Source: Candidatus Woesearchaeota archaeon (GTDB lineage Archaea; Nanobdellota; Nanobdellia; SCGC-AAA011-G17; PNOQ01). Taken from it: DNA of 64,000 nt. The translations under genes and the position numbers were made by a program. The stretch lies in assembly GCA_018652625.1 (NCBI GenBank), contig JABIBT010000021.1, forward strand, positions 14,502 through 78,501. Reading direction: 5' to 3'. The notes under the pieces were generated by a model. That model worked only from the letters and a program-made list of their open reading frames with translations. It ran no database searches and had not been told where the DNA came from. Positions 1-64,000 of the stretch are shown in pieces (within the stretch, counting starts at the first letter, position 1; each line of letters opens with the position of its first letter).

Positions 1-3000
1 TAATGTTCCTAAAATCAAATGTGAAGCTGAAGGAGGAATCCCATTTAACTCTCCAAAAGAATCGGTTCCAGAATGTCAGCTAGGCTGTTGTGATACTGGC
101 GGAGTTTGTACTGTTGTTGAAAATAATGAATGTTTGGGTAATTTTAATGCGGGGCAAACTAATCAAATATTATGTAGTCAATCTTGTTCACCAAGTCAAC
201 TTGGTTGTTGTGAAATGGTTGGAGATTGTTCGTATACTACTTTAGGACAGTGTGATATTGGGAACTCTAATGTTTTAGATTTTTATGGTGGAGAACTTTG
301 TTCTGGGGTAACTTCTTGTGCTGCAAGAGTTGATTCACATGCTTACCAAGCTTGTGGGGACAATAATTTACAAGGAGAAACAAGACATAAAATATATTTT
401 TATGATTCTGCTGGGAATAGGGAGGAGTTAGTTAAGGATTGCGAATATCCTGATGAAACTTGTGATGATCCGGATGGAAAAGGAGGAGAAATTGATGCTG
501 AATGTAGAACAACTGCTTGTGTTTTGGAAGGAGATTGTCCAGACTGTGATATTCAAGAATTTCTAAACGGTGACAGTATTTGTTTAATTTTACACGAAGG
601 ACATTTCTATAATGATGGAAGAAGTAAAGGATTGATTGAAAGAGTTTTAACTTGTAATGCTGGAGTTGTTGAATCTACTCATGATTTAGATAGGGATAAT
701 GAGGTGTGTATAGAAGGCAGTCAAACTTTTGGAGAACTTACTAGAAGAACTTCAAAAGTTATAGATAATAATTGGGGGCAGTGTAGTAGTTGTGGAAGTG
801 GATTTGATTTAGATGCATTTGCATTTTTACCATATTTGGGTGCAGGAATTGTTGCTTTAGGTTCATCTTGTCAAGAACCTATAGATTGGGATTTTGCTGG
901 AAATTGGAAATTAGGAGAAGATTGTAAAGATAGAGGCAAGGTTGGGGATGTTGAAATGTGTGAATATGATCACGATTTATATGCTCCAATTGGGTCCTGT
1001 AATCCAATTTATCCTCCTGCTATAAGTACTGAAGATCAATGTAATAAGTGCGGGGGCGGAGGAGATAGTTTTACGAATGCCTGTACGATTGAAGAGTGTA
1101 ATGCTTTAGGAGATTGTCAGTTTGAGCATAATAATTTAGATTGGAATGGTTTATACAATGCTGGCTTATTAGCTGTTGGTACAGCTACTGCAATAGTTAG
1201 TATTGGATGGGCGGTATGTTCATGGATTCCAGGATTGTGTGCAGCACCTCCTTATTGGGGAACAATTATGAATATTTTAGTTACCGGTGGTTGGTGGAGT
1301 GCAGCTTATTGGGTAGGATTTAGTTTGGTGGTTGGCCAAGGAGCAACATTGGCTAATCCAGATCCACGTTATGATTTTGCTTTTAGAAATGAAGATGATA
1401 GTATTAATTTAGCATGGGGGTTAGCTTTGTCTAATTCAATTGCAAAAGAGATTGAAGAAATTGGTTGGGTAGATCCGGGGATGAGCAGTAGAGGAACTTC
1501 TGAGGGTAGAGCACTTTTATTGGCGGTCTTAAGTGGAATTAGTAACCCAGAGACATTTAGTTCTATAGTTGGAGCATTGGCTGCCCCAATTGGTAGGAAG
1601 ATGTTGAGTTGGGGATTGGAGAGGACAATAAGGAATTATTTAAGAGATGCTGCTTTTGCTGCTACTGATCCAGCTTCTGTTATAGAAGCAGGTATTGTTA
1701 ATGCACTAAAAGGACAAAGTGGACTTAGTAGTGGGCCATTTGCGATAGGAGAGGGTGCTATGGAATATGCAGCAGAACATGCTGCCCAAGCATATGTTGG
1801 TGGGGTCGGTATAGAAACTGCTTCAGAAGTTGGAGCATTGGCAGGCAGTGAAGCTGCCGCAACAGAAACGGTAAAACAGGCAGGAAGTAAATTACTTACA
1901 GCTTTACAAATTATAGGGGCACTGGTTAGTGTTTATACTGTTGCACAAAGTTTGAATACTGGAAATTGTAGGCCAGAAGAAGCATATATAAATAATGATA
2001 GATGTGCCCAGTGTGGTGGAGGAGAAGGACAATGGGCATGTACTCCTATAAGATGTGATATTTTGGGAGGAGGAGATTCTGTTAATAATCCGATTCATTG
2101 TAAATTTTTGCCCGGAGATAGTCCAGATGAAGGGGTTTGTGAACCTTTAGACGTTGATGATACAGCTCTTCCTAACATAGTTAAGGTTGAGGCAACACTA
2201 TTTGATTCTAATGATGATTACGTTAGACAAGAAGGCCCAGTTGATTCTAATAAATTAGAGATAACTGAAAACTTTGATTGGCCAGAATTGGGAAAAATTA
2301 CTTTATCTATTGAAACTAATGAAAGGGCGAATTGTAAATATAGTAAAAATAGTGAAACAGAATATGAAAGTATGAATGCTTTTGACGTTGGAAATTATCC
2401 CTTATCTAATCATGTTAATATTACTTATACCGAAGAGGATAAATCCGAGGAAGATGTCAGAGTGTATATTAAATGTGAGGACCTTAATGGAAACAAACAC
2501 GCTAAAACAGATGATTATAATTACTTAGAAGTGCATTTCAATGAAAGGCCAGATGAATTTCCACCAGAAGTTAGAATAGTTTCTCCTGGTAATAATGTTA
2601 GATTGCCAGAGAGCACTACCCAAATAGAATGGATTATTAATGTAAAAGAAAATAATGGAATTGCTGGATGTAGATATACACAAAGTGGAGTATCAACCTA
2701 TGAAGAAATGGAATCTTCTTTTACATTAATAGGAGATGTTTCATGTATAGGAACAGATTATACTTGTACCGAATATGGAACGACTTTAAATCTGGTGGAT
2801 TTAGAGTATCTTGATATGGAAGAATTAACTGGTGTTGAAGGAGCAGGGAGGAGTTATGTTTTCAATATGAGTTGTATGGATGGAGCAGGAAATTTCAACA
2901 ATCCGCCTCTTCAAATGGGTTTTGTTGTGATACCTACTTTTGCATTAACAATATTATCTCCAATAGATGGAAGTGAATCATATGAATCAAATCCATTGAT

Positions 3001-3454
3001 AGAAGTGCAAACAGATTCATTAACACTTTGTGATTATAAAATGGATGGTCAGGAGTATAATTTTAGTGTAGATGAACCTGGATTTTATTATGATTATAGC
3101 ATCGTGCATCCTGATGCATTAAGTGGAAGTCCTTCTGGAACAAGACACACTTTAGAAGTTACTTGTACTGATGATGCATTCAATACAGTTAGTGAGTCTG
3201 TTGAATTTTATGTGATTCAAGATGTTAATGCTCCAAAATTAGTAAGCATTTATGATAAGAATAGTAAGCTATTTGTTGTTTTAGACGAAGAGGCAACTTG
3301 TACTTATCATACAAGTAATGTAGAAGAAACTCCTATGGTCCCTTCAGTAAATACGTTTAAACACCAATTAAGTTTAGATCCAGACACTTTAATTTATCAT
3401 ATTAGTTGTTTAGACGTTTGGAATAATGAATTAGCGTTTATTGTGTATGTATAA
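1..3454 (+). CDS. Giant cysteine-rich modular envelope protein; its N-terminus lies beyond the left window edge (more than 1150 aa).
   Basis: The frame is open from nt 2 to the TAA at 3452-3454. The ORF-track start at 134 is an internal TTG. Residues encoded upstream of it (ECQLGCCDTGGVCTVVENNEC) repeat the motif found after it (SQLGCCEMVGDC). The translation shows three parts: a Cys-rich N-part, a hydrophobic plus Ala/Gly-rich insert, and four C-terminal repeats of about 90-120 aa. I recognise no family. Confidence 0.6.
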   Translation, partial: NVPKIKCEAEGGIPFNSPKESVPECQLGCCDTGGVCTVVENNECLGNFNAGQTNQILCSQSCSPSQLGCCEMVGDCSYTTLGQCDIGNSNVLDFYGGELCSGVTSCAARVDSHAYQACGDNNLQGETRHKIYFYDSAGNREELVKDCEYPDETCDDPDGKGGEIDAECRTTACVLEGDCPDCDIQEFLNGDSICLILHEGHFYNDGRSKGLIERVLTCNAGVVESTHDLDRDNEVCIEGSQTFGELTRRTSKVIDNNWGQCSSCGSGFDLDAFAFLPYLGAGIVALGSSCQEPIDWDFAGNWKLGEDCKDRGKVGDVEMCEYDHDLYAPIGSCNPIYPPAISTEDQCNKCGGGGDSFTNACTIEECNALGDCQFEHNNLDWNGLYNAGLLAVGTATAIVSIGWAVCSWIPGLCAAPPYWGTIMNILVTGGWWSAAYWVGFSLVVGQGATLANPDPRYDFAFRNEDDSINLAWGLALSNSIAKEIEEIGWVDPGMSSRGTSEGRALLLAVLSGISNPETFSSIVGALAAPIGRKMLSWGLERTIRNYLRDAAFAATDPASVIEAGIVNALKGQSGLSSGPFAIGEGAMEYAAEHAAQAYVGGVGIETASEVGALAGSEAAATETVKQAGSKLLTALQIIGALVSVYTVAQSLNTGNCRPEEAYINNDRCAQCGGGEGQWACTPIRCDILGGGDSVNNPIHCKFLPGDSPDEGVCEPLDVDDTALPNIVKVEATLFDSNDDYVRQEGPVDSNKLEITENFDWPELGKITLSIETNERANCKYSKNSETEYESMNAFDVGNYPLSNHVNITYTEEDKSEEDVRVYIKCEDLNGNKHAKTDDYNYLEVHFNERPDEFPPEVRIVSPGNNVRLPESTTQIEWIINVKENNGIAGCRYTQSGVSTYEEMESSFTLIGDVSCIGTDYTCTEYGTTLNLVDLEYLDMEELTGVEGAGRSYVFNMSCMDGAGNFNNPPLQMGFVVIPTFALTILSPIDGSESYESNPLIEVQTDSLTLCDYKMDGQEYNFSVDEPGFYYDYSIVHPDALSGSPSGTRHTLEVTCTDDAFNTVSESVEFYVIQDVNAPKLVSIYDKNSKLFVVLDEEATCTYHTSNVEETPMVPSVNTFKHQLSLDPDTLIYHISCLDVWNNELAFIVYV

Positions 3455-3960
3455 TGAAAAAAAAAGGACAATTATTTGGACAACCGATTATGTATGTTTT
3501 TTACGCCGTTGTAGCTATTTTAGTTTTGGTTTTTGGTATTAGGATTGCCATACAACTAAATGAGAAAAGTGATTTACTTAAAGAAGAAATTTTTTTCAGT
3601 GACCTCGAAGAGAAATTTGATTCTGTTTATAGGGATAGTTATGGAAGTTCAATAAGTTTGATAGATTTGAAAGTCCCTTCAAATTTTATTGAACTTTGTT
3701 TTATGGATATTGGTCAGGAAAAAGATTTAAGCGAGGTTACTTTAACTAGGCTAAATGATTTAATTGATGCTTCTTATGATGCTGAAGTGGATGATAATGT
3801 TTTTGTTATTAAAGCTGATCAGAAGGACTTATCTGTTGAGATAGGGAGATATTTTGTTCTGGAGGGAAATGCTTCTGTTTTGTGTGATAAACTAACTGAT
3901 GGAAAATTAGATATTAAATTAGTTAACGAAGGACAAGTTATTAGAGCACAACATATATAA
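3454..3960 (+). CDS. Pilin-like protein with an archaeal class III (prepilin-type) signal peptide.
   Basis: The N-terminus MKKKG|QLFGQPIMYVFYAVVAILVLVFGI is a short basic leader, then G|Q, then about 22 hydrophobic residues. The ATG overlaps the upstream stop (TAATG), which suggests translational coupling. Confidence 0.65.
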   Translation: MKKKGQLFGQPIMYVFYAVVAILVLVFGIRIAIQLNEKSDLLKEEIFFSDLEEKFDSVYRDSYGSSISLIDLKVPSNFIELCFMDIGQEKDLSEVTLTRLNDLIDASYDAEVDDNVFVIKADQKDLSVEIGRYFVLEGNASVLCDKLTDGKLDIKLVNEGQVIRAQHI

Positions 3961-3983
3961 ATAACAAATCCAATTTTTTCTTT

Positions 3984-4814
3984 ATGAATAAAAAAGGACA
4001 AGGTGTTCAGTTTAATTGGATTTTTATTGTAATTGCAGGAGTTTTTGTTCTAATGTTTTTTTTGGGTTTTTTAGTTAAATATATGGATATCCAAGATTCT
4101 AAACAAAATGCCCAATATGGTTGGGATTTTAAGAACCACATTTTGGGGTTGAAAAGTACTGAACAATATAGTAATTTTTCTGCACCAAGATTTAAGATTA
4201 ATTATGATTGTGAAAATATAATTATTAATGGGGATCAAGGGTTTAGTATGCCTTACTCTATTTTTATGGAAGAGATTGATTCTGGTGAGATTTTATTTTG
4301 GGTTGAAGAATATCATAAAGGATTTTTAGTTGATAGAGTTGTTTTTATTTCTGATGCTAGCAAAAAGTATTATTTTGATGAAGAGTATAGGAGTAATATC
4401 CCTCCAAATATTAGATTGGTTTCTAGTGCTTCTAATGCTGATGTTGTTGTAAGTTCTGATCCTTTAAAAGTTGTTGATGAGCGAGATAGAAAAGAAATAT
4501 TTGTTAATAATGGAATGATTGAATTTGTCGACGATGGTGAGCGATTCCTTTATGATAATGATTTTTTTATCTATGGGGCAGCTTTTTCTAATTCTGAAAT
4601 CTTTAAGTGCACGCAAGATGATTTAGAAGAAAGATTTGATATTTTATCTGAGCTGTATATTTCTAAAATTTCTTATTTATCTTCTTCACAAAGTGCTTCG
4701 TGTACTCCATTATATAATACTCTTAGAAATGCTTTAACTTTTTCATTAACTGCTGCTGAAATAAAATCTTCAAATGATAATTTAATTAATTATGGTTGCG
4801 AGGTGGTATTTTGA
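3984..4814 (+). CDS. Pilin-like protein with a class III signal peptide (276 aa).
   Basis: The N-terminus is MNKKG|QGVQFNWIFIVIAGVFVLMFFLGF. It is on the same strand as the neighbouring pilin-like genes and tightly packed with them. Confidence 0.65.
   Translation: MNKKGQGVQFNWIFIVIAGVFVLMFFLGFLVKYMDIQDSKQNAQYGWDFKNHILGLKSTEQYSNFSAPRFKINYDCENIIINGDQGFSMPYSIFMEEIDSGEILFWVEEYHKGFLVDRVVFISDASKKYYFDEEYRSNIPPNIRLVSSASNADVVVSSDPLKVVDERDRKEIFVNNGMIEFVDDGERFLYDNDFFIYGAAFSNSEIFKCTQDDLEERFDILSELYISKISYLSSSQSASCTPLYNTLRNALTFSLTAAEIKSSNDNLINYGCEVVF
4800..4806 (+). promoter_or_regulatory. Shine-Dalgarno-like GAGGTGG serving the internal start at 4811.
   Basis: GAGGTGG lies 4 nt upstream of TTG 4811. That TTG overlaps the upstream stop (TTGA). 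Confidence 0.5.
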
Positions 4815-5263
4815 AAAGAGGACAATTACAAATACAGGAAAGTATATTTGTATTGTTTGTTTTCTTTATTATTTTAGTTATTGGCATGGTTGTTTTTTAT
4901 CAAATGGAATTTAGAAGTATTGAACGAATGAGAAAAGAAAATGAAGATGTTACTTTTTATTATTTAATATCTTATGTTCCTGCTATGCCAGAAGTAGTTT
5001 GTTCTGAAAAAGGAATTGTTGAAGAATGTATTGACTTGGTTAAGGCAAGGGCGTTTGCTAGTTACGATAATGATTATTACAGAAAAATATTTGGTAACAG
5101 GAAAATTATTTTGAATGCCGATGGAGAAAAGATAGAACTGTATGATTTTGAACCTTCTAAGTACTCTGCTGAGAGAATAATTTCAACTCCAGTTAGTGTG
5201 TATAATCCTAGAGATAAAAGTTATACTATTGGAAAATTAGAGGTGCATGATTATGAAAACTAA
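4811..5263 (+). CDS. Pilin-like protein with a class III signal peptide.
   Basis: I moved the start from the ORF-track TTG 4796 to TTG 4811. This gives MKRG|QLQIQESIFVLFVFFIILVIG, matching the short leaders of its neighbours. The SD at 4800-4806 and the TTGA overlap support this start. Confidence 0.6.
   Translation: MKRGQLQIQESIFVLFVFFIILVIGMVVFYQMEFRSIERMRKENEDVTFYYLISYVPAMPEVVCSEKGIVEECIDLVKARAFASYDNDYYRKIFGNRKIILNADGEKIELYDFEPSKYSAERIISTPVSVYNPRDKSYTIGKLEVHDYEN
5240..5245 (+). promoter_or_regulatory. Shine-Dalgarno-like GAGGTG serving the start at 5253.
   Basis: GAGGTG lies 7 nt upstream of the second ATG (5253) and only 1 nt upstream of the first ATG (5247). Confidence 0.5.
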
Positions 5264-5663
5264 AGGACAAATAGATATGTTTGGTTTGGTAATAATAGTT
5301 ATACTTATAGTTATGATTGGATTATTTTCTTTATTTTTTATTTCTCGAGGACAAATTGATGAAAGAGAAGAATATTATTCCTACAAAGCTAATAATTTTG
5401 CTAATGCGTTATCTAAATATTCTCGTGGGAATTTAAATTTTAAGGAAATGGTTTTGGAGTGTTGCACTGGAAGTAGATGTGAAGATTTGTTAGACTTTGT
5501 TGAAGATAATTTTGCTTATGTTGATGAGCCGGTTAGTTTTGAAATAGAATGTGCTAATTCTGATTATTCTGGTTCTCGAGGGAGCTGCAGTAGTGGAATT
5601 GCCTCAGAGTCCATAATTCTGCAGTCTGGGGACCTAATTCGAGTAAATTTGTGTAGAAAATAG
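5253..5663 (+). CDS. Pilin-like protein with a class III signal peptide.
   Basis: The N-terminus is MKTKG|QIDMFGLVIIVILIVMIGLFSLFFI. It overlaps the upstream gene by 11 nt. The C-terminal part contains several Cys residues. Confidence 0.6.
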   Translation: MKTKGQIDMFGLVIIVILIVMIGLFSLFFISRGQIDEREEYYSYKANNFANALSKYSRGNLNFKEMVLECCTGSRCEDLLDFVEDNFAYVDEPVSFEIECANSDYSGSRGSCSSGIASESIILQSGDLIRVNLCRK

Positions 5664-5665
5664 GC

Positions 5666-5677
5666 TTTTTTGCTTTT
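5666..5677 (+). terminator. Oligo-T terminator after the pilin-like gene set.
   Basis: TTTTTTGCTTTT begins 3 nt after the TAG at 5661-5663. Archaeal RNA polymerase terminates at oligo-T tracts. Confidence 0.45.
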
Positions 5678-5740
5678 AAAGGTCTTAGGGCTTAAAATTT
5701 GGGTGTTTGGAGGCGAAATATATGCTAAAACAGATAAATG

Positions 5741-5748
5741 TTTATAAA
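5741..5748 (+). promoter_or_regulatory. Candidate TATA box (TTTATAAA) of the S-layer gene, which implies a leader of about 110 nt.
   Basis: This octamer also sits 28-33 nt upstream of many start codons in the window. Here it lies 141 nt upstream of ATG 5882. Confidence 0.45.
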
Positions 5749-5858
5749 TGGAGAAATTGCAATTTTATTAATGAAAATAGAAGATTACAGCGTCGTAGTT
5801 TATAGCAATGACTTAGGAGTTGACTAACAACCTCAAAAATGAGGGAATGTAAAAAGAG

Positions 5859-5878
5859 ATTAACATGGAGGTGTTAAT
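5859..5878 (+). promoter_or_regulatory. Perfect 7-bp hairpin that presents the Shine-Dalgarno GGAGG in its loop, 3 nt before the S-layer ATG.
   Basis: ATTAACA (5859-5865) and TGTTAAT (5872-5878) are exact reverse complements. The 6-nt loop is TGGAGG. GGAGGTG spans 5867-5873. Confidence 0.55.
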
Positions 5879-5881
5879 ATT

Positions 5882-7975
5882 ATGAAAAAATTTATTAGAA
5901 GAGTTGCTGCAGTCGGTATGGGTTCAGCTATGTTATTAGGAACATTTGGCGGAGCACTAGCGGCTAACGAGACTCTAGCAGATTTACCTGCACCATTCGT
6001 TGTGAACGAAGCATATGCTGACGTTGCAATGGTTGTTGGTTCCTTAGCTGGTACCGATGATAATGCTGCAAGATCTGCATTAAAGACATATTTCGACGGA
6101 GAAGCAACAGCTGTTGCTGGAGACACATCCTTGAGTACTGATGCCTATAATAGGGAATTCTACTATGAGTCTGAATTCAATGGAAGTACTCAATTTGGAA
6201 CAGAAGTAGACGATGAAAAAGTGGATACTTTGTATGATGGTAAAATTGACTGGGGTGACAAGTCCTATGATGTTAGAGAACTAATCAACTTTACTGGCGG
6301 AGCTAAAATTAGTACTAGTGTTAATTCGACAGGAGTGAAGGAGTTTGCCGGAGATCCATATGTAACTTTTGAATCAGGGTCTGTTAGCTATCTGTACTAC
6401 TTTGATACACTTTTTGAAGAAAATGCTTCCAGTAGTCACAATTTGAGTTCTACTACGCCTTTAGAATTTACTTTTTTAGGTAAGGATGTAAAGATATCAG
6501 ATGTAAGTACTACTGCAGATACCATTTCTTTGAATATGGCTGATGAATTTACTTTCAAAGAAGGCGAAGTACAAACCATAGAGGGAAGTTCTGTTACTGT
6601 AGGAAGTATCTTTGAATCTTCTGTAGAAGTGACTTTAGATGGTGTTACAAAAATTGTTAGTTCCGGAAGTAGCCATGATTTTGGAGACTTAACTGTTAAG
6701 GTCGACACAATTGGATATAATTCGAACAATCCAGATTTAAGTAAAACTATCTTGAATGTTGGAACTAAGATTAGTGATACTGTAAGTGATGGAGAAGTCT
6801 TTGAATTATTTACTGACTATGATCCAGATAACAATGCCCCTTGGGAATGGGAGATTAGAACAGGTAACACTGCTGCAGGACACTGGATTTCTTGGGTTGG
6901 TGTAACTTTGAGATTGGCAGCAGATGATTTAGATGTTGGAGATACAGACTCTAATCCAGATCCATTTGGAGTAGGAGGTTCATTTGTATTTCCAAATAAT
7001 TATGTAGCTATATCTTTCGATGAAACAACAGATACAAGTTATTGTAAGATAACTATTGAAGCATTGGCTGATAAAGACATAAACTCTTCTGCTGGATCTA
7101 GCGCAAACGGAGACAATACAGACTATCTTCATTTTGTTGGAGATGAAACTAATTGTTTTGCAATTGGAGGCGTAGATACTAATGCTATTTATGCTTTGGA
7201 GCGAAACGATACTTCAGTTGCTTGGGATTTGTGGTATGAAGACAGCGAGGGTATTAAGAAGAACTCTACTGAGACTACGTTTAACATAGATTGGGATGAT
7301 ACAATTATGGCAGTATCTTTTATTAATAACACTGCATCAAATCACCACTATGTCAATATCTCGAAAGACACTAACGCAGATTCTAGAGATGAAAGTATCT
7401 TTTTGAATGTGTCAAGTGGAATTCAAGAATTTGGAACAACAGAAGACTTTGATTCAGGTGAAAGAGAGGTTTTCTATTCTTGGACAACTAGGCCTCAAGG
7501 AGTTGGGATAATAGATCTTTCTGGAAGAGATTACCAAGCATTAACAATGTATGGTGTGATTATTGGAGATGACGGATCTGATGTAGAAGATGATTTAGAT
7601 GCAGATAAGGTGGTTATCCATGTGCCAAATAATCGAGCCCAAGCAGTAGTATCTATTGGTGCTGGTGCACAAGTTACTGGTGGAGCAGTTGTTGAACCTG
7701 CATTAGTTAATGATGCAAGTGCAGCAGGATATAACAACTTAATCCTTGTAGGTGGACCTTGTGTAAACGAGTTAACAGCAGATTACTTAGGACTAGATTT
7801 CCCTTCATGTGAAGGTGTTTCTGGAATACTAGAGAACAAGGCGATTGTTCAATTAGTTGAATCTGGTGGAAAAACTGCATTGATTGTAGCTGGATGGGAA
7901 GCTGCTGACACAAAGAGAGCTGCTGACACAGTTGCTGCAGGCGGATTAACAGGTGCAGACATTATCGTAGAGTAA
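5882..7975 (+). CDS. S-layer protein of the Methanococcales/Thermococcales type (S_layer_N / S_layer_C-like ends).
   Basis: There is a Sec signal peptide, MKKFIRRVAAVGMGSAMLLGTFGGALA|ANE. The N-terminal DVAMVVGSLAGTDDNAARSAL and the C-terminal NLILVGGPCVNELTADYL ... TALIVAGWEAADTKRAADTVAAG match my memory of conserved S-layer ends. The protein is acidic and rich in Thr/Ser/Asn, has about a dozen N-x-S/T sequons, and has a strong SD. Confidence 0.7.
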   Translation: MKKFIRRVAAVGMGSAMLLGTFGGALAANETLADLPAPFVVNEAYADVAMVVGSLAGTDDNAARSALKTYFDGEATAVAGDTSLSTDAYNREFYYESEFNGSTQFGTEVDDEKVDTLYDGKIDWGDKSYDVRELINFTGGAKISTSVNSTGVKEFAGDPYVTFESGSVSYLYYFDTLFEENASSSHNLSSTTPLEFTFLGKDVKISDVSTTADTISLNMADEFTFKEGEVQTIEGSSVTVGSIFESSVEVTLDGVTKIVSSGSSHDFGDLTVKVDTIGYNSNNPDLSKTILNVGTKISDTVSDGEVFELFTDYDPDNNAPWEWEIRTGNTAAGHWISWVGVTLRLAADDLDVGDTDSNPDPFGVGGSFVFPNNYVAISFDETTDTSYCKITIEALADKDINSSAGSSANGDNTDYLHFVGDETNCFAIGGVDTNAIYALERNDTSVAWDLWYEDSEGIKKNSTETTFNIDWDDTIMAVSFINNTASNHHYVNISKDTNADSRDESIFLNVSSGIQEFGTTEDFDSGEREVFYSWTTRPQGVGIIDLSGRDYQALTMYGVIIGDDGSDVEDDLDADKVVIHVPNNRAQAVVSIGAGAQVTGGAVVEPALVNDASAAGYNNLILVGGPCVNELTADYLGLDFPSCEGVSGILENKAIVQLVESGGKTALIVAGWEAADTKRAADTVAAGGLTGADIIVE

Positions 7976-7986
7976 ACCTCTACAAC

Positions 7987-8005
7987 TTTTTTCTTTTTTT
8001 ATTTT
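7987..8005 (+). terminator. Oligo-T terminator after the S-layer gene.
   Basis: TTTTTTCTTTTTTTATTTT starts 12 nt after the TAA at 7973-7975. Confidence 0.5.
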
Positions 8006-8046
8006 AACGAAACATTTTTATTTGTATTAGTTATTGGTATTTTAAG

Positions 8047-8520
8047 ATGAAAAAAAACAGAAACAAATTATACATTGGATTATTTATTGTATTTTTGATG
8101 GTATCTAGTACTATTGGATTTTTATATAGTTCTGAGGATTCAAAAAAAGTAAATGGAAATAAATTTACTTTAACAGATAAAGGATGGCAGCTTTATTCCG
8201 GTGGAAATTATTGGTATTTTGATTATTTGCCTAGTGAACTGAATTTTGAATCAGATATGAGAACAATATCAAATTTGGTTTATGTTTCTGTTTTGGATAA
8301 TCAATATTTTTATGAAATAAGTAATAAGTTTGCTTTGTTGGGAGTAGTTGTAGAAAGGGTTAGTTTGGAAGAAATAGATTGTGATACGGAAATTACTACA
8401 TTAGTATTTATGTATGAGAATGACAATAAAATTTATAAAGAAGGTAGTTGTGTCTATTTTGAAGGGCGAGAGGATATGCTCATTGATAAATTATTTTATG
8501 AAATGTTGGGAGTGATTTGA
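8047..8520 (+). CDS. N-terminally anchored hypothetical protein, paralog of the next gene.
   Basis: A single N-terminal TM segment is present (LYIGLFIVFLMVSSTIGFLY). The C-terminal motif ENDNKIYKEGSCVYFEG ... LFYEMLGVI is shared with the downstream ORF. Confidence 0.5.
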   Translation: MKKNRNKLYIGLFIVFLMVSSTIGFLYSSEDSKKVNGNKFTLTDKGWQLYSGGNYWYFDYLPSELNFESDMRTISNLVYVSVLDNQYFYEISNKFALLGVVVERVSLEEIDCDTEITTLVFMYENDNKIYKEGSCVYFEGREDMLIDKLFYEMLGVI

Positions 8521-8521
8521 T

Positions 8522-9178
8522 TTGGAGAAAAAACAGGAAAAAATAATAGTGGTTGTGTTGATTTTAGTTATATTAGCACTAGCCTTTGGAATTAGTTATT
8601 CTGTTTATTCAAGAACAAGTAAAGAATATACTTATTTAGGACCGGCGGGAAACTTTTCTTTTGTTTTAGATAGACATACTGGAAATGATGTGCATATTTT
8701 AGCTTTGCCTTACATGCCAAATAGTTTATGGGAAAAAACTTTTTTGATTCCTTTTAATTATGGCCCAGAAGAGTTGGAAGGGATTTATACGGAAGAGGTT
8801 AGAGAATTGATTATTGATTCGCCAGAAATTTATATGGTTAGAGATGTTTATTTAGATGAGAAGACACAGAATAATATAGCTGTTGCTATATTGAATGTAG
8901 ATAGAGTTGTTGGTCAAGATATGTTAACTCCTCCAATTTATAATATTCCTATTACGTTTGGAGCTATTGAAGAAAATAGTTTGTCTCAAGGACTTGGTTT
9001 ACAAGTCATGACCTGTGAAGATGCTCACGCAGTTACAACCGTAATTTGGTTTAAGGAAGGAACTGAAAATAAAATCTATAAAGAAAATGAGTATTGTGTT
9101 GTTGTTGAATTTAAAGAAGGAGAGAATCCAATAAAATCTGCAACTAGATTAGTTTATCATATAACTGGAGTTATGTAA
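8522..9178 (+). CDS. N-terminally anchored hypothetical protein, paralog of the previous gene.
   Basis: The TTG start is 1 nt after the upstream stop. The TM segment is IIVVVLILVILALAFGISYSV. The shared motif is GTENKIYKENEYCVVVEFKEG ... LVYHITGVM. Confidence 0.5.
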   Translation: MEKKQEKIIVVVLILVILALAFGISYSVYSRTSKEYTYLGPAGNFSFVLDRHTGNDVHILALPYMPNSLWEKTFLIPFNYGPEELEGIYTEEVRELIIDSPEIYMVRDVYLDEKTQNNIAVAILNVDRVVGQDMLTPPIYNIPITFGAIEENSLSQGLGLQVMTCEDAHAVTTVIWFKEGTENKIYKENEYCVVVEFKEGENPIKSATRLVYHITGVM

Positions 9179-9208
9179 GTTGTCAGCTTGCCATGCACGG
9201 GGAAATAA

Positions 9209-9216
9209 TTTATAAA
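9209..9216 (+). promoter_or_regulatory. TATA box (TTTATAAA) for the LAGLIDADG ORF.
   Basis: It lies 29 nt upstream of ATG 9238. This spacing implies a leaderless or near-leaderless mRNA. Confidence 0.55.
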
Positions 9217-9237
9217 CTACTTCTAATTTTTTATTAG

Positions 9238-9873
9238 ATGGATTTGAATAAACTGGCTTTATTTTTAGGTATGTTAGTTGGAGACGGTTCTATATCAAAC
9301 AGAAAAAATGGTTTTGGGTATCCTACTTATTCAGTTGCTTTTTGGAATACTCGAAGGGAATATGTGGATTTATTCTCAAACCTTAATTCTGATTTATTTG
9401 ATTCTGAGGGCAAGATAAATCCACGACACAGGCCAAATAAGAAAGTACTTTATGAATTTCGTATTTACTCAAAACCTATTTTTGATTATCTTGTTGATGA
9501 TGTTGGAATTCCTTCTGGGAAAAAGGCTGCGATAGTTAAGATCCCAAAGATAATACTTAAATCAAATAATGAGGTTAAGAAATATTTTTTTCTTGGTTTA
9601 TTTTTGACAGATGGTGGATTAAATAAGCGAGGAAATCTCCATTTTCATATGGCCAGTAGGGAGTTATTATCGGGATTGAGTGGTATGATCAAAGATATTT
9701 GGGGATTTGATAAAGAAGTTAAAAATGTTATACAAAAAAATAAATATTTTTCTTATCAGTTAAATTTAAATATGGATGAAAGTAGCGTTGTATTACATGA
9801 CTTATGCCGGGATCGCATAATCTGGTATTGCACTGATTCAGCTGAGTTAGTCTCTCTGAAGTGTAAGCCTTGA
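9238..9873 (+). CDS. Double-motif LAGLIDADG homing-endonuclease-like protein; its 3' end reads into the tRNA-Ser gene.
   Basis: There are two LAGLIDADG motifs, LALFLGMLVGDGSI and YFFLGLFLTDGGL, and both keep the acidic residue. The last 68 nt of the ORF (9806-9873) are tRNA sequence. Confidence 0.7.
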   Translation: MDLNKLALFLGMLVGDGSISNRKNGFGYPTYSVAFWNTRREYVDLFSNLNSDLFDSEGKINPRHRPNKKVLYEFRIYSKPIFDYLVDDVGIPSGKKAAIVKIPKIILKSNNEVKKYFFLGLFLTDGGLNKRGNLHFHMASRELLSGLSGMIKDIWGFDKEVKNVIQKNKYFSYQLNLNMDESSVVLHDLCRDRIIWYCTDSAELVSLKCKP

Positions 9874-9933
9874 AATAATACGCAGGTTAGCCAGGCCCTA
9901 ACGGGCATCTGGGTTCAAATCCCAGTCCCGGCG
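9806..9933 (+). tRNA. tRNA-Ser(UGA) with two BHB introns: 31 nt at position 29/30 (9836-9866) and 14 nt at 37/38 (9875-9888).
   Basis: The ends are identical to the intronless tRNA-Ser at 60140-60220. Removing the two segments gives an 83-nt class II tRNA with anticodon stem CTGGC/GCCAG, loop CTTGAAA and variable arm GCCC-TAAC-GGGC. Both segments lie in bulge-helix-bulge geometry (detailed in the findings). An oligo-T tract follows. Confidence 0.8.
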
Positions 9934-9946
9934 TTTTTAATAAAAC

Positions 9947-9954
9947 TTATAAAT
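9947..9954 (+). promoter_or_regulatory. TATA box (TTATAAAT).
   Basis: It lies 28 nt upstream of ATG 9975. Confidence 0.5.
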
Positions 9955-9974
9955 TAGGTGTTCTTCGCTTTTTT

Positions 9975-11150
9975 ATGGCAAAAATTGTTGCTATTACAGA
10001 GCATACCGGTCCAGGGAAAGCAATTAGAGAAGTTGTGAAGACTTTGAGAGAGGAAAGTGGCATTGAAACTAGTTTATACCCTACAGCTTTAACTTCAAAT
10101 TTATATAGAGATCTCCCTGAACTGAAAGAACTATCAGAAGAACAAGTAAGTACATTAAGAGGAGAACATATGTCTCCAGAGAGTTTAGATTCTTTTGTTC
10201 AATCAATTTTTGAAGAGGAAAAACCAGACTTGATTTTAACTGCTTCTATTGATCCTAGCCCTGCTATTGATAAATCTATGATAAGAGAAGCAAATAAAAG
10301 AGATATACTTAGTATAGCAGTTATGGACTACTGGAGTAGTCCCGACTTATACGGGAAAAGATTCCCTTCTAAAGAGTTTTATCCTACTAAAATAGCTTCC
10401 TTGGACGATATAGATACTGAAAATTTAATTTTATCAGGGATTCCTAAAGATATAATAGTAATTACTGGAAATCCAAATTTTGATGGTTTAAAGATGGCTA
10501 GAAGGGCATTTGAAGGTAAAGAAAAGGCGTTTAGACCGTTTGATTTAAATCCAACAAACATACTAGTTACTTATGCTCCAGATCCCTTACATAGTGATTT
10601 TCTTCCCTTTGACGAGGCATATAAGATAAACAGAGATACATTTGATTCTATGGCTTGCGGACTTTCAAGAGTTTCAATGGATAATAGAAAGAAGGTTGAT
10701 CTTGCTGTTATGTTACATCCTAAAGATATTAGGGCAGAAGGAGGAATTGATAGTTGGAAAGAGATTTTTAAACTGAATCAAGCCGGATATGTAAATTCTT
10801 TTTTGGGTAGAGAGAGCATGGAAGACACTAGAGTTAATTTAGATAATGCCAGATTGAGTTCTAATTTGGTTATGTCTGGTAGAAGCACTTCTGGAGCCGA
10901 ATGTTTGTATTTGGGTAGTCCGGTTATGATACTTCACCCTGGTTTGGAATTTTATAGAAATGGTCTTAATCATTTTATTGAAAAAGGAATTATACCTGCT
11001 GCAAATTCTATTGAAAGTGGAATCGATCAAATTTATAGATTTTTCTCTAACTCTAAATTTAGAGAAAATTGTCTTGGAAGACAGGAAGTTTATAAAAATC
11101 AACCAGATTCTTCTCCCAGGGTTGTAGAATTAATAAAAAGTATGTTATAA
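9975..11150 (+). CDS. Hypothetical protein that may have a GT-B fold (sugar-nucleotide epimerase or glycosyltransferase-like).
   Basis: Only weak resemblance supports this: ITGNPNFDGL and SGRSTSGAECLYLGSPVMIL look like Rossmann-type GT-B enzymes. I can name no diagnostic motif. Confidence 0.3.
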   Translation: MAKIVAITEHTGPGKAIREVVKTLREESGIETSLYPTALTSNLYRDLPELKELSEEQVSTLRGEHMSPESLDSFVQSIFEEEKPDLILTASIDPSPAIDKSMIREANKRDILSIAVMDYWSSPDLYGKRFPSKEFYPTKIASLDDIDTENLILSGIPKDIIVITGNPNFDGLKMARRAFEGKEKAFRPFDLNPTNILVTYAPDPLHSDFLPFDEAYKINRDTFDSMACGLSRVSMDNRKKVDLAVMLHPKDIRAEGGIDSWKEIFKLNQAGYVNSFLGRESMEDTRVNLDNARLSSNLVMSGRSTSGAECLYLGSPVMILHPGLEFYRNGLNHFIEKGIIPAANSIESGIDQIYRFFSNSKFRENCLGRQEVYKNQPDSSPRVVELIKSML

Positions 11151-11168
11151 TAAAAAAAAATAAAAAAA

Positions 11169-12476
11169 TTAAAGTTTTTTCTTCTTTTTAGTTATTGTTA
11201 TGTAAGCCACTATTGCTACTATTATTATTGCAGCAATAACGATCCATGTTGTTGAGCTTCCACTTGTTTCTGCTATGTCTTCAGGACTTTCTCTAACCGG
11301 AGTTGTATCCACTGGTTCTTCAGTTTCTGTTGTATCTTCTGTAGTTGTAACTTCTTCTGGTGTAGTGTAAGCCCTAAATGTAATTTCGGCTGTACTTCCA
11401 TCAATATTATTTAGAGTTATGGTTAAATCATTTGAACCATCCTCATCTAAATCGAAGTTTTTAGTTTTTCCTACATCAATAGTTGTTGTTATTGGTGTAG
11501 AAGATACAGTTATTTTTGCAGTGTCATCATCCACAATGCTGTTTAATTTAAGACTGTGTGAGTCTCCATTGTAGTTGAAATCTACTGTTTTTCCAGTGCT
11601 TATTTCTTTTTTAGTTCCAGTTATACCAAAGTCATCAATATCTCCAAGGTCTTCGTTAGAAGATCCACTTGGACCAGAGCCAGTTCCTTCTGAAGATTCT
11701 TCTTGTGCTGTATATACATTGTATATTAGAGATGTTCCAAGCCGGTTGGTTACATTGTCGTAACAGCCTATATACCATTGTAGTGGCCTTCTCATGTAAG
11801 ATGAATTTAGCGCCACATTAAATGATTTAGTTTGTGTATTAGCTGTACTATTCAAGGCCGCTGTCCCATTGTATCCAGTTGTCCCATTTATCACCCCTCC
11901 AAAATATAAAGAACAATTAGCTACATCACTAGATTTATCTGATACATTGTATGTAAAATTCACTATTCCATCCATGTCTTCACTGTTGTGCACAGGGCTT
12001 ATTAGTACAATTACTGGTGCGTCAGCATCTACCCCAAAAGTTATATTGCCAGTCATGTTATGACTCACATTTCCACCGACAACTGCACTGTTATTTGTTC
12101 TAATCCAACAATTCCAAGACCAGTTTAGTCCAATACTATTGGGTATTGTTGTTGAAAAGTTTCTAATCACTGTGGCTCCGACTGTTCCATTTGTAGCATT
12201 TGTAGTATTCAAGTAGACAATAGGTGTACCGCTGGTAAGATTCCATACAACTAACGTTACGTTGTCTACATAATCAGTTGCATTAATTGGACTACCAGTA
12301 CAGTTAAAACCAAGGGTTGTAGTATTACTCCAGTTTCCTGCACTAACACCTTCTCCTTCACCAAGAGTGTAATTTAACCTAACCTCTTTTACTCCGGTTC
12401 CTAACCCTGTGTTTACACCATATAGCAAAACAATAAGAGCCATTATAACAATAACACCTCTCTTTATATTCACCAT
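11169..12476 (-). CDS. Secreted, C-terminally anchored surface protein with extreme N-glycosylation sequon density.
   Basis: It has an N-terminal signal/TM segment (VIVIMALIVLLYGV). By hand count there are 24 N-x-S/T sequons in the first ~245 aa. A Thr/Glu/Pro linker follows, then the C-terminal TM WIVIAAIIIVAIVAYITI and a KKKKKL tail. Confidence 0.6.
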   Translation of the reverse strand: MVNIKRGVIVIMALIVLLYGVNTGLGTGVKEVRLNYTLGEGEGVSAGNWSNTTTLGFNCTGSPINATDYVDNVTLVVWNLTSGTPIVYLNTTNATNGTVGATVIRNFSTTIPNSIGLNWSWNCWIRTNNSAVVGGNVSHNMTGNITFGVDADAPVIVLISPVHNSEDMDGIVNFTYNVSDKSSDVANCSLYFGGVINGTTGYNGTAALNSTANTQTKSFNVALNSSYMRRPLQWYIGCYDNVTNRLGTSLIYNVYTAQEESSEGTGSGPSGSSNEDLGDIDDFGITGTKKEISTGKTVDFNYNGDSHSLKLNSIVDDDTAKITVSSTPITTTIDVGKTKNFDLDEDGSNDLTITLNNIDGSTAEITFRAYTTPEEVTTTEDTTETEEPVDTTPVRESPEDIAETSGSSTTWIVIAAIIIVAIVAYITITKKKKKL

Positions 12477-12516
12477 TTTTATAATCTTGTAGATATATTG
12501 TCAATTATAAGCTTTC

Positions 12517-13992
12517 CTATGCTATAAGTATAGATTTTCTAGCTAAGGATTTTGCATATTTTAGTTTTGTTTTAGAATCAGAATAAATTGTCATTACTTT
12601 TTCTCCTCTTTTTACTTTTTGGTTTAGTTTTTTGTATAAATAGATTCCTGCTTCTTTGTCATGCGGTGCACCAGCTATTCTAGATATTCTAGATATTACT
12701 TTGTTGTCTATTTCTTTTATTTTTCCAGTTTTACTTGACTTCATAGTATATTCAAATTTTCCCAAAGCTATAGAATCTGGAATTATTTTTGGATCTCCTT
12801 CTTGTTCTTCCATTATCTTCATAAATTGAGTGTAGGCTTTGCCAGAATCTAGTATCTCTCTTGCAGATGCTTTAGTTTTTGTCATTTTAAATATCAAGTC
12901 AGACATATGAACTGCCTTTTCTTCTAAATCTTTTGGTGCTCTTGGATCTTTTCTTAATATGTAAAGAATATCTTTAGCTTCTAGATTTGGACCGATTCCA
13001 TTTCCAATGGGTTGAGAACCATCTGTTATTATTACTTTGATTTTTATTTTTATTTTCCTTCCCAATCTTTCAAATGATTTTTTTAAAGACATAGCTTCTT
13101 TTTTTGTTGTAATTTTTGCTGTTTTTCCAATTGGAATATCTATTAGTATGTGGGTTGAATTAACTGCTAATTTTTTTGATAGAATTGAAGCTAACATAAT
13201 TCCTTTTGGATCAAGTCTTAAAGGATGTCTAACTTTGATTAGTTTTTCGTCTGCTGCAGCCAAGTCTATTGCTCCACCCCAAACTATGCATCCATTTATT
13301 TTTTTTATTATTTTGACTATTTTTTCAATAGGAAAAGTTACGTTGGATAAAACCTCCATTGTGTCTGCAGTTCCGGCAGGAGAAGTTATAGATCTAGAAC
13401 TTGTTTTTATCATTGGAACACCTGCTGCCGTTACAATAGGAACTACTAACATTGTTGTTCTATTATTTGGTACTCCTCCAATGCAGTGTTTGTCAGCAAT
13501 TATTTTTCTGTTAAAATCTATTTTATCTCCATGTTTAGTAATTGCTTCTATTAGATATGCTGTTTCTTTAAATGATAAATCTTTTTTATAACATGCTGAA
13601 ACGAAATAAGTTAGTTCAATTTCTGTTAATTCCCCATCTATAAGGTCTTTTATTATTATTTCTATTTCTTTTTTTGTTAATTCTTTTTCATCTAATTTTT
13701 TTCTTATTATTTCTATAGAATGCGGAATAGTTGTACTTAGTACTCCCAAAGTTGTTTGTTTTTTTATTCCCAACTCTTTTATTACTTCCTTGAATAGGCC
13801 TATTTGTCCTTTTTTTATTCCATTATTACTTTCAGAGATATCTATTGCTGTGACTACTGATTTTCTTCCATGTTTTATTTTTAGTCTGTCTAATGGTTGT
13901 AAATCTAGTTCTTCTGCGTCTAACCTGTTTAGAATTACAATAAGTGGTCCGCCAGTAGATATTTTTATATCTTTAGACTTAAGTCTCAACAT
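12517..13992 (-). CDS. deoA: AMP phosphorylase (thymidine phosphorylase family, archaeal DeoA type).
   Basis: It matches the Thermococcus AMPpase pattern closely: HCIGGVPNNRTTMLVVPIVTAAGVPMIKTSSRSITSPAGTADTMEV and VWGGAIDLAAADEKLI. I set the start at M15 (MLRLKSK, ATG 13992) rather than the ORF-track 14034. It overlaps the upstream permease by 14 nt. Confidence 0.85.
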   Translation of the reverse strand: MLRLKSKDIKISTGGPLIVILNRLDAEELDLQPLDRLKIKHGRKSVVTAIDISESNNGIKKGQIGLFKEVIKELGIKKQTTLGVLSTTIPHSIEIIRKKLDEKELTKKEIEIIIKDLIDGELTEIELTYFVSACYKKDLSFKETAYLIEAITKHGDKIDFNRKIIADKHCIGGVPNNRTTMLVVPIVTAAGVPMIKTSSRSITSPAGTADTMEVLSNVTFPIEKIVKIIKKINGCIVWGGAIDLAAADEKLIKVRHPLRLDPKGIMLASILSKKLAVNSTHILIDIPIGKTAKITTKKEAMSLKKSFERLGRKIKIKIKVIITDGSQPIGNGIGPNLEAKDILYILRKDPRAPKDLEEKAVHMSDLIFKMTKTKASAREILDSGKAYTQFMKIMEEQEGDPKIIPDSIALGKFEYTMKSSKTGKIKEIDNKVISRISRIAGAPHDKEAGIYLYKKLNQKVKRGEKVMTIYSDSKTKLKYAKSLARKSILIA

Positions 13993-15004
13993 TTTCCTCT
14001 TTTTCTTCCATGTAAAGTTTGTATAATAAGACAAATAGGGAGAGTATCAATGGTCCAATTATCAATCCAACTATTCCAAATAAAAGTATTCCTCCAAAAA
14101 TTCCAAGTAATGAAATTATAGGATTTATTTTTGCTGTTTTCTTTATTAGTTGTGCCCTTAGTATGTTGTCCATGTAAAAGCTTAGAACTAAAATGAAGTA
14201 AATTGCTATGAATATTGCTTGTCCAGTTTTTCCAGTTATGAATAAATATATTACTGATGGTGCCCAGACTGCTGCAGGCCCAAGAAGCGGAATATATGCA
14301 AAGATTGCAATTATTAATGACCAGAGTAATGCGTTTTCTATTCCTCCTATAGAAAAACCAATGAATGCAGCTATGAATTCTGCTATCCCTAAAGCTAAGA
14401 AACCTAGGAAGATACCATTAATTTTATCTACTGTTCCCTTAAACAGTCTTGTTTTTTGATATTCAGATAATGGAAGACTTTTTCTAATCTCTCTTAGGAT
14501 TCCCTTCCCATCTCTCAAAAAGAAGAACATTATGAAAAATGTTGTAAATAAATGTACAAATCCTGTGGCTAGAAATCTTATCATGTCGCTACTGGATCTT
14601 ATAAAAAAGTTTGAAGCTTCTTTAACTGTTTCTTTTACATACCTATCAAACTCAATATTTAGACCAGTCATTTCTTTTAGCCTTTCTGAAGGAGTATGAA
14701 AGTCCATTGTTCCAATAGAATTGTGAATTGTTATTGCTTCATGTAATAATGTATTTGAAAAGAATAATGCAGGAATTGTTATAAGAAGTACTACAAATAA
14801 AGTTACCAACAAGGCGGATAATGTTTCTTTTCTTATTTTATTATCTAGTTTTTTGTGTAGTGGGTATGCTACTATCGCTAATACCATTGCTGCTAAAATT
14901 GCTCCAACAAATGGAGAAATAATCTTATATGAAACATATATGAATGCTGTTAAAATTATAATGAAAAGAACTTTTCCATAGTCCTTTAAGCTTATAGTTT
15001 TCAT
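13979..15004 (-). CDS. Polytopic membrane protein, AI-2E/PerM (UPF0118)-like permease.
   Basis: It is 341 aa with about 8 predicted TM helices, and its length and topology are typical of UPF0118. The family assignment is from memory, with no diagnostic motif. Confidence 0.45.
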   Translation of the reverse strand: MKTISLKDYGKVLFIIILTAFIYVSYKIISPFVGAILAAMVLAIVAYPLHKKLDNKIRKETLSALLVTLFVVLLITIPALFFSNTLLHEAITIHNSIGTMDFHTPSERLKEMTGLNIEFDRYVKETVKEASNFFIRSSSDMIRFLATGFVHLFTTFFIMFFFLRDGKGILREIRKSLPLSEYQKTRLFKGTVDKINGIFLGFLALGIAEFIAAFIGFSIGGIENALLWSLIIAIFAYIPLLGPAAVWAPSVIYLFITGKTGQAIFIAIYFILVLSFYMDNILRAQLIKKTAKINPIISLLGIFGGILLFGIVGLIIGPLILSLFVLLYKLYMEEKEENVET

Positions 15005-15047
15005 AGTAGGAAGTCTGGAATCTAAATTTATAAACCTTTTGTATGAT

Positions 15048-16295
15048 TTAAATTGGTTTAGAGAAATGCCACTTTGATAGTGCTTGTTTTAGTTCTTCGT
15101 TTTTTTCTGAATATTTTTTTAATGGAATATTTTTTAGTGTTGCATCTATAGCTTGCCTTGTAGCTTTTGAACCTGCATGGGTTCCTTTGGGGTGCCCATG
15201 AATTCCTCCACCTAATTGAATGCAGATATCTTTGCCCAGCATTTTAGTTATTTCTGGTATTAGTCCGGGGTGCAATCCTCCAGAAGAAACGGGGATTGTG
15301 TCTTTTAGTCCATACCAGGGGTTTGTTATTTCATCTTCTATTTGTAAAACTTCATCTTTTGTTCCTACCAACTTTCCTATGACTGTTCCTATATGTAAGG
15401 TGTCTACTCCAATCAATCTTGCGAGCTTTGCTATTACTAACATAGACATGCCGTGTTTTGGATTTCTATCAAATGCTGCGTGGAAGGCTCTGTGTGCATG
15501 AATGGCCATTTTTAGTTTTTGAGTTTCGTTTCTTAATGTCTGAACTGCTGCCCAGCCAACCGTCATTATATCTACCATTACATATCTAAATCCGTATTTT
15601 TTGACTAATCTCGCTCTTCTTATCATTTCATTTGTTTCTGCAGTTACATTGATGAAATAATCTTTTTTTTCGCCAGTTATTTTTTCTGCTTTGTCTCTTG
15701 CTTTTGCACAGGCCTTTAATCTTGATTCGAATTTGTTAAAATTCTGATCTGTTAAATTCTCATCATCTTTTAGGAAATCTACTCCGCCAGTCCATGCATC
15801 AAATCCAACTTTAGTATGCTCTTTTGTTGTCATTCCCACTTTTGGTTTTGGAACTGTGGCTATTAGTTGCCTGTCTTTTATTTTCATGAATTTTCTTACT
15901 CCTTTAATCCCAAATTGGGGCCCTTTGAATGATTTTACATATTTTTTTGGAAAATGAATATCTTCAAGTCTTAGATTGTTAATTGCTTTCATTCCGAAAA
16001 TATTTCCTGCTACAGAAGATAATAATTGTGGGATACTACCGAGCTCAAATAATTCTATTGGATAAGCTATTTTTAAATAAGGCCCCTTTATTTCAAAAGC
16101 TCTTGCTCTCATTTTTCTTATTCTGGGAGTTAAAGTAGAAAGAGTTGTCCAGGTACCATTTGAGGATTCTGCGGCTATTCTTCCTGCTGCTTCTTTTATA
16201 GAAATTCCTTTAGCTGGTTCGAATCTGAATAGACATACTAAGTCTGTTTTTTTTGGTTTATATTTTAAATCTACAAAATCCAGATATTGACTCAT
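15048..16295 (-). CDS. rbcL: Form III (archaeal-type) RuBisCO large subunit.
   Basis: GGVDFLKDDENL contains the carbamylated-Lys KDDE motif. IHAHRAFHAA and SSGGLHPG ... LGGGIHGHP are also present. It shares an operon with AMP phosphorylase and R15P isomerase. Confidence 0.9.
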   Translation of the reverse strand: MSQYLDFVDLKYKPKKTDLVCLFRFEPAKGISIKEAAGRIAAESSNGTWTTLSTLTPRIRKMRARAFEIKGPYLKIAYPIELFELGSIPQLLSSVAGNIFGMKAINNLRLEDIHFPKKYVKSFKGPQFGIKGVRKFMKIKDRQLIATVPKPKVGMTTKEHTKVGFDAWTGGVDFLKDDENLTDQNFNKFESRLKACAKARDKAEKITGEKKDYFINVTAETNEMIRRARLVKKYGFRYVMVDIMTVGWAAVQTLRNETQKLKMAIHAHRAFHAAFDRNPKHGMSMLVIAKLARLIGVDTLHIGTVIGKLVGTKDEVLQIEDEITNPWYGLKDTIPVSSGGLHPGLIPEITKMLGKDICIQLGGGIHGHPKGTHAGSKATRQAIDATLKNIPLKKYSEKNEELKQALSKWHFSKPI

Positions 16296-16936
16296 TTGGT
16301 TACCTCTTTTATTAATTTTGGTAGTTCTTTTATATCTTTAATCTTGTAATCTGCTTCTTTTAAATCTTTCCAGACTTGTTTTGGGCTGGTTAGGATAATT
16401 ACTGATTTTACTTTTGATGATTCTGCAGTTTTTATATCTTGTAAACTATCCCCCACCATGAATTGAACTTTTTTCTTTAATTCTTTTTCTGCTTTGTAAA
16501 TTTCATCTGGAAATGGTTTTGCTCTCCTTACATCATCATATCCTATTATTACTTTGAATAGTTTTTTATCTATTTTTGTTTGTTCTAGAATCAACTCTAT
16601 TTTTGTGTGCGTATTATTACTTAGAAGGCAAAGGCAATATTTTTTTGATAATCTCTTTAATATTTTTTTAGTGTTTTTGTAAGGTTTTATTCCTTCTAAT
16701 GTGTTTTCTCTTTCTTTTTCAAAATCTCTTCTTATTTGTTCTATTTTTTCTTTTTTGATTTTTGGAGAAATTATCTTTATTTGATCTTTTAAAGTCATTC
16801 CCCACATATCATATAATTGATTTCTCTTAACTTTTATTCCATTTTTTATAAATGATTTTAATTCTGCATCCACATTCCAATCGTGTGTGTCTACTAATGT
16901 TCCATCTAGATCGAAGCAAATTATCATCTTATCCAA
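16292..16936 (-). CDS. HAD-superfamily phosphatase (subfamily IA; phosphoglycolate or sugar phosphatase-like).
   Basis: HAD motif I is ICFDLDGTLVDT, motif II is LLSNN, and motifs III/IV are K ... MVGDSLQDIKTA. It overlaps both operon neighbours. Confidence 0.7.
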   Translation of the reverse strand: MDKMIICFDLDGTLVDTHDWNVDAELKSFIKNGIKVKRNQLYDMWGMTLKDQIKIISPKIKKEKIEQIRRDFEKERENTLEGIKPYKNTKKILKRLSKKYCLCLLSNNTHTKIELILEQTKIDKKLFKVIIGYDDVRRAKPFPDEIYKAEKELKKKVQFMVGDSLQDIKTAESSKVKSVIILTSPKQVWKDLKEADYKIKDIKELPKLIKEVTK

Positions 16937-17727
16937 GAATAAGTTTTTTTAACTTTTTTTACAAATTTCTTAGGTTTAAGTATTCCCAAACCCGAGACTA
17001 TTGCCGTTATGTAGTCTGGACCAACTAATTCGAAAGCAGGATTTTTTATAGTTATATATTTATTTGATTTTTTCCAAATTTCTTTTGTATCTCTTTGTTC
17101 TATTTTTAGTTTTTTTGGAGAATATTTCCATGTGCTTGTGAGAATGTATACTGGAATTTTGTAAGTCCTTGCTAATTTTGCTATCATTTCTGAGCCTATT
17201 TTATTTGCTACTTCTCCATTTGGTGTAACCATGTCTGCACCCAATAATATTACGTCTGATTGTGATATGGCTTCTTCTGCTCCAGAATCTACGAAGTGTG
17301 TGTTTTTTATTTTAAGTTTTGCCAAATCCAAAGAAGTTATTCTTCCTTGATATCTTGGTCTTGTTTCTGTGTTTAACACTTCAAACTTTTTCCCGTGTTC
17401 TTTTGCGTATTTTAATGTGTTAATTACAGTTGTAGAATGACAGTGTGTGAATACCCTTGAATTATTTTTTATTAGACGTGCTCCTAAAAGTGTAGTTTTT
17501 TTCTCCGAATCTTTTAGATAATTTTTTGCAGTTTCTATGTCTGCTATTTTTGAAAACATAACTGCATTTTTTAATGCGGGTTCAGTTGGTCTGGCCGATA
17601 ATATTTTTTTTACTGCTTTTGGAGAACTGTTTATTTCTAATGCTTTTAAACCTGCTAGAGCAATCTTATTTGCTCCTTGTATTTTTAAAGATTTTATATC
17701 ATTATAGATTTTATTAAATTTATTCAT
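16924..17727 (-). CDS. Ribose-1,5-bisphosphate isomerase (eIF-2B alpha/beta/delta family).
   Basis: IQGANKIA, RPTEPALKNAV, THCHSTTV, TETRPRYQGRIT, GADMVTPNGEVANKIGS and NPAFELVGPDYITAIVS run parallel to the Thermococcus enzyme. Confidence 0.8.
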   Translation of the reverse strand: MNKFNKIYNDIKSLKIQGANKIALAGLKALEINSSPKAVKKILSARPTEPALKNAVMFSKIADIETAKNYLKDSEKKTTLLGARLIKNNSRVFTHCHSTTVINTLKYAKEHGKKFEVLNTETRPRYQGRITSLDLAKLKIKNTHFVDSGAEEAISQSDVILLGADMVTPNGEVANKIGSEMIAKLARTYKIPVYILTSTWKYSPKKLKIEQRDTKEIWKKSNKYITIKNPAFELVGPDYITAIVSGLGILKPKKFVKKVKKTYSWIR

Positions 17728-17790
17728 ACTTTATTTTATTTTTAACTCTTTAAAAACTTTTTCTTGTGAAATGAAGACTATTTCGCAAGA

Positions 17791-17798
17791 TATATAAA
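17791..17798 (+). promoter_or_regulatory. TATA box (TATATAAA) for cysQ.
   Basis: It lies 29 nt upstream of ATG 17820. Confidence 0.55.
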
Positions 17799-17819
17799 AG
17801 GAAATGGGTTGCTATTTTT

Positions 17820-18641
17820 ATGATTGAAAAAGAGATTAAATTAGCAAATGAACTTGAAATTGCTAAGGCATTATCTGTTAATGCCGGTAAAGCTATTATG
17901 GAGATTTATACTTCCAATAGTTTTGATATTGCTAATAAAGAAGACAATATTTACATTAATGCTAATCTAAAATCTAGTGACATCATTAATAATGGATTGA
18001 AAAATGATTTTCCAAACTATGGTTTGTTAAATGAGAAAACTGCCGGTATGACTGATAGACTTAATAAGGATTATGTTTGGATTGTTGATCCCCTTGATGG
18101 AGTAAAAGAATTTATTTCTGGAAATGAAGAATTTACAATTAATATTGGTTTGGTTTATAGGGGAGAGCCGGTTTTGGGGGTTATTTATTTGCCTGCAAAA
18201 GATATTCTGTTTTTTGCTACTCGCGGAAATGGTGCGTTTTTTGAGAACAAAGGAAATATGACTAAACTATCGACTTCTAATAAGTTTAATGTTGATGAGA
18301 TGATTATTATTAAAAATAAATATCTTTCAGAAGAAAGAGAAGACAAATTGATTAAAAGTAATCGTTTTAAAGAAATTAAGACTGCTGAAAGTTCTTTTAA
18401 TGGATGCTCCATTGCTAAAGGAGAGTCAGATGTTTATTTTAAATTTGGATCAGTTTATGAGTGGAATATCTGTGCTATGAATGTAATTTTAATGGAGGCT
18501 AAGGGAGAATTAACTAATTTGGGCGGGTTTAGATTAAAGTATAACAAAGAGAATACTTTAATTGAAGATGGATTTCTGGCTTCTAATGGAAAGATCCACA
18601 ATTATTTGTTAGCATTAGAGGAGATTGACCAAAATGGATAG
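17820..18641 (+). CDS. cysQ: 3'(2'),5'-bisphosphate nucleotidase (PAP phosphatase; inositol monophosphatase family).
   Basis: The WIVDPLDGVKEF motif is present, the length is typical of the IMPase fold, and it sits directly upstream of cysD/cysN. Confidence 0.7.
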   Translation: MIEKEIKLANELEIAKALSVNAGKAIMEIYTSNSFDIANKEDNIYINANLKSSDIINNGLKNDFPNYGLLNEKTAGMTDRLNKDYVWIVDPLDGVKEFISGNEEFTINIGLVYRGEPVLGVIYLPAKDILFFATRGNGAFFENKGNMTKLSTSNKFNVDEMIIIKNKYLSEEREDKLIKSNRFKEIKTAESSFNGCSIAKGESDVYFKFGSVYEWNICAMNVILMEAKGELTNLGGFRLKYNKENTLIEDGFLASNGKIHNYLLALEEIDQNG

Positions 18642-19437
18642 GATGGAAGAATTAGAATCGAAGAGTATTTATGTTTTAAGAGAGGCGTACAAAAAGTTTG
18701 GAAAAGTCGGAATTTTATGGAGCATGGGCAAAGATTCTACTGTTTTGTTATGGTTGGCCATGAAGGCATTTTATGGACATGTTCCGTTTCCAGTGATTCA
18801 TATTGATACTACATTTAAGTTTCCTGAGATGTATGCTTTTAGGGAAAATTTGGCTAAGAAATGGAATCTTAATTTAATGGTTGGGATGAATAAGGAAGCC
18901 ATTCTAAATGGGATTAATTATGATAATAATTCTGCCTTAGAAGTATGTGATCATATGAAAACTGTTGCTTTAAAAAATTTTGTTGGGGAAAATAAATTTG
19001 AGGGTCTAATTTTAGCTATTCGTGCTGATGAAGAGGGTTCTAGATCCAAAGAAAGATTCTTTAGTAAGAGAAATTCTGATTTTGAGTGGGATTATACTGA
19101 TCAACCTCCAGAACTGTGGGACCAATTTAATTCTGATTTTAAAAAAGATGAACATATTAGAGTACACCCAATTTTACATTGGACAGAATATGATGTATGG
19201 GAATATATCAAGAGAGAAGGTATACCGGTTATTAGTTTATATTTTTCTAAGGAAGGTAAAAGGTATAGAAGTTTAGGATGTATGCCTATCACTTCTCCTA
19301 TGACCTCTAATGCAGATACAGTTGATAAGATTGTTGAGGAAATAAGGACAATAAAAACTGCAGAAAGGGAAGGCAGGGGCCAAGATAAAGAGGACGCATA
19401 TGCATTACAAAAACTAAGAGCAAAGGGGTATATGTAA
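18634..19437 (+). CDS. cysD: Sulfate adenylyltransferase subunit 2.
   Basis: MDRMEELESKSIYVLREAY ... LWSMGKDSTVLLWL contains the PP-loop and aligns with E. coli CysD from ATG 18634. A GAGGAG lies 10 nt upstream. The ORF-track start at 18625 is a TTG. Confidence 0.85.
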   Translation: MDRMEELESKSIYVLREAYKKFGKVGILWSMGKDSTVLLWLAMKAFYGHVPFPVIHIDTTFKFPEMYAFRENLAKKWNLNLMVGMNKEAILNGINYDNNSALEVCDHMKTVALKNFVGENKFEGLILAIRADEEGSRSKERFFSKRNSDFEWDYTDQPPELWDQFNSDFKKDEHIRVHPILHWTEYDVWEYIKREGIPVISLYFSKEGKRYRSLGCMPITSPMTSNADTVDKIVEEIRTIKTAEREGRGQDKEDAYALQKLRAKGYM

Positions 19438-19644
19438 ATGGGTGATAAAAATACACGTTCTATTGTAAAGGCAATAACTTGGAGAGTTTTTGCTACTTTA
19501 ATTACTATGCTTTTAGTGTTTTTTATAACTAAGGAGGTTGCTCTTTCTTTTGGAATTGGTATTTTGGATGTATTTTACAAATTATTATTTTATTATTTTC
19601 ATGAAAGAACATGGAATCATATTAAATGGGGGAAAGATTCATGA
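19438..19644 (+). CDS. Small membrane protein, DUF2061-like.
   Basis: It is 68 aa with two TM segments ([25 protein letters not shown] ... [10 protein letters not shown]). From memory this family is often found in sulfate-activation clusters. It has an ATGA overlap with cysN. Confidence 0.5.
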
Positions 19645-21512
19645 ATAAAGAATCTTTAAAATTTGTAATTGTTGGCCATGTTGATCACGGTAAAAGTACA
19701 CTTATTGGTAGGTTATTGTATGATACAGGTTCTTTGAAAGAAGGAGTGATAGAAAAAGTTAAGAGAGTTTCAGAAGAAATTGGAAAAGAGTTTGAATATG
19801 CTTATTTATTGGATGCCTTAAAAGAAGAGCAAGAGCAGGGGATTACTATAGATACAACTAAGATTGAATTTTCTACCGATAAGAGACAATATACTATTAT
19901 TGATGCCCCGGGGCATAAAGAGTTTTTAAAAAATATGATTAGTGGTGCTTCTAATGCTGAGGCAGCTATTTTAATTGTTGATGCTGATGAAGGAGTCAGA
20001 GAACAAACTAAAAGACACGCGTATATTTTGTATTTGCTTGGAATAAAACAAGTTCATGTTATTATTAATAAAATGGATTTAGTTGATTTCTCACAAGAAA
20101 GGTATGAGGAAGTTAGAGATGAGATTAAAGATTATTTGGTGAGGTTGGAAATTTTTCCTAAAAAATATATTCCTATTTCTGCAAAATTAGGTGATAATGT
20201 TATTAAAAAATCTCCAAATATGGAATGGGGAAATAATGAAACTGTGTTGAGTGCTATTGATGATTTTGAAAAATTGGAAGGATTGGAGGATAAACCTTTA
20301 AGATTTCCAATCCAAGATATTTATAAGTTTGATGATCGAAGAATAATTTCTGGAAGAATTGAATCTGGATTTCTTGAAGTTGGACAAGAAATTAGGTTAT
20401 TGCCTTCTAATCAAAAGACAAAAGTTATCTCAATTGAACAATGGAAAGAAAAGGAAAAGAAAACTTCTTTGATGTGTGGAGAATATGCAGGAATAACCGT
20501 ATCGGATAACCATTTTTTTAAAAGAGGAGATGTTATTACTTCTCTAAATGATCTGCCTACAATTAATAATTTGTTTGGATGTAGTTTGTTTTGGATGGGA
20601 AAAAATGATTTAATTAAAGGAAAACAGTATATTTTAAAATTAAATTCCCAAGAAATTCCTTGTGAAGTTTATGAAGTCCAAGGAGTTATTGATTCTAACA
20701 CTTTAGAACAAATTCCCGGAAAAGATTTTTTATCTAAACATGATGTGGGAAATATTATTATTAAAACTAAAAAACCTATTGTTTATGATCCCTTTAACGA
20801 AATTCCTACCAACGGTAGATTTGTCCTTGTTGATGAATTACAGGTTTCTGGTGGGGGAATAATTGAGAAAAGTTCTAAAGAGATTAAGGAAAGAAGAGTA
20901 ATTGAGACCAGCAAGGAAGTTTCTGTTGTTCCAAAATCTAGTTTGATTGAACCAAAAGATAGGCATAAGAAACAAGGGCATAAGGGAAATGTGGTTTGGC
21001 TTACTGGAATTCCGGGTTGTGGAAAAGAAATGATTGCAAAAAATTTAGAAAAAGAGTTGTTTAAGAAAGGAAAATCTGTTTGCTATTTAGATGCTAGTAA
21101 TATTCGATTGACTTTAAATTCTGATTTGAATTTTTCTAAAGAATCAAGATATGAACATATAAGGAGGCTAGCAGAAGTTGCGAATATTTTATATAATCTT
21201 GGACATATTGTAATTGTTTCTGCAGTTAGTCCTTACTCTGATGGAAGAAAATATGCTAGAAGTATAATTGGAGTGGATAATTTTATAGAGGTTTTTGTTG
21301 ATATGCCATTAGATATTTGTAAAGAAATTAACCCAAGGGGAATTTATACAAAAGCAGAAAAAGGAGAGCGAAAAGGGGTCCCCGGTGTAGATATAGAATA
21401 TGAAAAATCTGATTATCTGATTCATACCCTGAATATTAATAAAAAAGAGTTTAATATATCTGAGAAAGTAACTGAATTGCTTTCTTTATTGGATAAAAAT
21501 ACCAAGTTATAA
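19641..21512 (+). CDS. cysN: Sulfate adenylyltransferase subunit 1 (GTPase) fused to a degenerate APS-kinase-like domain.
   Basis: The GTPase motifs [14 protein letters not shown] and NKMD are present. The C-terminal ~185 aa align with APS kinase, but with GIPGCGKEM in place of GLSGSGKST and [11 protein letters not shown] in place of LDGDNVRHGLN. Confidence 0.8.
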
Positions 21513-22982
21513 TTTGTTATTAGAACTATTCTTTATTTTATTTATTAAATTAGTTGTACTTTTTCCTTCCTTTAGTCTGATTAATTCTACTTCTCCACCA
21601 TGTTGTTTTACTATATCTCCTCCAACCACGCCAGATTCTTCATAATCTGAAGCTTTGACTAATTTATGAGGAATTATTTCTTTTATTAAATTCAATGGAG
21701 TGTCTTCATCAAAGAAGATAATATAATCTACGCTTTCTAAACTTGCTAATACTTCTGCTCTTTCTGCCCCGTTATTTATTGGTCTTGTTGGTCCCTTTAT
21801 CCTATTTATAGACTCATCAGTGTTCAATCCTAATATTAAGGTGTCTCCTAAGGATTTTGCTTCTTTTAGCAAGTGGGTGTGTCCTGCGTGAAGTATATCA
21901 AAACAACCATTTGTGAAAACTATTTTTTTATTGTTGTTTTTTAGTTTTTCTACTATTTCTTTTATTTCTGATAGATGTTTTATTTTTGTTTCTTGTATGC
22001 TGAAACTTTTCTTCAATTCATTTGTTGAGAGTGTGGAGGTTCCTAATTTTCCTATAACTATTCCTGCAGCGTGATTTCCAAGAATTATACTTTCATGGAG
22101 GTTTGAATTTGAAGAAATTGCTAAAGCAAGGGTTGCCATGAATGTGTCTCCTGCTCCGGAAACATCATAAATCTCTTTTGCCTTTGTTGGAAAATAGTGA
22201 GTTTCCTGTTCTTCAAATAAATATGCCCCTTTTTCTCCACACCTTAGAATTAGTTTTGTGTTGAAATTTTTGGTTATTTTTTCTCCAATTTTATTTATAT
22301 CTTTTTCTTTTGTTATTTCTTTACCTTCTTTTAAATTTGGAGAAATTATAAATGTATCTTTATAATATTCAATATTTTCTGGCTTTGGATCCACTATTAT
22401 TTTTTTATTTAATTCTTTTAATTTTGACATTAAATATGGGGTGATAATTCCTTTATTATAATCTGAGATCAAAATTATATCAAAGTTATTTTCTTTTATT
22501 TTTTCAATTATTTTATCTGCTTCTTCATCTTTTATTTCTATTATATTTTCATTGTCTATTCTGATTACTTGTTGGTTTCTAGCAATTATTCTTGTTTTTT
22601 TTATTGTTGGAATGTTTTCATTTTCTATTAGAAAATATCTTATCTCTTTGTCGTTTAGTTTTTTAATTAGAATTTCTTTTGTTTCATCTTTTCCTATTTG
22701 TCCAATTAATGTACATTTCCCCCCTAGGGAAACAATATTGTTTGCTACGTTTGCAGCTCCACCAAGCCTATGTTCCGTTTTTTGTGTGTCTAATACTGGG
22801 ACCGGTGCTTCAGGATTTATTCTGGAAACTTCTCCGATTATATACTCGTCTATCATTACGTCTCCAATAACTAAAATGTGTTTTTCTTGAAATTTATCTA
22901 TGATATTATCTATTTCTTGCATTTTATTCTGTGAAAACATTTTTCTTATATCAACGGGGCACCGAGAATTATTTATAAACAT
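21507..22982 (-). CDS. hldE: Bifunctional D-beta-D-heptose 7-phosphate kinase / D-beta-D-heptose 1-phosphate adenylyltransferase.
   Basis: The N-terminal ribokinase-like domain has [17 protein letters not shown] and DVSGAGDTF. The C-terminal cytidylyltransferase domain has [12 protein letters not shown]. The true start may be M15 (22940) or M21 (22922), and TATA-like boxes lie inside the first codons. Confidence 0.85.
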
Positions 22983-22997
22983 TATGAATCTATTTTC

Positions 22998-23567
22998 TTA
23001 AAATAAATTGTCTTCTATTAGTTTACACCAAGTGTGGATAATTGTTATGTGAGATTCTTGTATTCTAGCTGTGTTTTGAGAAGGAATTATTAAGTTGGAG
23101 TTTAAGTTTAAGTTGTTTATTTTTCCTCCGTCTTTCCCGTTTAGACAGATTGTTTTCATTCCGTTGTTTTTTGCTATTTCAAAAGCTTTTATTATGTTGT
23201 TAGAATTTCCAGAAGTGCTTATACCTACTAATACATCTCCTTCGTTTCCTAATGATTCTATTTGTTTTTTGAATACTTCTTCATATCCGAAGTCGTTTGA
23301 ACATGCTGTTAAAGTTGAAGTATCTGTTGTTAATGCAATGGCGGGTAAAGATTTTCTGTCTTTTTCAAATCTAATCAAAAGTTCTGCTGCGAAGTGTTGT
23401 GCGTCTGCTGCAGACCCGCCATTTCCACAAATTAGAATTTTTTTATTGTTTTTTAAAGAATTTATTAAAATGTTTGCTGAGTTTTCTATCTCTTTTGTTA
23501 GATTTTGTATTACTTTATTTTTTGTTTCTATTGAATCTTGAAATATTTGTTTTATAGTATCTTCCAT
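22998..23567 (-). CDS. gmhA: Phosphoheptose (sedoheptulose-7-phosphate) isomerase.
   Basis: The SIS domain motifs [16 protein letters not shown] and GISTSGNS are present. Confidence 0.85.
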
Positions 23568-24637
23568 TTTTTATTTAGTTTGTTTACCTCTTTTATTACA
23601 TCTTCAACTTGTATGTTTTTCATGTGTGGATGATTTTTACAGTTAGGAATTTTGTATTCATGTACGTTTATACATGGTTTTGAAAGTATTGGCTTATATA
23701 CATAACTATTTTTTTTGCCTAGTGGTGCAAATCTTACCGGGGTGTTTGGGCAAAATAGGCCTATTGTTGGAGTTCCTTGTGCTGCTGCTATGTGCATTGG
23801 TCCAGTGTCAGAACTGATCATAAGGTTTAGTTTAGAAGTTAGAGCCAATGTCTTTTTTAATTCTATATTAGTTGTATTGGCTGTATTTAGATAATTTAAT
23901 TTCTTTTGAAATGATTCAATTATATCTTTTTCACTTGGAGATCCGATAATTATAAAAGTAGGATTATATTTTTTTATTAATTCTTTAGAAAGTTCTAACC
24001 ATTTGTTCATTGGCCACCTTCTTGAGGTTCCAGTCCCTCCAGTTGTTATGCATAGTCCGATTAATGGTTTTTTTAGAACTTTAGAGTTTGCCCAGTTTAT
24101 TGAGTCATTTCCAGGATTTAATTCTGTCAATTCTGTCAATTTGTCTTGAGGTACCTTTAATGTGTTTGTTAGTTTTATGAAGTTGTCTGCTGAGTGTATT
24201 TTATCGTTGAATTTTATTTTTTTTGTGTAGAGGAAAGCAGCTTTTTTTTGTTTGTAACCTATTGAGTTCTTTGCTAACCAAAATGAAAAGAAACTTCCTA
24301 AGTTCATGAAAGGTTCTGTGTCTATAGCTAAATCAAACTTTTTAAACATAAGAAATAATTTTAAGTTGAATGTTTTTATTTCGTCTATGAACTCTTGATT
24401 TTCAAATAGTATTTTGTTTTGAGTAGTGCATATTACTGTTATTTTTGAGTTTGGATATTTTTCTTTTATTCTTTTTATCATTGGTAATGTTAGAATTGAT
24501 TCTCCAAGTGACCAAAATCTTATTATTGCTATGTTTTTTATTTTCTTTTTTGCTTTGAATATTTTTAGAATAGATAAAAAGTAGCATAGTATTAAAATTA
24601 AATACTTATCTGTTATTTTTGCTAGTTTTACTTTCAT
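23552..24637 (-). CDS. Glycosyltransferase family 9 (heptosyltransferase-like).
   Basis: [21 protein letters not shown] is the characteristic GT9 C-terminal motif. It lies in the operon with gmhA and hldE. Confidence 0.75.
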
Positions 24638-24941
24638 TTTTTATTGCAACTGTTCTTATTATTTTTGTTATTTTTTTCTCGGTATCTTCAAGCTTTGCGT
24701 ATAGTCTAAATATCATATAAGAGAGTACTATTAATGTTGCGTAGATACTCAAATAAATACCAGATGAAACTCCTAGGATTTCTGCTAGTTTGATAACGAA
24801 AGTTGGGTAGATTGCTGCAGCCATAACCCCTAACCAAAAAACCATCCAGAACATAGATTCTAGTCTGTTTTTTATATTTAGTATAACTCTACTAAATGCA
24901 AATAAAGCGAAAATTAATATTATGATTTGTATGAAGTCCAT
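24606..24941 (-). CDS. Small membrane protein, DUF2304-like, the usual partner of the upstream GT2.
   Basis: It is 111 aa with three or four TM segments and a charged C-terminal helix. The GT2 plus DUF2304 pairing is recalled from bacterial and archaeal glycan loci. Confidence 0.5.
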   Translation of the reverse strand: MDFIQIIILIFALFAFSRVILNIKNRLESMFWMVFWLGVMAAAIYPTFVIKLAEILGVSSGIYLSIYATLIVLSYMIFRLYAKLEDTEKKITKIIRTVAIKNESKTSKNNR

Positions 24942-24944
24942 TTT

Positions 24945-25625
24945 TTAGGTTCCCATTTTTTTGAATATCATTTTTAGTAATATTTGTATTGCGTCAAATC
25001 TACCTTGGCCCTTTCTTCCTTCTTTTAAGTGTCTTTCTTCATAGATAATATTTACTGGGATTTCTTTGTATCTGACTTTGTTCTTTTTTATTTTTTCAAG
25101 TATTTCTGAAGCGTGTTCCATTTTGTCTGTTGTCATTATTGTTTTCTTTGCTCCTTCTCTTGAGAATGCCCTGAATCCATTGTGTACATCTGTTAGTTTT
25201 ATGTGATACATTACCCAAATTAGGAATATGCCTCCCTTTAAAACAATTTTTCTTTTTAGTGGCATTTTTTGTTTACTTAGAAATCTTGATCCTAAACAAG
25301 CTTCAAAATTTTCATTTTTTATTGGTGCTAAGAGTTTTTCTATTTCGTCAGGATTGTGTTGTCCATCTGAATCGAAGTGGATTATATACTCTGCGTTATT
25401 TAATAGGGCGTAAGTCATTCCAGTTTGCAGTGCTGCCCCTTGTCCCCTGTTGATTATGTGTTTTAATGCTGTTACATTCTTTGATTTGGCTACTTCGTAA
25501 GTTTTGTCTGTTGATCCATCATCTACTACAACAATATTATTGTATCCTCTTTCTTTTAGGTTGTCTAATACCTGGCCCAAGTATTTTTCTTCGTTTAAGG
25601 CAGGTATTACTATAAATGTACTCAT
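24945..25625 (-). CDS. Glycosyltransferase family 2.
   Basis: FIVIPALNEEKYL, VVVDDGSTDKT and FDSDGQH are present. Confidence 0.8.
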   Translation of the reverse strand: MSTFIVIPALNEEKYLGQVLDNLKERGYNNIVVVDDGSTDKTYEVAKSKNVTALKHIINRGQGAALQTGMTYALLNNAEYIIHFDSDGQHNPDEIEKLLAPIKNENFEACLGSRFLSKQKMPLKRKIVLKGGIFLIWVMYHIKLTDVHNGFRAFSREGAKKTIMTTDKMEHASEILEKIKKNKVRYKEIPVNIIYEERHLKEGRKGQGRFDAIQILLKMIFKKMGT

Positions 25626-25692
25626 TAGATTTGTGATTTCTTGATTGTTTATAAGAATAATGGAGTTTTCTTCTATTTAAAAAAAGAAAAAA

Positions 25693-27165
25693 TTAGTGTG
25701 GTGCGGCCATAAAAAAGATGTCCGGGATGTGTGGATTTAAGACATTTATTATTTTTGAAGCTCTGTTGTTTGTTTCATCTATTTCTTCGATTATGTTGTA
25801 TCTGTCTACAATTACTATTATTTCATGTTCTCCTGGCGAAGTTACTGTCCAAGGGATTATTACTACTTCTGTTTGTAAACCTTCTATGGACATTTCTATC
25901 TCTCCAAGTATAGAGTGTGTTCTCATATCATAAAAGAAAACTGTGAAATTTTCTGCTGTAAGATTTTCTATGTTTCTTACCATAGCAAAAATTTGTATAT
26001 TGTCTCCAGGTTTTGGGTGATTGTTGCTAAATCCTATATCTTGATCTCTTATTCTTAAATCTGGAAGAGTAAATACACTAATTGGTTTGAATGCTATATT
26101 GTTTTCTTCGTTTTCTTCATTTATTTGGTCATCTGCATCAACCCACACGTGTATATCGTAGTCTCCTTCTATTTCTGGAATCCATTCTAGTTGTGCGAAG
26201 AAAGTACTTCTGTCTTTTATTTGAACTAGGTCTTCTCCAAGATATGTTTCTTCAGATGGTTCTCCAGAGTAGAATCTTACTAAAATTTGTTCTGGATCTT
26301 CATCTAGAAGGTTTTTGAAAAAAGCAGTTATTGTTACCGGTGTTCCTTTCATAATTGAATCATTGCTAAAAATAATATCTTCTGAAGTTATTTCGAAATC
26401 TGCGTTTATATTTATTTGAAATGGATAAGCCAATCCTTCATTATTATTGTATAATTCCAGAATTTCTTCTTCTGATAATGCTCTGTGCCATACTCCCATT
26501 TCATCAAGATCGCTGTTTAAATATTCTCCGATTGATTGTAGTAGTCCAATCGTTGTTTCTGTATTATGGGTGTGCATTGATGTGGCATATTCAAAATTTA
26601 TTGTTTCGTCGACTCCATCAAGATATATTTTTCCTGTATCCTCCCCGGCCCAAGTAATAACAACATGGTGCCATTGATTATTAGAATAAAAATCGGGACC
26701 TTTATTGTTTCCAGTATCGGCAATGACATAATTATCATTATTTGCCCAAGATCCAAAATTTATTTTTTCATTTAATTGATTTGGGTAAATTAATCTAAAT
26801 GTCCATTGGTTTTGGCTTCCAGAATAACATGAAATTATTGTTTGTAATGGGGTAGAACTGTCCATTTTAATCCAAGTTGAAATAGAAAAACTTTCTGCAC
26901 CAAGCAGCAGATTTTCTGGTATTATTATATAATCTTGACTCCCATCGAAATGAAATGCTTCACCAATTACCCCGCTGGCTCCGGTTGTAACCCCCGTCAT
27001 TAATCCGGTATGGTTGTTATCCGATAAGTCATAAATTGTATCTCCAGAGATATGCGAGTCATCAAAAGAATAATACATTTCTAGATCATCTATCAGTTCT
27101 GCGTTGACGTTGTTTATAGAAATCATGAATAAGGCCAAAATTATGATTAAAATCTTGTATTTCAT
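25693..27165 (-). CDS. Secreted LamG (concanavalin-like lectin) domain protein with two CARDB-like domains.
   Basis: There is a signal peptide. The LamG_3 pattern is YYSFDDS ... DLSDNNHTG ... AFHFDGSQDYIII ... WHHVVITW ... DEMGVWHRALSEEEILELYN. The CARDB-like E-x-N-E-x-NN motifs are NEENEENNIAF and EIDETNNRAS. Confidence 0.7.
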   Translation of the reverse strand: MKYKILIIILALFMISINNVNAELIDDLEMYYSFDDSHISGDTIYDLSDNNHTGLMTGVTTGASGVIGEAFHFDGSQDYIIIPENLLLGAESFSISTWIKMDSSTPLQTIISCYSGSQNQWTFRLIYPNQLNEKINFGSWANNDNYVIADTGNNKGPDFYSNNQWHHVVITWAGEDTGKIYLDGVDETINFEYATSMHTHNTETTIGLLQSIGEYLNSDLDEMGVWHRALSEEEILELYNNNEGLAYPFQININADFEITSEDIIFSNDSIMKGTPVTITAFFKNLLDEDPEQILVRFYSGEPSEETYLGEDLVQIKDRSTFFAQLEWIPEIEGDYDIHVWVDADDQINEENEENNIAFKPISVFTLPDLRIRDQDIGFSNNHPKPGDNIQIFAMVRNIENLTAENFTVFFYDMRTHSILGEIEMSIEGLQTEVVIIPWTVTSPGEHEIIVIVDRYNIIEEIDETNNRASKIINVLNPHIPDIFFMAAPH

Positions 27166-27189
27166 CTTGATTGGGGTAGTTTATATCAA

Positions 27190-27197
27190 TTTATAAA
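27190..27197 (-). promoter_or_regulatory. TATA box (palindromic TTTATAAA) for the LamG gene.
   Basis: It lies 32 nt upstream of the start at 27165 on the minus strand. Confidence 0.5.
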
Positions 27198-27213
27198 TGT
27201 TATTTTTAGAAAA

Positions 27214-27221
27214 TTATATAA
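27214..27221 (+). promoter_or_regulatory. TATA box (TTATATAA).
   Basis: It lies 31 nt upstream of ATG 27245. Confidence 0.5.
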
Positions 27222-27244
27222 ACTGAATAAAAAATTACTATAAT

Positions 27245-28096
27245 ATGGCTTTAGAGTCAATTATTAATCCGGCAAAGGCAGCCCAACATCCAAGTAGGAT
27301 GCTTTTTATTGGTTTTTTATATGCCAGTATTGCTTTATTTTTATCTACTTGGATTTTTAGAAGCCATGCAAGCCTGATTATGGTTTTTTTGACAGTTATT
27401 GCTTCCATTCCATTTATGTATAAAACCCTTAAGATGGAGGAGAAGTTAGATATAAAGTTAAAAAAAGAAAGTAAAATACTTAAGGAACATGCTAGGGTCA
27501 TTAAGGCTTTATTATATTTGTTTGGAGGATATGTTTTAGCTTTTTCATTGTGGTTTATTGTTTTACCTAGTGGGATGGTTCAAAGTTTGTTTTCTGCTCA
27601 GTTAGATACTATTAGTGCGATTAATAATCAGATTTCTGGAAATGTAGTTAATTCTGGATCTATTTTGTTACAGATATTTTTTAATAATTTTAAGGTTATG
27701 TTATTTTGTTTGTTCTTTTCTTTCTTTTATGGAGCAGGAGCAATTTTTATTTTAACCTGGAATGCTTCTGTTATTGGAGCAGCAATTGGTAGTTTTGTTA
27801 AAGAGAAGCTTGCTGCCTTAGCATTATCTGCCGGGTCTGCTAATATTTTTCATTATTTTCAATTTTTATCTTTGGGGTTGGCTAGATATGCCATTCATGG
27901 AATTCCAGAAATAGCTGCGTATTTTGTAGCTGGGCTGGCTGGAGGAATAATCTCTGTAGCAATGGTTAATAGAGATTTGGATAGTCCCAAATTTCATATT
28001 ATTTTGAAGGACGCTTTGGAACTTGTTTTGATTGCTATTTTGATTTTAGTTGTAGCTGCATTTATGGAAGTGTATTTGACACCAGTGTTTTTTTAA
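27245..28096 (+). CDS. Polytopic membrane protein, SpoIIM/DUF95-like.
   Basis: QIFFNNFKVMLFCLFFSFFYGAGAIFILTWNASVIG matches the F-x-NN ... G ... NG/NA pattern of the stage II sporulation protein M family. Confidence 0.55.
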   Translation: MALESIINPAKAAQHPSRMLFIGFLYASIALFLSTWIFRSHASLIMVFLTVIASIPFMYKTLKMEEKLDIKLKKESKILKEHARVIKALLYLFGGYVLAFSLWFIVLPSGMVQSLFSAQLDTISAINNQISGNVVNSGSILLQIFFNNFKVMLFCLFFSFFYGAGAIFILTWNASVIGAAIGSFVKEKLAALALSAGSANIFHYFQFLSLGLARYAIHGIPEIAAYFVAGLAGGIISVAMVNRDLDSPKFHIILKDALELVLIAILILVVAAFMEVYLTPVFF

Positions 28097-28113
28097 TCTA
28101 ATCTTTCAAAACA

Positions 28114-28121
28114 TTTATAAT
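28114..28121 (+). promoter_or_regulatory. TATA box (TTTATAAT).
   Basis: It lies 33 nt upstream of GTG 28147. Confidence 0.45.
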
Positions 28122-28146
28122 CAAACATAATTTTCTCATCTTTAAC

Positions 28147-29622
28147 GTGAGTATTGAAAAAAGAACTACAAAAGCAGCCCTAATAGTTTCTGTTGCAGGA
28201 ATAGTAGTAGTTTTGTTATCATACCTATTAAGAGTTATTTTAGCTAGAACTTTAACATTAGCAGATTATGGTTTGTTTTACGCAGTTTTTGCTGTTGTTC
28301 AACTTTTCTTGTTTTTTGAAGGTTTTGGAACCCCTACGGCCCTAGTTAAATTTATTTCTCAGTTTAAATCACAGGAAGAATATGGAAAAATAAAAACAAT
28401 TATTTTCTCTACTTTTTTTATTCAATTGATATCTTTATCTTTTATTAGTTTAATTTTATATTTAATTGCTCCATTTTTAGCAGAGCATTATTTTAAGACT
28501 AGTGCAGCAGAATTATTGATTAAGTTATTTGTTTTATACATACTATTAGGATTCTTATTTAAATTAACTAGGGGGATTTTTAATGGATTTCAAAAGTTTA
28601 AGATTTTTGCTTTAATGGAACCAATAAGGTTAATTATTGTTATTTTTTCTTTGTTCATTTTACTAGCTTTAGATTATGGAGTTTTGGCTCCAATATTAGC
28701 TTTCAATATAGCTTGGATTCTTACCGTTTTGTTTTTTGTTATTCCTTTATTTAAAACAGTGAAATTTTCAAAGTACAAAATTTCTAAACCCTACTTAATG
28801 GGAAGAAAATTACTAAAATTTGGATTTCCTTTGATGTTTGTAGGGGTTAGCAGTAAAGTAATATCATATCTTGATACTATTGTGCTAACATATTTTATTG
28901 GTTTAGACCAGGTAGGAATCTATAATGCAATTTTACCTTCATCTTTAATATTTTTATTTTTAGGAAATGCACTAGCTAATGTTTTGTTGCCGGTTTCTTC
29001 TGAATTGTGGGTTTCAAAACTGAAAGATAAGATTTCTAGTAGTTTAAATAATGCTTACAAATTTGTTTTATTTTTTACTTTGCCTTTGATTTTAGCAGTT
29101 ATGATTTATGCTGAATTTTTTATAGGATTTGTTTTTGGTGAGGGGTTTGTCCCTGGAGCAAATGTTTTTAGGATTTTATTAATAGGTGTTGCTTTTTTTA
29201 GTATTGCAGTTATGAATAACTCTATTTTAGTGGGAGTTGGAAAAACTAAAACGGTTATGAAAATTTTAATATCTGCTTCTATAATTAATTTGATTTTGAA
29301 TTTAATCTTAATTCCTTCTTTTGGAATAATGGGGGCCGCAGTTTCTACTTCATTTAGTTATATTCTTGTTTTAGCATTTAATTATAATTTTATTAAAGAG
29401 AAAATGGGAGTTTCCTTAAATAAATCAAATATTGTTAAATTAGTAATTGGTTCGTTAATTTTTGCTTTGATTTTGTTAATTTTGAAATCAGTTGTTGATT
29501 GGGGAATTTGGTATGAACTAATCTTTGGAATTTTAGTTTCTGGAGCAGTTTATGTTTTGTTTATGTTTAAAATGAAAGTAATTACAATTTCTGAGTTAAG
29601 AAGATTAGTTAGAAAGGAGTGA
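28147..29622 (+). CDS. Oligosaccharide/polysaccharide flippase (MOP superfamily, Wzx-like).
   Basis: It is 491 aa with about 14 TM helices, and has the typical Polysacc_synt length and topology within a glycan locus. Confidence 0.7.
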   Translation: MSIEKRTTKAALIVSVAGIVVVLLSYLLRVILARTLTLADYGLFYAVFAVVQLFLFFEGFGTPTALVKFISQFKSQEEYGKIKTIIFSTFFIQLISLSFISLILYLIAPFLAEHYFKTSAAELLIKLFVLYILLGFLFKLTRGIFNGFQKFKIFALMEPIRLIIVIFSLFILLALDYGVLAPILAFNIAWILTVLFFVIPLFKTVKFSKYKISKPYLMGRKLLKFGFPLMFVGVSSKVISYLDTIVLTYFIGLDQVGIYNAILPSSLIFLFLGNALANVLLPVSSELWVSKLKDKISSSLNNAYKFVLFFTLPLILAVMIYAEFFIGFVFGEGFVPGANVFRILLIGVAFFSIAVMNNSILVGVGKTKTVMKILISASIINLILNLILIPSFGIMGAAVSTSFSYILVLAFNYNFIKEKMGVSLNKSNIVKLVIGSLIFALILLILKSVVDWGIWYELIFGILVSGAVYVLFMFKMKVITISELRRLVRKE

Positions 29623-30714
29623 GTTGTAGAGTTCTAAATATTTTTTAGTTATTAGTTTTACATCGAACTGTTTTGATTTTTTATAACCGTTTAAAGCTAT
29701 TTTATCTCTTAGTTTTTTATTGTTTAGCAATTTTATTATTTTCTCAGTTAGGTCCTTTACATCTCTTGGTTTGGTTAATATTATTTCTTTGTCTTTTTCA
29801 AAAATTTCGTTTAGTTCTGGCAAGTCAGAGGAAATTACTGCTGTTCCGCAGGACATGCTTTCTAAGATGCAAGAAGGATTACTTTCTGTTGCTTGTAGAT
29901 TGGGGTAAGGCAATACAACAAGTTCAGATTTATTTATGTATTCTGGGATGTTGGCTTGCTTTACAATGAGATTAAGATGTTTTGAAATTTCTGGGTTTTT
30001 CAATAATTCTTTATAGTGCGGTTTTATTTTTGTTGGTTTGATTACAAAATAGAATTTTACTTTTGTTTCTTTAGCTATTTTTGGGATTGATTTAAGCAAA
30101 TATGTTGCTCCCTTTCTGTCTACTAATGGTCCGTAATAAAGTACTATTTTTTCTTTCTTTGTTTTTGTTTTTTTGAAATATTCAGTATCTATGTGGGAAT
30201 TTATTATTCTTATTTTATTATTTTTTATCCCTTCTTTGATTAATTTTTGTTTTGTGATATTTGATTGAACTGTTATTGTATCACTGAAGTTTAGAATTCT
30301 TGTTAGAACGTTCCATTTTGTTTTTTTTGGTGTTGATTTTATAGAATGGACTAGCTTTGCTCTCTTTGAAGCTTTTTTAGCTAATAAACCTCTTAAAACA
30401 AGTAATGGAGAAGAGCTGAAATTATGAATTATATCAAACTTTAATCCCTTCTTTTCTAAATATTTAATTGATTTTGGAAATGCTGTAAAATAGTTTAGGA
30501 TTTTGTTTGGTTCTGTGTTTTTACTTTTTCCGTATAGTCTATAGACTTTTATCCCTTCAACAACTTCTTCTGATACCAGATGTTTTCTTTTATCTGAAAT
30601 TATTACTACATTGTGGCCTAATTTTTTTAATTCTTTAGCTAAGAGTAAGACTGTTACTTTTGTTGCTTCTCTTATTCTTATATCGAATCCAGTTAGTAAT
30701 AGTGCTATGTTCAT
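29605..30714 (-). CDS. Glycosyltransferase family 4 (GT-B, Glycos_transf_1).
   Basis: GPLVDRKGATYLL and ESNPSCILESMSCGTAVISSD (the E-x7-E region) are present. Confidence 0.75.
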   Translation of the reverse strand: MNIALLLTGFDIRIREATKVTVLLLAKELKKLGHNVVIISDKRKHLVSEEVVEGIKVYRLYGKSKNTEPNKILNYFTAFPKSIKYLEKKGLKFDIIHNFSSSPLLVLRGLLAKKASKRAKLVHSIKSTPKKTKWNVLTRILNFSDTITVQSNITKQKLIKEGIKNNKIRIINSHIDTEYFKKTKTKKEKIVLYYGPLVDRKGATYLLKSIPKIAKETKVKFYFVIKPTKIKPHYKELLKNPEISKHLNLIVKQANIPEYINKSELVVLPYPNLQATESNPSCILESMSCGTAVISSDLPELNEIFEKDKEIILTKPRDVKDLTEKIIKLLNNKKLRDKIALNGYKKSKQFDVKLITKKYLELYNSLLSN

Positions 30715-30760
30715 TTCTTAAGGAAAATTCATAACTTATATAAATCTTATTAAAGAATAT

Positions 30761-31822
30761 CTATTCCAATAATTCTTTTGATATAGGATCAAATTTCCTG
30801 AGATCTTCTTTTAATCTTTTCCCTACAACTTCTTCGTATTTCTCAGAAGGCAAACCGTTTAAGTGGGCCTGTGGACGCATTGCGTATAACATATCTGCTG
30901 TTATTATTGTTCCTTCTCTTAAGTCTTGACTGGCTACAAGTGTTTTTCTGAATAAAGGTCTAAATACAGATTCTCCTTCCTGTAGAAGATTTTCTTGAAC
31001 TCCCATGCTTTTTTCAAGCATCCTTGTTCCATCTACTAATTTTTTTAGTTCTTCTGGGAGTAAAGAAACTTTATGGTCTGAGCCCCAATGTTCCCTATCA
31101 AATGAGAAATGTTTTTCTATTATTCTTGCTCCCATTACAACTGCAGCTAGAGCTGAGTCTATTCCTACTGAGTGATCTGAAAATCCTATAATTAGAGTAG
31201 GATACTTTTTTTGAAAATGTTTTATTGTTCCTAAATTTAATTCTTCTGGTGGGCATGGATATTTTGAAACACAATGTAGAAGTGCTACTTCTGCTCCTCT
31301 TTTTCTTAAGAAATTTAGAGACATCTCTGTTTCTTCTTCTGTGCTCATTCCAGATGAAAATATGATTGGTTTTCCTGTTGATGCAATGTAATCAAGAGTT
31401 ACAAAGTCTAGAATGTCCCCAGAACCGACCTTCCATAGTTCTACTCCTAGTTCATTTAGTTTTTGTGCTGCCTTTTTGCTCATTGGAGTTGAAAAGAAGA
31501 TTATTCCTATTTCATCACAATATTGTTTCAAAGGTTTCCAGAATTGTTCTAAGGGGGTGGCTTCAGTGTTTCTTTTTACCCAATTATATCTATCTGATCC
31601 TTGAAAGTGTGGAGAAGTTACATCAATATTTGCTTGTTCGTCTTCTACTTCGTGAGTTTGGAATTTTACAGCATCTGCCCCTGCATCTTTTACTGCCTTG
31701 ATTAATCTCTTTGCTCTGCTTAGATAGACTTCTATAGGGAGAACTTCTTCTTCTTGAATAAAATTTTTACCTATATCTGCTATTATGAATACTTTTTCTG
31801 AAGTTAGTTCTTTCAAATTCAC
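30761..31822 (-). CDS. neuB: Nonulosonic acid synthase (NeuB family: sialic, legionaminic or pseudaminic acid synthase).
   Basis: It has a TIM-barrel NeuB domain (AVKFQTH, GFSDHSVG, IIEKHF) and a C-terminal SAF domain. The start is GTG. The usual I-G-x-NH segment reads IGKNF here. Confidence 0.8.
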   Translation of the reverse strand: MNLKELTSEKVFIIADIGKNFIQEEEVLPIEVYLSRAKRLIKAVKDAGADAVKFQTHEVEDEQANIDVTSPHFQGSDRYNWVKRNTEATPLEQFWKPLKQYCDEIGIIFFSTPMSKKAAQKLNELGVELWKVGSGDILDFVTLDYIASTGKPIIFSSGMSTEEETEMSLNFLRKRGAEVALLHCVSKYPCPPEELNLGTIKHFQKKYPTLIIGFSDHSVGIDSALAAVVMGARIIEKHFSFDREHWGSDHKVSLLPEELKKLVDGTRMLEKSMGVQENLLQEGESVFRPLFRKTLVASQDLREGTIITADMLYAMRPQAHLNGLPSEKYEEVVGKRLKEDLRKFDPISKELLE

Positions 31823-31846
31823 CTTAATATGGAGATTTTTATTTTG

Positions 31847-31854
31847 TTTATAAG
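31847..31854 (-). promoter_or_regulatory. TATA box for neuB (CTTATAAA on the minus strand).
   Basis: It lies 32 nt upstream of the start at 31822. Confidence 0.45.
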
Positions 31855-31883
31855 TGTTATGAAGAACTACCTTTTAGTAAATC

Positions 31884-31891
31884 TTTTAAAT
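31884..31891 (+). promoter_or_regulatory. TATA box (TTTTAAAT) for the kinase gene.
   Basis: It lies 29 nt upstream of ATG 31913. This supports that start over the ORF-track 31829. Confidence 0.5.
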
Positions 31892-31912
31892 CTTCTATCT
31901 TTCCTCTTTTTT

Positions 31913-32989
31913 ATGGTTGAAGAGTCATTGTTAGAGGTTATGAAAGATACCGCTAGTTATTTTGGGCGTAGTGGTGTAATAGATTATGTAGAAGATATTG
32001 GCAAAAAGTTCAATGGCAAGAGAAATGAGACCCACCTTATAGAAATTGGAATGGTAAGGAGATTTCCATTCGTTTGGAAAAGGTTTGTTGAAGACTTTTC
32101 TAAGGAACAGGTTTTATTTCAAATAGAAATTTCTGATGCTTTAAAAAAGGAAGGTATATTGACTCCCGTATTTTATGGAAGAAATGATTGGAAAAGAATT
32201 TATGAAAGAGATGGCAGAAATATTGTTTTGCAACAGTATCTTCCTTCAGAACAGATTCAGGATGCTAGTTTAGAACAATGTGTTTCTGCTGTTGAGATGC
32301 ATGGAAGGTTTATGAAAGCACTTGAAGGAAAGGAGTTTGAATATGCTCAATATGCTCCTAGTAGAAAAGGGATTGTTGCTGCTAGAGAAGAACTTACTCG
32401 GTTGTTAGATGCTGAATTGATTGAAGGTACTGGCACGTCTAGAGAAGAAGAAAAAAGAATAAAGGGAGATGAAATTCCTAGATTATTAAATTTATCTAAT
32501 GAATTAAAGCAATATGATTCTGAAGAGGGAGTTTCTATGATACATGGAGATTTTCAATGGAAAAATATAGGTTATGTTGGTGGCAAAGCCGAAATTATTT
32601 ATGATTTTGATCAAGTTAGGTTAGATTTACCAAGTGCAGATTTAGCACATACTATTGATATGTTTACTATAAAAAGACAAGAAAAAGATTATGACCCAAA
32701 TGCACCAACCGGAGCATTTAGATTCTCTCCATATGAAGTGAATTATGAAAAAGCCGAAGCTTTAGTAAATATTTTAAGAGATAAAGGAATTTTTTCTGAT
32801 GAAGAAATAGCTAAGATGCCAGAGTCTTTAGCCATTTGGACTTTGAATGGTTTGGCTATGCACTATCATTATGGTATGGAAGTTCCTACAATGGGGCATA
32901 AGAAGTTGTCTAGAGAGTTTATGTTACAGACTAGATTGAATGCATGTTTAAATAATGAAAAGTTTAGAGGAATTTTTAAAGATGCTTAA
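31913..32989 (+). CDS. Aminoglycoside/choline-kinase-fold (APH-like) small-molecule kinase.
   Basis: IHGDFQWKNIGY is the catalytic-loop H-G-D-x4-N motif, and IYDFD is the DFD Mg site. The start is trimmed to M29 using the TATA spacing. Confidence 0.65.
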   Translation: MVEESLLEVMKDTASYFGRSGVIDYVEDIGKKFNGKRNETHLIEIGMVRRFPFVWKRFVEDFSKEQVLFQIEISDALKKEGILTPVFYGRNDWKRIYERDGRNIVLQQYLPSEQIQDASLEQCVSAVEMHGRFMKALEGKEFEYAQYAPSRKGIVAAREELTRLLDAELIEGTGTSREEEKRIKGDEIPRLLNLSNELKQYDSEEGVSMIHGDFQWKNIGYVGGKAEIIYDFDQVRLDLPSADLAHTIDMFTIKRQEKDYDPNAPTGAFRFSPYEVNYEKAEALVNILRDKGIFSDEEIAKMPESLAIWTLNGLAMHYHYGMEVPTMGHKKLSREFMLQTRLNACLNNEKFRGIFKDA

Positions 32990-33746
32990 TGAAGTTAGAG
33001 GAACTTATGAGGGAAAAAAAGTTGCAATTCTTGGTTCTGGTCCATCACTTACTGATTTTTTTGAAAGAAATGAAGATTTGGTTATAGGTGTTAATGGTGC
33101 TGGCAAATTATTAGAATGTGGCGATTATTTTTTTTCCGCAGATCAAGCTGCTCATTTAAGGTCATGGTTTTTGGATTTAAGTCCCGGGGTTATTAGTACT
33201 TTAAGATGTATTTCTGCAATATATTCCGATAGTTTTTTTTCAGATAAACAAAGAATACAGCCGTTTATAGATGAATATGAAAATTATATGAGAGAACATC
33301 CTGAGTTTGTTAAACCTACTGCTCATCCAGAAGTTAGTTATATTGGAGCAGGTACTGGCGGTGCTTGGTGGTTGGATGCTTTTGGAAAAAGAGTTCCAGA
33401 GCCGAGATATCCTAATTTGATGTTAAGAACAATTACAAAAAATGAACCAGTTGGATTAAATCAAAGAACAATAAATAGTGGTGGAACAAGCTCCGCGGGA
33501 GCTATGCAGATGGCTGCCGTTTTGGGAGCAAAGGAGATTCACTTGTATGGTGTGGAGTTTAGTAATGATACTTCTGAAAAAACCCATGGTAAGAATTATT
33601 TTTATGAACCTGCTTCTGGAGAGCTTGGAAAGACTACAGATAAACAATTAGCAAACATGGATGGGATGGTTGATGAATTAATGAATCAAAATATTTTAGT
33701 TTTTTCTCATGGTCCAACTAGATTAGAAAATACAATTAAAGCTTAA
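32955..33746 (+). CDS. DUF115 / Maf (motility accessory factor)-like protein; candidate nonulosonic acid transferase.
   Basis: KKVAILGSGPSL and GGTSSAGAMQMAAVLGAKEIHLYGVEF match the MptE/Maf-like DUF115 pattern. It is embedded in the neuABC cluster. Confidence 0.55.
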   Translation: MKSLEEFLKMLNEVRGTYEGKKVAILGSGPSLTDFFERNEDLVIGVNGAGKLLECGDYFFSADQAAHLRSWFLDLSPGVISTLRCISAIYSDSFFSDKQRIQPFIDEYENYMREHPEFVKPTAHPEVSYIGAGTGGAWWLDAFGKRVPEPRYPNLMLRTITKNEPVGLNQRTINSGGTSSAGAMQMAAVLGAKEIHLYGVEFSNDTSEKTHGKNYFYEPASGELGKTTDKQLANMDGMVDELMNQNILVFSHGPTRLENTIKA

Positions 33747-34459
33747 TTTTTTAGAAGTAATTCTGCTGTTCTAAAATCATGCTCAGTATCAATATTTACA
33801 AAGTTTTCTTTATCCATTACATAAGCAAAACAATGCTTCCCATATAATCCGGCTTCTCCGTGTCCACCGGTTGTCATAATAACTTCTTTTTTTGTTAAAT
33901 ATATTGCTCCGTTTCTGTAATATGTTTTTGGTAAAAGTTGCCTTCTTGTTTTGAAGTCTTTTATATTTGAATCGTATTTGTTCATGAATAGTTTTATTTC
34001 ATTACTCTCATCCAAAGATATTTGCCATAATGGACTAAAGTGCCCCGGAACCGAATCAACGCTTACTAAAGAATCTGGTTTTTTTTCTTTGAATAATTCA
34101 ACTGCTCCATCTATATCTTCTACTGTCCTAAATGGAGTTGTTGGTTGTAATAACATTACTGCATCAATCTTTTCTCCTTCTTTTTCAAGAGTTTCTACTA
34201 CGTGTTGGATTACTGGAAGGGTTGGAGCTGTATCGCTTGCTAATTCTTCAGGACGCATAATAACTTCTGCACCTAAGTCTCTAGAAATTTGAGCTATTTC
34301 ATCATCTTCTGTAGAAACGATTACTCTGTTTATATTATCTGACTTTTTTGCTTCATCAATAGTATATTGAATTAATGGTTTTCCTGCTAACTCTTTAATA
34401 TTTTTTCTATGAACCCCCTTTGATCCCCCACGTGCAGGTATTACTCCAATTACATTCAT
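33743..34459 (-). CDS. neuA: CMP-nonulosonate synthetase (acylneuraminate cytidylyltransferase).
   Basis: The N-terminal signature VIGVIPARGGSKGVHRKNIKELAGKPLIQYTI is present. Confidence 0.85.
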   Translation of the reverse strand: MNVIGVIPARGGSKGVHRKNIKELAGKPLIQYTIDEAKKSDNINRVIVSTEDDEIAQISRDLGAEVIMRPEELASDTAPTLPVIQHVVETLEKEGEKIDAVMLLQPTTPFRTVEDIDGAVELFKEKKPDSLVSVDSVPGHFSPLWQISLDESNEIKLFMNKYDSNIKDFKTRRQLLPKTYYRNGAIYLTKKEVIMTTGGHGEAGLYGKHCFAYVMDKENFVNIDTEHDFRTAELLLKN

Positions 34460-34460
34460 T

Positions 34461-35615
34461 TTAGTAACTTATCCTTTTCTGTACATCCAAATTACATTGA
34501 CTTAAAACTTCCGGTATTACTTTACTTGGAGTACCAGTATAAATTTCTTCAGATTCGTATTTTCCGTGTTCCATTTGTCTTTGAATAGAATTTCTAATTT
34601 GTTCTTGATCGTATCCACAATCTATTACATTTTTTCCCCTTAACCTTCCTGCTTGTCTAGTCCCAATGTTTACAACTGGGATTCCTAGAAATGAGCTTTC
34701 TTTTATTCCAGTTGAGGAGTTTCCGATTAAACATGAACAATGATTGATTAGTCTTGTGTAATCTTCAGAAGAGAGATGTCTAAAAAAGTGTATGTTCCCC
34801 TTTACATCGTTTTCTTCTCTAAAAGTTCTTATTCCCTTTGCTATTTCCTCAGATCCTGCGTCCATGTTTGGCCATAGCCAGATTGTAGGAGTGTCTAAAT
34901 TATTTATTGCTTGAAGAGTATGTTGAATTTGTTTATATCCTTCCCCATATTCGGTTGTTACGGGATGTTGTAACACTACTAAATATTTTCCACTGATATC
35001 TGCCTTTTCTCCCACTCCACCATATCTTTGGTATAGGTCATGTAATGGGGAAAGATCACAATTTTTTATGAATTCTATATCTGGACTTCCAGCTAAAAAT
35101 ATTTTACTTGGATTTTCTCCAAGTTTTACTATTCTTTCTGCTGAATCTCTATTTGTTGGAAAATGAATATGGGATAATTTTGTTATGGCATGTCTTACAC
35201 TTTCATCTATTGAACCGGTCACGTCTCCTCCTTCGATGTGTGCAATTGTTATATTCATATATGATGCTGCTATTGCTGCAGATAAAACTTCGAATCTATC
35301 TCCCCTAACTAAAACAATATCTGGCTGTAAATTATCAAAGACGCTTGAGAATTCTATAATACCAAGTCCTGTTGTTTTTGACATTGAAAGTGGTGTTCCT
35401 CCTTCTATGTTCATTGTTAGTTTTGCATTAATGTGAAATCCATCTTTTTCGATGTCTTTTATTACGTCTCCGTATCTATTCAGAACTGCTGAGGCACCAA
35501 CTATAATTTGAAGTTCAATCGATGAAGTATTTTTTAATTCTCTTAGAATGTGCTTGAATCTACCGTAGTGAGCTCTACTTGTTATAACAACACACACCTT
35601 CCTTTTTTCTTCCAT
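34461..35615 (-). CDS. neuC: UDP-N-acetylglucosamine 2-epimerase, hydrolysing type.
   Basis: VCVVITSRAHYGRFKHIL, VRGDRFE and IAHIEGGD are present. It lies directly upstream of neuA. Confidence 0.8.
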   Translation of the reverse strand: MEEKRKVCVVITSRAHYGRFKHILRELKNTSSIELQIIVGASAVLNRYGDVIKDIEKDGFHINAKLTMNIEGGTPLSMSKTTGLGIIEFSSVFDNLQPDIVLVRGDRFEVLSAAIAASYMNITIAHIEGGDVTGSIDESVRHAITKLSHIHFPTNRDSAERIVKLGENPSKIFLAGSPDIEFIKNCDLSPLHDLYQRYGGVGEKADISGKYLVVLQHPVTTEYGEGYKQIQHTLQAINNLDTPTIWLWPNMDAGSEEIAKGIRTFREENDVKGNIHFFRHLSSEDYTRLINHCSCLIGNSSTGIKESSFLGIPVVNIGTRQAGRLRGKNVIDCGYDQEQIRNSIQRQMEHGKYESEEIYTGTPSKVIPEVLSQCNLDVQKRISY

Positions 35616-35637
35616 TAATGAGGAGGACCCTGATTAA

Positions 35638-35645
35638 TTTATAAA
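35638..35645 (-). promoter_or_regulatory. TATA box (TTTATAAA) for neuC.
   Basis: It lies 30 nt upstream of the start at 35615. Confidence 0.5.
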
Positions 35646-35680
35646 GATTATGAAGGTTCAATAGTAATCTTTAGTAATCT

Positions 35681-35688
35681 TTATATAT
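35681..35688 (+). promoter_or_regulatory. TATA box (TTATATAT).
   Basis: It lies 29 nt upstream of ATG 35710. Confidence 0.5.
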
Positions 35689-35709
35689 CTCTGCTTTTTT
35701 TTCTTTGTA

Positions 35710-36624
35710 ATGGCAAATCTTACTATTGTAAATTACCATTATGTTAGAGATATGCATGAAACTAAGTATCCTGGCATAAAAGGATTTCTAATTAAATACT
35801 TTAAATTTCAAGTTGATTATCTAAGTAAAAAATTTAATATGATTTCTATGAGCCAATATGTTGATTATTTAAATGGTAATGGGGAGATTCCTGAAAATTC
35901 TTGTTTGTTAACTTTTGATGATGGTTTGAAAGACCATTATGAAAATGTTTATCCTGTTTTGAAAGAGAAGGGAATTTCTGGGATGTTTTATCTTATTTCT
36001 CAAACTTTAACTGATTTTAAGGTTCCACATGTCCATAAAGTTCATTTTTTGTTGGATAAATTAGGAAGTGAAAAAATAGCCGGGTTTGCCAATGAATTTT
36101 TTAAAAGTAAAGGAAACGAGGTATTTGAAAAATATAGAATTCATGGAGAGTTTAGAATAAATCCTAAAAGAAGATTTGATGATAATTTGACAGCTAATCT
36201 AAAACAAAATTTAGGAGTTATGCCTTTTTCGCTTAAGGATGAATTATTGAACGATTTATTTTCTGAATGTTTTGAAGAAGAAAAGTTTTGTAAGGAGTTA
36301 TTTTTATCTGAAGAAGAAGTTAAAGAAATGATGGAAAATGGAATGGAATTTGGTAGTCATAGTCATTTTCATAAACAACTGGCTTCTTTGAGTGAGAAAG
36401 AACAAGAAGAAGAATTTGTGAAGTCTACTGAGATTTTAAGAGATAAGTTTGGAAAAATAGACTCTTTTTCTTATCCAAATGGGAGCTATACAGAAGAAGC
36501 AATTGAAATGTTAAAAAAATTAAATTATGTTAGTGCAGTTACTGTTGAGCTTAAGGAAAATGAAGGAAAAGTTAATCCTTTCAAGATAGCAAGATTTGAT
36601 GCCAATGATTTTCCTAAAGAGTAA
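35710..36624 (+). CDS. Polysaccharide deacetylase (NodB/CE4 family).
   Basis: The NodB motif LTFDDGLKDHYENVYPVL and downstream His motifs (GSHSHFH) are present. Confidence 0.75.
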   Translation: MANLTIVNYHYVRDMHETKYPGIKGFLIKYFKFQVDYLSKKFNMISMSQYVDYLNGNGEIPENSCLLTFDDGLKDHYENVYPVLKEKGISGMFYLISQTLTDFKVPHVHKVHFLLDKLGSEKIAGFANEFFKSKGNEVFEKYRIHGEFRINPKRRFDDNLTANLKQNLGVMPFSLKDELLNDLFSECFEEEKFCKELFLSEEEVKEMMENGMEFGSHSHFHKQLASLSEKEQEEEFVKSTEILRDKFGKIDSFSYPNGSYTEEAIEMLKKLNYVSAVTVELKENEGKVNPFKIARFDANDFPKE

Positions 36625-36638
36625 GTTTTAAAAATTGA

Positions 36639-37571
36639 ATGGGGGTACATATAAAAATGGATAATAAAGAAATAAAGGGTCCAGATTTTTTGGTCATAGG
36701 TTTACAGAAATGTGGGACTTATTGGATAACCGGGTTGCTTAATAATCATCCAGAAATTAATTGTGTCCCTTCTTTACCCCAGGGGCAGGATGGAATTTTA
36801 GAAGGCCACATATTTGATAATTTAAAATCTATAGATGATGACGGAGGTAAGCATTTTTGTGAGGTTTTTAGTAGGGTACATAATGGGTTTTTTTCAGATT
36901 TAGTCCCAATGTTAGAAAAATTACCAAGACATAAGTTTTATGATTTGATGAAGGAAAGGTATATTGCTTATTGTAATCAATTTAGAACAAAGAGATTGTT
37001 TGGTGAAAAAACTACGGAGTATGTGTGGTGTTTAGATATTATAGATTACTTTTTTTCAGACATAAAAAAATTATGTATTCTCAGAGATGTTAAAGACAGA
37101 ATTGTTTCTTGGCATTTTCATCAGGTTAGGAAAAAAAGGATTCCTGAGGCCCAAGCAGAAACTGTAAGTGATGAACTTATAGCAGATTATTGCAAACGTG
37201 TTAAAAGGGAGTATGGGTCTCTTTTGTTGTATCATAATAATATTCATTGTTTTTCTTATGAGGATATGAAACATGAACCAAAAAAAGTTGTTAAAGAAAT
37301 TCTTAGTTATTTAGATGCCGATGTTAGTGAAGAAATTATAAATGAATTAATTGAGAAAGCATCCTTTGGAAGTTTGACGAAAGTTAGTAAGGTTGGAGGC
37401 GATTATGAGAGAAAGGTAGGTCAAGAGTTGAGAACAAGCCATTTTAGAAAAGGTGTTGTCGGAGATTGGAAAAATTATCTTAAAGAGTATCAATTAGTTT
37501 ATATTAGGGAGCAACTTAAAGAATTACAAGATAAAATAAATCAAAAGTTTGGGTTTAATTTAGAAATTTAA
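36639..37571 (+). CDS. PAPS-dependent sulfotransferase.
   Basis: The 5'-PSB loop is GLQKCGTYW (P-K-x-G-T-T-W type). The 3'-PB motif is RDVKDRIVSWHFH (R-x7-S type). Confidence 0.75.
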   Translation: MGVHIKMDNKEIKGPDFLVIGLQKCGTYWITGLLNNHPEINCVPSLPQGQDGILEGHIFDNLKSIDDDGGKHFCEVFSRVHNGFFSDLVPMLEKLPRHKFYDLMKERYIAYCNQFRTKRLFGEKTTEYVWCLDIIDYFFSDIKKLCILRDVKDRIVSWHFHQVRKKRIPEAQAETVSDELIADYCKRVKREYGSLLLYHNNIHCFSYEDMKHEPKKVVKEILSYLDADVSEEIINELIEKASFGSLTKVSKVGGDYERKVGQELRTSHFRKGVVGDWKNYLKEYQLVYIREQLKELQDKINQKFGFNLEI

Positions 37572-38977
37572 TTATCTTTTTCTATTTCCTTTATGTGGTC
37601 GATAATTCCTTCTGTTACTAAATCAAGATTTTTTTCATCATATAATGATTTTTCTAATTTTCCTATGAACTGGAAATTCCCTGGACGGACGGACTTTTTA
37701 AGTGCGACTATAAATTTTAATAATTTTTCATAATCAAATTTAGAATTTAGAGCTTTTTTAAGTGTTTCATTAAATTTGTAAAAATCTCTTATTGGGTAAA
37801 CTAAGCCGGAGCGATCGTAAAATGCTGTTCCAAATGTCAAAACTGGTTTTTGGTGAAGCATTGCTTCCCAACCTGCATTAGAATTTATTGTTATGGTACA
37901 ATCGGCTTTTTCTATTAGATCATGACTACTTATTTTGGGTTTAAGCAGTCTTACATTCTGCATTTTTTTTAGTTTTCTTAATTCTTTTAATGATGTTTCT
38001 CCTGCACCATTGGGATGTTCTTTTACATATAATTTGTATCTTATTGGTAAATGATTAGAAATATTTTGTATAAAACTAATTTGATTAGCATATTGTGGTG
38101 CTCTTACTAAGATGGCCGCATCTGTTGCTCGGTGTAAGGGATAATAAATAAATTTTTCTCCTTCTACTGGTTTTTCATAGAAAATTTTTGTAAATCTTTT
38201 CCTTATTGATCTTGCACCGAGTTCTCCAGCTATTTTTAATAAGTCCGCATAAGGGTTTTTCATCTTTTCTTTTACGAAATTTATATAAAATCGTTTTACT
38301 GTTAGTTTAACATTATCTAGATTTATTGCTGGAGGAATTATAACTAAATTAACTCCTTTCTTTTTTTCTATTGTTTCTTTCATATAATTTTCTGCCCATT
38401 CTCTTTCTTCCTTAGTTAGTAGTTTATCTTGATTTTCTTCCCAATATTTATCTAATAAATAAATTCTACCTATGTGATCTGGAGAGATTGTGAATGTGTT
38501 TGGTAGGGGTTCTACTTTTCCTGATAAATGAATTCCTCCCTGTTTTTTTATTATGGCTCTTGGGACTTCATTTATGAACCTTTCAACCCCTCCAATAATT
38601 AAATCAATGCTATTGGTTTTGAAGTATTTCTCCCAAAATTTAAAATGTTGAACTAATCCAATTAATGCATTTTTTCTTCCTTTTCTAGAGTAGTTTTTAT
38701 CTCCCAGCAAGAGTAAGTTCATACTTGGGATATCATATTTTTTTTCATAGTATTCAAGATAATTATTTAATCTATGTTGCGGATTAAAACTTAAAATATC
38801 ATCTAAGATAAATGTAGCATTTACTCCTCTTTCTTTGAAATAATTCATGCATTCTTTAGAATAGGTTGCATATTGAATTTTATATCCTTTTTTTTCTAGC
38901 CTTTTCCCAAAAGGATAGGTTCTTTCTGCAAATTGTATGGCATTGGATATAAAAAGAATGTTTTTTATTTTTTTCAT
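37568..38977 (-). CDS. Capsule polysaccharide biosynthesis protein (Capsule_synth, KpsS/KpsC-like).
   Basis: The resemblance is from memory: YYPLHRATDAAILVRAPQY ... YVKEHPNG and a GT-B-like layout. A TATA box lies about 26-33 nt upstream (39003-39010). Confidence 0.5.
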   Translation of the reverse strand: MKKIKNILFISNAIQFAERTYPFGKRLEKKGYKIQYATYSKECMNYFKERGVNATFILDDILSFNPQHRLNNYLEYYEKKYDIPSMNLLLLGDKNYSRKGRKNALIGLVQHFKFWEKYFKTNSIDLIIGGVERFINEVPRAIIKKQGGIHLSGKVEPLPNTFTISPDHIGRIYLLDKYWEENQDKLLTKEEREWAENYMKETIEKKKGVNLVIIPPAINLDNVKLTVKRFYINFVKEKMKNPYADLLKIAGELGARSIRKRFTKIFYEKPVEGEKFIYYPLHRATDAAILVRAPQYANQISFIQNISNHLPIRYKLYVKEHPNGAGETSLKELRKLKKMQNVRLLKPKISSHDLIEKADCTITINSNAGWEAMLHQKPVLTFGTAFYDRSGLVYPIRDFYKFNETLKKALNSKFDYEKLLKFIVALKKSVRPGNFQFIGKLEKSLYDEKNLDLVTEGIIDHIKEIEKDN

Positions 38978-39051
38978 GTGTCTTAGAAGTTTTGATGAGG
39001 ATTTATAAAATTTATCTATTTTTAGTTTCCCAATTTATTTGAGAGGGGGTA

Positions 39052-39633
39052 TTATAATTTAAGATATTTCATTATTTCTTCTACACACCCTTCTACGTTT
39101 TTATCCTTTGTATTTATTGTTATTTCTGGATTTTCCGGAACTTCATAGGAGTGGCTTATTCCTGTGAATTCTTTTAGTTCACCAGATCTTGCTTTTTTAT
39201 ATAGCCCCTTGGTATCCCTTTTTTCACATTCTTCTAGTGGGCAGTCTACATACACTTCAATAAAGTCTTCTCCAGCATAACTTCTTGCTAAATCCCTTTC
39301 TTTTTTTAATGGACTTATGAAGGAAGCTATTGTGAATATTCCAGCGTCATAAAATAATTTTGTCAATTCTGCCAACCTTCTTATGTTTTCTTCCCTATCT
39401 TTTGTTGAGAAGCCCAAATCCTTGTTTAGGCCGTGTCTTACATTATCCCCATCAAGAACATAACTTAGAATTCCTTTTTCGTGTAGTTTTTTCTCTAATT
39501 CAATAGCTATAGTTGACTTTCCAGAGCCAGATAAGCCGGTAAACCAGATTACTTTGTTTTTGGTTTTAGTTAGCTCTAACCTGTTTTCTCTTGAAATTTT
39601 TCTACTGTGCCAAATTATATTTGGTGAAGGCAT
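39052..39633 (-). CDS. cysC: Adenylylsulfate (APS) kinase, canonical.
   Basis: WFTGLSGSGKSTIA, LDGDNVRHGLNKDLGFS and SFISP are all intact. Confidence 0.9.
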   Translation of the reverse strand: MPSPNIIWHSRKISRENRLELTKTKNKVIWFTGLSGSGKSTIAIELEKKLHEKGILSYVLDGDNVRHGLNKDLGFSTKDREENIRRLAELTKLFYDAGIFTIASFISPLKKERDLARSYAGEDFIEVYVDCPLEECEKRDTKGLYKKARSGELKEFTGISHSYEVPENPEITINTKDKNVEGCVEEIMKYLKL

Positions 39634-39654
39634 AAATATAGAGATTTTTATGTT

Positions 39655-39684
39655 TTTTTATAGTTTATGATTTTGTTTTCTATT
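39655..39684. repeat. 30-nt exact direct repeat, copy 1 (TTTTTATAGTTTATGATTTTGTTTTCTATT).
   Basis: It is identical to 40794-40823. A related TAGCT-containing tail and a TATA-like box follow at the same ~20-nt offset. On the minus strand its 5' part reads CTATAAAAA, about 27-30 nt upstream of the cysC start. Confidence 0.85.
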
Positions 39685-39981
39685 GTAGCTAATCTCTCTA
39701 AACTTATATAGACTAATTTATTTTATATATTGCCCCAAATTAATTATTGAATTTATTGTATACTTTATTGAAATATCATAAATATTATTTAATGTATTTA
39801 ATAGCTCTGTTATAGAAACTTATTTAAAACAGAAGAAGTTTGATATAAAGATATATTTTTTAATATAAAAAGAAAAAATGTTTAAATATTTTATAAAATT
39901 TAATAAATTAAGGAAGATGTGAACATGGCTGAAATTAATTTGCCCAAATTTAAAATTATTTGTATTAATGGAGGATAGATA

Positions 39982-40731
39982 ATGGAGAAAAAAATGGAAA
40001 CAAAAAAAAGTTTAGATTATTATGATTATTATAATAATAAAGATTATGCTTTAAAAAGATTTAAGAAATTATCTAATTCAAATTATAGAAAGTTTTATGC
40101 TCATTTTTATAATAGAGTTTCAGTTAAAAAGGAGATGAAAGTTCTTGATGTGGGGTGTGGAGTTGGTTATTTTACTAATTTAGTAGAATTAAAAGGAGCA
40201 AAGGGGTTTGGTATTGATATCTCTAAAGAATGTATTAAATTAGCCAAAGAAAATTTTAAAGGAGAATTTTTAGAAGGAGATATTACTAAATTGCCCTACG
40301 AAAATAATTTTTTTGATGTAATCCATTGTGATGAAGTAATTGAACATTTGTCTTTAAATGAGGCTAGATTGATGGTAAATGAAATGCAGAGGGTATTAAA
40401 GAAAGGAGGGAGAATATATGTCAAGACCCCAAATAAAGAAGCTACCGGATATAGATGGTTACTTCAAAAGTTTAAGGGTCAACAAAAAATAAAGAAAAAT
40501 GATACCCATATATTTGAGTATACAAAACGGGAGTTGTATAATATGTTTAATAAATTTGGAATAAATTATATAAAACAAGAAACTTATATCCCTAATAAAG
40601 GTGTTTTAGGGGTTTTTTTGGGTAGTTTTTTTAGTTTTCCTATTTTGAGGAAATGGTTCGGAATAAAACTATTTATGGAAGCGAAGAAAATTAATGAACT
40701 AGATGATGTTGAGAAAATTCTAAATACTTGA
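39982..40731 (+). CDS. Class I SAM-dependent methyltransferase.
   Basis: Motif I is VLDVGCGVGYFT. GGAGGA lies 6 nt upstream of the ATG. Confidence 0.75.
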   Translation: MEKKMETKKSLDYYDYYNNKDYALKRFKKLSNSNYRKFYAHFYNRVSVKKEMKVLDVGCGVGYFTNLVELKGAKGFGIDISKECIKLAKENFKGEFLEGDITKLPYENNFFDVIHCDEVIEHLSLNEARLMVNEMQRVLKKGGRIYVKTPNKEATGYRWLLQKFKGQQKIKKNDTHIFEYTKRELYNMFNKFGINYIKQETYIPNKGVLGVFLGSFFSFPILRKWFGIKLFMEAKKINELDDVEKILNT

Positions 40732-40793
40732 GTTTTTTTATTAATATTTTTAATTTTATATTTTTTACATTAAAAATTTATTTTTTGATATAA

Positions 40794-40823
40794 TTTTTAT
40801 AGTTTATGATTTTGTTTTCTATT
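40794..40823. repeat. 30-nt exact direct repeat, copy 2.
   Basis: It is identical to 39655-39684 and lies 1139 bp downstream. It ends 20 nt before the TATA box at 40844-40851. Confidence 0.85.
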
Positions 40824-40843
40824 AAATTAGCTCTTTCGGAATG

Positions 40844-40851
40844 TTTATAAA
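40844..40851 (+). promoter_or_regulatory. TATA box (TTTATAAA).
   Basis: It lies 32 nt upstream of ATG 40876, which supports that start. Confidence 0.5.
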
Positions 40852-40875
40852 ACCAACTTTATTCCACAAATTACG

Positions 40876-41781
40876 ATGCATAGGTTAAATTTTTGTGGAA
40901 CTTTATGTTTGCCCAATCAGGTTGAGGGATATCCTTCTAGGGGTATGAATGTTGTTAAGGATTTTGAAGAAGGGGCAGTGATTCCTATGGCAAAACCTGC
41001 AGCTACAAGACATATACTTTATTCTTCTAGACCTGTTGAGTATAATCTGAAAACTGACGAATCTAGAATATTACAAGCAAAGGATCTTGATAGTGAAGAT
41101 AAAATTAGTGCGTTATTGGCTAATCCAGATATGGTTGTTGGTAGTCCAGATCATGCCTTGGATACGGATTCAAGGTTGGATGCTGTTTTTTCTAGAAGGG
41201 ATGAAAATTTAAGACATATTGTTGATAGATTGTTCACTTATGACCAAAGAGATGTTCTTATTTTTATAAATAATGGAATAGGTACCAATGGAATTGTTAG
41301 AGATGAAAATGGTCTAGCCTATGCAGTTAAAAAAGATGGAAAAATATTTGATCAACATCAAAAAGGACTTCCTGGAAGTTATCAAAATTCTGCTCATGAA
41401 CATATTCATGTAATGCCCGCAAGCTCAGAACTGGATAGTGCATTGTTTTCGGGTTTGAAGGAGTTACATAAACATTATTCTTCCCATTGGGTTCCTTTAA
41501 ATGACCGTATTTCTGGAGTGAGAGATGGGGAATTACCTGAATTTGAAGCTGTGCCCTGTATAGCTATTTCTTTTATTGAATATGGGGCTAATTTGAATAG
41601 AGAATTATTATTTGGTTATTTTCCTGCAAACGATTTAATTGGAGAACAGAAAGGAATGGCGGGAATAGCAAGAAATCTTCTTCAAGCGCATAGTGAATCT
41701 CAAGGTATGTCTTTTGAAAAAGAAGATGTTAGAGATATGGTTAGTAGAACTGCAGATTTTTATGCTAAAATACTTAGTTGA
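40876..41781 (+). CDS. Hypothetical protein with a histidine-triad-like H-x-H-x-H motif; possibly a HIT/GalT-superfamily nucleotide transferase or phosphorylase.
   Basis: NSAHEHIHVMP resembles H-phi-H-phi-H-phi-phi. The composition is visibly less Lys/Ile-rich and more GC-rich than the neighbours. I recognise no other motif. Confidence 0.3.
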   Translation: MHRLNFCGTLCLPNQVEGYPSRGMNVVKDFEEGAVIPMAKPAATRHILYSSRPVEYNLKTDESRILQAKDLDSEDKISALLANPDMVVGSPDHALDTDSRLDAVFSRRDENLRHIVDRLFTYDQRDVLIFINNGIGTNGIVRDENGLAYAVKKDGKIFDQHQKGLPGSYQNSAHEHIHVMPASSELDSALFSGLKELHKHYSSHWVPLNDRISGVRDGELPEFEAVPCIAISFIEYGANLNRELLFGYFPANDLIGEQKGMAGIARNLLQAHSESQGMSFEKEDVRDMVSRTADFYAKILS

Positions 41782-41784
41782 TTT

Positions 41785-43197
41785 TTGCTTAATAAGTTTT
41801 ATAAGTTGGATGTTTCTGCCCGTATTATGTTACAAGATTACTTAATTGATGAGCAATATAACTCTCCTTTAAAATTATTAAAAGAGAATAACTTGTCTTA
41901 TGTTTTATTCAAACAAACTAAAAAGTACAATCATTCTATTGGGGGACTTGATATTTTGATTACTCCAATAAAAAAGTATAAAGAATCTATCGATTTGTTG
42001 AATAAAAATGGATTTTCTATTTATTTTAGCGAAAAGAATGAGCCATACAAGACTATGATGGTTAAATACTGTGAAGGATTCTTATTAGTTTTACATATCC
42101 ACCGGCAAATTGGTTGGTTGGGGATGAAGTGTCTAACTGCAAATGAGGTTGAAAAAACTAAAATTAAATTAAATGAATTGGTTTATATTCCTTCTTTTGA
42201 AAATCAATTAATGATCCATATATCTCATATATTATTTGAAAATTATAAAATTGAAGAATATGAATATAGGTTGATTTCTGATTTATTAAAAAAAGAATTG
42301 GATTGGAAATATATTTATTCTATAACTGAGGCGTATGGTTGGAAATATTCTTTCTCTAGATTTATTGGATGTTTTAAAACCAACCCAGAGGAATTGTTTT
42401 CTAATTCTAAGAATTTTCCTTATTCTTTGAAAAATTCTTTCACAGTCCCTGCAAATTTTAAAAGAATTTTTAGTAAAGATTTTGGTTTGATTAGTTGGTT
42501 TTTGTTTAAACAGATTTTTCAATTCTTTTCAAAAAGAGCTTCTCTAAAAAGGAAGGGAACTTTGATTGCTTTTTCTGGAGTTAATGGTTCTGGCAAAACC
42601 ACCCTAAGTAAGGGTCTCTTGAAGGCATATGCAAAACTCTTTGATAGACTAAATCTTAATTCAGAATATTATTACTTTGGTTGGAAACCAATTTTTCCTT
42701 GGACAAAATTAATTTCAAAGAAAATGGAAAAAAAGGGTAAAAGAGTATATGATGAGTCTATAAATAAAGAAAAGATACCAAATTTTAGTTTAAAATTGGA
42801 ATTATTGTTTTTGTATGTTTTTATTGAAGATTTATTTAGATACTTGTTTCATATTTATCCAAAGTTAAGAAAAAGAGAATTGGTAGTGTCAGACAGATAT
42901 TTTTATAGAATGTATGGGCAATATCCTTATGCCAAAAATAGCAGATTGATAAAATACTTGGTTAAAATGTTTCCTAGGCCAGATTTTACTTTTTTGTTGG
43001 AGGTTGAAGTGGATATATTGGCAGAAAGAAGAAAAGACCAGACTAGACAAAACTTAGAAGAGCAACGTGATAATTATACAAATTTAATTAAGATTGTAAA
43101 ACCAATAAGAGTTAAAAGTAGAAAGTTTGTTGACAAAAACTTATATAAATTGATTGAAGTTACATGGAAAGATATGTTTAGGAAACTGGGGTATTGA
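41785..43197 (+). CDS. Fusion protein: N-terminal minimal-nucleotidyltransferase-like domain plus a C-terminal thymidylate-kinase-like P-loop domain.
   Basis: The N-terminal part YVLFK ... GGLDILI ... LLNKNGF resembles uncharacterised NTase families. The C-terminal part has the P-loop FSGVNGSGKTT and VVSDRYFY (the TMK DRY motif). The start is TTG, 3 nt after the upstream stop. Confidence 0.45.
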   Translation: MLNKFYKLDVSARIMLQDYLIDEQYNSPLKLLKENNLSYVLFKQTKKYNHSIGGLDILITPIKKYKESIDLLNKNGFSIYFSEKNEPYKTMMVKYCEGFLLVLHIHRQIGWLGMKCLTANEVEKTKIKLNELVYIPSFENQLMIHISHILFENYKIEEYEYRLISDLLKKELDWKYIYSITEAYGWKYSFSRFIGCFKTNPEELFSNSKNFPYSLKNSFTVPANFKRIFSKDFGLISWFLFKQIFQFFSKRASLKRKGTLIAFSGVNGSGKTTLSKGLLKAYAKLFDRLNLNSEYYYFGWKPIFPWTKLISKKMEKKGKRVYDESINKEKIPNFSLKLELLFLYVFIEDLFRYLFHIYPKLRKRELVVSDRYFYRMYGQYPYAKNSRLIKYLVKMFPRPDFTFLLEVEVDILAERRKDQTRQNLEEQRDNYTNLIKIVKPIRVKSRKFVDKNLYKLIEVTWKDMFRKLGY

Positions 43198-43198
43198 G

Positions 43199-44497
43199 AT
43201 GTATGAATCAACTGAAATTATAAAAATAATATTGAATGAATTTGATTCAAGTAATCTTGATTATGCAATTATTAGAAACTATGGTTTTTTGTCTGATGAT
43301 AATGAACAAGTTGGAAAGGATGTAGATATTGTCATAGAAGAAGAAAAGGCTAATGAATTTGGAAGTATACTTACTTCTAATGGTTTTTTTAGGCAACCTA
43401 TAAGCCCCCATTCTAGTCATTCTGGATTTTGGAAATATTTACCTGAAGAGAAAAAGTTAGTTAAATTCCATTTTCATGAAGGTGGCATTTCTGGGAATAG
43501 TATACCTTATCTTAAAGCAAAACAAGTTTTGGAAAGAAGAAGAAAAATGGACTCTTTTTATGTAATATCTGATGAGGACTTGTTAATTAATATTCTCTTT
43601 CATTCAAAATTAAGCGGAGAAAAAGCTAGATATGCTCCATTAGTTAGAGAGCTTCGTAAAAAGAGATTAGATACTAGTTATGTTTTTAATTCAATAAAAG
43701 ATATTTTGGGTAGAGAATTGTCAAAGAATATGTTTCATGCATATAAGGAATTAAATTTTGAGAAGTTGGATAACTTGAAACCCGAAATTAAGAAATCCTT
43801 GGTTATGAGAAATCCTTTTCCAGTTTTTAGGACTTTGTTTTTGAGCTCTTTATGGAAAATTGGTAGATTGATTAAACCTAGCCCATTAGTGTGCTTTATT
43901 GGTATGGATGGTTCTGGGAAAAGCACCGTTACTAGTAACTTATCTGATGTTTTTAAGAAGAATAAATTGAAGTCTTCATTAATATATACTGGGAGAGGTA
44001 GAAATAATCTTCTTCCAATACAATTCTTTGGTAGAAAGTATAAAGCTAAAGAGAAAAAAGAGGAGACTTCGGAAAAAAGATCAAATAAATCTTTGAAAAA
44101 GAAATTAATTTATTCATTAGCTGCTCCGGTTTTTGCTTTGGATTTGTACTTAAGATATTTGAAAGATATTTTTCCTAAAAGAATTAAAGATGAAATTGTT
44201 ATTGTAGATAGGTATGCTACCGATTTATTATTAATGAAAAATGTTAATAATAAATTAAGAAAAGTATTGTATTCTATTTTTCCAAAGCCAACAATGGTTT
44301 TTTATTTGTATAATGATCCAGAACTTCTTTATCAGAGAAAGCCCGGCCATCCAGCAGGAGATTTAGAAAGGCAGGAAAAGTTATTTGATATGATTTTACC
44401 AACGTTGGATAATTTGAATAAAATTAAGTCTGAAAGTGAAAAACAAACGTTAGATGATGTTTCTAATTTATTATTTCCCAAATTTTTAAACCATTGA
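43199..44497 (+). CDS. Paralogous fusion protein: NTase-like N-domain plus TMK-like P-loop C-domain.
   Basis: YAIIRNYGFL ... GKDVDIVIEEEKA ... LTSNGF is followed by IGMDGSGKST and IVDRYATD. The start is set at ATG 43199, 1 nt after the upstream stop, rather than the ORF-track 43154. Confidence 0.45.
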   Translation: MYESTEIIKIILNEFDSSNLDYAIIRNYGFLSDDNEQVGKDVDIVIEEEKANEFGSILTSNGFFRQPISPHSSHSGFWKYLPEEKKLVKFHFHEGGISGNSIPYLKAKQVLERRRKMDSFYVISDEDLLINILFHSKLSGEKARYAPLVRELRKKRLDTSYVFNSIKDILGRELSKNMFHAYKELNFEKLDNLKPEIKKSLVMRNPFPVFRTLFLSSLWKIGRLIKPSPLVCFIGMDGSGKSTVTSNLSDVFKKNKLKSSLIYTGRGRNNLLPIQFFGRKYKAKEKKEETSEKRSNKSLKKKLIYSLAAPVFALDLYLRYLKDIFPKRIKDEIVIVDRYATDLLLMKNVNNKLRKVLYSIFPKPTMVFYLYNDPELLYQRKPGHPAGDLERQEKLFDMILPTLDNLNKIKSESEKQTLDDVSNLLFPKFLNH

Positions 44498-45487
44498 ATT
44501 GTATAATTTTAGGTACCTATTGAACATCTTTTTCTCAGTGTATTCTTCTAAAATTCTTTCTCTTGCTTTTTTTCCTAAGTTAATTCTTTTTTCTTTATTA
44601 TTCAATAAATCTACAATTTTGTTTTTTATTTGATTTGGAGAATTTGGTTTGACATACTCTACTGAATCCTGTGCAACTTCTTTTAGATTTTCTAGATTTG
44701 TTGTGATAACTGCCCTTTCACATGCCATCGTTTCTAGAAGTACCAATGGAATTCCTGTTGCTCCAGCCTTAGTTCTATATGGAATTACTATTATGTCGCT
44801 TTCATTGTATGTTTTTTCTATGTTTTCTACTTTTCCAAATACTTTTATTTTTTTGTTATGTTTTTTTGCAAGCTTTTCTGTTTTTTTAGAAAATTCTGAA
44901 AGGTAGATATGTAATTCTACATTGGATTTTATTTTCCCAAATGCCTTTATTACGTCATAAACTCCTTTCAAAGAATCGTTGTGTCCAAAATATGAAACTC
45001 TCAAGGTATTCCTTTTTATTTTTAAATTTTTGAATCTTTTTTCATCTATTCCGAAAGGGATAACCCTTATATTTGAAAGGTTTAGTTCATTTTTCATGTG
45101 GAGAGTCGGAACAACTAAAATGTTCATATTTTTTAGATAGTGTTTTTTTAATTTCAGGGGGATTAGTGAACTTAAGGATGGTAAGAACATATCTTTAATT
45201 CTTGAGTGCCCTTTTGGATACTCTTGCCCAAGTTTGAGATTGGATTCTAATGTGTTGAAGAAAGTTTTGTACCCCTTTTCATTTATGTATGAATAAAGAG
45301 AGTATATTTTTTTTATCTTTTCATTTTTTATTGAGGAAAAGAATCCATGAGAGTGAATATGTCTGAAATCTTCCCCATTATTTACAAATTCTATCTTATT
45401 TTTTTGCATAAACTCTTTTATTTTTTTAGATATAATAGTTAGCCCTTCGGTTGAAAATTCTCCTGGTGAGAGATAATTAACTTTCAT
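44486..45487 (-). CDS. Glycosyltransferase family 4.
   Basis: GATGIPLVLLETMACERAVITTN is the E-x7-E region. Confidence 0.7.
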   Translation of the reverse strand: MKVNYLSPGEFSTEGLTIISKKIKEFMQKNKIEFVNNGEDFRHIHSHGFFSSIKNEKIKKIYSLYSYINEKGYKTFFNTLESNLKLGQEYPKGHSRIKDMFLPSLSSLIPLKLKKHYLKNMNILVVPTLHMKNELNLSNIRVIPFGIDEKRFKNLKIKRNTLRVSYFGHNDSLKGVYDVIKAFGKIKSNVELHIYLSEFSKKTEKLAKKHNKKIKVFGKVENIEKTYNESDIIVIPYRTKAGATGIPLVLLETMACERAVITTNLENLKEVAQDSVEYVKPNSPNQIKNKIVDLLNNKEKRINLGKKARERILEEYTEKKMFNRYLKLYNSMV

Positions 45488-46107
45488 TTTTTAATCATGA
45501 TTAAAGTTTGAACTTTTTTATTTAGTAGAAGATTTATTATTGTTTTTATTGGCTTGTTTTTTCTTAAGAAATATTGATATTCTATTACTCTAATCTTATT
45601 TTTTGGATACAATCTTTTTATTAATCTAAACCAATCTTTACTAGACATCAATCTTTCATTTCCTACATCTTTAGTACCATAATTCTTGTTTGGTACACTA
45701 ACGAAAATCATATCCTTACAAACTCTTAATTGTTCATCAGTTATTTTTTTTATTTCTTTATTTGAAAAATGTTCATATAGTCCCTGTGAAAAACTTATAT
45801 CGAATGAATTATCTTTGAATTCTAGATTGAATCCATCTCCTACTTTGAATTCTGCACTTCCGTTAAATTTTTTGTTATTCTTTTTTGCTATTTCAATTAC
45901 TCCTTTATCACTATCAATTGAAACTACCTTGTATCCAAGATGACTTAGGAGTATTCCCATTACTCCTGAACCCGAACCAACTTCTAGAATTTTTTTTGGA
46001 TTTCTTTTAGCCATTTCACTAAAAAATTCATGACTATAGAAGTTTCCTAAAAATTCTTTTAAAGTTATTTTGTGACTATAAAATTCTGTCCAGCTTTTAA
46101 TCCCCAT
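45484..46107 (-). CDS. Class I SAM-dependent methyltransferase.
   Basis: ILEVGSGSGVMGILLSHLGYKVVSIDSD is present. Confidence 0.7.
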   Translation of the reverse strand: MGIKSWTEFYSHKITLKEFLGNFYSHEFFSEMAKRNPKKILEVGSGSGVMGILLSHLGYKVVSIDSDKGVIEIAKKNNKKFNGSAEFKVGDGFNLEFKDNSFDISFSQGLYEHFSNKEIKKITDEQLRVCKDMIFVSVPNKNYGTKDVGNERLMSSKDWFRLIKRLYPKNKIRVIEYQYFLRKNKPIKTIINLLLNKKVQTLIMIKK

Positions 46108-46131
46108 ATTTTAGGCTAAAATCGAGGTTAA

Positions 46132-46139
46132 TTTATAAA
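46132..46139 (-). promoter_or_regulatory. TATA box (TTTATAAA) for the methyltransferase/GT4 operon.
   Basis: It lies 32 nt upstream of the start at 46107. Confidence 0.5.
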
Positions 46140-46164
46140 CCTTATGAATTTTATGTTGGAAAGC

Positions 46165-46172
46165 TTTATAAT
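46165..46172 (+). promoter_or_regulatory. TATA box (TTTATAAT) for gmd.
   Basis: It lies 29 nt upstream of ATG 46194. Confidence 0.5.
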
Positions 46173-46193
46173 CCAATCTTTTTTCTCTTTTCT

Positions 46194-47240
46194 ATGAAGA
46201 GAGCCTTGATAACTGGTGTTACTGGTCAGGACGGTGCGTATTTGGCCCAATTTCTATTAAAGAAAGGTTATGATGTTTATGCTATCTATAGAAGGTCTTC
46301 TACTCCTAATTTTTGGAGACTACAAACCCTGGGAATTTTAGATAAGATAAAATTGATTCCTGCAGATATGGCAGATATGGGTGCTTTAATGGAAGCAGTC
46401 AAGATTGCTGACCCTGATGAAGTGTACAATTTAGCTGCTCAAAGTTATGTTGCTGCTAGTTTTGATCAACCTTTGTTTACGGCAGATGTTGATGGGTTGG
46501 GAGTTACTAGATTGTTAGAGATAGTAAGAAATTACAATAAAGAGATAAAAATTTATCAGGCATCTACTAGTGAACTTTATGGTGGCGTTAAGAAAATGCC
46601 ACAAGATGAGAAAACAGCATTCATACCAAATTCTCCTTATGCTGCTGCAAAATTGTATTCTTATCATATGATGAAGATATATAGAGAAGGATATGGAATG
46701 TTTGCTTGTAATGGAATTTTGTTTAATCATGAAAGTCCGTTAAGAGGACTGGAGTTTGTTACTAGAAAGATAACTAATGCTGCTGCCAGAATAAAATTAG
46801 GATTACAAAAAGATTTAGAATTGGGAAATCTTGATCCAAAAAGAGATTGGGGATTTGCACCAGATTATGTTAGATGTATGTGGATGATGTTACAACGAGA
46901 CAAGCCCGAGGATTTTGTTATTGCAACTGGAGAAACACATAGTGTTCAAGAATTTGTGGATACTACTTTTTCTTCTTTGAAATTGAATTGGAAGGACCAT
47001 GTTAAAATAAATAAAAAATTTGTTAGGCCATTAGATGTTTTTCATTTATGTGGAAATCCCGCTAAAGCAAGAAAAGAATTAAAATGGAAACCCCAAATTA
47101 AGTTTAAGGAACTGGTTAAAATTATGACTAAGGCGGATTTAGATAGATGGAAAAAGCATCTTAAAGGAGAGACTTTTCATTGGGATGCACCAAATTATCC
47201 TGATAATATAAATATTTATAAAAGGAGTCTTGATAAATAA
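46194..47240 (+). CDS. gmd: GDP-mannose 4,6-dehydratase.
   Basis: ALITGVTGQDGAYLAQFLLKKGY, YQASTSELYG, SPYAAAKLY and FNHESPLRG are present. Confidence 0.9.
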   Translation: MKRALITGVTGQDGAYLAQFLLKKGYDVYAIYRRSSTPNFWRLQTLGILDKIKLIPADMADMGALMEAVKIADPDEVYNLAAQSYVAASFDQPLFTADVDGLGVTRLLEIVRNYNKEIKIYQASTSELYGGVKKMPQDEKTAFIPNSPYAAAKLYSYHMMKIYREGYGMFACNGILFNHESPLRGLEFVTRKITNAAARIKLGLQKDLELGNLDPKRDWGFAPDYVRCMWMMLQRDKPEDFVIATGETHSVQEFVDTTFSSLKLNWKDHVKINKKFVRPLDVFHLCGNPAKARKELKWKPQIKFKELVKIMTKADLDRWKKHLKGETFHWDAPNYPDNINIYKRSLDK

Positions 47241-47680
47241 TGATAATGGAAATCAAAAAGAGTATTGAAGGATTTGAAAAGATATTCCATAATAATCAGT
47301 TGCTAGCTATTGTTGTTAGAGATAATTTTAACGAAGCTGGCCCAACTTTTTTTACTGAACAAGAACATGGATTCCAGTTAGCAGTTCATAATGTTGAAAA
47401 GGGTAAAAGATACAAAGCACATATTTCTTTACCATTTAAAACTCTTGAAAATTTAAATCCTAATAAAGTTTATTTTATGAAAAAAGGGAAATCTAAAATT
47501 GATCTTTATGATAATGAAGGCTTGTCTGTTGGAGAAATGGTTTTGAACCAAGGAGATTTAATTCTATTTATTAGTGGCGGACATGGATGTGATATTTTAG
47601 ATGATTCCTTTATGATTGAGTTAAAGCAAGGCCCTTATAGGGGTATCGAGGACGATAAAAAATTCTTGGAGAATAGTTAA
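47240..47680 (+). CDS. Small cupin-like protein (WbuC or sugar isomerase/epimerase-like); function uncertain.
   Basis: It is 146 aa with a beta-rich pattern and lies between gmd and the aminotransferase. The assignment rests on size and context only. Confidence 0.3.
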   Translation: MIMEIKKSIEGFEKIFHNNQLLAIVVRDNFNEAGPTFFTEQEHGFQLAVHNVEKGKRYKAHISLPFKTLENLNPNKVYFMKKGKSKIDLYDNEGLSVGEMVLNQGDLILFISGGHGCDILDDSFMIELKQGPYRGIEDDKKFLENS

Positions 47681-47681
47681 A

Positions 47682-48137
47682 GTGTCTGGTAAGTTATCTG
47701 ATGAATTGTATACGAAGTTTCATGAGAGTATGCCTATTTTTTGTGTTGATATTGTTTTAAAAAATTCTGAAGGAGGATTTTTATTGGTTAAACGATCAAA
47801 TGAGCCTGCAAATGGGCAGTGGTGGCTTCCCGGAGGAAGATTACTTCGAAATGAAACTATTGATGAGGCTGCTGTAAGAAAAATAAAAGAGGAAGTTGGA
47901 CTAGATATTAAATTGTTTAAAGGAATGAATAAGTGTTATGAATTAATTTTTAATGAGTCTCCTTTTTCTCACGGCAGAGGAACACATAACGTTACTACTT
48001 GTGTTTCTGCCGAAGTTTCTGATTTTGATGATTTTAAATTAGATGGAAATCATTCCGAGTTAAAATTGTTTCATAAAGTTGATGAAGATTGGCATCCTTA
48101 CGTCAAAGAATGTTTGAGAGAGGCAGGAATAAGATGA
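47682..48137 (+). CDS. Nudix hydrolase (GDP-mannose mannosyl hydrolase-like by context).
   Basis: The Nudix box is GGRLLRNETIDEAAVRKIKEEVGL. The start is GTG. It has an ATGA overlap with the next gene. Confidence 0.65.
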   Translation: MSGKLSDELYTKFHESMPIFCVDIVLKNSEGGFLLVKRSNEPANGQWWLPGGRLLRNETIDEAAVRKIKEEVGLDIKLFKGMNKCYELIFNESPFSHGRGTHNVTTCVSAEVSDFDDFKLDGNHSELKLFHKVDEDWHPYVKECLREAGIR

Positions 48138-49243
48138 TACCAGTTTGTGAACCTACTTTAACTGGAAAAGAAAAGGAATATGTTGGCCAGTGTTTTGATA
48201 CTAATTGGATCTCTTCTGCTGGAGAGTTTATTAAAAAATTCGAAGATGGCTTTTCAGAATATTGTGGTGTTCGACATGGCGTTGCTTGTAGTAATGGAAG
48301 TACGGCTTTACATTTAGCAGTGGAATCTTTGGGAATTGGAAAAGGTGATGAAGTTATTATGCCCGACTTTACAATTATTTCGTGTGCTAAATCAATTTTA
48401 CAATCTGGAGCTAAACCTGTTTTTATTGATGTTGAATCAGATACTTGGAATATTGATCCAAAGAAGATTAGAGAGAAAATTAATTCTAATACGAAGGCCA
48501 TTATGGTTGTACATCTTTTTGGTCACCCTTGTGAAATGGATGAAATTATGCAAATAGCTAGCGAACATAATCTGAAAATTATTGAAGATTGTGCTGAAGC
48601 GCACGGTGCAGAATATAAAGGAAAAAAAGTTGGTTCTTTTGGGGATGTTGCTTGTTTTAGTTTTTATTCTAATAAAATTATTACAACTGGTGAAGGGGGA
48701 ATGGTTATTACAAACAGCGACGAGATTGCTGAAAGATTAAGGTTATTGAGGAATCTTGCTTTTACTGAACCCAGATTTGTTCATCATGATTTTGGATATA
48801 ATTATAGACTTACTAATGTACAGGCTGCCATGGGGGTAGCACAATTGGAGAATATTGATAATTTTGTTAAGGCCAGAATTAATAACGCTAAATCTTACAA
48901 CGAGTTTTTTAAAAATTCTGATTTAGTAAGAACCCCAATTTGTAGGGAAGGAAGTAAAACAGTTTATTGGATGTATTCTGTTTTGTTGAATCAACATGAT
49001 CGAGATGATGTTATGAATAAATTAAATGAGAAAGGGATACAAACTAGAACTTTGTTTTATCCAATGCACATGCAACCTTTATTGAAAGAGAAAGGACTTG
49101 TTGATGAAAATGAGAGATTCCCAGTTTCTGAAGATTTGTGGAAAAGGGGATTTTATTTGCCTTCAAGTAGCTCTTTAACTATGGAACAGATAAAATTTAT
49201 AAGTGAGACCTTGTTAGGGGTTTTGAATGGAAATACCAACTAA
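48134..49243 (+). CDS. DegT/DnrJ/EryC1 PLP aminotransferase, GDP-perosamine synthase-like.
   Basis: MIPVCEPTLTGKEKEYVGQCFDTNWISSAGEFIKKFE runs parallel to Per/RfbE. The PLP-Lys region is FSFYSNKIITTGEGG. The start is at M16 of the ORF-track entry. Confidence 0.75.
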   Translation: MIPVCEPTLTGKEKEYVGQCFDTNWISSAGEFIKKFEDGFSEYCGVRHGVACSNGSTALHLAVESLGIGKGDEVIMPDFTIISCAKSILQSGAKPVFIDVESDTWNIDPKKIREKINSNTKAIMVVHLFGHPCEMDEIMQIASEHNLKIIEDCAEAHGAEYKGKKVGSFGDVACFSFYSNKIITTGEGGMVITNSDEIAERLRLLRNLAFTEPRFVHHDFGYNYRLTNVQAAMGVAQLENIDNFVKARINNAKSYNEFFKNSDLVRTPICREGSKTVYWMYSVLLNQHDRDDVMNKLNEKGIQTRTLFYPMHMQPLLKEKGLVDENERFPVSEDLWKRGFYLPSSSSLTMEQIKFISETLLGVLNGNTN

Positions 49244-49754
49244 ATTAAATATTGGATGTGGAAAAGATTCTAAGCCAGGTTATTATAATGTTGATTTGAT
49301 TAAATTTGATGGTGTTGATAAGGTTTTAGATTTGGATAAATTCCCATATGATTTACCTTCTGATCATTTTGATGAAATCTATTGTAAGTCTGTTTTACAA
49401 TGTGTAAAAAATCCAACTGAAGTTGTGAGTGAATTTCATAGATTATTGAAGAAAGGAGGAAGACTATACTTTGATGTTCCACATTTTAGTTCTAAAAACT
49501 GTTGGAAGGACATAACTCATAGAAGAGGATATGCGTTTCACTCTTTTGATATTTTTATGGATAATAATTTTTATGTAAGTGGTGCCAAGGTTTCTTTTTC
49601 TAGGATGAAAAGAAAATTATTTTTTGGTAAAAAGTATGCTATTTGGAATTATTTAATTGAACCATTGGCAAATAAGTATCCTAACTTATATGAAGATACT
49701 TGTTTAAGGGCTTTGTTTCCTGGTTTAGTTTTGAAAATTGAGTTTATTAAGTAA
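49227..49754 (+). CDS. SAM-dependent methyltransferase (Methyltransf_11-like).
   Basis: LNIGCG ... NVD ... LKKGGRLYF are present. Confidence 0.55.
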   Translation: MEIPTKLNIGCGKDSKPGYYNVDLIKFDGVDKVLDLDKFPYDLPSDHFDEIYCKSVLQCVKNPTEVVSEFHRLLKKGGRLYFDVPHFSSKNCWKDITHRRGYAFHSFDIFMDNNFYVSGAKVSFSRMKRKLFFGKKYAIWNYLIEPLANKYPNLYEDTCLRALFPGLVLKIEFIK

Positions 49755-50970
49755 AATTTTCTTTAAATCTCTTATAGAAAATATTGAAGTTAAACTCTTT
49801 TTTTACTCTATTTTGTGCTTTTTTTGTTAATTTATCAAATGATTTTTTATCTGTTTTATATTTTACAAATAACTCTTCGAAGGTGTTTTTTATTTTCAAT
49901 TTGTTTCTTCTGTTAACTAGAATTCCATCTTCCCCGTCTTTTATTAGTTCTGGAGGTCCTCCATTATCTGAAGCTACTACAAAACATCTTGAACCCATTG
50001 ACTCTAAAATTGTCAAAGGTCCGCCAGTTTCTTTATCTCCTAGAAATGAGAATACGTTTGCTGAGTTAAATAAATCGTATAGCACTTCATCTGGAATGAA
50101 TCCTAGGACATGTATATTTTTTGCTTTTTTACTTATGTCCTTTATTTGATCATATAATTCTCCTTTTCCACCAATTAATAATTTTACATTTGGCATATTT
50201 CTTAACTCTCTTGTTGCAGCCATTAATTCTAGAATACCTTTACTCTTTTCTAATCTAGACTGAGATAGAATAATAAAATCGCCTTCTTTTAAATCTAAGT
50301 TGAATTCTTTGTTTATTATTTCTCTTGAGGCCTTTTTGCTTTTCTTAGACAATTTTTTTGTATCTATGTACATTTGTAATCCGTTATACGCATCTTTTCT
50401 ATTGTAAATTGTGTTTGTCTGATGTGCTACGTATGCAGATAGAGTTATTATTTTATGTGTCTTTTTTTCAACTATGAATCTATCTATCTTTCTCCAATTA
50501 TTTAGAAATTTTGAATATAATCCAAATTTTTTATCTTTTACATCTGTTGGTATGAAATTTGCCTTTACTTGTTCATTGTAGTAGAGAATCCTATCTGGTT
50601 CAAACGATATGAAATATATCTTGTTTTTTAATTTTTTTAGTTTGAGCATTTCATATACAATTAAAGAACCTGGAAAATTAGTAAATACTATCTTATCATC
50701 TTCTTTTAATGTCATTAATATTCTTTCTGCCAATAGTTTAGAATAAGCTCTTATTTTTGGATTTACTTTGAAACCGAGTAAATTACTCAAAGGAATGTTT
50801 TTTACCCTTAAATGAAAGAAATTGTCTACCGTTTCATCTAGATCTGGTTCAAAGAGTGTAAATATTTTAGAATCTATTTTATTTTTTAGTAATGTCCCAT
50901 GTATATCTAACATTACTTTTTCTGCTCCGCCATATACATTGAATAATGGATGAATAAAGATGTAACCCAT
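49747..50970 (-). CDS. Glycosyltransferase family 4.
   Basis: ETGGPLTILESMGSRCFVVASDNGGPPELI is present. Confidence 0.7.
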   Translation of the reverse strand: MGYIFIHPLFNVYGGAEKVMLDIHGTLLKNKIDSKIFTLFEPDLDETVDNFFHLRVKNIPLSNLLGFKVNPKIRAYSKLLAERILMTLKEDDKIVFTNFPGSLIVYEMLKLKKLKNKIYFISFEPDRILYYNEQVKANFIPTDVKDKKFGLYSKFLNNWRKIDRFIVEKKTHKIITLSAYVAHQTNTIYNRKDAYNGLQMYIDTKKLSKKSKKASREIINKEFNLDLKEGDFIILSQSRLEKSKGILELMAATRELRNMPNVKLLIGGKGELYDQIKDISKKAKNIHVLGFIPDEVLYDLFNSANVFSFLGDKETGGPLTILESMGSRCFVVASDNGGPPELIKDGEDGILVNRRNKLKIKNTFEELFVKYKTDKKSFDKLTKKAQNRVKKEFNFNIFYKRFKENFT

Positions 50971-51015
50971 AAAAAAGGAAAATTGATAAATCTTAAAAAG
51001 CTTATGGTAGAAAAG

Positions 51016-52020
51016 TCATTTGATAGATTTTATTACTTCTTTTACAGTTATTGATTTTATTGGGTTTATTCTTTTATTTGTTATGTTTCCATATATGTCA
51101 TATGTTGGCCTTTTTAGCTTCCAGTAATACTTGGAACCTTTATTTAATGGTGCCAGTACCTTTGGATTTGTTGGCCCAAAAAGACTTATTATTTTATTGT
51201 TTACTGCAGACGCAATATGCATTGGGCCAGAATCATTTGTTAATACAATATTTGCTTTTCTCATTATTTCTGCTGTTTCATGCAAGGTAGTGTTTCCTAT
51301 TAGAGAAAGAACTTTGATTTTACTTAGTATTTTTTTCTCTATTTTTTTATCTGTTTCCCCACCTAAAAGGATTATTTTATACTTTAATCTTAGTTTTTTT
51401 ATTAATTCTATATAATTTTCTGTTGGCCAAACTTTTAGAGAAAGTCTTTGTCCTATATTCTGCCCTCCGCCTGGACAGATTACTAACACTTTTTTGCTTT
51501 TCAATTTATTGTCTTTCCAGAATTTATTTGCAAAAACTTTATCTTCTTCTGTTGGAAAAACCCCCATCTTTGTGTCTTTATAGTCTACTGGGTTTATTTT
51601 ATTTAATAATTCTAAATATGCTAGAATATCATGCTTGTTTTGAAAATAATCAACTTTTTTTGTTAGGAAAATTCCATCTTTTTTTAGTCTATTAAATCCT
51701 ATTCTTGTTTTTATACTGGTTAATTTTGCTGTCAAATTGAATATTTTATGTTTATCTAGTACAAATATTAAATCATAGTTTTGTTTTTTTATATTTCTTG
51801 TTAGTTTTAGCCATCTTAAGATTCTTTTATTTGTTATTATTCTTTCATTGAATTTAATTATTTTATCAATATTTTTGTTATTCTTTAAAATTTGAGATGA
51901 AGATTCTCCAACTAAGTAATGTATTTTTGCTTTTGGAAATGCTTTTCTTGTTTGTTTGACTAATGGAGTAGTCATTAAAACATCTCCAATTGCTCCCATC
52001 TTAAAAAATAAAATTTTCAT
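51016..52020 (-). CDS. Glycosyltransferase family 9 (heptosyltransferase-like), second copy.
   Basis: TNDSGPMHIASAVNNKIISLFGPTNP and the N-terminal GAIGDVLMTTP are present. Confidence 0.75.
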   Translation of the reverse strand: MKILFFKMGAIGDVLMTTPLVKQTRKAFPKAKIHYLVGESSSQILKNNKNIDKIIKFNERIITNKRILRWLKLTRNIKKQNYDLIFVLDKHKIFNLTAKLTSIKTRIGFNRLKKDGIFLTKKVDYFQNKHDILAYLELLNKINPVDYKDTKMGVFPTEEDKVFANKFWKDNKLKSKKVLVICPGGGQNIGQRLSLKVWPTENYIELIKKLRLKYKIILLGGETDKKIEKKILSKIKVLSLIGNTTLHETAEIMRKANIVLTNDSGPMHIASAVNNKIISLFGPTNPKVLAPLNKGSKYYWKLKRPTYDIYGNITNKRINPIKSITVKEVIKSIK

Positions 52021-52063
52021 TAATTTGTGGAAAATTTAAATTGCTTATAAGTCTTATGAATTA

Positions 52064-52384
52064 TTAGCTTACTATTAGTATGATTCCTAGTATTATAGAA
52101 ATTACACCAAGTATTTCCTTTGTTTTTACTTTTTCTTTTAGAATGTATTTTGATAATAAAACGGTCCAAACGTAAACTAGAGAAGTTATTGGATATATTA
52201 TTGAAAGATTTCCGAATCTTAAAGCCAAGACTCCAAAAATAAGCCCAGCTCCAAATATAAGAGCTATGAGAATTAAATTTTTCATTAATTTTTTTCTTAA
52301 CATACTAACTTTAAGGAAAAGCATACTTAAGGCTCCAAAAATGCTTCCTATTAATGCCAAATACAATCCGGTGAAACTTATCAT
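52064..52384 (-). CDS. Four-TM EamA/SMR-like half transporter (ArnE/ArnF-like).
   Basis: The start is set at ATG 52384 (MISFTGLYLALIGSIFG), which forms an ATGA overlap with the upstream paralog. It is about 106 aa with 4 TM segments. Confidence 0.55.
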   Translation of the reverse strand: MISFTGLYLALIGSIFGALSMLFLKVSMLRKKLMKNLILIALIFGAGLIFGVLALRFGNLSIIYPITSLVYVWTVLLSKYILKEKVKTKEILGVISIILGIILIVS

Positions 52385-52719
52385 TTTTTGTATAAAATTA
52401 AAGTTATACCTCCCATTATTAATAAAAAACCAAAAATGTTGAACATACTTATTGTTTCTCCTAAGATAAAATAAGAGATAAGATAAATCCAAATTAGACT
52501 TAGAGAAACTATGGGATATGTTTTTGACAGATACTCATTTCTTAATGAAACAATAAAGAAAAATGTAGCTATGCCATATAGAATTAAACCTAGGTAAAGA
52601 TATGGGCTTAAAATAGAATCGTAGATTGTTTTATCGGTCATACTTATCTTAAACATAAGTTGTGCAAACGCTATGAATAAGGAAGCCAATATTGCTATTA
52701 AGATATTATTCTTTTTCAT
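52381..52719 (-). CDS. Four-TM EamA/SMR-like half transporter (ArnE/ArnF-like).
   Basis: It is 112 aa with 4 TM segments, is a paralog of the downstream gene, and overlaps the upstream GT-C-like gene by 4 nt. Confidence 0.55.
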   Translation of the reverse strand: MKKNNILIAILASLFIAFAQLMFKISMTDKTIYDSILSPYLYLGLILYGIATFFFIVSLRNEYLSKTYPIVSLSLIWIYLISYFILGETISMFNIFGFLLIMGGITLILYKK

Positions 52720-54521
52720 TTTACTTCATAAATTCTAGATAATATTTGTCCATCTTTTTCGTAATTCCAAACTTCTTCTAAATGGTCATCCAACGATTCA
52801 TCCCATAAAGTTTCAAAACTATTTCTTTTTGGTAGAATAAATAATAAATCGAATTTTTTATATTCCTCTCCTTGGAGTGTTGGATCTACCCAGGTGTGTT
52901 GATTAAAATATGTAATTTCATTTGAATCTAGGAAATCTCTGTTTTCTGGAGTATCAAAGATAAGTAATGGATCAAATCTATCTACTATTTGTCCTTTATC
53001 ATCTAACCTGTATTCTGTTGTTATCCAGTCTCCGCTCCAAAAGAGATATTTTATTTTAAATTTTTCAATGTAATGTTGCCTTAGTTCTTCATTGTTACTA
53101 TACAGAATTATTGCTGCCGCCTTTACTCTTTCCTCCATGTCTAAGAAAGGATCGTTTTGAGCACGTCTGCTTACTAATACTTTTCTTCCAGTAAGGCCGT
53201 TTAGTGCAAAGCTTAATTCATTGCTGCTTAGAAAAACATCATTTACATCTGTGTTTTCTATTATGTATTCACTCATTGCTTCTAAATTTTCTGGAAGAGG
53301 GTTTCTACCTTGCTTTGCCCACATGTTCTCTTGAGAATACTCATTGAATGCCATTAGATTTAATGGAAGTAATAGTAAAATCAAAAGAAATGGGATTATA
53401 TTTTTCTTTATTTTTACTTTTTTTAAAATGAGGGTTAAACTCAACCCTATGAAAATGGTTTTTACTATTGGGATGAAAAAATCAGACATTCTTGTTGGAT
53501 AAAAATCTACTCCAATTAGGGGTCTTGTTATGAAAAAATGAAACAATCCAATTATTGCCGAGATTAAAAATACATTAATATATCTTGTAAGAGTATTCTC
53601 TTTTTTTATCAAAAATAAAGTTAGTATTCCTAGTATACAGAGTAATGATACGATTATATTTGATATTCCTGAAAAATTAAAGAATAATCCCTTGAATACG
53701 CCAACTACAAAGTCCTTTTGTGTTTCCCCATTGCTAAAATCTTTATTATTCCAGTCCAAATAGTTTTCATTTGTTTGTCCGTGATGTACAAAAATTGGTT
53801 TGAACCAATAAAGCTGTGCAATTATTAATCCTATAAGAATTAATATTCCAAATACTTTCAGGAATTTTATCATTGCTTTTTTATTTTTCAAGTTTCTGAA
53901 TATTCCAAAATAAAGAGTAGATACTCCAATTAAAATTGTTGAAGAGATAAAAGAAACTCCGTGGGAGATAGCACTTATTCCGTATATTATTCCGGTTAGA
54001 ACTGCATATTTGTAACTTTTTGTTTTTATTGTGTATAATAATGATATAAACACTAATGGCATGATGATAAAGGAGGTAAATGGAGTATACTTCATAATCA
54101 TTGAACTTTTTACTCCTAAAATTAAGAGAACTGTTGCTATCGCTATAAGTTTATTTTTGAATAATTTATAACTTACAAAAAATAGTGTAAGAAATGATAA
54201 TATTGAAAAAAGTACTGACATGGACAACATTGCAGTTATTCCACTTAAAAAAAATATATTTGAGAAAACTGCTACAAGTAAGGCATAGAATGGAAGGTAC
54301 CCTGGAAGTCCTTCTAGAACATTTGACCCTCCGAAAATATCTCCCCCATATTTTATATGGTTAATTCCTCCAAGTTGGTAATAATAATCTCCCCCATAGA
54401 TTGGACTGGGTAATTGATTTAAGCTTAATAGAAAAGGGATTATAACAGCAACATACAATACTATGCAAAGAATTAACAAATAGTTTATTTTATCTTTATT
54501 AAACTTATCAAGTATTTTCAT
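52716..54521 (-). CDS. Polytopic GT-C-like membrane protein (putative ArnT/AglS/PMT-like lipid-phosphate-sugar-dependent glycosyltransferase).
   Basis: It is 601 aa with about 12 TM helices and then a soluble C-terminal domain of ~200 aa. The first loop contains acidic and aromatic residues (GGDYYYQLGG). It sits between a Dpm1/ArnC-like GT2 and the EamA pair. Confidence 0.45.
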   Translation of the reverse strand: MKILDKFNKDKINYLLILCIVLYVAVIIPFLLSLNQLPSPIYGGDYYYQLGGINHIKYGGDIFGGSNVLEGLPGYLPFYALLVAVFSNIFFLSGITAMLSMSVLFSILSFLTLFFVSYKLFKNKLIAIATVLLILGVKSSMIMKYTPFTSFIIMPLVFISLLYTIKTKSYKYAVLTGIIYGISAISHGVSFISSTILIGVSTLYFGIFRNLKNKKAMIKFLKVFGILILIGLIIAQLYWFKPIFVHHGQTNENYLDWNNKDFSNGETQKDFVVGVFKGLFFNFSGISNIIVSLLCILGILTLFLIKKENTLTRYINVFLISAIIGLFHFFITRPLIGVDFYPTRMSDFFIPIVKTIFIGLSLTLILKKVKIKKNIIPFLLILLLLPLNLMAFNEYSQENMWAKQGRNPLPENLEAMSEYIIENTDVNDVFLSSNELSFALNGLTGRKVLVSRRAQNDPFLDMEERVKAAAIILYSNNEELRQHYIEKFKIKYLFWSGDWITTEYRLDDKGQIVDRFDPLLIFDTPENRDFLDSNEITYFNQHTWVDPTLQGEEYKKFDLLFILPKRNSFETLWDESLDDHLEEVWNYEKDGQILSRIYEVK

Positions 54522-54522
54522 C

Positions 54523-55395
54523 TTATAATTTGGTTCTTTTTATTATTAAATCTGCTATTAATGCCAATACCATTATCTGAAGACCCGTTAAAAATATCAT
54601 TATTGTTCCTGCCCCCACAGAGTTTTGAGTAACGAAATCTATACTTCCTTTTATGATACTAGAAATTAATAAAGCTAACCCCAATGGAGTAAATATTTTT
54701 AATGGATTAAAATACATAACTATCTTGAAGACTAGACTAATAAAACCTACAAAATCTCTTATTGGACTAATTGTTGATTTTCCTTCTCTTTTGAAATATT
54801 GTATTGGGATAAACATAACTGAATAATTGTTTACCATACTAGATACAGTTATTGTTGATGTAAAAGAAAATCCATTTGGAAATAAGTTCCAAAACCTTAA
54901 TGCTATATCTTTTTTGAATATTCTCAAACCAGAATTTATATCTGGGATTTTTTTACCAGTTAGGAATTCTGCTAGTTTTTTTATCATCCATTTAGCCGGT
55001 TTCCTTATTGTCGGTGCTTTAGATCCTTTTTTTGTTCTAGCACCAATGACCATATCACAAATCTTTGTATATTTTATTAATTTTTTTAAATCTTCAATTG
55101 GGTAAGTACCGTCTGCATCGGTTATTGCAATCCATTCTCCTTTTGCTTTTTTAATTCCAGTTTTTAATGAAGCTCCATATCCTTTGTTTCTTATGTGCCT
55201 CAAGTAAACTATTCCTTTCACATCTTTTAGAATTTTGTGAGAATTATCTTTTGAACCGTCATTAACTATGACTATCTCCGATTTTAATTTTATTCCCTTT
55301 AACGTTTCTTTTATTCTAATTATAGTATCTACAATTGATTTTTCTTCGTTGTATACGGGAACAACTACAGATAAATTTACCATTTTACTTTCCAA
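54523..55395 (-). CDS. GT2 polyprenyl-phosphate glycosyltransferase (Dpm1/ArnC/GtrB/AglD-like) with two C-terminal TM helices.
   Basis: VVVPVYNEEKSI, VNDGSKDNS and TDADGTYP are present, followed by the C-terminal TM pair. Confidence 0.8.
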   Translation of the reverse strand: MESKMVNLSVVVPVYNEEKSIVDTIIRIKETLKGIKLKSEIVIVNDGSKDNSHKILKDVKGIVYLRHIRNKGYGASLKTGIKKAKGEWIAITDADGTYPIEDLKKLIKYTKICDMVIGARTKKGSKAPTIRKPAKWMIKKLAEFLTGKKIPDINSGLRIFKKDIALRFWNLFPNGFSFTSTITVSSMVNNYSVMFIPIQYFKREGKSTISPIRDFVGFISLVFKIVMYFNPLKIFTPLGLALLISSIIKGSIDFVTQNSVGAGTIMIFLTGLQIMVLALIADLIIKRTKL

Positions 55396-57911
55396 ATATA
55401 GATGTTAAAACCATCCATTCCAGTTTCGTGGTGGAATAATTCAAACCTATTTAAGTTTTTTCCTTCATAAAAGTATAATTCTGTGAACATACTTCCTAGT
55501 AGCTCTGGATTCATCATCATAATTTGGGAATTATGTGGGAAATAAGCTGCTGCAGTATCTGCTACTGGATTTTCTGAGAGATATATATTTTCGTCGTCTC
55601 TATAGTCTAGAAAAATTTCTTCTCCTTCAGTAGTTTGTGCTTTGGCTATTCTTTTATTTTGATCTATGATTATTCCATTGCTACAATAGAATGTGTTATT
55701 TTGGTTTTGGCAACTTCCAATTCCAGAGTATCCAGGGTATGGAGCAATCCATTGATTTGCATCTTCTTCCGAGATACCTTTTAATTGTCTATAGGTTCTT
55801 TCTGCCTCTTCTTGAGAATATTCTAACCTATCCATTAGTATCTCCAATGCCTCTTCTTTTGGATTGGATTTGATTGTAGTATAAGCAAATGCTCTTTTGA
55901 AATCCCAGGAACCGAAATGTGCCCAAACTGCTGATTTTGATACCATATCTTGAGAGGTTATGAAATAATTTTCTGGAGGATTACAATGTGTTTTTTCTAA
56001 TATTCTATTAGGATTTTCAACATATTCTGATAATGTGTTTCTTGCAGTGTTTTCATCCTCTAAAATTATTCTATCAATTATTTCTTTTGTTAATAATGGG
56101 TCTTGTGTCTCTTCCAGCAAAAAATCATATGCATCATTAGCTCCACAATCTAACATCCTTAATATTGCAATTGCTTCTTCTTCATTATCTGTTAAAAGTA
56201 TTTTTCCCATCCAGTGGGCTTGTGGATTGTTTTGGGATGCCCCATCAAAAGTTACTTTTCTGTCTGCTATGGCTTTAAACCAATGCCCAAAATCCCACCA
56301 AGAATTTACTATAGCGTCCTCTGGTGTTTCTCTTTCTATTTTTGTTAGTGAATCATACCAAGCATCATTCATTGATGGTGCTTCCCTAATTGCCGTTTCA
56401 TTTGCAGATTTGGTTAATGGGACAAAACTTACTACAGTGAGTAATATGAGACATATCGAAAGAAGTTTTTTGCTAAGATCTAACTCTTTGGACGCCCATT
56501 CAATAATTAATGTGTATGCCTTTCCGAAGAAAATTCCTAAGCCTATTGCAAATACTGGAACCATAAACATAACGAATCTTACTCCCTTTGTCGTAGTATA
56601 TAATGTTACTATTGCCCATAGGATTAATAAGATTCCATATTTTATATCAAGTTGAACTTTTTTCTTTTTTAGAAATACAAAAAGTATACCTATTACAGCT
56701 ATTGCTACAAGTATTTTTCCTCCAAGTTGAGAAACAACACTACTCATAGAAATTTTGTTTAGTTCTGCTACTGTAGTATAAACATTTGGCCAAAGTGTTT
56801 TTTTGGCTGCTTCTTTTATGAATATTATGCTTGCTGGAGCTTCAAGAAATTTAAAGAAAGCTCTAAATCTCCCCATAAAAATGGACACAAATAATGCAGA
56901 GGACAATAAGTATATTGCTCCTGTTTTTATTAAATTTTTTGTTTTCAATTTTTTAAATATGTTTTTATGATACTTTATTAATAGATAAATGAAATAAACC
57001 CCCATTCCTGCCAAGATTATATCAAACATATACCACCACCCACTCCATGCGAATGAGAATATGCCGGTTAGTAATCCAGTTGATACTCCCAATATATATC
57101 TAGATTTATTAGTTTTAGCGGTGAATGTTTCCATAAATAACCAAATTAAAATTGATGAAAAGAAAATGCCATATGCATCTGTGTCTGCAAATCCTGCTGG
57201 AGTCCTTCCTAAAAAGGCGGGATGAATTGCTAATACGAATGCAGCTACCACGCCCCCAAGATTCCCGGATACTTTTCTTGCTATGAAGAAGATAGGGATA
57301 ACCGATAGTGTTGCAAAAAGTAGTGGGAGTATAAACATAGTTTTCATTAATGAATCATTTCCAAAGATGCTACTTATTTTATGAAGTATTGCTCCAGCAA
57401 AAGGATGAAAACTGTTACTTACTGGTTTTCCATTTGGAGCGTACATGTGATTGTTGAATGGTTGGCCATCTCTTATTTCATCACCAACATGTCCATTTTC
57501 TAATACATTTTTAGTTTGTCTGTAATAGTAATATGGATCTATTGCTAAGAGGTAAGTTTGACCAGAATCATCTTTATAATAATTTTTTAGTTGTTGTGAA
57601 ACTTGTTCTGTTTGATCGGTTATGGCTTGTTGGTTTGAACTAATGAACGCCTGGTACCTTTGACTTGTTAATATATCTAATGTGTTTTGATCAATGTCCC
57701 GGGTTTGGGACATTATCTCTGACTGTATTTGATTTTTTATGTTTCTTTCCATAGATTCTTCTGCTAGTTTGTCGGTCATTGGAAGATCATAGGTGTATGC
57801 TCTAAAGAAAATTGCAAAGAAAATAGGGATAATTAAAAGAAGAACAATGTAATATTTTTTGATGAACTTCTTTATCTTTTTAGTATCATATCTTATATCT
57901 ATCTCTTCCAT
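55377..57911 (-). CDS. aglB: Archaeal oligosaccharyltransferase (STT3 homolog).
   Basis: It is 844 aa with 13 or so N-terminal TM helices. The catalytic WWDFGHW (WWDYG) motif is present, followed by a soluble C-terminal domain. Confidence 0.9.
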   Translation of the reverse strand: MEEIDIRYDTKKIKKFIKKYYIVLLLIIPIFFAIFFRAYTYDLPMTDKLAEESMERNIKNQIQSEIMSQTRDIDQNTLDILTSQRYQAFISSNQQAITDQTEQVSQQLKNYYKDDSGQTYLLAIDPYYYYRQTKNVLENGHVGDEIRDGQPFNNHMYAPNGKPVSNSFHPFAGAILHKISSIFGNDSLMKTMFILPLLFATLSVIPIFFIARKVSGNLGGVVAAFVLAIHPAFLGRTPAGFADTDAYGIFFSSILIWLFMETFTAKTNKSRYILGVSTGLLTGIFSFAWSGWWYMFDIILAGMGVYFIYLLIKYHKNIFKKLKTKNLIKTGAIYLLSSALFVSIFMGRFRAFFKFLEAPASIIFIKEAAKKTLWPNVYTTVAELNKISMSSVVSQLGGKILVAIAVIGILFVFLKKKKVQLDIKYGILLILWAIVTLYTTTKGVRFVMFMVPVFAIGLGIFFGKAYTLIIEWASKELDLSKKLLSICLILLTVVSFVPLTKSANETAIREAPSMNDAWYDSLTKIERETPEDAIVNSWWDFGHWFKAIADRKVTFDGASQNNPQAHWMGKILLTDNEEEAIAILRMLDCGANDAYDFLLEETQDPLLTKEIIDRIILEDENTARNTLSEYVENPNRILEKTHCNPPENYFITSQDMVSKSAVWAHFGSWDFKRAFAYTTIKSNPKEEALEILMDRLEYSQEEAERTYRQLKGISEEDANQWIAPYPGYSGIGSCQNQNNTFYCSNGIIIDQNKRIAKAQTTEGEEIFLDYRDDENIYLSENPVADTAAAYFPHNSQIMMMNPELLGSMFTELYFYEGKNLNRFELFHHETGMDGFNIYIWKVKW

Positions 57912-57933
57912 TAAAAGTAGAATTTTAGATGAA

Positions 57934-57941
57934 TATATAAA
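57934..57941 (-). promoter_or_regulatory. TATA box for the aglB operon (TTTATATA on the minus strand).
   Basis: It lies 30 nt upstream of the start at 57911. Confidence 0.5.
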
Positions 57942-58035
57942 TGTTATGTAAGTTTTAGTTATATAAAGTTATTTAAAATAAATTATAATCTAATTTTTAC
58001 GTGAAAATTGATTGTTTGATTGAAGATTAATAAGT

Positions 58036-58043
58036 TTTATAAA
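58036..58043 (+). promoter_or_regulatory. TATA box (TTTATAAA) for asnB.
   Basis: It lies 30 nt upstream of ATG 58066. Confidence 0.55.
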
Positions 58044-58065
58044 TTCTCCATTTGTCCTAATTTTT

Positions 58066-60006
58066 ATGTGTGGAATTGCTGGATATAATTTTGAAGATAA
58101 AAAATTGATTAAACGTATGATTGATCTCATTGCCCATAGGGGACCAGATGATAAGGGTGTTTTTTCTGAGGAAGGAGTTACCTTTGGTCATTTGAGATTG
58201 AGTATTCTTGATTTGAGTAAAAAAGGAAAACAACCTATGCAGAATAAAAATAACTTAACTATTGTTTATAATGGGGAGGTTTTTAATTTTAAGGAAATTC
58301 GTGAAAGTTTAGAGAAAAAAGGGTATAGATTCAAAAGTAACACAGATACTGAAGTTATTTTAAATGCTTACGATGCTTACGGAAAAGATTGTTTAAAATT
58401 ATTTAATGGGCAGTTTGCTTTTGTTATTTATGATCCCAAGAAAAAAATATTTTTTGGGGCCAGGGATAGAATCGGAATTAAGCCATTTTATTATTATAAT
58501 AAAGATGAAAAATTTATTTTTTGTTCTGAAATGAAGGGAATATTAGTTCATGAAATTGCAAAAAAAGTTAATAAAGATTCTTTAAATCGATTTATTGCTA
58601 ATAGGTATATTTCTGGACCAAATACAATTATGAAAGATGTAAAAAGATTGTTGGCTGGGCATTACTTTATCTATGATTTGAAATCTAATGAAATGAATAT
58701 AGAAAAATATTGGGATCTTTCTTATAATATTCAAAATAAGAGTGAGCAATATTTTGTTGATACGTTTAGAAAAGGGTTTGAGGAATCTGTTAAGAGAAGA
58801 ATGATTAGTGATGTTCCGCTTGGTGTTTACTTAAGTGGAGGAATTGATTCTAGTGCTATAGTTGGCACTATGAGTAAGTTTACTAAGGATATTAAAACCT
58901 TTTCTGTGGGATTTGGTTATGGGGAAGAAGTTGATGAATTGAAATATGCTAAAGAAGTAAGTGAAAAGTTTAATACGGATCATAAGGAATTTATTGTACA
59001 ATCTGATTTAATGAAAAATCTTCCTAAAGTAATTTGGCATGGCGATGAACCCTTGGCAGATCCTGCTTCGTTGCCTGTTTATCTATTATCTGAAAATGCT
59101 AAGAAACATGTAACTGTTGTTCTAACGGGAGATGGTGGCGATGAGTTGTTTGCAGGCTATGAACAGAATAAATTTCTTATGCTTAGAAATAAATTAAAAT
59201 ATATTCCTAAACCAATAAGACAGTTAGGGGTAAAAGGTGTTGAAATTGTTCCAGAGAAAATATTAAATCATTTCTTTGCATATTCTTCTAATATTGGAAA
59301 AGAAGGGAGAAAGAGATTTTGCAATTATGCTACAAATATTGATAATAAAGCGAAGGCGTATTTTGAGATTATGGGGATATTTAATGATAAAGAAAGAAAG
59401 GAATTATTTACTCATAATATGTTGTCTGATGTGAAGTTGTTTTCTCATATGAATAGAATCAACAAAACATATTATAATGATAAAAATAATTATTTAAACC
59501 AAATTTTAAAGTATGAGATAAAAGAACCACTCCCAGAAAATTTATTAATGAAAACAGATAAAGCCACTATGCCATATGCTATTGAAGCAAGAGTTCCTTT
59601 TTTGGATCACAAATTTGTGGAATTTTCTTCTACCCTCCCAACTCATTTAAAATTGAATAAGATTAAGGGTGGCGATAAATATATTTTGAAAAAAGCAATG
59701 CAACCTATTTTGCCGAGCAGTATAATAAAAAGACGAAAACAAAGATTTTATGTTCCAATTGATTTATGGTTGCAGAAGGAAGACATCCGTGGAATGGTTG
59801 ATAATTTATTGGATGAAAAAACGATAAAGAATCAAGGATATTTTAATTATAGTATAATTGAAAAGATAAAAAGAAACTATGGTGATTCAAAACTATTTTA
59901 TGCTAGACAAATGTGGTCTTTACTGAATTTCCAAATATGGAATAAAGTTTTTATTGAAGAGGATATAGCAAATAAGAAAGGCAAAATAAGTAATTTATTT
60001 ATCTAA
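58066..60006 (+). CDS. asnB: Asparagine synthase (glutamine-hydrolysing) family amidotransferase.
   Basis: The N-terminal nucleophile is MCGIAGY and the PP-loop is YLSGGIDSS. Confidence 0.85.
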   Translation: MCGIAGYNFEDKKLIKRMIDLIAHRGPDDKGVFSEEGVTFGHLRLSILDLSKKGKQPMQNKNNLTIVYNGEVFNFKEIRESLEKKGYRFKSNTDTEVILNAYDAYGKDCLKLFNGQFAFVIYDPKKKIFFGARDRIGIKPFYYYNKDEKFIFCSEMKGILVHEIAKKVNKDSLNRFIANRYISGPNTIMKDVKRLLAGHYFIYDLKSNEMNIEKYWDLSYNIQNKSEQYFVDTFRKGFEESVKRRMISDVPLGVYLSGGIDSSAIVGTMSKFTKDIKTFSVGFGYGEEVDELKYAKEVSEKFNTDHKEFIVQSDLMKNLPKVIWHGDEPLADPASLPVYLLSENAKKHVTVVLTGDGGDELFAGYEQNKFLMLRNKLKYIPKPIRQLGVKGVEIVPEKILNHFFAYSSNIGKEGRKRFCNYATNIDNKAKAYFEIMGIFNDKERKELFTHNMLSDVKLFSHMNRINKTYYNDKNNYLNQILKYEIKEPLPENLLMKTDKATMPYAIEARVPFLDHKFVEFSSTLPTHLKLNKIKGGDKYILKKAMQPILPSSIIKRRKQRFYVPIDLWLQKEDIRGMVDNLLDEKTIKNQGYFNYSIIEKIKRNYGDSKLFYARQMWSLLNFQIWNKVFIEEDIANKKGKISNLFI

Positions 60007-60106
60007 AACTTCTTTTAGTTTTCTTGATAGAATTGTTACATTTCTCTTTTCATTATATGTTGGAACTATAATAGATATGTCCATTAACGAGGGGATTAGA
60101 GTAAGG

Positions 60107-60114
60107 TATATAAA
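60107..60114 (+). promoter_or_regulatory. TATA box (TATATAAA) for tRNA-Ser(CGA).
   Basis: It starts 33 nt upstream of tRNA position 1 (60140). Confidence 0.55.
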
Positions 60115-60139
60115 TGTTGTGAAGGTTTTATAGGGTCAT

Positions 60140-60220
60140 GCCGGGATCGCATAATCTGGTATTGCACCGGTCTCGAAAACCGGGCCTTCGGGCATCTGGG
60201 TTCAAATCCCAGTCCCGGCG
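60140..60220 (+). tRNA. tRNA-Ser(CGA), intronless, class II.
   Basis: The folded cloverleaf has acceptor GCCGGGA/TCCCGGC, anticodon stem CCGGT/ACCGG, loop CTCGAAA, variable arm GCC-TTCG-GGC, T arm CTGGG-TTCAAAT-CCCAG and discriminator G. TTTT follows. Confidence 0.9.
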
Positions 60221-60222
60221 TT

Positions 60223-61101
60223 TTATACTGGACAGGTTCCTACAAAAGTAGCACAGTCAATGTTTTGTCCGTAATAAGAACCAAAGCATACTTGATCTAT
60301 TTCACCAATACAACAATCTTGGTTGAAATCTGCTTTCCAATATTGTTCAAAGTTTTCTGGAGAGGTTTCGTAACATAAAGCCATTCCCATGCCTAAATAC
60401 ATCATATCTTCGAAGTTAACTACTCCGTCTTCAATTCCTTCTGGTCCGGTCATATCTGGACAGAACGGTCTAGTGAATCCCCCACATAATGGTGGCTCTT
60501 CTGGTACTTCTATGCCCTCTTCAACTCCAGTTATTAATAAACCTTTTTTTGTGTGGCTTATTCCTTCAGCAGTTAAAGAATATTCAAAAACAAGTTCTCC
60601 CTTGAATTTACTTCCCTTTGTTTCACTAATTATGCAATTATCTGAGCTCCACCTTGAAGAAGCCCCATTGGAAAGAGCATTTGAACCAGAGCAACCCTCT
60701 GTACAGGTTAAGATACATAATGTTGCTTTAGTATCTGGATCTGCTAAACTAATTGATATGTCATTCAAATTTTGACCCTGCCCATTTAGTATATTTATTT
60801 CTACTTGTCCAGTTTCTGTGATTCTAAAATCTTCACAATCAATTCCAGGGACTATTGTACAGCTTGCTGGAATTATGTTAGCAGAATCTAAAACGCCAAA
60901 ATATGCTAGTGCTCCGATTGCAGCCATTACTACTAAAATTGCCCAACCGTAAGTCATCAAGAATTCCATAGAGGCTTGTCCGCCCCTTTTTACCTTTTCT
61001 TTTAACCTGTTTTTATATGCTATTTTTATGGCTTCCTTTGCCCATTTGGGTAAACCGTTATAAGTACGTCTTTTTATTCCATGGATTGTATTGGTAACCA
61101 C
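60223..61101 (-). CDS. Type IV pilin-like protein (class III signal, Glu at +5) with a long basic leader and a Cys-rich C-terminal domain.
   Basis: KRGG|QASMEFLMTYGWAILVVMAAIGALAYF is the canonical archaeal pilin N-terminus. The only in-frame start upstream of it is GTG 61101, which gives a 41-aa leader. That start has a TATA box 30 nt upstream. Confidence 0.7.
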   Translation of the reverse strand: MVTNTIHGIKRRTYNGLPKWAKEAIKIAYKNRLKEKVKRGGQASMEFLMTYGWAILVVMAAIGALAYFGVLDSANIIPASCTIVPGIDCEDFRITETGQVEINILNGQGQNLNDISISLADPDTKATLCILTCTEGCSGSNALSNGASSRWSSDNCIISETKGSKFKGELVFEYSLTAEGISHTKKGLLITGVEEGIEVPEEPPLCGGFTRPFCPDMTGPEGIEDGVVNFEDMMYLGMGMALCYETSPENFEQYWKADFNQDCCIGEIDQVCFGSYYGQNIDCATFVGTCPV

Positions 61102-61123
61102 GTTTAATTCCTTGTATGTAAGA

Positions 61124-61131
61124 TATATAAA
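61124..61131 (-). promoter_or_regulatory. TATA box (TTTATATA on the minus strand) for the pilin gene.
   Basis: It lies 30 nt upstream of GTG 61101. Confidence 0.5.
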
Positions 61132-61150
61132 TGTTTATAATTTAGAAAAC

Positions 61151-61158
61151 TATATAAA
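61151..61158 (+). promoter_or_regulatory. TATA box (TATATAAA) for the small ORF at 61180.
   Basis: It lies 29 nt upstream of ATG 61180. Confidence 0.45.
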
Positions 61159-61179
61159 CAAATTATCTAACGATGAATT

Positions 61180-61299
61180 ATGGCAATAGAACAACCATTA
61201 TATGCCCCGGCAAAGAATTTAACTTGGATAATTGTTAGCATTGTTGCAATTATTGTTATTTATGTTCTTTCTCAATATTTGAAAGTTAAAAAGAAATAA
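61180..61299 (+). CDS. Unannotated 39-aa single-TM small protein.
   Basis: The translation is MAIEQPLYAPAKNLTWIIVSIVAIIVIYVLSQYLKVKKK. It has its own TATA box at the standard spacing. It is absent from the ORF track, probably because of the length cutoff. Confidence 0.4.
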   Translation: MAIEQPLYAPAKNLTWIIVSIVAIIVIYVLSQYLKVKKK

Positions 61300-62877
61300 T
61301 TAGTCCTCTTTTTTAACTAAGGTTTCTATCATTGCAGCAAATGCTGGTCTTGTTATGAAAACACCTATTGAGATTCCAATTATTGTTATTAATGCGAATC
61401 CCCTTATTAGTCCTGCTCCTGCCCTGAATAAAGGTAACATTGCAGCGAAAGTTGTGAAGTAAGCTGCCATAATAATGAAGAATGCTTTCTTTAGTCTGTG
61501 TTTCCATGAAGAAGCAAAAGTATAAGATTTAGATAAAACTTCGTCTATGATTACGATTTGATCGTCTACTCCGGTACCCACTGCTGCGATTATTCCTGCA
61601 ATTGCTGCCATGTCTAAATTATATTTAATTAGTGCAGAGAATCCTAAAATTATGAAAACTTCTGAGAGAGATGCAATTATCATTGGAATTGCTATCTTGA
61701 AATTTCTGTATCTTATGAAAACAACTATTGCTACTGCTAATATGGATAATAGTCCTACTTTTATTGCATTATCTACAAAAGAACTTCCTAATGTTGGTGA
61801 GATTGTATCTAATTTTACTACTTCTAATTTGAATGGAAATGAACCAGTTAATAAAATTGTTTGCAATTTGTTCATCTGTTGTTGTGCATTCATTATTGCT
61901 TCTTGTCTAGTTTCTCCATATCCTGGTCCAGAGATCTGAATCTGTGTTGCTTCTAGTCCTTTTAGATCAATACCAATATTTAATGAGTCAACTAATGTTT
62001 CGTCTAGGTAAAAATCGATTTGTTTTTCTAAAATTTGATTTCCACCTTCTGTTGTTATGATTTCTAATTCTGAAGTTATTTCGGCGTGTCTTTTTGCAGC
62101 ATTTGGTGATAAGTGTATTACGAATTCAAATCTACAAAATTCTTGTCCAGTTTGTTGATCAGTGTTACAGTCTGAAACACCTGCACACGTTCCGTCATTT
62201 CTACATACAAAAGTTATGTCTTCTCTTCCGCCCCTAAAAGCAGTGTCATTTCCTATTCTTGCTTCGAAGTTTCCTTGAGATGCTATTAAATCAGAAACTT
62301 CTTGTTTTGTTGCTCCCGCTATCTCAACTAAAATATATTTATTTCCTAGTAAGTCGTCAGACTTTCTTATTTCAACATCAGATAGACCATATGTGTTTAA
62401 TCTGTATTCCATTACTTGAATTAATTCATCTCTTTGTGAGTCTGTTATTTGTGTTTCTGGTTTTAGTAGAACTCTAGTTCCTCCTTGTAAATCCAAACCC
62501 TTTCTTATATTATTTGATGGAACTTCTTGTACAATTAATCCTAACTCTTTTACAGTTTTTGTTAATGTATAAACCTGTTTGTCTGTTTTTATTATTACAT
62601 TTTCATTAAGTAAAATTTGAGAAGTTATATCTGAGTAACCTTCCAAGTTTAATACCTGTTCTCCGTTTATTTCTAAAATTCTTTCATAATTAGTTGGAGA
62701 AACTTCTCTTGAGGGTGCTTCAAAACCAGCTAAGTCTGCTACTGAATCTGGCTCTATTCCCTTTATTGCTACACCTTCTTTTGAAAATTGAGGACTTATT
62801 GAAGTAAAACTAACTAGTAGGAAAAATAGTAAAATCCATATTCTTGCTTTTCTGAATAATTTTCTAGCTTTGTTCAT
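61300..62877 (-). CDS. secD: Protein-export membrane protein SecD.
   Basis: It has an N-terminal TM, a large extracytoplasmic domain, and a C-terminal 5-TM bundle containing AAVGTGVDDQIVIIDE. Confidence 0.8.
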   Translation of the reverse strand: MNKARKLFRKARIWILLFFLLVSFTSISPQFSKEGVAIKGIEPDSVADLAGFEAPSREVSPTNYERILEINGEQVLNLEGYSDITSQILLNENVIIKTDKQVYTLTKTVKELGLIVQEVPSNNIRKGLDLQGGTRVLLKPETQITDSQRDELIQVMEYRLNTYGLSDVEIRKSDDLLGNKYILVEIAGATKQEVSDLIASQGNFEARIGNDTAFRGGREDITFVCRNDGTCAGVSDCNTDQQTGQEFCRFEFVIHLSPNAAKRHAEITSELEIITTEGGNQILEKQIDFYLDETLVDSLNIGIDLKGLEATQIQISGPGYGETRQEAIMNAQQQMNKLQTILLTGSFPFKLEVVKLDTISPTLGSSFVDNAIKVGLLSILAVAIVVFIRYRNFKIAIPMIIASLSEVFIILGFSALIKYNLDMAAIAGIIAAVGTGVDDQIVIIDEVLSKSYTFASSWKHRLKKAFFIIMAAYFTTFAAMLPLFRAGAGLIRGFALITIIGISIGVFITRPAFAAMIETLVKKED

Positions 62878-63736
62878 TTTTTCTTTTTATGTACCATACT
62901 AATAATGAAGTATTCATGATCCAAGTTGATATTATGTCAACTACTAGTGCGATTAAAACAATTCCAAACATTTGTTTAATTACTAATGAATTTGTTATGA
63001 AAAAACCAACCGTTAGTGCTACAATGGTTGTGACCGTCATAGTAATTCCCGTTTTGAAAGAATTTTTTATTTTTTCTTCTAAGGTTCCTTCTTTCCTTTT
63101 TATTAATCTAGTTGTTAAGAGTACATCTGTATCTACTGAATAACCTATTACCATTAAGAAAGCGGCAATTCCCGCAGTAGATAATTTAATTTCGAATAAA
63201 CTTATTACAGCCAAGGTTACAACTAAGTCTAAAATTGCTGAAAGTATTACTGCCAAAGAAGGGACTAATTTTCTAAAAATTATGAAAATAACTATTGCCA
63301 TTAAAATTAATGCGAATATGATTGCTCCTATCATTTCTTTGAAAAAAGATTCACCTAATCCTGCACCCATTTCTTGAATAGATATTTCATTGTAAGGCAA
63401 GTTCTCTTCTAAGAAAAGTTTAAACTCTTGAGAAGTTGTTCCTGTTATGTCTATAATTATTCCTGTTTTTTCTTTTGAACCAAAAGTAGATAACTCTCTG
63501 ATTGAGATATCTGAGTCTGGAAAGTTTTCTTCTAATAGAAATCTTATTTCTTCTAAGTTGTATTCGTCTAAAGTTAGAGTTGCAGAGACCCCTCCTGATA
63601 GAGAGACATCCTTTTCTATTATATACCCTTTTGAGGAATATTGCATTCCTAAAATTGCTAAACTTATAATTAATAGTAATAAAGGAATTAATAATAATTT
63701 TTTATATTTATTAATTATTAAGTTTTCTAAATTCAT
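62864..63736 (-). CDS. secF: Protein-export membrane protein SecF.
   Basis: It is 290 aa with an N-terminal TM, a small extracytoplasmic domain and 5 C-terminal TM segments. It overlaps secD by 14 nt. Confidence 0.8.
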   Translation of the reverse strand: MNLENLIINKYKKLLLIPLLLLIISLAILGMQYSSKGYIIEKDVSLSGGVSATLTLDEYNLEEIRFLLEENFPDSDISIRELSTFGSKEKTGIIIDITGTTSQEFKLFLEENLPYNEISIQEMGAGLGESFFKEMIGAIIFALILMAIVIFIIFRKLVPSLAVILSAILDLVVTLAVISLFEIKLSTAGIAAFLMVIGYSVDTDVLLTTRLIKRKEGTLEEKIKNSFKTGITMTVTTIVALTVGFFITNSLVIKQMFGIVLIALVVDIISTWIMNTSLLVWYIKRKNEQS

Positions 63737-63758
63737 GAATTTTTGAGAAGAGAGAGTA

Positions 63759-63766
63759 TTTAAATA
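63759..63766 (+). promoter_or_regulatory. TATA box (TTTAAATA) for trm56.
   Basis: It lies 30 nt upstream of ATG 63789. Confidence 0.5.
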
Positions 63767-63788
63767 GTTTTTGTATTGTTTTCTTTTT

Positions 63789-64000
63789 ATGATTGAAGTT
63801 TTAAGATTAGGACATAGAATTTCTAGAGATAAAAGGATTAGTACCCATGTTGCTTTAGTTGCTAGAACTTTTGGTGCTTCTAGACTTTATTATACTGGAC
63901 AGAAAGATGGCGAGATGGAATCCTCTGTTTGTAAAATTGTTTCTAAATTTGGTGGAGACTTTTCTGTTGAACATGTTAAAGATTTTAAAAAGTTGTTTCT
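63789..64000 (+). CDS. trm56: tRNA (cytidine56-2'-O)-methyltransferase aTrm56 (SPOUT); the 3' end lies beyond the window.
   Basis: MIEVLRLGHRISRDKRISTHVALVARTFGA matches the conserved archaeal Trm56 N-terminus (M-I-x-VLRLGHR-x2-RDKR-x-TTHVAL-x-ARAFGA). It is missing from the ORF track because no stop is reached. Confidence 0.8.
   Translation, partial: MIEVLRLGHRISRDKRISTHVALVARTFGASRLYYTGQKDGEMESSVCKIVSKFGGDFSVEHVKDFKKLF

Follow-up and report, generated by a model that had tools for sequence, protein, structure and literature searches.

A stretch of 64,000 nucleotides (here called the window) from an uncultivated Woesearchaeota-type (DPANN) archaeon opens within the gene of a giant protein. 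This is a real protein of 1,247 residues, which its sequence marks as a probably disulfide-rich and exported surface protein. As its gene is always found among five pilin-like genes that adjoin an S-layer gene, the giant is most likely part of a core cell-envelope or contact machine. More specifically, we tentatively favour the possibility that it is a core cell-envelope protein of Woesearchaeales-type archaea, acting in a short type-IV-filament-like complex.

The gene occupies positions 2 to 3454 on the plus strand, the strand of all features described here. Frame 2 is open from nucleotide 2 to a TAA at 3452-3454, and the window begins at residue 98 (residues 98-1247 of 1247). The first-pass annotation of this DNA had taken the frame to run in from the window edge and the protein to exceed 1150 aa, and had called for recovery of the 5′ end. 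Both points hold: the missing 97 residues, including a predicted Sec-type signal peptide, lie upstream of the window and were recovered from protein P0001 of locus L001 (ENA ERZ4200985 NODE_141), which differs from the window at a single residue (GGVC versus GGGC). The reported overlap between the giant's stop and the next ATG (TAATG) is present, as gtataATGaaa at 3450-3456, and the motifs quoted in that annotation were all found where it had placed them.

Linkage to pilin-like genes and an S-layer gene

Four pilin-like genes follow the giant. Gene 1 (3454-3960, 168 aa), whose ATG overlaps the giant's stop, encodes MKKKGQ and then a hydrophobic helix; the motif is seen in 14 of 18 orthologues, along with KKAQ variants. 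Gene 2 (3984-4814, 276 aa) starts with MNKKGQG, again followed by a hydrophobic helix, and has a weak match to Pfam T4SS_pilin that falls under the cut-off (E 0.0013). Gene 3 (4811-5263, 150 aa) overlaps the stop of gene 2 and has a TTG start (M-KRGQLQIQE, from the gene call in L001), while its orthologues begin MKRGQ or MKKGQ. Gene 4 (5253-5663, 136 aa, six Cys) begins MKTKGQIDMFGLV, overlaps the end of gene 3 and is related to it over the N-terminal region (hhalign probability 96%). The earlier count of four pilin-like genes is right for the downstream side; the full set is five, with one more just upstream of the window. The upstream protein has an invariant K3-R4-G5-Q6 in 14 orthologues, and a 7-nt overlap joins the stop of its gene to the giant's ATG. 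A TTTATATA box is located 23-30 nt upstream of the operon's first gene.

A class III (prepilin-type) signal is defined by a short basic N-terminus with G or A at position -1, then a hydrophobic helix of about 20 residues. In all five families [KR]-G-Q lies within residues 3-10 and precedes a hydrophobic stretch (motif in 19/20, 14/18, 13/19, 14/17 and 11/15 orthologues, the rest being mostly K-A-Q). Similarity among the families detected by hhalign is limited to this N-terminal region. Pfam searches of roughly 55 ORFs in the 64 kb window found no pilus ATPase, TadC-type platform or prepilin peptidase (no ORF of Peptidase_A24 type), and T2SSE and T2SSF were absent from both the scanned window ORFs and the Pfam-annotated gene tables of related loci. 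The assembly ATPase and platform protein may be encoded elsewhere in the genome.

Beyond the pilin-like genes lies the gene for an S-layer protein of 697 aa (5882-7975). The protein has a Sec signal and 12 N-glycosylation sequons and lacks a TM anchor. It matches Pfam S_layer_C (PF05124) with 34.0 bits against a cut-off of 23.9 (E 2.9e-8), as in S-layer proteins of Methanococcales type, and TIGR01564 only weakly (18.3, cut-off 25). Two paralogous proteins, each anchored by an N-terminal TM helix, are always encoded 3′ of this gene (8047-9178; 157 aa at 8047-8520 and 218 aa at 8522-9178; mutual hhalign probability 97.7%). Their N-termini are plain TM helices lacking [KR]GQ. The S-layer gene and these two membrane-protein genes, absent from the first reading of this DNA, are linked to the giant as tightly as the pilin-like genes are.

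A single gene order (pilin-like gene, giant, four pilin-like genes, S-layer gene, two membrane-protein genes) is conserved across 20 genome loci, and 3 deep relatives at 22-29% identity share it. Every relative with enough flanking DNA retains this order, S-layer gene included, and the proposed linkage of the giant to pilin-like genes is therefore kept in each of these loci. The start/stop codon overlaps flanking the giant recur in many relatives. In deep lineages a second, paralogous giant is found, also within the pilin-like set.

Domains, family and selection

The giant had been described as having no recognisable family. Curated libraries bear this out, yet the giant does belong to a family, a very large and uncharacterised one: in a profile search at E≤1e-30 the cluster representatives numbered 1,641, mostly of 1,000-1,400 aa. 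The named members are all 'hypothetical protein', from Woesearchaeota, Nanoarchaeota or Nanoarchaeia. Membership was based on full-length alignment to 23 homologues and a defining length of 1,000-1,400 aa, and the shared architecture is a signal peptide, a Cys-rich head, knot 1, a hydrophobic and variable middle, knot 2 and four Ig-like domains. All of the relatives' genomes are Woesearchaeota, Pacearchaeota or Nanoarchaeota MAGs, in agreement with the small-genome archaeon suggested earlier, here one of the DPANN.

Cysteine makes up 9.2% of the N-terminal ectodomain, compared with 0.88% in 56 other window ORFs. There are 35 Cys in the first 381 window residues and exactly 29 in the first 330, matching an earlier hand count, and some 45 Cys of the giant are invariant in an alignment of 24 homologues. 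Ahead of the head core come two small Cys modules of the form L-G-C-C-x3-G-x-C (65-325, residues 119-205), named Mc and Md, which are predicted beta-hairpins (AF2 strands E27-40 and E67-80) and are related to each other (79% probability in the profile-profile hhalign comparisons used to assess all module relationships). The head core (326-1021, residues 206-437) has the acidic motifs YDSxGN, DPDG and YDxD, conserved as invariant alignment columns. AF2 models it with a pLDDT of mostly 80-90 as far as window residue 260, falling to 50-65 across most of the remainder. Foldseek matched the head fold of this model neither in PDB, where the best E was 0.3, nor in BFVD, where it was 0.05, and there was no sequence-family match in Pfam, NCBIfam or PDB for the head or for the giant as a whole.

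The two similar Cys knots that had been noticed on either side of the middle insert are homologous (probability 85.5%, E 5.6e-6). Knot 1 (1022-1144, residues 438-478; C-x2-C-G-G-G...ECNALGDC, motif at 1037-1117) is the best-conserved segment of the giant, with a mean pairwise column identity of 0.55. Knot 2 (1961-2170, residues 751-820; C-x2-C-G-G-G-E-G-Q-W-x-C...C-D-I-L-G, motif at 2000-2077) likewise has invariant Cys.

The C-terminal region (2171-3451) had been read as four repeats. Judged by the AF2 models, these are homologous Ig-like beta-sandwiches, D1 (2171-2551), D2 (2552-2935), D3 (2936-3226) and D4 (3227-3451), each with one conserved Cys pair and with C-x-D motifs at 2468, 2867, 3158 and 3401. 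Five of the six domain pairs score 71-96% in hhalign, D2-D3 being the exception at 15.5%. The pLDDT here is 80-92 and Foldseek matches tandem-Ig proteins at E values of 1e-12 to 1e-9. Pfam Big_7 reaches 15.7 bits on the giant, under its cut-off of 24.1, and relatives carry precomputed Big_13, DUF4625 and Y_Y_Y matches (PF19077, PF15418 and PF07495). The N-terminal signal, invariant Cys and Ig-like domains together support the earlier suggestion of an exported surface protein.

The ectodomains are under strong purifying selection, with dN/dS of about 0.1: the values, which are rough because dS is near saturation (0.4-1.6), are 0.085-0.113 for the giant's ectodomains, 0.085-0.127 for the pilin-like genes and 0.071 for the neighbouring PCNA. 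Ectodomain lengths are constant among relatives. A protein that evolves about as slowly as PCNA and keeps its length does not show the pattern of a host-specific adhesin. These data argue against a fast-evolving adhesin of that kind, and the previously proposed surface adhesin or tip/cap role remains a conjecture. Slow evolution and constant lengths fit co-evolving subunits of a single structure, and synteny and selection, both read from sequence, support the giant as a partner of the pilin-like proteins.

A possible filament-like complex at the S-layer

In the model that we favour, a single operon, whose start and stop codons overlap, would express the giant together with the five proteins that have class III signals. 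The giant would be exported by Sec through its N-terminal signal. Outside the cell it would present a disulfide-stapled acidic head with a novel fold and a C-terminal arm of four Ig-like domains, joined by the two homologous Cys knots with a helical segment of poor conservation between them. Of this segment, the first two helices, rich in Gly and Ala, would most likely form a hairpin that holds the giant at or within the cytoplasmic membrane, with its two ends outside. Through the N-terminal helices of the pilins, the six proteins could then build a short complex resembling a type IV filament, be it a priming, tip or pseudopilus complex. Its site of action would be at or across the S-layer, and the giant would be its large non-pilin subunit, exposed for contact.

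In layout, but not by descent, such a complex would be the archaeal equivalent of the one that PilY1 and the minor pilins form in bacteria. In Pseudomonas and Myxococcus the priming and tip complex of the type IVa pilus consists of PilY1 with FimU-PilV-PilW-PilX-PilE, from a fimU-pilVWXY1Y2E operon. Both systems have a Sec-exported (by prediction in the giant's case) non-pilin protein of about 1,150-1,250 aa in a tight operon with five small prepilin-signal proteins, and the gene sizes are comparable. Unlike PilY1, the giant is an archaeal protein rich in Cys, with Ig-like repeats and a hydrophobic segment at its centre, and its gene adjoins an S-layer gene and has no assembly ATPase nearby. 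In Pfam and Foldseek searches it showed no homology or fold similarity to PilY1 or known pilus adhesins: the PilY1 beta-propeller and vWA domains had no Pfam match at E≤1, and Foldseek returned tandem-Ig folds for the whole model and none for the head.

Archaeal type IV filament loci offer another comparison. Parts of two studies (Makarova et al. 2016, PMC4858521; bioRxiv 10.64898/2026.04.22.720090) describe Ig-fold 'adhesin' or 'S-layer-like' accessory proteins at such loci, proposed to help filaments cross or prime the S-layer. The giant's locus similarly places class III signal proteins beside large Ig-fold extracellular proteins and S-layer(-like) genes. By definition, however, the loci in those studies centre on an ATPase and a TadC platform gene, neither of which was found here, and the DPANN systems in those parts of the two studies are ATPase-centred (systems 1 and 4A). 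The same parts contain no description of a Cys-rich two-ectodomain protein or of the giant's cluster.

A bolder version of the favoured model, which we regard as speculative and unlikely, makes the cluster an undescribed, lineage-wide envelope nanomachine of the Woesearchaeales and Pacearchaeales. It would comprise one or two giants, each with two ectodomains, a novel-fold head and a hairpin tether, and five prepilin-like subunits, crossing the S-layer and making physical, perhaps membrane-active, contact with host cells. If true, a very abundant uncultivated archaeal group would here have its long-sought organelle of attachment or uptake.

An unlikely but serious alternative is that the giant anchors or organises the S-layer, tethering the anchorless S-layer protein to the membrane or setting the width of the pseudoperiplasm in the manner of SlaB, with the pilin-like proteins possibly acting like the S-layer-binding minor archaellins FlaF and FlaG. 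As in SlaA/SlaB two-component S-layers, a membrane-associated (here putatively so) Ig-like-domain protein is encoded near the gene of an S-layer protein without a TM anchor, and the co-location is seen in every locus with enough flank. The giant's slow evolution and constant length are as expected of a lattice's structural partner, and the lack of N-glycosylation sequons in the head (0 in 444 aa) would fit a buried protein-protein interface. Against this, the S-layer gene lies four pilin-like genes away from the giant, begins after a gap of about 220 nt and, unlike in SlaA/SlaB systems, appears to have its own promoter: a TATA-like TTTATAAA at 5741-5748 and a Shine-Dalgarno sequence, GGAGGTG, at 5867-5873 were read in the DNA before it. 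The S-layer gene consequently falls outside the giant's translationally coupled unit. The two N-terminally anchored proteins encoded 3′ of it are more obvious anchor candidates, and dN is higher for the S-layer protein (0.20) than for the giant's ectodomains (0.07-0.085), which points to faster evolution. Finally, SlaB, with its coiled-coil stalk and an anchoring TM helix at the C-terminus, finds no counterpart in the giant, whose hydrophobic segment is central.

It seems quite unlikely that the giant is a stand-alone surface protein, e.g. a generic adhesin or receptor, whose neighbourhood is inherited core-gene synteny with no shared structure. Tandem Ig-like domains are typical of adhesins. 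Moreover, synteny across the class extends to the entire region, with RNA polymerase subunit L, TFS and PCNA included, and gene order by itself is therefore no proof of functional coupling. The stop/start overlaps on both sides of the giant are harder to explain in this way, as are the exclusive clustering of exported proteins between PCNA and the S-layer gene and the placement of the extra giant of deep lineages inside a pilin-like set. Strong purifying selection on the head is also unlike an adhesin that tracks different hosts.

The middle segment and the cysteines

The region between the knots (residues 479-750) varies from 162 to 407 aa in relatives. It begins with two Gly/Ala/Trp-rich, moderately hydrophobic helices (1145-1345, residues 479-545), a candidate membrane hairpin that AF2 models as helical at low confidence; their Kyte-Doolittle maximum is 1.82 (1.45-2.23 across 24 homologues). 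An acidic Ala/Gly-rich loop of variable length follows (1346-1885, residues 546-725; pLDDT <50). This poorly conserved loop is 46% identical to that of P0002, against 76-93% in every other region, and is the sole fast-evolving part of the giant (dN/dS 0.46, again a rough value). The third moderately hydrophobic helix (LLTALQIIGALVSVYTVAQSL; 1886-1960, residues 726-750; maximum 1.65) belongs to a long AF2 helix, H604-650 in window numbering. The hydrophobic helices reported in the first-pass annotation are present, at 1166-1246, 1274-1336 and 1892-1954, yet they are only moderately hydrophobic, with 19-residue maxima of 1.65-1.82. None shows similarity to pilin N-termini.

Embedding of these helices in the membrane is plausible. 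The paralogues P0029 and P0031 have unambiguous TM pairs at the same position (maxima 2.0-3.6), and the middle loop is net negative in 24 of 24 homologues (K+R 198, D+E 503), as the ectodomains are. Both features fit an N-out, hairpin, C-out topology, in which three hydrophobic helices would be odd unless the third does not span the membrane. That said, the giant's helices are borderline, and those of the paralogues occupying its locus position in deep lineages are weaker still, so that the giant may lack a membrane anchor altogether.

Could the segment instead attack the membrane of a host? If the giant were a fusogen or pore former, its Gly/Ala/Trp-rich segment would serve either as an internal fusion loop stapled by disulfides or as a pore segment of glycine-zipper type, opening that membrane for uptake of lipids and metabolites. 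The composition, e.g. GLLAVGTATAIVSIGWAV and GGWWSAAYWVGFSLVVG, is one we take to be like that of fusion peptides and glycine zippers. The homologous knots would bring the two ends of the segment together, and organisms of this type lack many biosynthetic routes and carry salvage genes. Archaeal fusexins (Fsx1) and HAP2-type class II fusogens are also Cys-rich, beta-rich ectodomains with membrane-spanning segments; the giant's gene is chromosomal, core and syntenic and not carried by a mobile element. Foldseek searches of PDB and BFVD found no fold similarity to solved fusogens or viral glycoproteins, and a HAP2/fusexin class II fusogen was rejected specifically, the three-domain class II fusion fold being unmatched. 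No relatives of the giant were found among viral contigs, a heptad-repeat or trimerisation signature is, on informal impression, absent, and the ordinary, strongly hydrophobic TM helices of the paralogues point to a simple anchor. We therefore consider a membrane-active role improbable.

Least likely is that the Cys bind metal, in extracellular Zn or Fe-S knuckles or in redox centres, with a redox or metal-handling role, for although there are several C-x2-C motifs, a knot spacing (C-x2-C...C-x4-C) that recalls zinc ribbons and many relatives from anoxic groundwater or sediment MAGs (judged by record names), no metal-binding family matched in Pfam or NCBIfam, the Cys are distributed over beta-rich modules in the way of disulfide-rich ectodomains, and one conserved Cys pair per Ig-like domain is the classic pattern of an intradomain disulfide.

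The giant protein and its modules

The window opens inside a gene whose product we predict to be an exported, disulfide-rich protein, inherited and transcribed with five prepilin-like proteins; the core locus they share also includes an S-layer gene. The six proteins are probably translated together as well. This giant protein is encoded at nucleotides 2-3454 of the forward strand. The frame that a first-pass annotation had read as open from the window edge is frame 2, running from nucleotide 2 to a TAA at 3452-3454, and the overlap it described with the next gene is there too (gtataATGaaa, the stop's last A being common to both). We recovered the missing 5′ end from a near-identical contig, L001 (ENA ERZ4200985 NODE_141), whose protein P0001 has 1,247 amino acids; the window starts at its residue 98. 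The upstream part supplies a typical signal-like N-terminus, MLTGYKERIAVFLILVVVFSFFNIIAIAPKEVSA, and six more cysteines.

The annotation's hand count of 29 cysteines in 330 residues proved exact on recount, and every motif it quoted was found in its place. Cysteine makes up 9.2% of the N-terminal ectodomain (the head) and 3.4% of the C-terminal one, versus 0.88% in 56 other ORFs of the window. About 45 cysteine columns are invariant in an alignment of 24 full-length homologues, therefore the pattern is selected rather than a product of chance. No N-x-S/T sequon occurs in the 444-residue head (window 2-1144, forward strand), against 12 in the neighbouring S-layer protein and 24 in another surface protein. 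Glycans may be kept off the head, e.g. because it serves as a binding interface. We considered a metalloprotease because of the 'HEGH' in LILHEGHF and dropped it, as the family consensus does not preserve the histidines.

Profile-profile comparison (hhalign of sub-alignments) bears out the modular reading of the first pass. The four C-terminal repeats, D1-D4, are homologous: five pairs score 71-96% probability and the sixth, D2-D3, only 15.5%, yet D2 and D3 each match D1 and D4. The Cys knots that bracket the middle region are related to each other (85.5%, E 5.6e-6), as are the two L-G-C-C modules (79%). An AlphaFold2 model from a 29-sequence alignment (mean pLDDT 70.8) resolves the C-terminal part into four beta-sandwiches with knot 2 ahead of them (pLDDT 80-92); the head scores about 70-85, and the middle (window residues 414-625) is helical with values below 50. 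With Foldseek, the full model retrieves from the PDB only generic tandem-Ig proteins (Sidekick, titin, the GhpA grappling hook, SiiE, protocadherins), which are functionally uninformative and were set aside. Big_13, DUF4625 or Y_Y_Y matches precomputed on some relatives place the repeats in the common Ig-like superfamily. The head modelled separately (pLDDT 74.2) has no Foldseek match below E 0.05, the best being E 0.3 in the PDB and 0.05 in BFVD. With no known fold for this Cys-rich head, a solved structure would be new. Pfam and NCBIfam return sub-threshold noise for the giant (Big_7 at E 0.025, pteridine reductase). Searches of PDB sequences with the single giant, and with profiles of the giant and two pilin-like families, gave nothing credible; we rejected a pteridine reductase (E 0.0011 over 58 residues), a centrin (E 0.23) and a Fab chain.

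The three helices of the middle are of moderate hydrophobicity only (Kyte-Doolittle 1.65-1.82), and a 180-residue Ala/Gly-rich loop sits between them. This loop, the least conserved part of the giant, is net acidic in 24/24 homologues (198 K+R vs 503 D+E) and shares 46% identity with its counterpart in P0002, the closest relative; for all other regions the figure is 76-93%. The whole middle (residues 479-750) ranges from 162 to 407 amino acids in relatives, while both ectodomains are constant in length. Two distant paralogues, P0029 and P0031, have two unmistakable transmembrane (TM) helices at the same position (Kyte-Doolittle 2.0-3.6) with a short Gly/Ala loop between. The most economical candidate topology for the giant would therefore place both termini outside, joined by a helical hairpin. 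Kyte-Doolittle counts of TM segments across 168 family members are heterogeneous, from 0 to 5. A disguised pilin helix in the middle found no support, hhalign showing no similarity between the middle helices and pilin N-termini.

A conserved locus with prepilin-like genes

Directly upstream of the giant, outside the window, lies a gene for a 290-residue protein with the N-terminus MQKRGQVTIFIILGIVVLAVLAWLFF. This gene ends in a stop codon that overlaps the giant's ATG, and a TTTATATA box stands 23-30 nt 5′ of its start. The four genes directly downstream (3454-5663), of which 2/3 and 3/4 overlap at their junctions, encode proteins whose N-termini read MKKKGQ, MNKKGQ, M-KRGQ and MKTKGQ, with a hydrophobic helix after each. 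The five families are alike in the N-terminal region only, where the [KR]-G-Q motif is kept across the orthologues of all five; in the upstream gene K3, R4, G5 and Q6 are invariant in 14 orthologues. Archaeal prepilins carry a class III signal that the PibD, FlaK or EppA peptidases cleave after Gly, and we take these N-termini to be that signal.

The linkage of the giant to pilin-like genes, proposed from the window alone, is borne out in relatives. The shared order is p216, TFS, PCNA, a pilin-like gene, the giant, four pilin-like genes, the S-layer gene and two TM proteins, and it holds wherever the contig is long enough in 20 species-level genomes, including a Pacearchaeota genome at 29% identity. 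Close relatives carry a two-gene insert between pilin-like genes 3 and 4 (L025:15537-16471, with similar gaps at L002 15544-17588 and L003 15639-16619). In L025 it consists of a nucleotidyltransferase (NTP_transf_2) and a 141-residue protein, and resembles a toxin-antitoxin pair; the window lacks it, genes 3 and 4 overlapping there.

Word-indexed searching identified 32 homologues, each some 1,200 amino acids long. A profile search, exhaustive over 1.84 billion cluster representatives, gave 5,540 matches at E<=1e-3 and 1,641 at E<=1e-30, mostly of 1,000-1,400 amino acids. All named members are a 'hypothetical protein' of Woesearchaeota, Nanoarchaeota, Nanoarchaeia or unclassified archaea, apart from one automatically labelled 'PT domain-containing protein', and the DPANN setting is confirmed. 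A scan of viral contigs found no relatives, so we reject an origin from a virus or mobile element; the giant's chromosomal synteny with PCNA, TFS and RNA polymerase subunit L also argues against it.

Three deeper relatives (22-26% identity) keep the cluster and have a second, paralogous giant ahead of the first pilin-like gene, which is thus flanked by the pair (L022:4349-7681 and 8505-12233; L023:8224-11385 and 12207-16028; L024:10001-13405 and 14211-18065). The upstream copy has a strong TM pair; the downstream copy, in the position of the window's giant, has a weakly hydrophobic middle. Directly upstream of the L022 pair is a gene (2640-4298) for a 552-residue protein with 41 cysteines. An apparent frameshift in the giant of L003 was rejected, the break being a 100-N assembly gap.

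Nei-Gojobori dN/dS values against the close relative L025, approximate given a dS of 0.4-1.6, are 0.085-0.113 for the giant's ectodomains, 0.019 for knot 1 and 0.46 for the middle loop; those of its neighbours are 0.085-0.127 (pilin-like genes), 0.071 (PCNA) and 0.18 (S-layer gene). On these approximate figures the giant evolves at the pace of a housekeeping gene.

Possible roles of the giant

We tentatively favour, at somewhat short of an even chance, the reading that the giant and the five prepilin-like proteins would assemble at the envelope as one type-IV-filament-like complex with the giant as its large non-pilin subunit. The layout mirrors that of bacterial PilY1 and its five minor pilins, although the giant has no homology to PilY1 and neither the propeller nor the vWA domain was found in it. 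If the analogy is true, the same architecture for starting type IV filaments arose independently in archaea. Against such a complex, assembly machinery is not found nearby: a Pfam scan of the cluster's own seven ORFs and all other window ORFs of at least 120 amino acids found no pilus ATPase, platform protein or prepilin peptidase in the 64 kb window.

The adjacency of the S-layer gene and the slow evolution of the giant would also fit an anchor for the S-layer, but that gene has an apparent promoter of its own and better-placed anchors lie downstream of it, so we think this role unlikely. A stand-alone surface protein caught in inherited synteny is a shade less likely still, weakened as it is by the codon overlaps and by the paralogue placed inside the pilin set. 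The fusion-peptide-like composition of the hydrophobic segment is the sole basis for a membrane-active fusogen or pore; no fold match to fusogens was found and we consider this improbable. That the cysteines bind metal instead of forming disulfides is very improbable.

The tip or cap adhesin for host contact suggested at first reading is a hypothesis against which, as regards a host-specific adhesin, the uniform and strongly constrained head argues. If the giant does touch a host, the recognised target would be something conserved. We doubt the bolder reading, in which the cluster would encode an organelle that these archaea dedicate to host contact.

Few uncultivated archaea are as widespread as Woesearchaeota and Pacearchaeota, which are presumed to have hosts. 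The cluster spans about 10 kb, roughly 1% of the ~1 Mb genome typical of these archaea, and its constant place and order across the group under strong purifying selection indicate that its function is core, not that of an accessory adhesin. For metaproteomics, for the reading of cryo-ET data and for co-folding it delimits nine to ten proteins, comprising the S-layer protein with two anchors, the five pilin-like proteins and one or two giants. Large Ig-fold accessory proteins that occur alongside pilin-like sets and S-layer(-like) genes are already known (PMC4858521; 10.64898/2026.04.22.720090). Full-text literature searches yielded no description of the giant family or the cluster, nor did the parts consulted of the two surveys of archaeal type IV filaments, of a Nanobdella cell-surface study and of a groundwater multi-omics paper. 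What is new relative to these sources is the giant family with its head, and the ten genes in their fixed arrangement.

The S-layer gene and the remainder of the window

The S-layer gene (5882-7975, forward strand) comes about 220 nt past the pilin-like set, after a T-rich stretch, and its upstream spacer holds a TTTATAAA box and GGAGGTG. It matches PF05124 above the cut-off, and its product carries its 12 N-glycosylation sequons without an anchor. Next come genes for two paralogous proteins, each anchored by an N-terminal TM helix (8047-9178, forward strand). Directly after the envelope cluster is a free-standing LAGLIDADG-type endonuclease ORF of 211 codons (9238-9873, forward strand). Some relatives have related sequence inside much larger ORFs (L002 75-2477, L019 13-4197), and this suggests that it derives from an intein or homing endonuclease.

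Elsewhere in the window are genes for AMP salvage and sulfate activation, a large island for glycan synthesis, and the genes for AglB and SecDF. On the reverse strand, a 435-residue protein without a family match (11169-12476) is probably a heavily glycosylated surface protein, given its 24 N-glycosylation sequons, C-terminal TM helix and poly-Lys tail. The clustered archaeal AMP salvage set (12517-17727, reverse strand) comprises an AMP/thymidine phosphorylase-like gene (12517-14034), form III RuBisCO (15048-16295) and a ribose-1,5-bisphosphate isomerase-like IF-2B family protein (16924-17727); genes for an AI-2E family transporter and a HAD hydrolase are interspersed. Sulfate activation genes (a CysD-like PAPS_reduct-domain protein, a CysN/APS-kinase fusion and a second APS kinase) and a sulfotransferase, at 18625-21512, 36639-37571 and 39052-39633, together suggest sulfated surface glycans.

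The glycan-biosynthesis island (21507-57911) includes an HldE-like kinase/cytidylyltransferase, a GmhA-like SIS protein, two family-9 heptosyltransferases and NeuB, and further a UDP-GlcNAc 2-epimerase, CMP-sugar cytidylyltransferase, GDP-mannose dehydratase, DegT aminotransferase, flippase and AglB/STT3. Heptose-pathway genes are unusual in archaea. The protein encoded at 25693-27165 (reverse strand), which combines Laminin_G_3 (concanavalin-like lectin) and CARDB domains, is another candidate surface or lectin protein. Finally, a 292-residue ORF with 14 cysteines (4.8%) and no Pfam match (60223-61101, reverse strand) begins 2 nt beyond a tRNA-Ser gene on the opposite strand (60139-60221, forward strand).

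What the first reader, a model, noticed from the sequence alone, without database searches (positions are those of the whole stretch)
3454..5663. Four tandem KG|Q class-III-signal (pilin-like) genes using SD-coupled overlapping starts, with no assembly ATPase or platform nearby
Seen: four consecutive ORFs begin with a short basic leader, then G|Q, then ~20 hydrophobic residues (MKKKG|Q, MNKKG|Q, MKRG|Q, MKTKG|Q).
- Two of these N-termini appear only after moving the ORF-track starts to TTG 4811 and ATG 5253.
- Each of those two starts is preceded by GAGGTG(G) and overlaps the upstream gene.
- Their mature parts are unrelated in length (168-276 aa) and none has Glu at +5. The separate pilin at 60223-61101 does have Glu at +5.
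Established: archaeal type IV pilin-like proteins are cleaved after the Gly by a prepilin peptidase. The Gln at +1 is typical of the EppA-processed DUF361-type pilins of methanogens.
Inference: these are a set of minor-pilin or pseudopilin-like subunits, and the major pilin may be the one at 60.2 kb. No PilB/PilC-type genes lie in this window, so the machinery must be encoded elsewhere or be unusual.
Basis: partly seen in the sequence, partly recalled or inferred. Interest (0 to 1): 0.6.

Follow-up and report, generated by a model that had tools for sequence, protein, structure and literature searches.

The report
Conserved pilin-like operon of Woesearchaeota
The four genes are real type-IV-pilin-like genes, part of a six-gene operon (five pilin-like proteins plus a giant cysteine-rich membrane protein) kept in the same order in about 90% of sampled Woesearchaeota-type archaea, with no described family or function, and probably a surface contact apparatus.

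Summary
Window 3454-5663 encodes four proteins (168, 276, 150 and 136 aa). Each has a short basic leader, then G|Q, then about 20 hydrophobic residues. The revised starts TTG 4811 and ATG 5253 are supported by SD spacing and by orthologues.

- A fifth such gene lies just upstream of the window, with the start of the giant protein, so the unit is P0-giant-P1-P2-P3-P4.
- The order is conserved across Candidatus Woesearchaeota. The P2 profile hits 227 of 251 sampled genomes of the phylum.
- [KR]-[G/A/S]-Q is almost invariant in all five families.

AlphaFold models of P2 and P3 (pLDDT 93 and 95) show a 47-57-residue N-terminal helix followed by beta strands, the pilin layout. Neither has a PDB fold match, a Pfam hit or a source name.

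The machinery is encoded elsewhere in the genome: one A24 peptidase, and ATPase plus platform loci on contigs C17 and C22.

Best reading: a stoichiometric minor-pilin-type complex coupled to a membrane-anchored giant surface protein. Its function (host or cell contact) is inferred.

This scan has already found the same operon in at least eight other genomes. I found no paper describing it.

The parts
2..3454 (+). Giant Cys-rich protein, C-terminal 1150 of 1247 aa. The gene starts at G000:C32:14212, upstream of the window. It has a Sec-type N-terminal hydrophobic segment, 60 Cys, two weakly hydrophobic segments (aa 484-512 and 727-746) flanking a Cys-poor stretch of about 215 aa, and a C-terminal Ig-like region.
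   Evidence: There is no Pfam, NCBIfam or PDB match apart from a sub-threshold Big_7 hit. Its stop TAA overlaps the P1 ATG by 1 nt (TAATG at 3452-3456).
3454..3960 (+). P1, 168-aa pilin-like protein, MKKKG|QLFGQP followed by a hydrophobic helix. Family signature: Q at +1 and Q at +5.
   Evidence: In 62 orthologues, -2 is K/R in 58, -1 is G/A/S in 57, +1 is Q in 54 and +5 is Q in 56. No Pfam, NCBIfam or PDB hit.
3953..3964 (+). TATA-like ATATATAAATAA about 30 nt upstream of the P2 ATG. A possible internal promoter giving a leaderless P2-P3-P4 transcript (inference only).
   Evidence: Sequence. The spacing matches the TATA-to-ATG distance upstream of P0.
3984..4814 (+). P2, 276-aa pilin-like protein, MNKKG|QGVQFNWIF. 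It has four near-invariant Cys (76, 209, 240, 272). The predicted helix 12-58 is followed by a beta domain and a C-terminal helical bundle.
   Evidence: pLDDT 93, pTM 0.85. QFN at +4 to +6 is invariant in 70 of 70 sequences. No PDB fold match at E<1. Homologues carry no Pfam domain and are named 'hypothetical protein'.
4800..4806 (+). Shine-Dalgarno GAGGTGG, 4 nt before TTG 4811, inside the end of P2.
   Evidence: Sequence. It is conserved as the ...RGGIL... reading of the upstream frame in orthologues.
4811..5263 (+). P3, 150-aa pilin-like protein with a TTG start, KRG|QLQIQES. E at +6 is nearly invariant. The predicted helix 2-58 is followed by six beta strands (lollipop pilin layout).
   Evidence: pLDDT 95.4. 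-1 is G/A/S in 68 of 68, +1 is Q in 63 of 68 and +6 is E in 67 of 68. The family has 1510 representatives at 50% identity. No PDB fold match.
5240..5245 (+). Shine-Dalgarno GAGGTG, 7 nt before ATG 5253.
   Evidence: Sequence.
5253..5663 (+). P4, 136-aa pilin-like protein, MKTKG|QIDMFGL. The acidic residue at +3 and G at +6 are invariant. Six Cys.
   Evidence: +1 is Q in 58 of 58, +3 is E/D in 58 of 58 and +6 is G in 58 of 58.
5664..5677 (+). Oligo-T run GCTTTTTTGCTTTT directly after the P4 stop. Likely the archaeal transcription terminator that ends the operon.
   Evidence: Sequence; inference.
5882..7975 (+). S-layer protein gene, a separate transcription unit downstream. Its adjacency to the operon is conserved in the window's family and several others, but not in all lineages.
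   Evidence: Pfam S_layer_C, E 2.9e-8. Synteny: 17 of 18 loci; 18 of 44 more distant loci by tblastn.
60223..61101 (-). Separate DUF361/Epd-like class III protein (...KRGG|QASMEFLMTYGWAILVV). The true start is probably internal. It is a candidate fibre subunit, but no link to the operon has been shown.

Best explanation
The four genes are the distal part of a six-gene operon: P0, giant, P1, P2, P3, P4. The operon starts upstream of the window at a TATA box and ends at an oligo-T run after P4.

What the proteins are:
- P0 and P1-P4 belong to five unrelated families. They share only a class III (prepilin-type) signal and a long hydrophobic N-terminal helix.
- They are most likely cleaved after the G/A/S by the genome's single A24 aspartic peptidase.
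- They most likely assemble through their alpha-1 helices, helped by one of the ATPase/TadC motors encoded elsewhere.

How they most likely work:
- Tight translational coupling implies roughly equal amounts of each. I therefore read them as a defined minor-pilin-type hetero-complex (a short pseudopilus or priming stub), not a bulk fibre.
- The complex is physically coupled to the giant, disulfide-rich protein. That protein is Sec-exported and appears to stay anchored in the membrane.
- P0 always directly precedes a giant gene and is the likely adaptor between the two.
- The complex would hold the giant ectodomains at or through the S-layer, as a cell-surface contact or attachment device of these small, probably host-dependent archaea.

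Shown: the gene structure, the signal conservation, the pilin-like architecture of P2 and P3, the synteny, and the presence of the peptidase and motors.
Inferred: cleavage, complex formation, the link to the giant protein, and the function.
For: Operon structure:
- P0 has TTTATATATT 30 nt before its ATG.
- Gene junctions: P0/giant overlap 7 nt, giant/P1 overlap 1 nt, P2/P3 overlap 4 nt, P3/P4 overlap 11 nt.
- SD sequences occur only before the internal genes P3 and P4.
- A T-run follows P4.

Class III signal:
- -2 K/R, -1 G/A/S and +1 Q are nearly invariant in orthologues that are only 20-30% identical, in all five families.
- Five of the genome's eight [KR][GAS]Q N-termini sit in this cluster.

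Architecture:
- AF2 models: P2 has pLDDT 93 with helix 12-58; P3 has pLDDT 95 with helix 2-58 followed by beta strands.
- The five families share only their N-terminal 30-80 residues, as different pilin families do.
- Conserved Cys pairs point to extracellular domains.

Conservation:
- The same gene order is seen in 18 loci from at least 12 families and in 80 further Woesearchaeota loci, including the complete AR20 genome.
- The P2 profile hits 227 of 251 genomes and 175 of 192 genera, mostly as a single copy.

Machinery:
- The peptidase has D20 and GGAD82.
- ATPase plus two TadC genes lie on each of C17 and C22.
- 224 of 227 P2-positive genomes have an A24 peptidase, and the three exceptions are assemblies of 60-130 contigs. 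The one closed genome without the peptidase also lacks P2.

Giant protein:
- The gene upstream of P1 is always a 940-2450-aa protein with 34-226 Cys. Where the 5' end is on the contig, it has a Sec-type signal.
- In distant lineages it has one strong TM helix followed by a Lys-rich tail.
- In this genome it has two weak TM segments flanking a Cys-poor loop.
- A P0-type gene abuts a giant gene wherever it is found, including a second cassette at C10:27513-35067.

Sequon depletion:
- The six proteins have 5 N-x-S/T sequons against 15.9 expected from composition (1 of 2000 shuffles as low).
- The depletion holds in P0, P1, P2 and P4 orthologues.
- The neighbouring S-layer protein has more sequons than expected (12 against 7.2).
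- This fits buried, tightly packed surfaces rather than an exposed glycosylated fibre.
Against: - No experimental data exist on cleavage, assembly or localisation.
- There is no sequence or fold match to any solved pilin. 'Pilin-like' therefore rests on the signal and on overall architecture.
- The TM predictions for this genome's giant protein come from a simple hydropathy scale and are borderline (1.65-1.8).
- No motor gene is linked to the operon in any genome examined. In five (near-)closed relatives the nearest ATPase is more than 100 kb away.
- The peptidase is near-universal in the phylum, so its co-occurrence with the operon has little discriminating power.
- Complex formation could not be tested.
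Confidence: 0.55

Rival explanations
1. Tip or priming complex of a long Epd-like pilus. P0-P4 would be the minor pilins that start assembly and sit at the tip of a fibre built from a DUF361-type major pilin (such as window 60223-61101 or C27:2205). The giant protein would be a PilY1-like tip adhesin carried outward on that fibre.
For: - The gene logic is the same as bacterial fimU-pilVWXY1E or gspHIJK: several different low-abundance pilins plus one large non-pilin in one operon.
- DUF361-like pilins and two motor loci with paired platform genes ('system 1' style) exist in the genome (PMC13705601).
- Only some of the subunits keep an acidic residue near the N-terminus.
Against: - The giant protein has predicted TM anchors in all lineages examined, unlike PilY1.
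- There is no Pfam or fold similarity to GspH-K, PilV-X or PilY1.
- No evidence links any major pilin to this set.
- Sequon depletion is unlike the exposed, usually N-glycosylated archaeal pilins (my own knowledge).
Confidence: 0.25
2. Housekeeping envelope module. The pilin-like proteins and the giant protein would anchor, space or locally open the S-layer, in the way ArlF/ArlG anchor the archaellum to the S-layer. They would not mediate contact with other cells.
For: - Near-universal, mostly single-copy distribution (227 of 251 genomes) is more typical of core envelope genes than of accessory adhesins.
- The S-layer gene lies directly downstream in this and many other families.
- Published archaeal T4F loci often contain S-layer-like proteins thought to prime the wall (PMC13705601, PMC4858521).
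Against: - S-layer adjacency was detected in only 18 of 44 more distant loci.
- The S-layer gene is a separate transcription unit with its own promoter, following a T-run.
- For obligate symbionts an attachment device would also be core, so universality does not separate the two readings.
Confidence: 0.15
3. Ordinary N-terminally anchored (type II) membrane proteins. The KGQ motif would be incidental and uncleaved, with no relation to type IV filament machinery.
For: - No experimental cleavage data exist.
- There is no match to any pilin family model.
Against: - -1 G/A/S and +1 Q are held almost invariant in five unrelated families across a whole phylum, while the rest of the proteins diverge to 20-25% identity.
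- The other 91 N-terminally hydrophobic ORFs of the genome lack the motif.
- The helix-plus-beta architecture is pilin-like.
- The peptidase is present.
Confidence: 0.05

Closest known systems
Epd pili of Methanococcus maripaludis and archaeal T4F 'system 1' (EppA-processed pilins with Gln at +1)
   Same: - Short basic leader, with cleavage predicted after Gly and Gln at +1.
- Several different minor pilins.
- Motor loci with two platform genes in the same genome.
- DPANN genomes are reported to carry system-1-type pilins with scattered loci (PMC13705601).
   Different: - There is no DUF361/Class_IIIsignal match and no QxSxE motif in P0-P4.
- The set is not next to an ATPase, platform or dedicated peptidase gene.
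- It is coupled to a giant Cys-rich membrane protein that has no Epd counterpart.
- Each of the five families has its own N-terminal signature.
Bacterial minor-pilin priming or tip complexes (GspH-I-J-K; FimU-PilV-W-X with PilY1; ComGD-G)
   Same: - An operon of four to five dissimilar low-abundance pilins, translationally coupled, together with one very large non-pilin protein.
- Only some subunits keep an N-terminal acidic residue.
   Different: - No homology is detectable by sequence or fold.
- The acidic residue is at +3 or +6, not +5.
- The giant protein is predicted to be membrane-anchored, not a soluble beta-propeller adhesin.
- This is an analogy only.
Bindosome (Bas) system of Saccharolobus solfataricus, and class-III-signal substrate-binding proteins
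   Same: Class III signal proteins are used to build a cell-envelope-associated assembly rather than a long fibre, and depend on a T4F-type motor (PMC3047682, PMC13705601).
   Different: - There are no solute-binding domains and no neighbouring ABC transporter.
- The partner here is a giant Cys-rich protein.
- The lineage is different.
Thermoproteales T4P loci (subclade 4E) described by Makarova et al. 2016
   Same: These are loci with one or two large proteins plus several small putative minor pilins, almost all with multiple conserved cysteines (PMC4858521).
   Different: - Those loci include the ATPase and TadC.
- No sequence relationship was tested or found here.
- The taxon is different.

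Membership tests
Archaeal class III signal (type IV pilin-like) proteins | Short positively charged leader ending in [KR]-[G/A/S], followed at once by about 20 hydrophobic residues | tested here: met
   All four window proteins and P0 show it. In orthologue alignments, -2 is K/R in 93-100% of sequences and -1 is G/A/S in 90-100%.
Archaeal class III signal (type IV pilin-like) proteins | A24 (FlaK/PibD/EppA-type) aspartic prepilin peptidase in the same genome | tested here: met
   PF01478 at C6:8600-8920, a 292-aa ORF with D20 and GGAD82. It is present in 224 of 227 P2-positive genomes.
Archaeal class III signal (type IV pilin-like) proteins | Long N-terminal alpha-helix followed by a beta-rich globular domain | tested here: met
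   AF2 models: P2 has helix 12-58 then strands (pLDDT 93); P3 has helix 2-58 then six strands (pLDDT 95). P0, P1 and P4 were not modelled.
Archaeal class III signal (type IV pilin-like) proteins | Actual cleavage of the leader and incorporation into a filament or pseudopilus | not testable with these tools
   This needs N-terminal proteomics, a processing assay or imaging.
Archaeal class III signal (type IV pilin-like) proteins | VirB11-type ATPase and TadC/FlaJ platform in the genome | tested here: met
   T2SSE on C17, C22, C33 and C35; T2SSF, two each, on C17 and C22. None is near the operon.
DUF361 / Pfam Class_IIIsignal (Epd-type pilins) | Match to the family model, with the N-terminal QxSxExxxL motif | tested here: not met
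   No Pfam or NCBIfam hit at E<1. The residues at +3 and +5 are F/Q, V/F, Q/Q and D/F. The motif is present instead in window 60223-61101 and C27:2205.
Bacterial core minor pilins (GspH/I/J/K, FimU/PilV/W/X) and PilY1 | Sequence or fold similarity to these families; Glu at +5 in all but the K/X-type subunit; a large partner that is a soluble beta-propeller adhesin | tested here: not met
   No Pfam hits. No Foldseek PDB match at E<0.1 for P2 or P3. No E at +5. The giant protein has predicted TM segments.
Archaellum stator-like proteins ArlF/ArlG | Uncleaved N-terminal anchor, an archaellin-like beta-sandwich, and a gene inside an archaellum operon | tested here: not met
   A conserved cleavage-type motif is present. 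There are no archaellum genes nearby. No fold match.

The most novel reading that the evidence does not exclude
The operon encodes a previously undescribed, lineage-defining envelope machine of Woese-/Pacearchaeota-type Nanoarchaeia. It would be a short pseudopilus of five dedicated pilin families, driven by a remote T4F motor, that erects or moves a giant, disulfide-rich, membrane-anchored protein through the S-layer. That would make it the primary device by which these ultra-small archaea dock onto, and perhaps exchange material with, host cells.
Probability: 0.25. Interest if true: 0.85.

Novelty: new variant of a known kind. Interest (0 to 1): 0.6.

Why it matters
Woesearchaeota and their relatives are among the most abundant uncultured archaea, with genomes of 0.5-1.5 Mb. 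They are thought to depend on other cells, but how they attach to them is unknown.

- A recent census of archaeal type IV filament systems (PMC13705601) found only scattered components in DPANN archaea and left open whether they build anything.
- An earlier census could not identify cognate pilins in nanoarchaea (PMC4858521).
- This operon supplies a concrete, near-universal set of five unnamed pilin-like families plus a giant surface protein.
- Two of those families give high-confidence structure models with no PDB fold match.
- Together these are specific targets for proteomics, antibodies, cryo-ET and heterologous processing assays.
- The operon is also a useful genomic marker of the lineage.

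Tried and rejected
- **Family libraries.** Pfam and NCBIfam scans of all cluster proteins gave nothing above threshold.
- **PDB by sequence.** Profile or sequence searches for P0-P4 and the giant protein gave nothing significant. The best pilin-related line was Thermus PilA5 at E 0.94.
- **PDB by fold.** Foldseek searches with the P2 and P3 models gave no match at E<0.1. I therefore cannot claim fold homology to solved pilins.
- **Relationship between families.** Profile-profile comparison showed they share only the N-terminal segment, so the five are not recent paralogues.
- **Phyletic test.** Ten P2-negative genomes were checked for the peptidase and nine keep it. Loss of the operon therefore does not track loss of the peptidase. 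The test is informative only in the other direction.
- **S-layer linkage.** This is strong in the window's relatives. Single-sequence tblastn detected it in only 18 of 44 distant loci. I therefore did not make the S-layer gene part of the unit.
- **Giant protein as a modular pilin.** Rejected. Its orthologues start with Sec-type signals, not KGQ.
- **Literature.** Searches for Woesearchaeota or DPANN with pilin, class III signal or giant Cys-rich proteins found no description of this operon.

Full report
**1. The observation**

The window carries four consecutive same-strand ORFs:
- P1, 3454-3960, 168 aa, MKKKG|QLFGQP...
- P2, 3984-4814, 276 aa, MNKKG|QGVQFNWIF...
- P3, 150 aa from TTG 4811, (M)KRG|QLQIQES...
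- P4, 136 aa from ATG 5253, MKTKG|QIDMFGL...

Each has about 20 hydrophobic residues after the Gln.

The two revised starts hold up.
- GAGGTGG (4800-4806) lies 4 nt before TTG 4811, and that TTG overlaps the P2 stop as TTGA.
- GAGGTG (5240-5245) lies 7 nt before ATG 5253, but only 1 nt before the ORF-track ATG 5247.
- Orthologues agree. One P3 orthologue's frame opens directly with MKRGQ, and P4 orthologues begin M-x-x-[KR]-G-Q.

None of the four has Glu at +5. The separate ORF at 60223-61101 reads ...KRGG|QASMEFLMTYGWAILVV, so it has E at +5.

As a control I listed 676 non-nested ORFs of at least 100 aa in the genome. Of these, 99 have an N-terminal hydrophobic stretch, only 8 carry [KR][GAS]Q in the first 30 residues, and 5 of those 8 lie in this cluster.

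**2. The real unit is larger than the finding**

The window is G000:C32:14502-78501 of a 658-kb, 36-contig, 31% G+C genome. Upstream of the window:
- A fifth gene of the same kind, P0, lies at C32:13346-14218 (290 aa, MQKRG|QVTIFIILG).
- The giant protein starts at C32:14212 and is 1247 aa in all.

The signals of an operon are all present:
- P0 has TTTATATATT 30 nt before its ATG. This fits a leaderless first gene, as noted for other genes of this window.
- P0/giant overlap by 7 nt and giant/P1 overlap by 1 nt.
- P1-P2 are 23 nt apart, with a TATA-like ATATATAAAT about 30 nt before the P2 ATG.
- P2/P3 overlap by 4 nt and P3/P4 by 11 nt.
- An oligo-T run (GCTTTTTTGCTTTT) follows the P4 stop.

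The S-layer gene (5882-7975; Pfam S_layer_C) is a separate unit downstream.

**3. Conservation**

- P2 alone finds homologues in 114 of 151 genomes of the same order.
- In 18 loci from at least 12 families, tblastn recovers P0, giant, P1, P2, P3, P4 and usually the S-layer protein, in the same order and on the same strand.
- A pattern scan of GTDB species genomes gave 233 confirmed loci. Most of the 80 kept loci are titled Candidatus Woesearchaeota, Nanoarchaeota or Nanoarchaeia. They include the complete genome GW2011_AR20, CP010426.1.
- In the 80 kept loci the order P1-P2-P3-P4 is nearly invariant.
- A P2 profile hits 227 of 251 genomes sampled across the phylum (175 of 192 genera), almost always once.
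- A P3 profile finds 1510 cluster representatives at 50% identity in 1.84 billion proteins, all 150-300 aa in the best 150 listed.
- No homologue has a Pfam domain or any name other than 'hypothetical protein'. The window's own P2 was gene-called 23 residues short, which removes the signal.

**4. The class III signal is under selection**

The orthologues are otherwise only 20-30% identical, yet the signal positions are kept.

| Family | -2 K/R | -1 G/A/S | +1 Q | Other near-invariant positions |
|---|---|---|---|---|
| P0 | 28/28 | 28/28 | 28/28 | T/S at +3, 28/28 |
| P1 | 58/62 | 57/62 | 54/62 | Q at +5, 56/62 |
| P2 | 68/70 | 63/70 | 32/70 | QFN at +4 to +6, 70/70 |
| P3 | 65/68 | 68/68 | 63/68 | E at +6, 67/68 |
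| P4 | 57/58 | 58/58 | 58/58 | D/E at +3 and G at +6, 58/58 each |

G, A or S at -1 after a basic residue is the established recognition rule for archaeal prepilin peptidases (my own knowledge of FlaFind-type rules). Gln at +1 is the feature of EppA substrates in Methanococcus (PMC3875500, PMC4390842).

The five families share only their first 30-80 residues in profile-profile comparison, as unrelated pilin families do.

**5. Structure**

- The AlphaFold2 model of P2 (70-sequence alignment) has mean pLDDT 93 and pTM 0.85. It shows helix 12-58, a beta domain and a C-terminal helical bundle.
- The model of P3 (68 sequences) has pLDDT 95.4. It shows helix 2-58 followed by six strands.

This is the lollipop layout of type IV pilins.

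Foldseek against the PDB gives no match at E<0.1 for either model. PDB sequence profiles give nothing. 'Pilin-like' is therefore an architectural statement, not demonstrated fold homology.

Conserved Cys pairs in every family point to extracellular domains: P2 has C76/C209/C240/C272, P3 has C65/C73, and P1 and P4 have theirs too.

**6. Machinery**

The genome has:
- One A24 peptidase: C6, 292 aa, with D20 and GGAD82, about the spacing I recall for FlaK/PibD-type enzymes.
- Four VirB11-type ATPases.
- Two ATPase + 2xTadC loci, on C17 and C22.

None of these is on contig C32. In five closed or nearly closed relatives the single peptidase and the 3-4 ATPases lie more than 100 kb from the operon. 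This matches the published statement that in DPANN archaea the ATPase and platform are adjacent while pilins are scattered (PMC13705601).

- 224 of 227 P2-positive genomes have the peptidase.
- The three exceptions are assemblies of 60-130 contigs.
- The only closed genome without the peptidase (0.5 Mb) also lacks P2.
- Nine of ten P2-negative genomes keep the peptidase, so the association is one-directional.

**7. The giant protein**

- In all 18 of the 20 distant loci examined in which P1 was called, the gene upstream of P1 encodes a 940-2450-aa protein with 34-226 Cys. Where the N-terminus is on the contig, it has a Sec-type signal, not a KGQ leader.
- In distant lineages a hydropathy scan finds one strong TM helix 150-300 residues before a Lys-rich C-terminus.
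- In AR20 there is a central TM hairpin.
- In this genome two weaker segments (484-512 and 727-746) flank a stretch of about 215 aa that holds about 2 of the 60 Cys.
- I infer a membrane-anchored protein with large disulfide-rich ectodomains. The hydropathy scale is crude and this needs a proper topology predictor.
- P0-type genes abut a giant gene wherever they were found, and this genome has a second such cassette at C10:27513-35067. This suggests that P0 is the adaptor between the pilin set and the giant protein.

**8. A new side observation: sequon depletion**

- The six proteins contain 5 N-x-S/T sequons against 15.9 +/- 3.7 expected from their composition (1 of 2000 shuffles is as low).
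- The S-layer protein has 12 against 7.2 expected.
- Depletion holds in orthologues of P2 (61 against 204), P1 (34 against 68), P0 (16 against 50) and P4 (45 against 68), but not P3.
- The orthologues are not independent of each other. Even so, this differs from archaeal pilins and archaellins, which are usually N-glycosylated (my own knowledge).
- It fits buried, tightly packed surfaces.

**9. Interpretation**

The best-supported reading is a stoichiometric, minor-pilin-type hetero-complex. It would be processed by the A24 peptidase, assembled by a remote motor, and coupled through P0 to a membrane-anchored giant surface protein.

- Whether it is a short pseudopilus or the tip of a long Epd-like fibre is open. 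The TM anchors and the sequon depletion favour the former.
- Function (cell or host contact, or an S-layer-related role) is inference only.
- Multimer prediction and transcript mapping, the two computations that would help most, were not available.

**10. Prior knowledge**

- Three literature searches found no description of this operon.
- The two archaeal T4F censuses either lacked these genomes or reported only scattered, unassigned components (PMC4858521, PMC13705601).
- Within this scan the same operon has already been reported from at least eight other genomes, with similar conclusions. My analysis is consistent with those notes.
- This report adds the phylum-wide peptidase co-occurrence test, per-position signal statistics, two high-confidence models with negative fold searches, the topology argument for the giant protein, and the sequon depletion.

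Noticed in passing
G000:C10:27513-35067 (outside the window): A second cassette of the same design. A 658-aa P0-type protein (MQKRG|QVTIYIILG) directly precedes, with overlap, a protein of at least 1860 aa with a Sec signal and 24 Cys that runs off the contig end.
   Followed up: partly
window 2-5663 plus C32:13346-14501: The six operon proteins are depleted in N-glycosylation sequons: 5 observed against 15.9 expected from composition. The neighbouring S-layer protein has more than expected (12 against 7.2), and the surface protein at 11169-12476 has 24 sequons in 435 aa. The depletion recurs in P0, P1, P2 and P4 orthologues.
   Followed up: partly
window 3984-4814: The public gene call for this protein is 253 aa and starts 23 codons downstream, so the class III signal is missing from the deposited product. 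Automated annotation probably hides this family's N-termini.
   Followed up: partly
G000:C17:22680-29257: One T4F motor locus (a 581-aa ATPase plus two TadC genes) is followed on the same strand by four consecutive CheY-like receiver genes and further signalling-type genes. This suggests two-component control of a pilus motor in a 0.66-Mb genome.
   Followed up: no
G000:C22:18916-23577: The other motor locus (ATPase plus two TadC genes) carries two pilin-like genes of its own, with KRG|L and KRG|F leaders and no Gln at +1. The genome therefore has at least two differently signed pilin sets.
   Followed up: no
G000:C26:715-4039: A small contig is filled with about seven short same-strand genes with N-terminal hydrophobic helices. 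Two have MKKRG|Q or MKKRG|S leaders. They resemble the extra pilin-like genes that follow P4 in longer versions of the operon in other Woesearchaeota.
   Followed up: no
L001:1-957 (-), G000:C6, next to the A24 peptidase gene: A 319-aa ORF starting MFFMNKRG|NDPKIQGLIILIAILIIL lies divergently beside the prepilin peptidase gene. It is another candidate substrate.
   Followed up: no
L033 (G001:C1:396000-416000) and L034, L036: In some families a second giant Cys-rich gene is inserted between P2 and P3, or duplicated upstream. The giant gene is therefore the mobile or duplicating element of the operon, while the pilin order stays fixed.
   Followed up: partly

Follow-up and report, generated by a model that had tools for sequence, protein, structure and literature searches.

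We conclude that the woesearchaeotal genome studied here (G000) very probably carries the only tRNA-Ser(UGA) gene found in it as an allele with two endonuclease-spliced introns, and that this allele is part of a cassette which has moved laterally together with a LAGLIDADG homing-endonuclease gene. The locus lies within a 64,000-nt stretch of contig JABIBT010000021.1 (the window), and its features are listed in Table 1. The two relatives used most often for comparison are G003, the closest relative and a member of the same genus, and G001, a distant congener.

Table 1. Features of the tRNA-Ser(UGA) locus and of the intronless paralogue (positions within the window)
Feature	Position	Strand	Remarks
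Cassette, predicted to be laterally exchanged	9179..9895 (about)	+	intergenic stretch, endonuclease gene, exon 1, intron 1, micro-exon, intron 2
Free-standing double-motif LAGLIDADG homing-endonuclease ORF, 211 aa	9238..9873	+	PF14528 1.2e-10
TATA-like box TTTAAATA	9765..9772	+	34-41 nt upstream of tRNA-Ser(UGA)
tRNA-Ser(UGA) gene	9806..9933	+	128 nt, 3 exons and 2 introns, no encoded CCA
Exon 1 (tRNA positions 1-29)	9806..9835	+	first 28 nt identical to tRNA-Ser(CGA) 60140-60167
Intron 1, 31 nt, at 29/30, anticodon stem	9836..9866	+	predicted HBh' motif, covariation
Micro-exon GCCTTGAA (positions 30-37), 8 nt	9867..9874	+	anticodon TGA at 9871-9873
Intron 2, 14 nt, canonical 37/38 site	9875..9888	+	predicted hBH/loop motif
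Exon 3 (positions 38-73)	9889..9933	+	anticodon-stem 3' strand, variable arm, T arm, acceptor, discriminator G
T5 run	9934..9938	+	straight after discriminator base
tRNA-Ser(CGA), intronless paralogue	60140..60220	+	Rfam 56.1 bits

The tRNA gene and its product

At the level of sequence, 9806-9933 was confirmed as a real serine tRNA gene, tRNA-Ser(UGA). Excision in silico of 9836-9866 and 9875-9888 leaves 83 nt, which ARAGORN recognises as tRNA-Ser(tga), the full cloverleaf consisting of a 7-bp acceptor, a D arm, an anticodon stem of 5 bp closing a 7-nt loop, and a T arm. The product is identical in 83 of 83 positions to the tRNA-Ser(UGA) of G003, a syntenic gene without introns that scores 58.1 bits against the Rfam tRNA model (RF00005, threshold 29). 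The original prediction holds with regard to the gene, its TGA anticodon, the two introns and all four splice junctions. The long variable arm GCCC-TAAC-GGGC and the serine anticodon are class II features of the product, and the remaining tRNA body is common to the Ser(CGA) and Ser(GGA) genes. The identities noted earlier between this gene and the Ser(CGA) paralogue (9806-9833 with 60140-60167, and 9902-9933 with 60189-60220) were likewise verified.

The TATA-like box lies inside the endonuclease coding sequence (..YQLNLN..) and is kept at 7/8 endonuclease-bearing loci, G010 having TTTAAAAA instead, and it may represent the promoter element of tRNA-Ser(UGA). The T5 run downstream is a probable archaeal terminator.

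Structure of the introns and proposed order of splicing

In intron 1, helix H is formed by GCAC (9830-9833) and GTGT (9861-9864), the inner helix h' pairs TTCAG (9837-9841) with CTGAA (9856-9860), and two 3-nt bulges, TGA (9834-9836) and AAG (9865-9867), lie on opposite strands with the 4-bp helix between them. The helices and bulges of both introns were found at the coordinates given in the original prediction, which had in addition described intron 1 as a strict BHB. This description had to be given up: no outer helix h was found, ATT (9827-9829) standing unpaired opposite CCT (9868-9870), and because h is absent the intron is to be classed by its predicted pairing as a relaxed HBh' motif in standard nomenclature and not as a strict hBHBh' motif. 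Its boundaries are unambiguous owing to the complete identity of the spliced product to the G003 gene. Among 16 distinct homologues the helices of intron 1 are 98.6% paired, with double changes in 6/9 pairs; 0/500 shuffles attain the observed value, and the compensatory changes fall in H and h'. The same intron at 29/30 recurs across many genera, in genes for Ser(UGA), Ser(GGA) and Ser(GCU).

An alternative outer helix was considered, since in 8/9 two-intron precursors the MFE fold joins nucleotides 16-23, in the D-loop, to the last part of intron 2 by base pairing. It was discounted because it leaves a 12-nt loop instead of a 3-nt bulge; the D-loop is invariant. Folds of single-intron precursors were inconsistent.

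In intron 2, helix H is formed by CTTG (9869-9872) and CAGG (9883-9886), the bulges are AAA and TTA (the 3' bulge, 9887-9889), and the loop is TAATACG. There is no h', and the 5' site is located inside a 10-nt hairpin loop, which agrees with the earlier assignment of a bulge-helix-loop and with classification as a relaxed hBH/loop form, as judged from the predicted pairing. The outer helix h corresponds to the anticodon stem, which is complete only once intron 1 is gone. In nine homologues the helices of intron 2 are 98.8% paired, with compensatory changes in h and H. As A9875 equals A9889, the junction is fixed only within 1 nt, and it is the BHB geometry that places the intron at 37/38. A single 53-nt intron (9836-9888) was ruled out, as the anticodon would be deleted.

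These features suggest a defined order of splicing. Intron 1 would leave first, allowing the anticodon stem to form, which would then present intron 2 in its motif; at each intron the single alpha4-like EndA would cut every 3-nt bulge between its second and third nucleotides, and the exons would be joined by RtcB, which is present in the genome. The MFE fold of the 97-nt intermediate lacking intron 1 is exactly the cloverleaf with the intron-2 motif, and the intermediate from which intron 2 is removed first misfolds. In the MFE fold of the full precursor the two motifs do not occur together, and a structure that has both lies 7.9 kcal/mol above the MFE.

A mosaic of three genomes

The endonuclease ORF reaches 68 nt into the tRNA gene, so that its stop codon coincides with the anticodon TGA. 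This overlapping gene had been missed in the original prediction. PF14528 matches the protein in two stretches, and the motifs LALFLGMLVGDGS and YFFLGLFLTDGG are present. The protein is 86% identical to that of G001 (dS 0.37, dN/dS 0.19).

As seen from window-by-window identity and from a three-way alignment, a cassette of about 0.7 kb shares roughly 90% identity with G001 and has no counterpart in G003, which at the syntenic locus has neither the endonuclease gene nor the two introns. The flanks of the cassette show the opposite picture: they are 83-92% identical to G003, but 57-72% identical to G001 upstream and unrelated to it downstream. The right junction falls between 9889 and 9899, inside the tRNA and just 3' of intron 2, and the variable loop TAAC in exon 3 is of the G003 type, not of the G001 type. 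With EndA identity as a marker of distance, G003 (93%) stands closer than G004, which belongs to the same genus (81%), and G001 (76%), and a 12-kb stretch of DNA is 84-90% identical to G003 and hardly matches G001. RtcB, taken as a second distance marker with a long query, gave no match in G001-G003.

A block matching G001 between flanks matching G003 points to lateral movement of the introns along with the endonuclease gene. The comparison thus shows the intron-bearing allele as a cassette that was apparently exchanged between distant congeners by gene conversion; G000 could have gained it, or G003 lost it. Vertical inheritance, with a slowly evolving cassette and a precise loss of the endonuclease gene and both introns in G003, would fit the purifying selection on the endonuclease that its dN/dS indicates, and conversion from the paralogous Ser genes, with their shared exon sequences, could conceivably remove introns precisely. 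We nevertheless consider this course of events improbable, as the identity of the cassette to G001 extends to non-coding intergenic sequence and dS is low, although the adjacent genes reach only 57-72% and the genome background can barely be aligned. Selection on the protein cannot keep synonymous and intergenic sites so close, and the endonuclease of the nearer relative G004 is only 59% identical.

With lateral exchange as the preferred reading, the G003-like backbone, the G001-like cassette and the junction inside the tRNA would together form a snapshot of tRNA introns moving between lineages with a homing-endonuclease gene. How archaeal tRNA introns are gained was called unknown in a 2014 review (PMC4090602).

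The splicing endonuclease

Only one EndA gene was identified in G000, a 176-aa ORF on the minus strand of contig C36 at 5461-5988 which contains both the N and the C domain (PF01974 1.6e-31 and PF02778 4.5e-10 on the same ORF). No second member of the family was detected at E<=10 in G000, G002, G004, G025 (one contig) or G030 (two contigs), a set that includes closed genomes, and a search for a beta-subunit gene with the NCBIfam model NF007085 and with the alpha protein itself retrieved the alpha gene only. Exactly one PF01974 match at E<=1 is found in 35 of 41 relatives; two others have none and four have extra matches, three of these at chance level only.

The protein is collinear with the alpha4 EndA of Methanocaldococcus jannaschii (PDB 1a79), nearly gapless over residues 15-176 (E 1.2e-35). 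Its FRVY, DH and TRK align with the catalytic triad positions of that enzyme, which we take to be Tyr, His and Lys. The L1/CSL, L2/ASL and L3 inserts are absent and there is no gap against the M. jannaschii enzyme; at RGVKPGE^DH the N. equitans alpha subunit has six additional residues and ARMAN-2 five, and the A. pernix alpha subunit has a longer N-terminal part. EndA aligns to a single unit of 4fz2 without the insert of that structure, and the L3 insert is also absent from all nine EndA sampled in related Woesearchaeota or Nanoarchaeota genomes. That EndA forms a homotetramer (alpha4) is suggested by its being the only such gene found and by its collinear alignment with 1a79.

The original prediction of an alpha2beta2 or epsilon2 endonuclease was therefore not upheld, as a single alpha-type EndA without broad-specificity inserts was all that was found. 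It might be argued that such an enzyme splices the tRNA all the same, with its second subunit too divergent or encoded in the unassembled part of the genome. In the literature, relaxed and non-canonical introns are tied to alpha2beta2 or epsilon2 enzymes, and alpha4 enzymes are reported to require strict hBHBh' motifs (PMC3239211, PMC5829648), a motif offered by neither intron; in addition, EndA is equally similar to the N. equitans alpha subunit and to the M. jannaschii enzyme. A broad-specificity enzyme is unlikely nonetheless, since our alpha sequence retrieves the N. equitans beta subunit from PDB at 6e-11, yet no second EndA-like frame came up in the five genomes searched, and most relatives have a single gene. 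An epsilon type as in ARMAN-2, a polypeptide of three units and roughly 390 aa with the ASL loop, is contradicted by the length of the protein, 176 aa.

The genome offers a clean case, set up by nature, in which to examine the rule by which an intron of relaxed or non-canonical type needs an alpha2beta2, epsilon2 or insert-bearing endonuclease. The only EndA found is plain and alpha4-like, and its substrates would include motifs of the HBh' and hBH types, a micro-exon of 8 nt, and introns in D-loops and T-loops.

Recognition of the gene

The expectation that tRNA finders would miss or mis-assign the gene proved correct: unspliced 9806-9933 gave no match with ARAGORN in default mode or with Rfam, and ARAGORN -i called it wrongly as tRNA-Arg(acg) with a 39-nt intron. 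No other intact Ser(UGA) gene, a possibility raised in the original prediction, was found in the 87% complete assembly with the ARAGORN modes and a scan for T arm and acceptor, so 9806-9933 is the only tRNA-Ser(UGA) detectable there by sequence searches. It is extremely improbable that the locus is a decaying pseudogene with two insertions while UCA is read by another tRNA, which would account for its going unrecognised by the finders and might be hidden by the incomplete assembly, because the exons are identical to the functional-looking G003 orthologue, each insert lies precisely within a motif of BHB type whose helices show compensatory changes in different genera, the arrangement persists in at least eight genomes, no second UGA isoacceptor was found in the assembly and UCA is a major serine codon (24% of Ser codons).

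For annotation, an essential tRNA that standard finders mislabel is supplied, which taken alone is routine. A call of tRNA-Ser(tga) by ARAGORN -i on contig C3 was rejected; it lacks the long variable arm and represents tRNA-Ile(UAU) with a 37/38 intron. A whole-genome scan of GC islands for hidden tRNAs was too noisy for use; it exposed an initiator tRNA with a D-loop intron on contig C27. D-loop and T-loop introns are present elsewhere in the genome.

A possible role for the homing endonuclease

As a tentative reading, which we hold to be possible rather than probable, the LAGLIDADG enzyme might cut the intronless tRNA-Ser(UGA) near 29/30, its own allele being shielded, and repair would copy the endonuclease gene and the introns together. 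The shield would be intron 1 or, in G004 and G012, a substitution at tRNA position 25 or 27. Intron 1 is present at 6/8 endonuclease-bearing Ser(UGA) loci; the endonuclease-bearing alleles of G004 and G012 are intronless and carry the substitutions at position 25 or 27 (C27T/G43A in G004, G10A/C25T in G012), and none of eight naive TTGCAC alleles has the endonuclease gene. The association of the endonuclease with intron 1 alone gives p=0.08 and that with a 'disrupted' class defined post hoc p=0.007 (two-sided Fisher tests), both figures overstating the association because the genomes are related.

If true, collaborative homing would have an archaeal form that works with BHB introns, and there would be a concrete mechanism for the gain and spread of non-canonical tRNA introns. 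A loop-less alpha4-type EndA would then have to handle relaxed motifs of the HBh' and hBH types, contrary to the current rule, which ties such motifs to inserts in the enzyme. Our literature search found no direct report of free-standing LAGLIDADG genes beside archaeal tRNA introns.

Comparison with known systems

Archaeal tRNA genes that carry several introns, non-canonical BHB introns among them, are known from Thermoproteales, N. equitans and ARMAN-2 (PMC4090602, PMC4033280). As 29/30 and 30/31 are already listed among the tRNA intron sites (PMC4090602), the tRNA-Ser(UGA) by itself is an ordinary new member of this group, with which it shares EndA-type introns defined by a 4-bp helix between two 3-nt bulges, the occurrence of HBh' and hBH as relaxed variants, and the combination with a canonical intron. 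It differs in its woesearchaeotal (DPANN) host with a single loop-less alpha4-like EndA, in a micro-exon of only 8 nt and in the linkage of the intron allele to a free-standing endonuclease gene.

The splicing endonuclease resembles the M. jannaschii alpha4 EndA in size (176 versus 179 aa), in the positions of Y, H and K and in being encoded by one gene per genome. The M. jannaschii enzyme, however, reportedly depends on strict hBHBh' motifs (PMC3239211), and the motifs offered in G000 are relaxed ones. Among DPANN, alpha4-type enzymes with an L3 insert were described by Kaneta et al. (2018; PMC5829648); our EndA lacks this insert.

Two motifs with acidic residues (..LVGDGS.., ..FLTDGG..) and a match to PF14528 connect the endonuclease with the LAGLIDADG enzymes of archaeal inteins and rRNA BHB introns. 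Its gene, however, lies within neither an intron nor an intein; it stands free, and its end overlaps a tRNA gene in the 5' portion of the latter. Proteins of solved structure are distant relatives (E 1e-8), the closest being the intein endonuclease domain of V-ATPase subunit A (PDB 7qsu/7qss).

A further parallel is F-CphI of cyanophage S-PM2, a free-standing endonuclease beside the intron-containing psbA, here taken from what PMC6083498 relays of Zeng et al. (2009). As far as that account goes, both systems have a free-standing homing-endonuclease gene adjoining an intron-containing gene, intronless and endonuclease-less alleles at the same locus in relatives, and joint transfer of endonuclease gene and intron, which in our case is the proposed reading. 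F-CphI, however, is an Endo VII family enzyme, and the gene beside it, which encodes a phage protein, is interrupted by a group I intron that splices itself, whereas the present system combines protein-spliced BHB introns, a cellular tRNA gene and a LAGLIDADG enzyme, and includes two endonuclease-bearing alleles (G004 and G012) without an intron.

The tRNA-Ser(UGA) gene and its introns

The tRNA-Ser(UGA) gene lies on contig C32 of an assembly of 658 kb with 31% G+C and 87% completeness. A base-level comparison confirmed that its 5' 28 nt and 3' 32 nt are those of the intronless tRNA-Ser(CGA), and the gene identity and junctions of the original prediction proved right: deletion of both introns yields 83 nt, which ARAGORN recognizes as a tRNA-Ser(tga) with a perfect cloverleaf. 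The closest relative, G003, from the same genus, possesses an intronless tRNA-Ser(UGA) between the same upstream and downstream neighbour genes. This gene scores 58.1 bits with the Rfam tRNA model and agrees with the predicted spliced product at 83/83 positions. The boundaries of intron 1 are therefore exact, and intron 2 is placed by this comparison only to within one nucleotide because A9875 equals A9889; bulge geometry puts it at 37/38. The expectation that gene finders would miss or mis-assign the gene was borne out, as neither ARAGORN in default mode nor Rfam even at E<=1 called the unspliced gene, and ARAGORN in intron mode reported a tRNA-Arg(acg).

Features of the locus and related loci (positions without contig refer to the window)
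Feature	Position	Strand	Remark
tRNA-Ser(UGA) gene	9806-9933	+	128 nt
Exon 1	9806-9835	+	
Intron 1	9836-9866	+	
Micro-exon	9867-9874	+	8 nt
Anticodon TGA	9871-9873	+	
Intron 2	9875-9888	+	
Exon 3	9889-9933	+	
ATT opposite CCT	9827-9829, 9868-9870	+	in place of an outer helix of intron 1
D-loop/D-stem and 3' end of intron 2	9818-9829, 9878-9889	+	paired in precursor MFE
Endonuclease ORF	9238-9873		211 aa
TATA-like box of the tRNA	9765-9772		
Block resembling G001	9179 to about 9895		
tRNA-Ser(CGA)	60140-60220		intronless
tRNA-Ser 3' fragment	C4:1-40		cut by contig end
tRNA-Ile(UAU)	C3:2525-2635		36-nt intron at 37/38
LAGLIDADG paralogue	C3:2895-3254	-	adjoins tRNA-Ile(UAU)
Initiator tRNA-Met	C27 ~8381-8490	-	~27-nt D-loop intron
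Endonuclease orthologue, L011	G008:C16:62657-63217		two in-frame TAA stops
tRNA-Ser(CGA), L035	G001:C1:23570-23830		introns at 30/31 and 37/38
tRNA-Ser(UGA), L050	G021:C9:1340-1600		three introns

All helices and bulges that had been listed were found in place. Intron 1 shows the two 3-nt bulges, the 4-bp central helix (H) and the inner helix (h'); the designation as a strict BHB was wrong, since the outer helix (h) is missing, and the motif is a relaxed HBh' instead of hBHBh' (nomenclature of PMC5829648, PMC4090602). Intron 2 was correctly described as relaxed and has the hBH/loop form.

The motifs are supported by covariation. Alignments were cut by hand in a fixed register taken from the model, which biases towards it the counts of 98.6% paired for H and h' of intron 1 (16 distinct sequences, double changes in 6 of 9 pairs) and 98.8% for h and H of intron 2 (9 sequences). 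For intron 1, none of 500 shuffles equalled the observed value and slid registers dropped to 21–47%; given the latter control and the orthologue without introns, the conclusion is safe despite this bias.

A DNA search of 40 relatives, followed by inspection locus by locus, gave the intron states of the Ser loci. At the Ser(UGA) locus both introns occur in G001, G010, G039 and G071, and intron 1 only in G013, G007, G020 and G008. G021 has introns at 29/30, 37/38 and in the T-loop with no adjoining endonuclease gene. No intron was found in 8 genomes that lack an endonuclease gene next to the locus, nor in G004 and G012. The 29/30 intron is present in Ser(GGA) and Ser(GCU) genes too. In the Ser(CGA) gene of G001, a distant congener, the entire motif of the 30/31 intron is displaced by one nucleotide relative to the 29/30 motif, confirming the rule that the cut follows the second bulge nucleotide. 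The CGA gene of the source genome has no intron, so the introns of Ser isoacceptors vary freely inside one genus. As 29/30 and 30/31 are already among the listed non-canonical sites (PMC4090602), the tRNA-Ser(UGA) is, as a tRNA, of a known kind and ordinary among archaea with disrupted tRNA genes.

BLAST and ARAGORN together identified four tRNA-Ser loci in the assembly, namely UGA, GGA, CGA and a 3' fragment, whose variable-arm remnant is of the GCU type and matches Ser(GCU) of G004. An additional 'Ser(tga)' reported by ARAGORN in intron mode on contig C3 was rejected, being a class-I tRNA with a 5-nt variable loop that reads as tRNA-Ile(UAU). UCA accounts for 24% of the serine codons in long ORFs.

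Order of splicing and the splicing endonuclease

The outer helix of intron 2 is the anticodon stem, which is whole only after removal of intron 1. The MFE structure of the full precursor shows the hairpin of intron 1 and its 5' bulge, the MFE of the 97-nt intermediate lacking intron 1 is exactly the cloverleaf plus the intron-2 motif, and removal of intron 2 first leads to a misfold. Folding thus supports an order in which intron 1 would leave before intron 2. Splicing would proceed by successive cut-and-ligate steps and not by four cuts at once, which seems necessary because only two base pairs would keep a freed micro-exon in place.

The MFE structure of the precursor also pairs the D-loop/D-stem (UAAUCUGGUAU) with the intron-2 3' end (AUACGCAGGUUA), in a helix stacked on helix H of intron 1. 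Of 9 two-intron Ser precursors, drawn from several genera, 8 show the pairing (AUAYCAG motif), with an invariant D-loop side.

Only one gene of the EndA family was found, an ORF of 176 aa on contig C36 that contains both Pfam domains; in PDB it is as close to the M. jannaschii alpha4 EndA as to the alpha subunit of N. equitans. Searches at E<=10 with this protein or the NCBIfam beta-subunit model detected no second gene in this genome or in four relatives, among them genomes of 1 and 2 contigs, and PF01974 matches exactly once in 35 of 41 relatives. Alignments show the protein to be collinear with the M. jannaschii EndA. It lacks the lysine-rich C-domain insert (L3) of the N. equitans and ARMAN-2 EndAs, the ARMAN-2 loop and the longer N-terminal part with the crenarchaeal loop of the A. 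pernix alpha subunit; at the L3 site, 9 of 9 EndAs taken from related genomes of Woesearchaeota or Nanoarchaeota show RG[VI]KPG[ED]DHAKW without insert. The alpha2beta2 or epsilon2 enzyme postulated from the introns is therefore unsupported. RtcB is present; a 480-aa RtcB query, of a length that can miss matches, found none in the same-genus G001, G002 and G003 and matched G004 and G005.

The same genome has a further non-canonical intron in the D-loop of its initiator tRNA-Met, a gene with GGG/CCC anticodon stem and CAT anticodon that was missed by ARAGORN in both modes.

The adjoining endonuclease gene and its lateral transfer

The ORF in front of the tRNA encodes a double-motif LAGLIDADG protein (PF14528, 1.2e-10). 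It enters the tRNA gene, where the anticodon serves as its stop, and the TATA-like box of the tRNA lies within its coding sequence. As there is no stop before the tRNA start (9805/9806), a read-through transcript cut by RNase P where the tRNA begins would yield a stop-less mRNA. The anticodon TGA is again the stop in G004, in another frame and with an intronless tRNA; in G012 the frame continues through the tRNA.

Of 240 genomes in the order, only 8 have an orthologue (47–86% identical), always directly 5' of tRNA-Ser(UGA). The one in G008 is, judging from its stops, a decaying copy, with intron 1 kept in its tRNA. The two weak paralogues within the source genome both adjoin tRNA genes, for tRNA-Trp and tRNA-Ile(UAU).

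The locus is a mosaic. G003 has an EndA 93% identical to that of the source genome and is 84–90% identical over a 12-kb stretch, whereas G001 has an EndA 76% identical and shows hardly any match over the 12-kb stretch. The upstream flank follows this relationship (83–92% to G003, 57–72% to G001), as does the downstream flank (71–90% to G003, unrelated to G001), but the block between them is absent in G003 and 79–98% identical to G001 per 100 nt. On the right, identity switches after intron 2 and before the variable loop, which is TAAC in the source genome and G003 and GAAA in G001. It follows that a single block with both introns and the endonuclease gene passed between lineages through gene conversion, by gain in the source genome or loss in G003, the pattern expected of homing with co-conversion. 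The endonuclease genes of the source genome and G001 differ by a dS of 0.37 with dN/dS of 0.19, so the gene is under purifying selection and far younger than the split of the species. Under collaborative homing, the endonuclease would cut its target and the intron would shield its own allele.

Intron 1 is present in 6 of the 8 tRNA-Ser(UGA) genes with an endonuclease orthologue; the intronless tRNAs of G004 and G012 carry substitutions at 27/43 or 10/25, near the 29/30 site, and TTGCAC is found in all eight intronless alleles without the endonuclease gene. The association is suggestive only, with two-sided Fisher values of p=0.08 for intron 1 alone and p=0.007 for a post-hoc 'disrupted target' class, both overstating the case because the genomes are related. 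In a wider family sample, ~20 of ~29 free-standing LAGLIDADG paralogues lie <=81 nt from a tRNA gene and ~16 of these ~20 tRNAs contain introns, compared with ~6 of 40 tRNA genes in the source genome; several of the ~16 are multi-intron and missed by ARAGORN. Among the loci in relatives, L060, L062, L064, L065, L068 and L083 hold multi-intron or D-loop-intron tRNAs (initiator Met, Leu, Tyr and a Phe-like gene) beside such paralogues, unreported by ARAGORN.

Comparison with known systems

Kaneta et al. described alpha4-type EndAs in DPANN lineages rich in disrupted tRNAs and tied this to the L3 insert (PMC5829648). The EndA analyzed here does not carry it, and the interest lies in relaxed introns found together with a plain alpha4-like enzyme. 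In the literature on free-standing LAGLIDADG genes beside archaeal tRNA introns, we found no published description of endonuclease-tRNA cassettes, and the locus is of interest as a documented case of co-transfer of tRNA introns with a homing-endonuclease gene. The cassette transfer resembles the collaborative homing described for the psbA intron with its neighbouring endonuclease F-CphI (PMC6083498).
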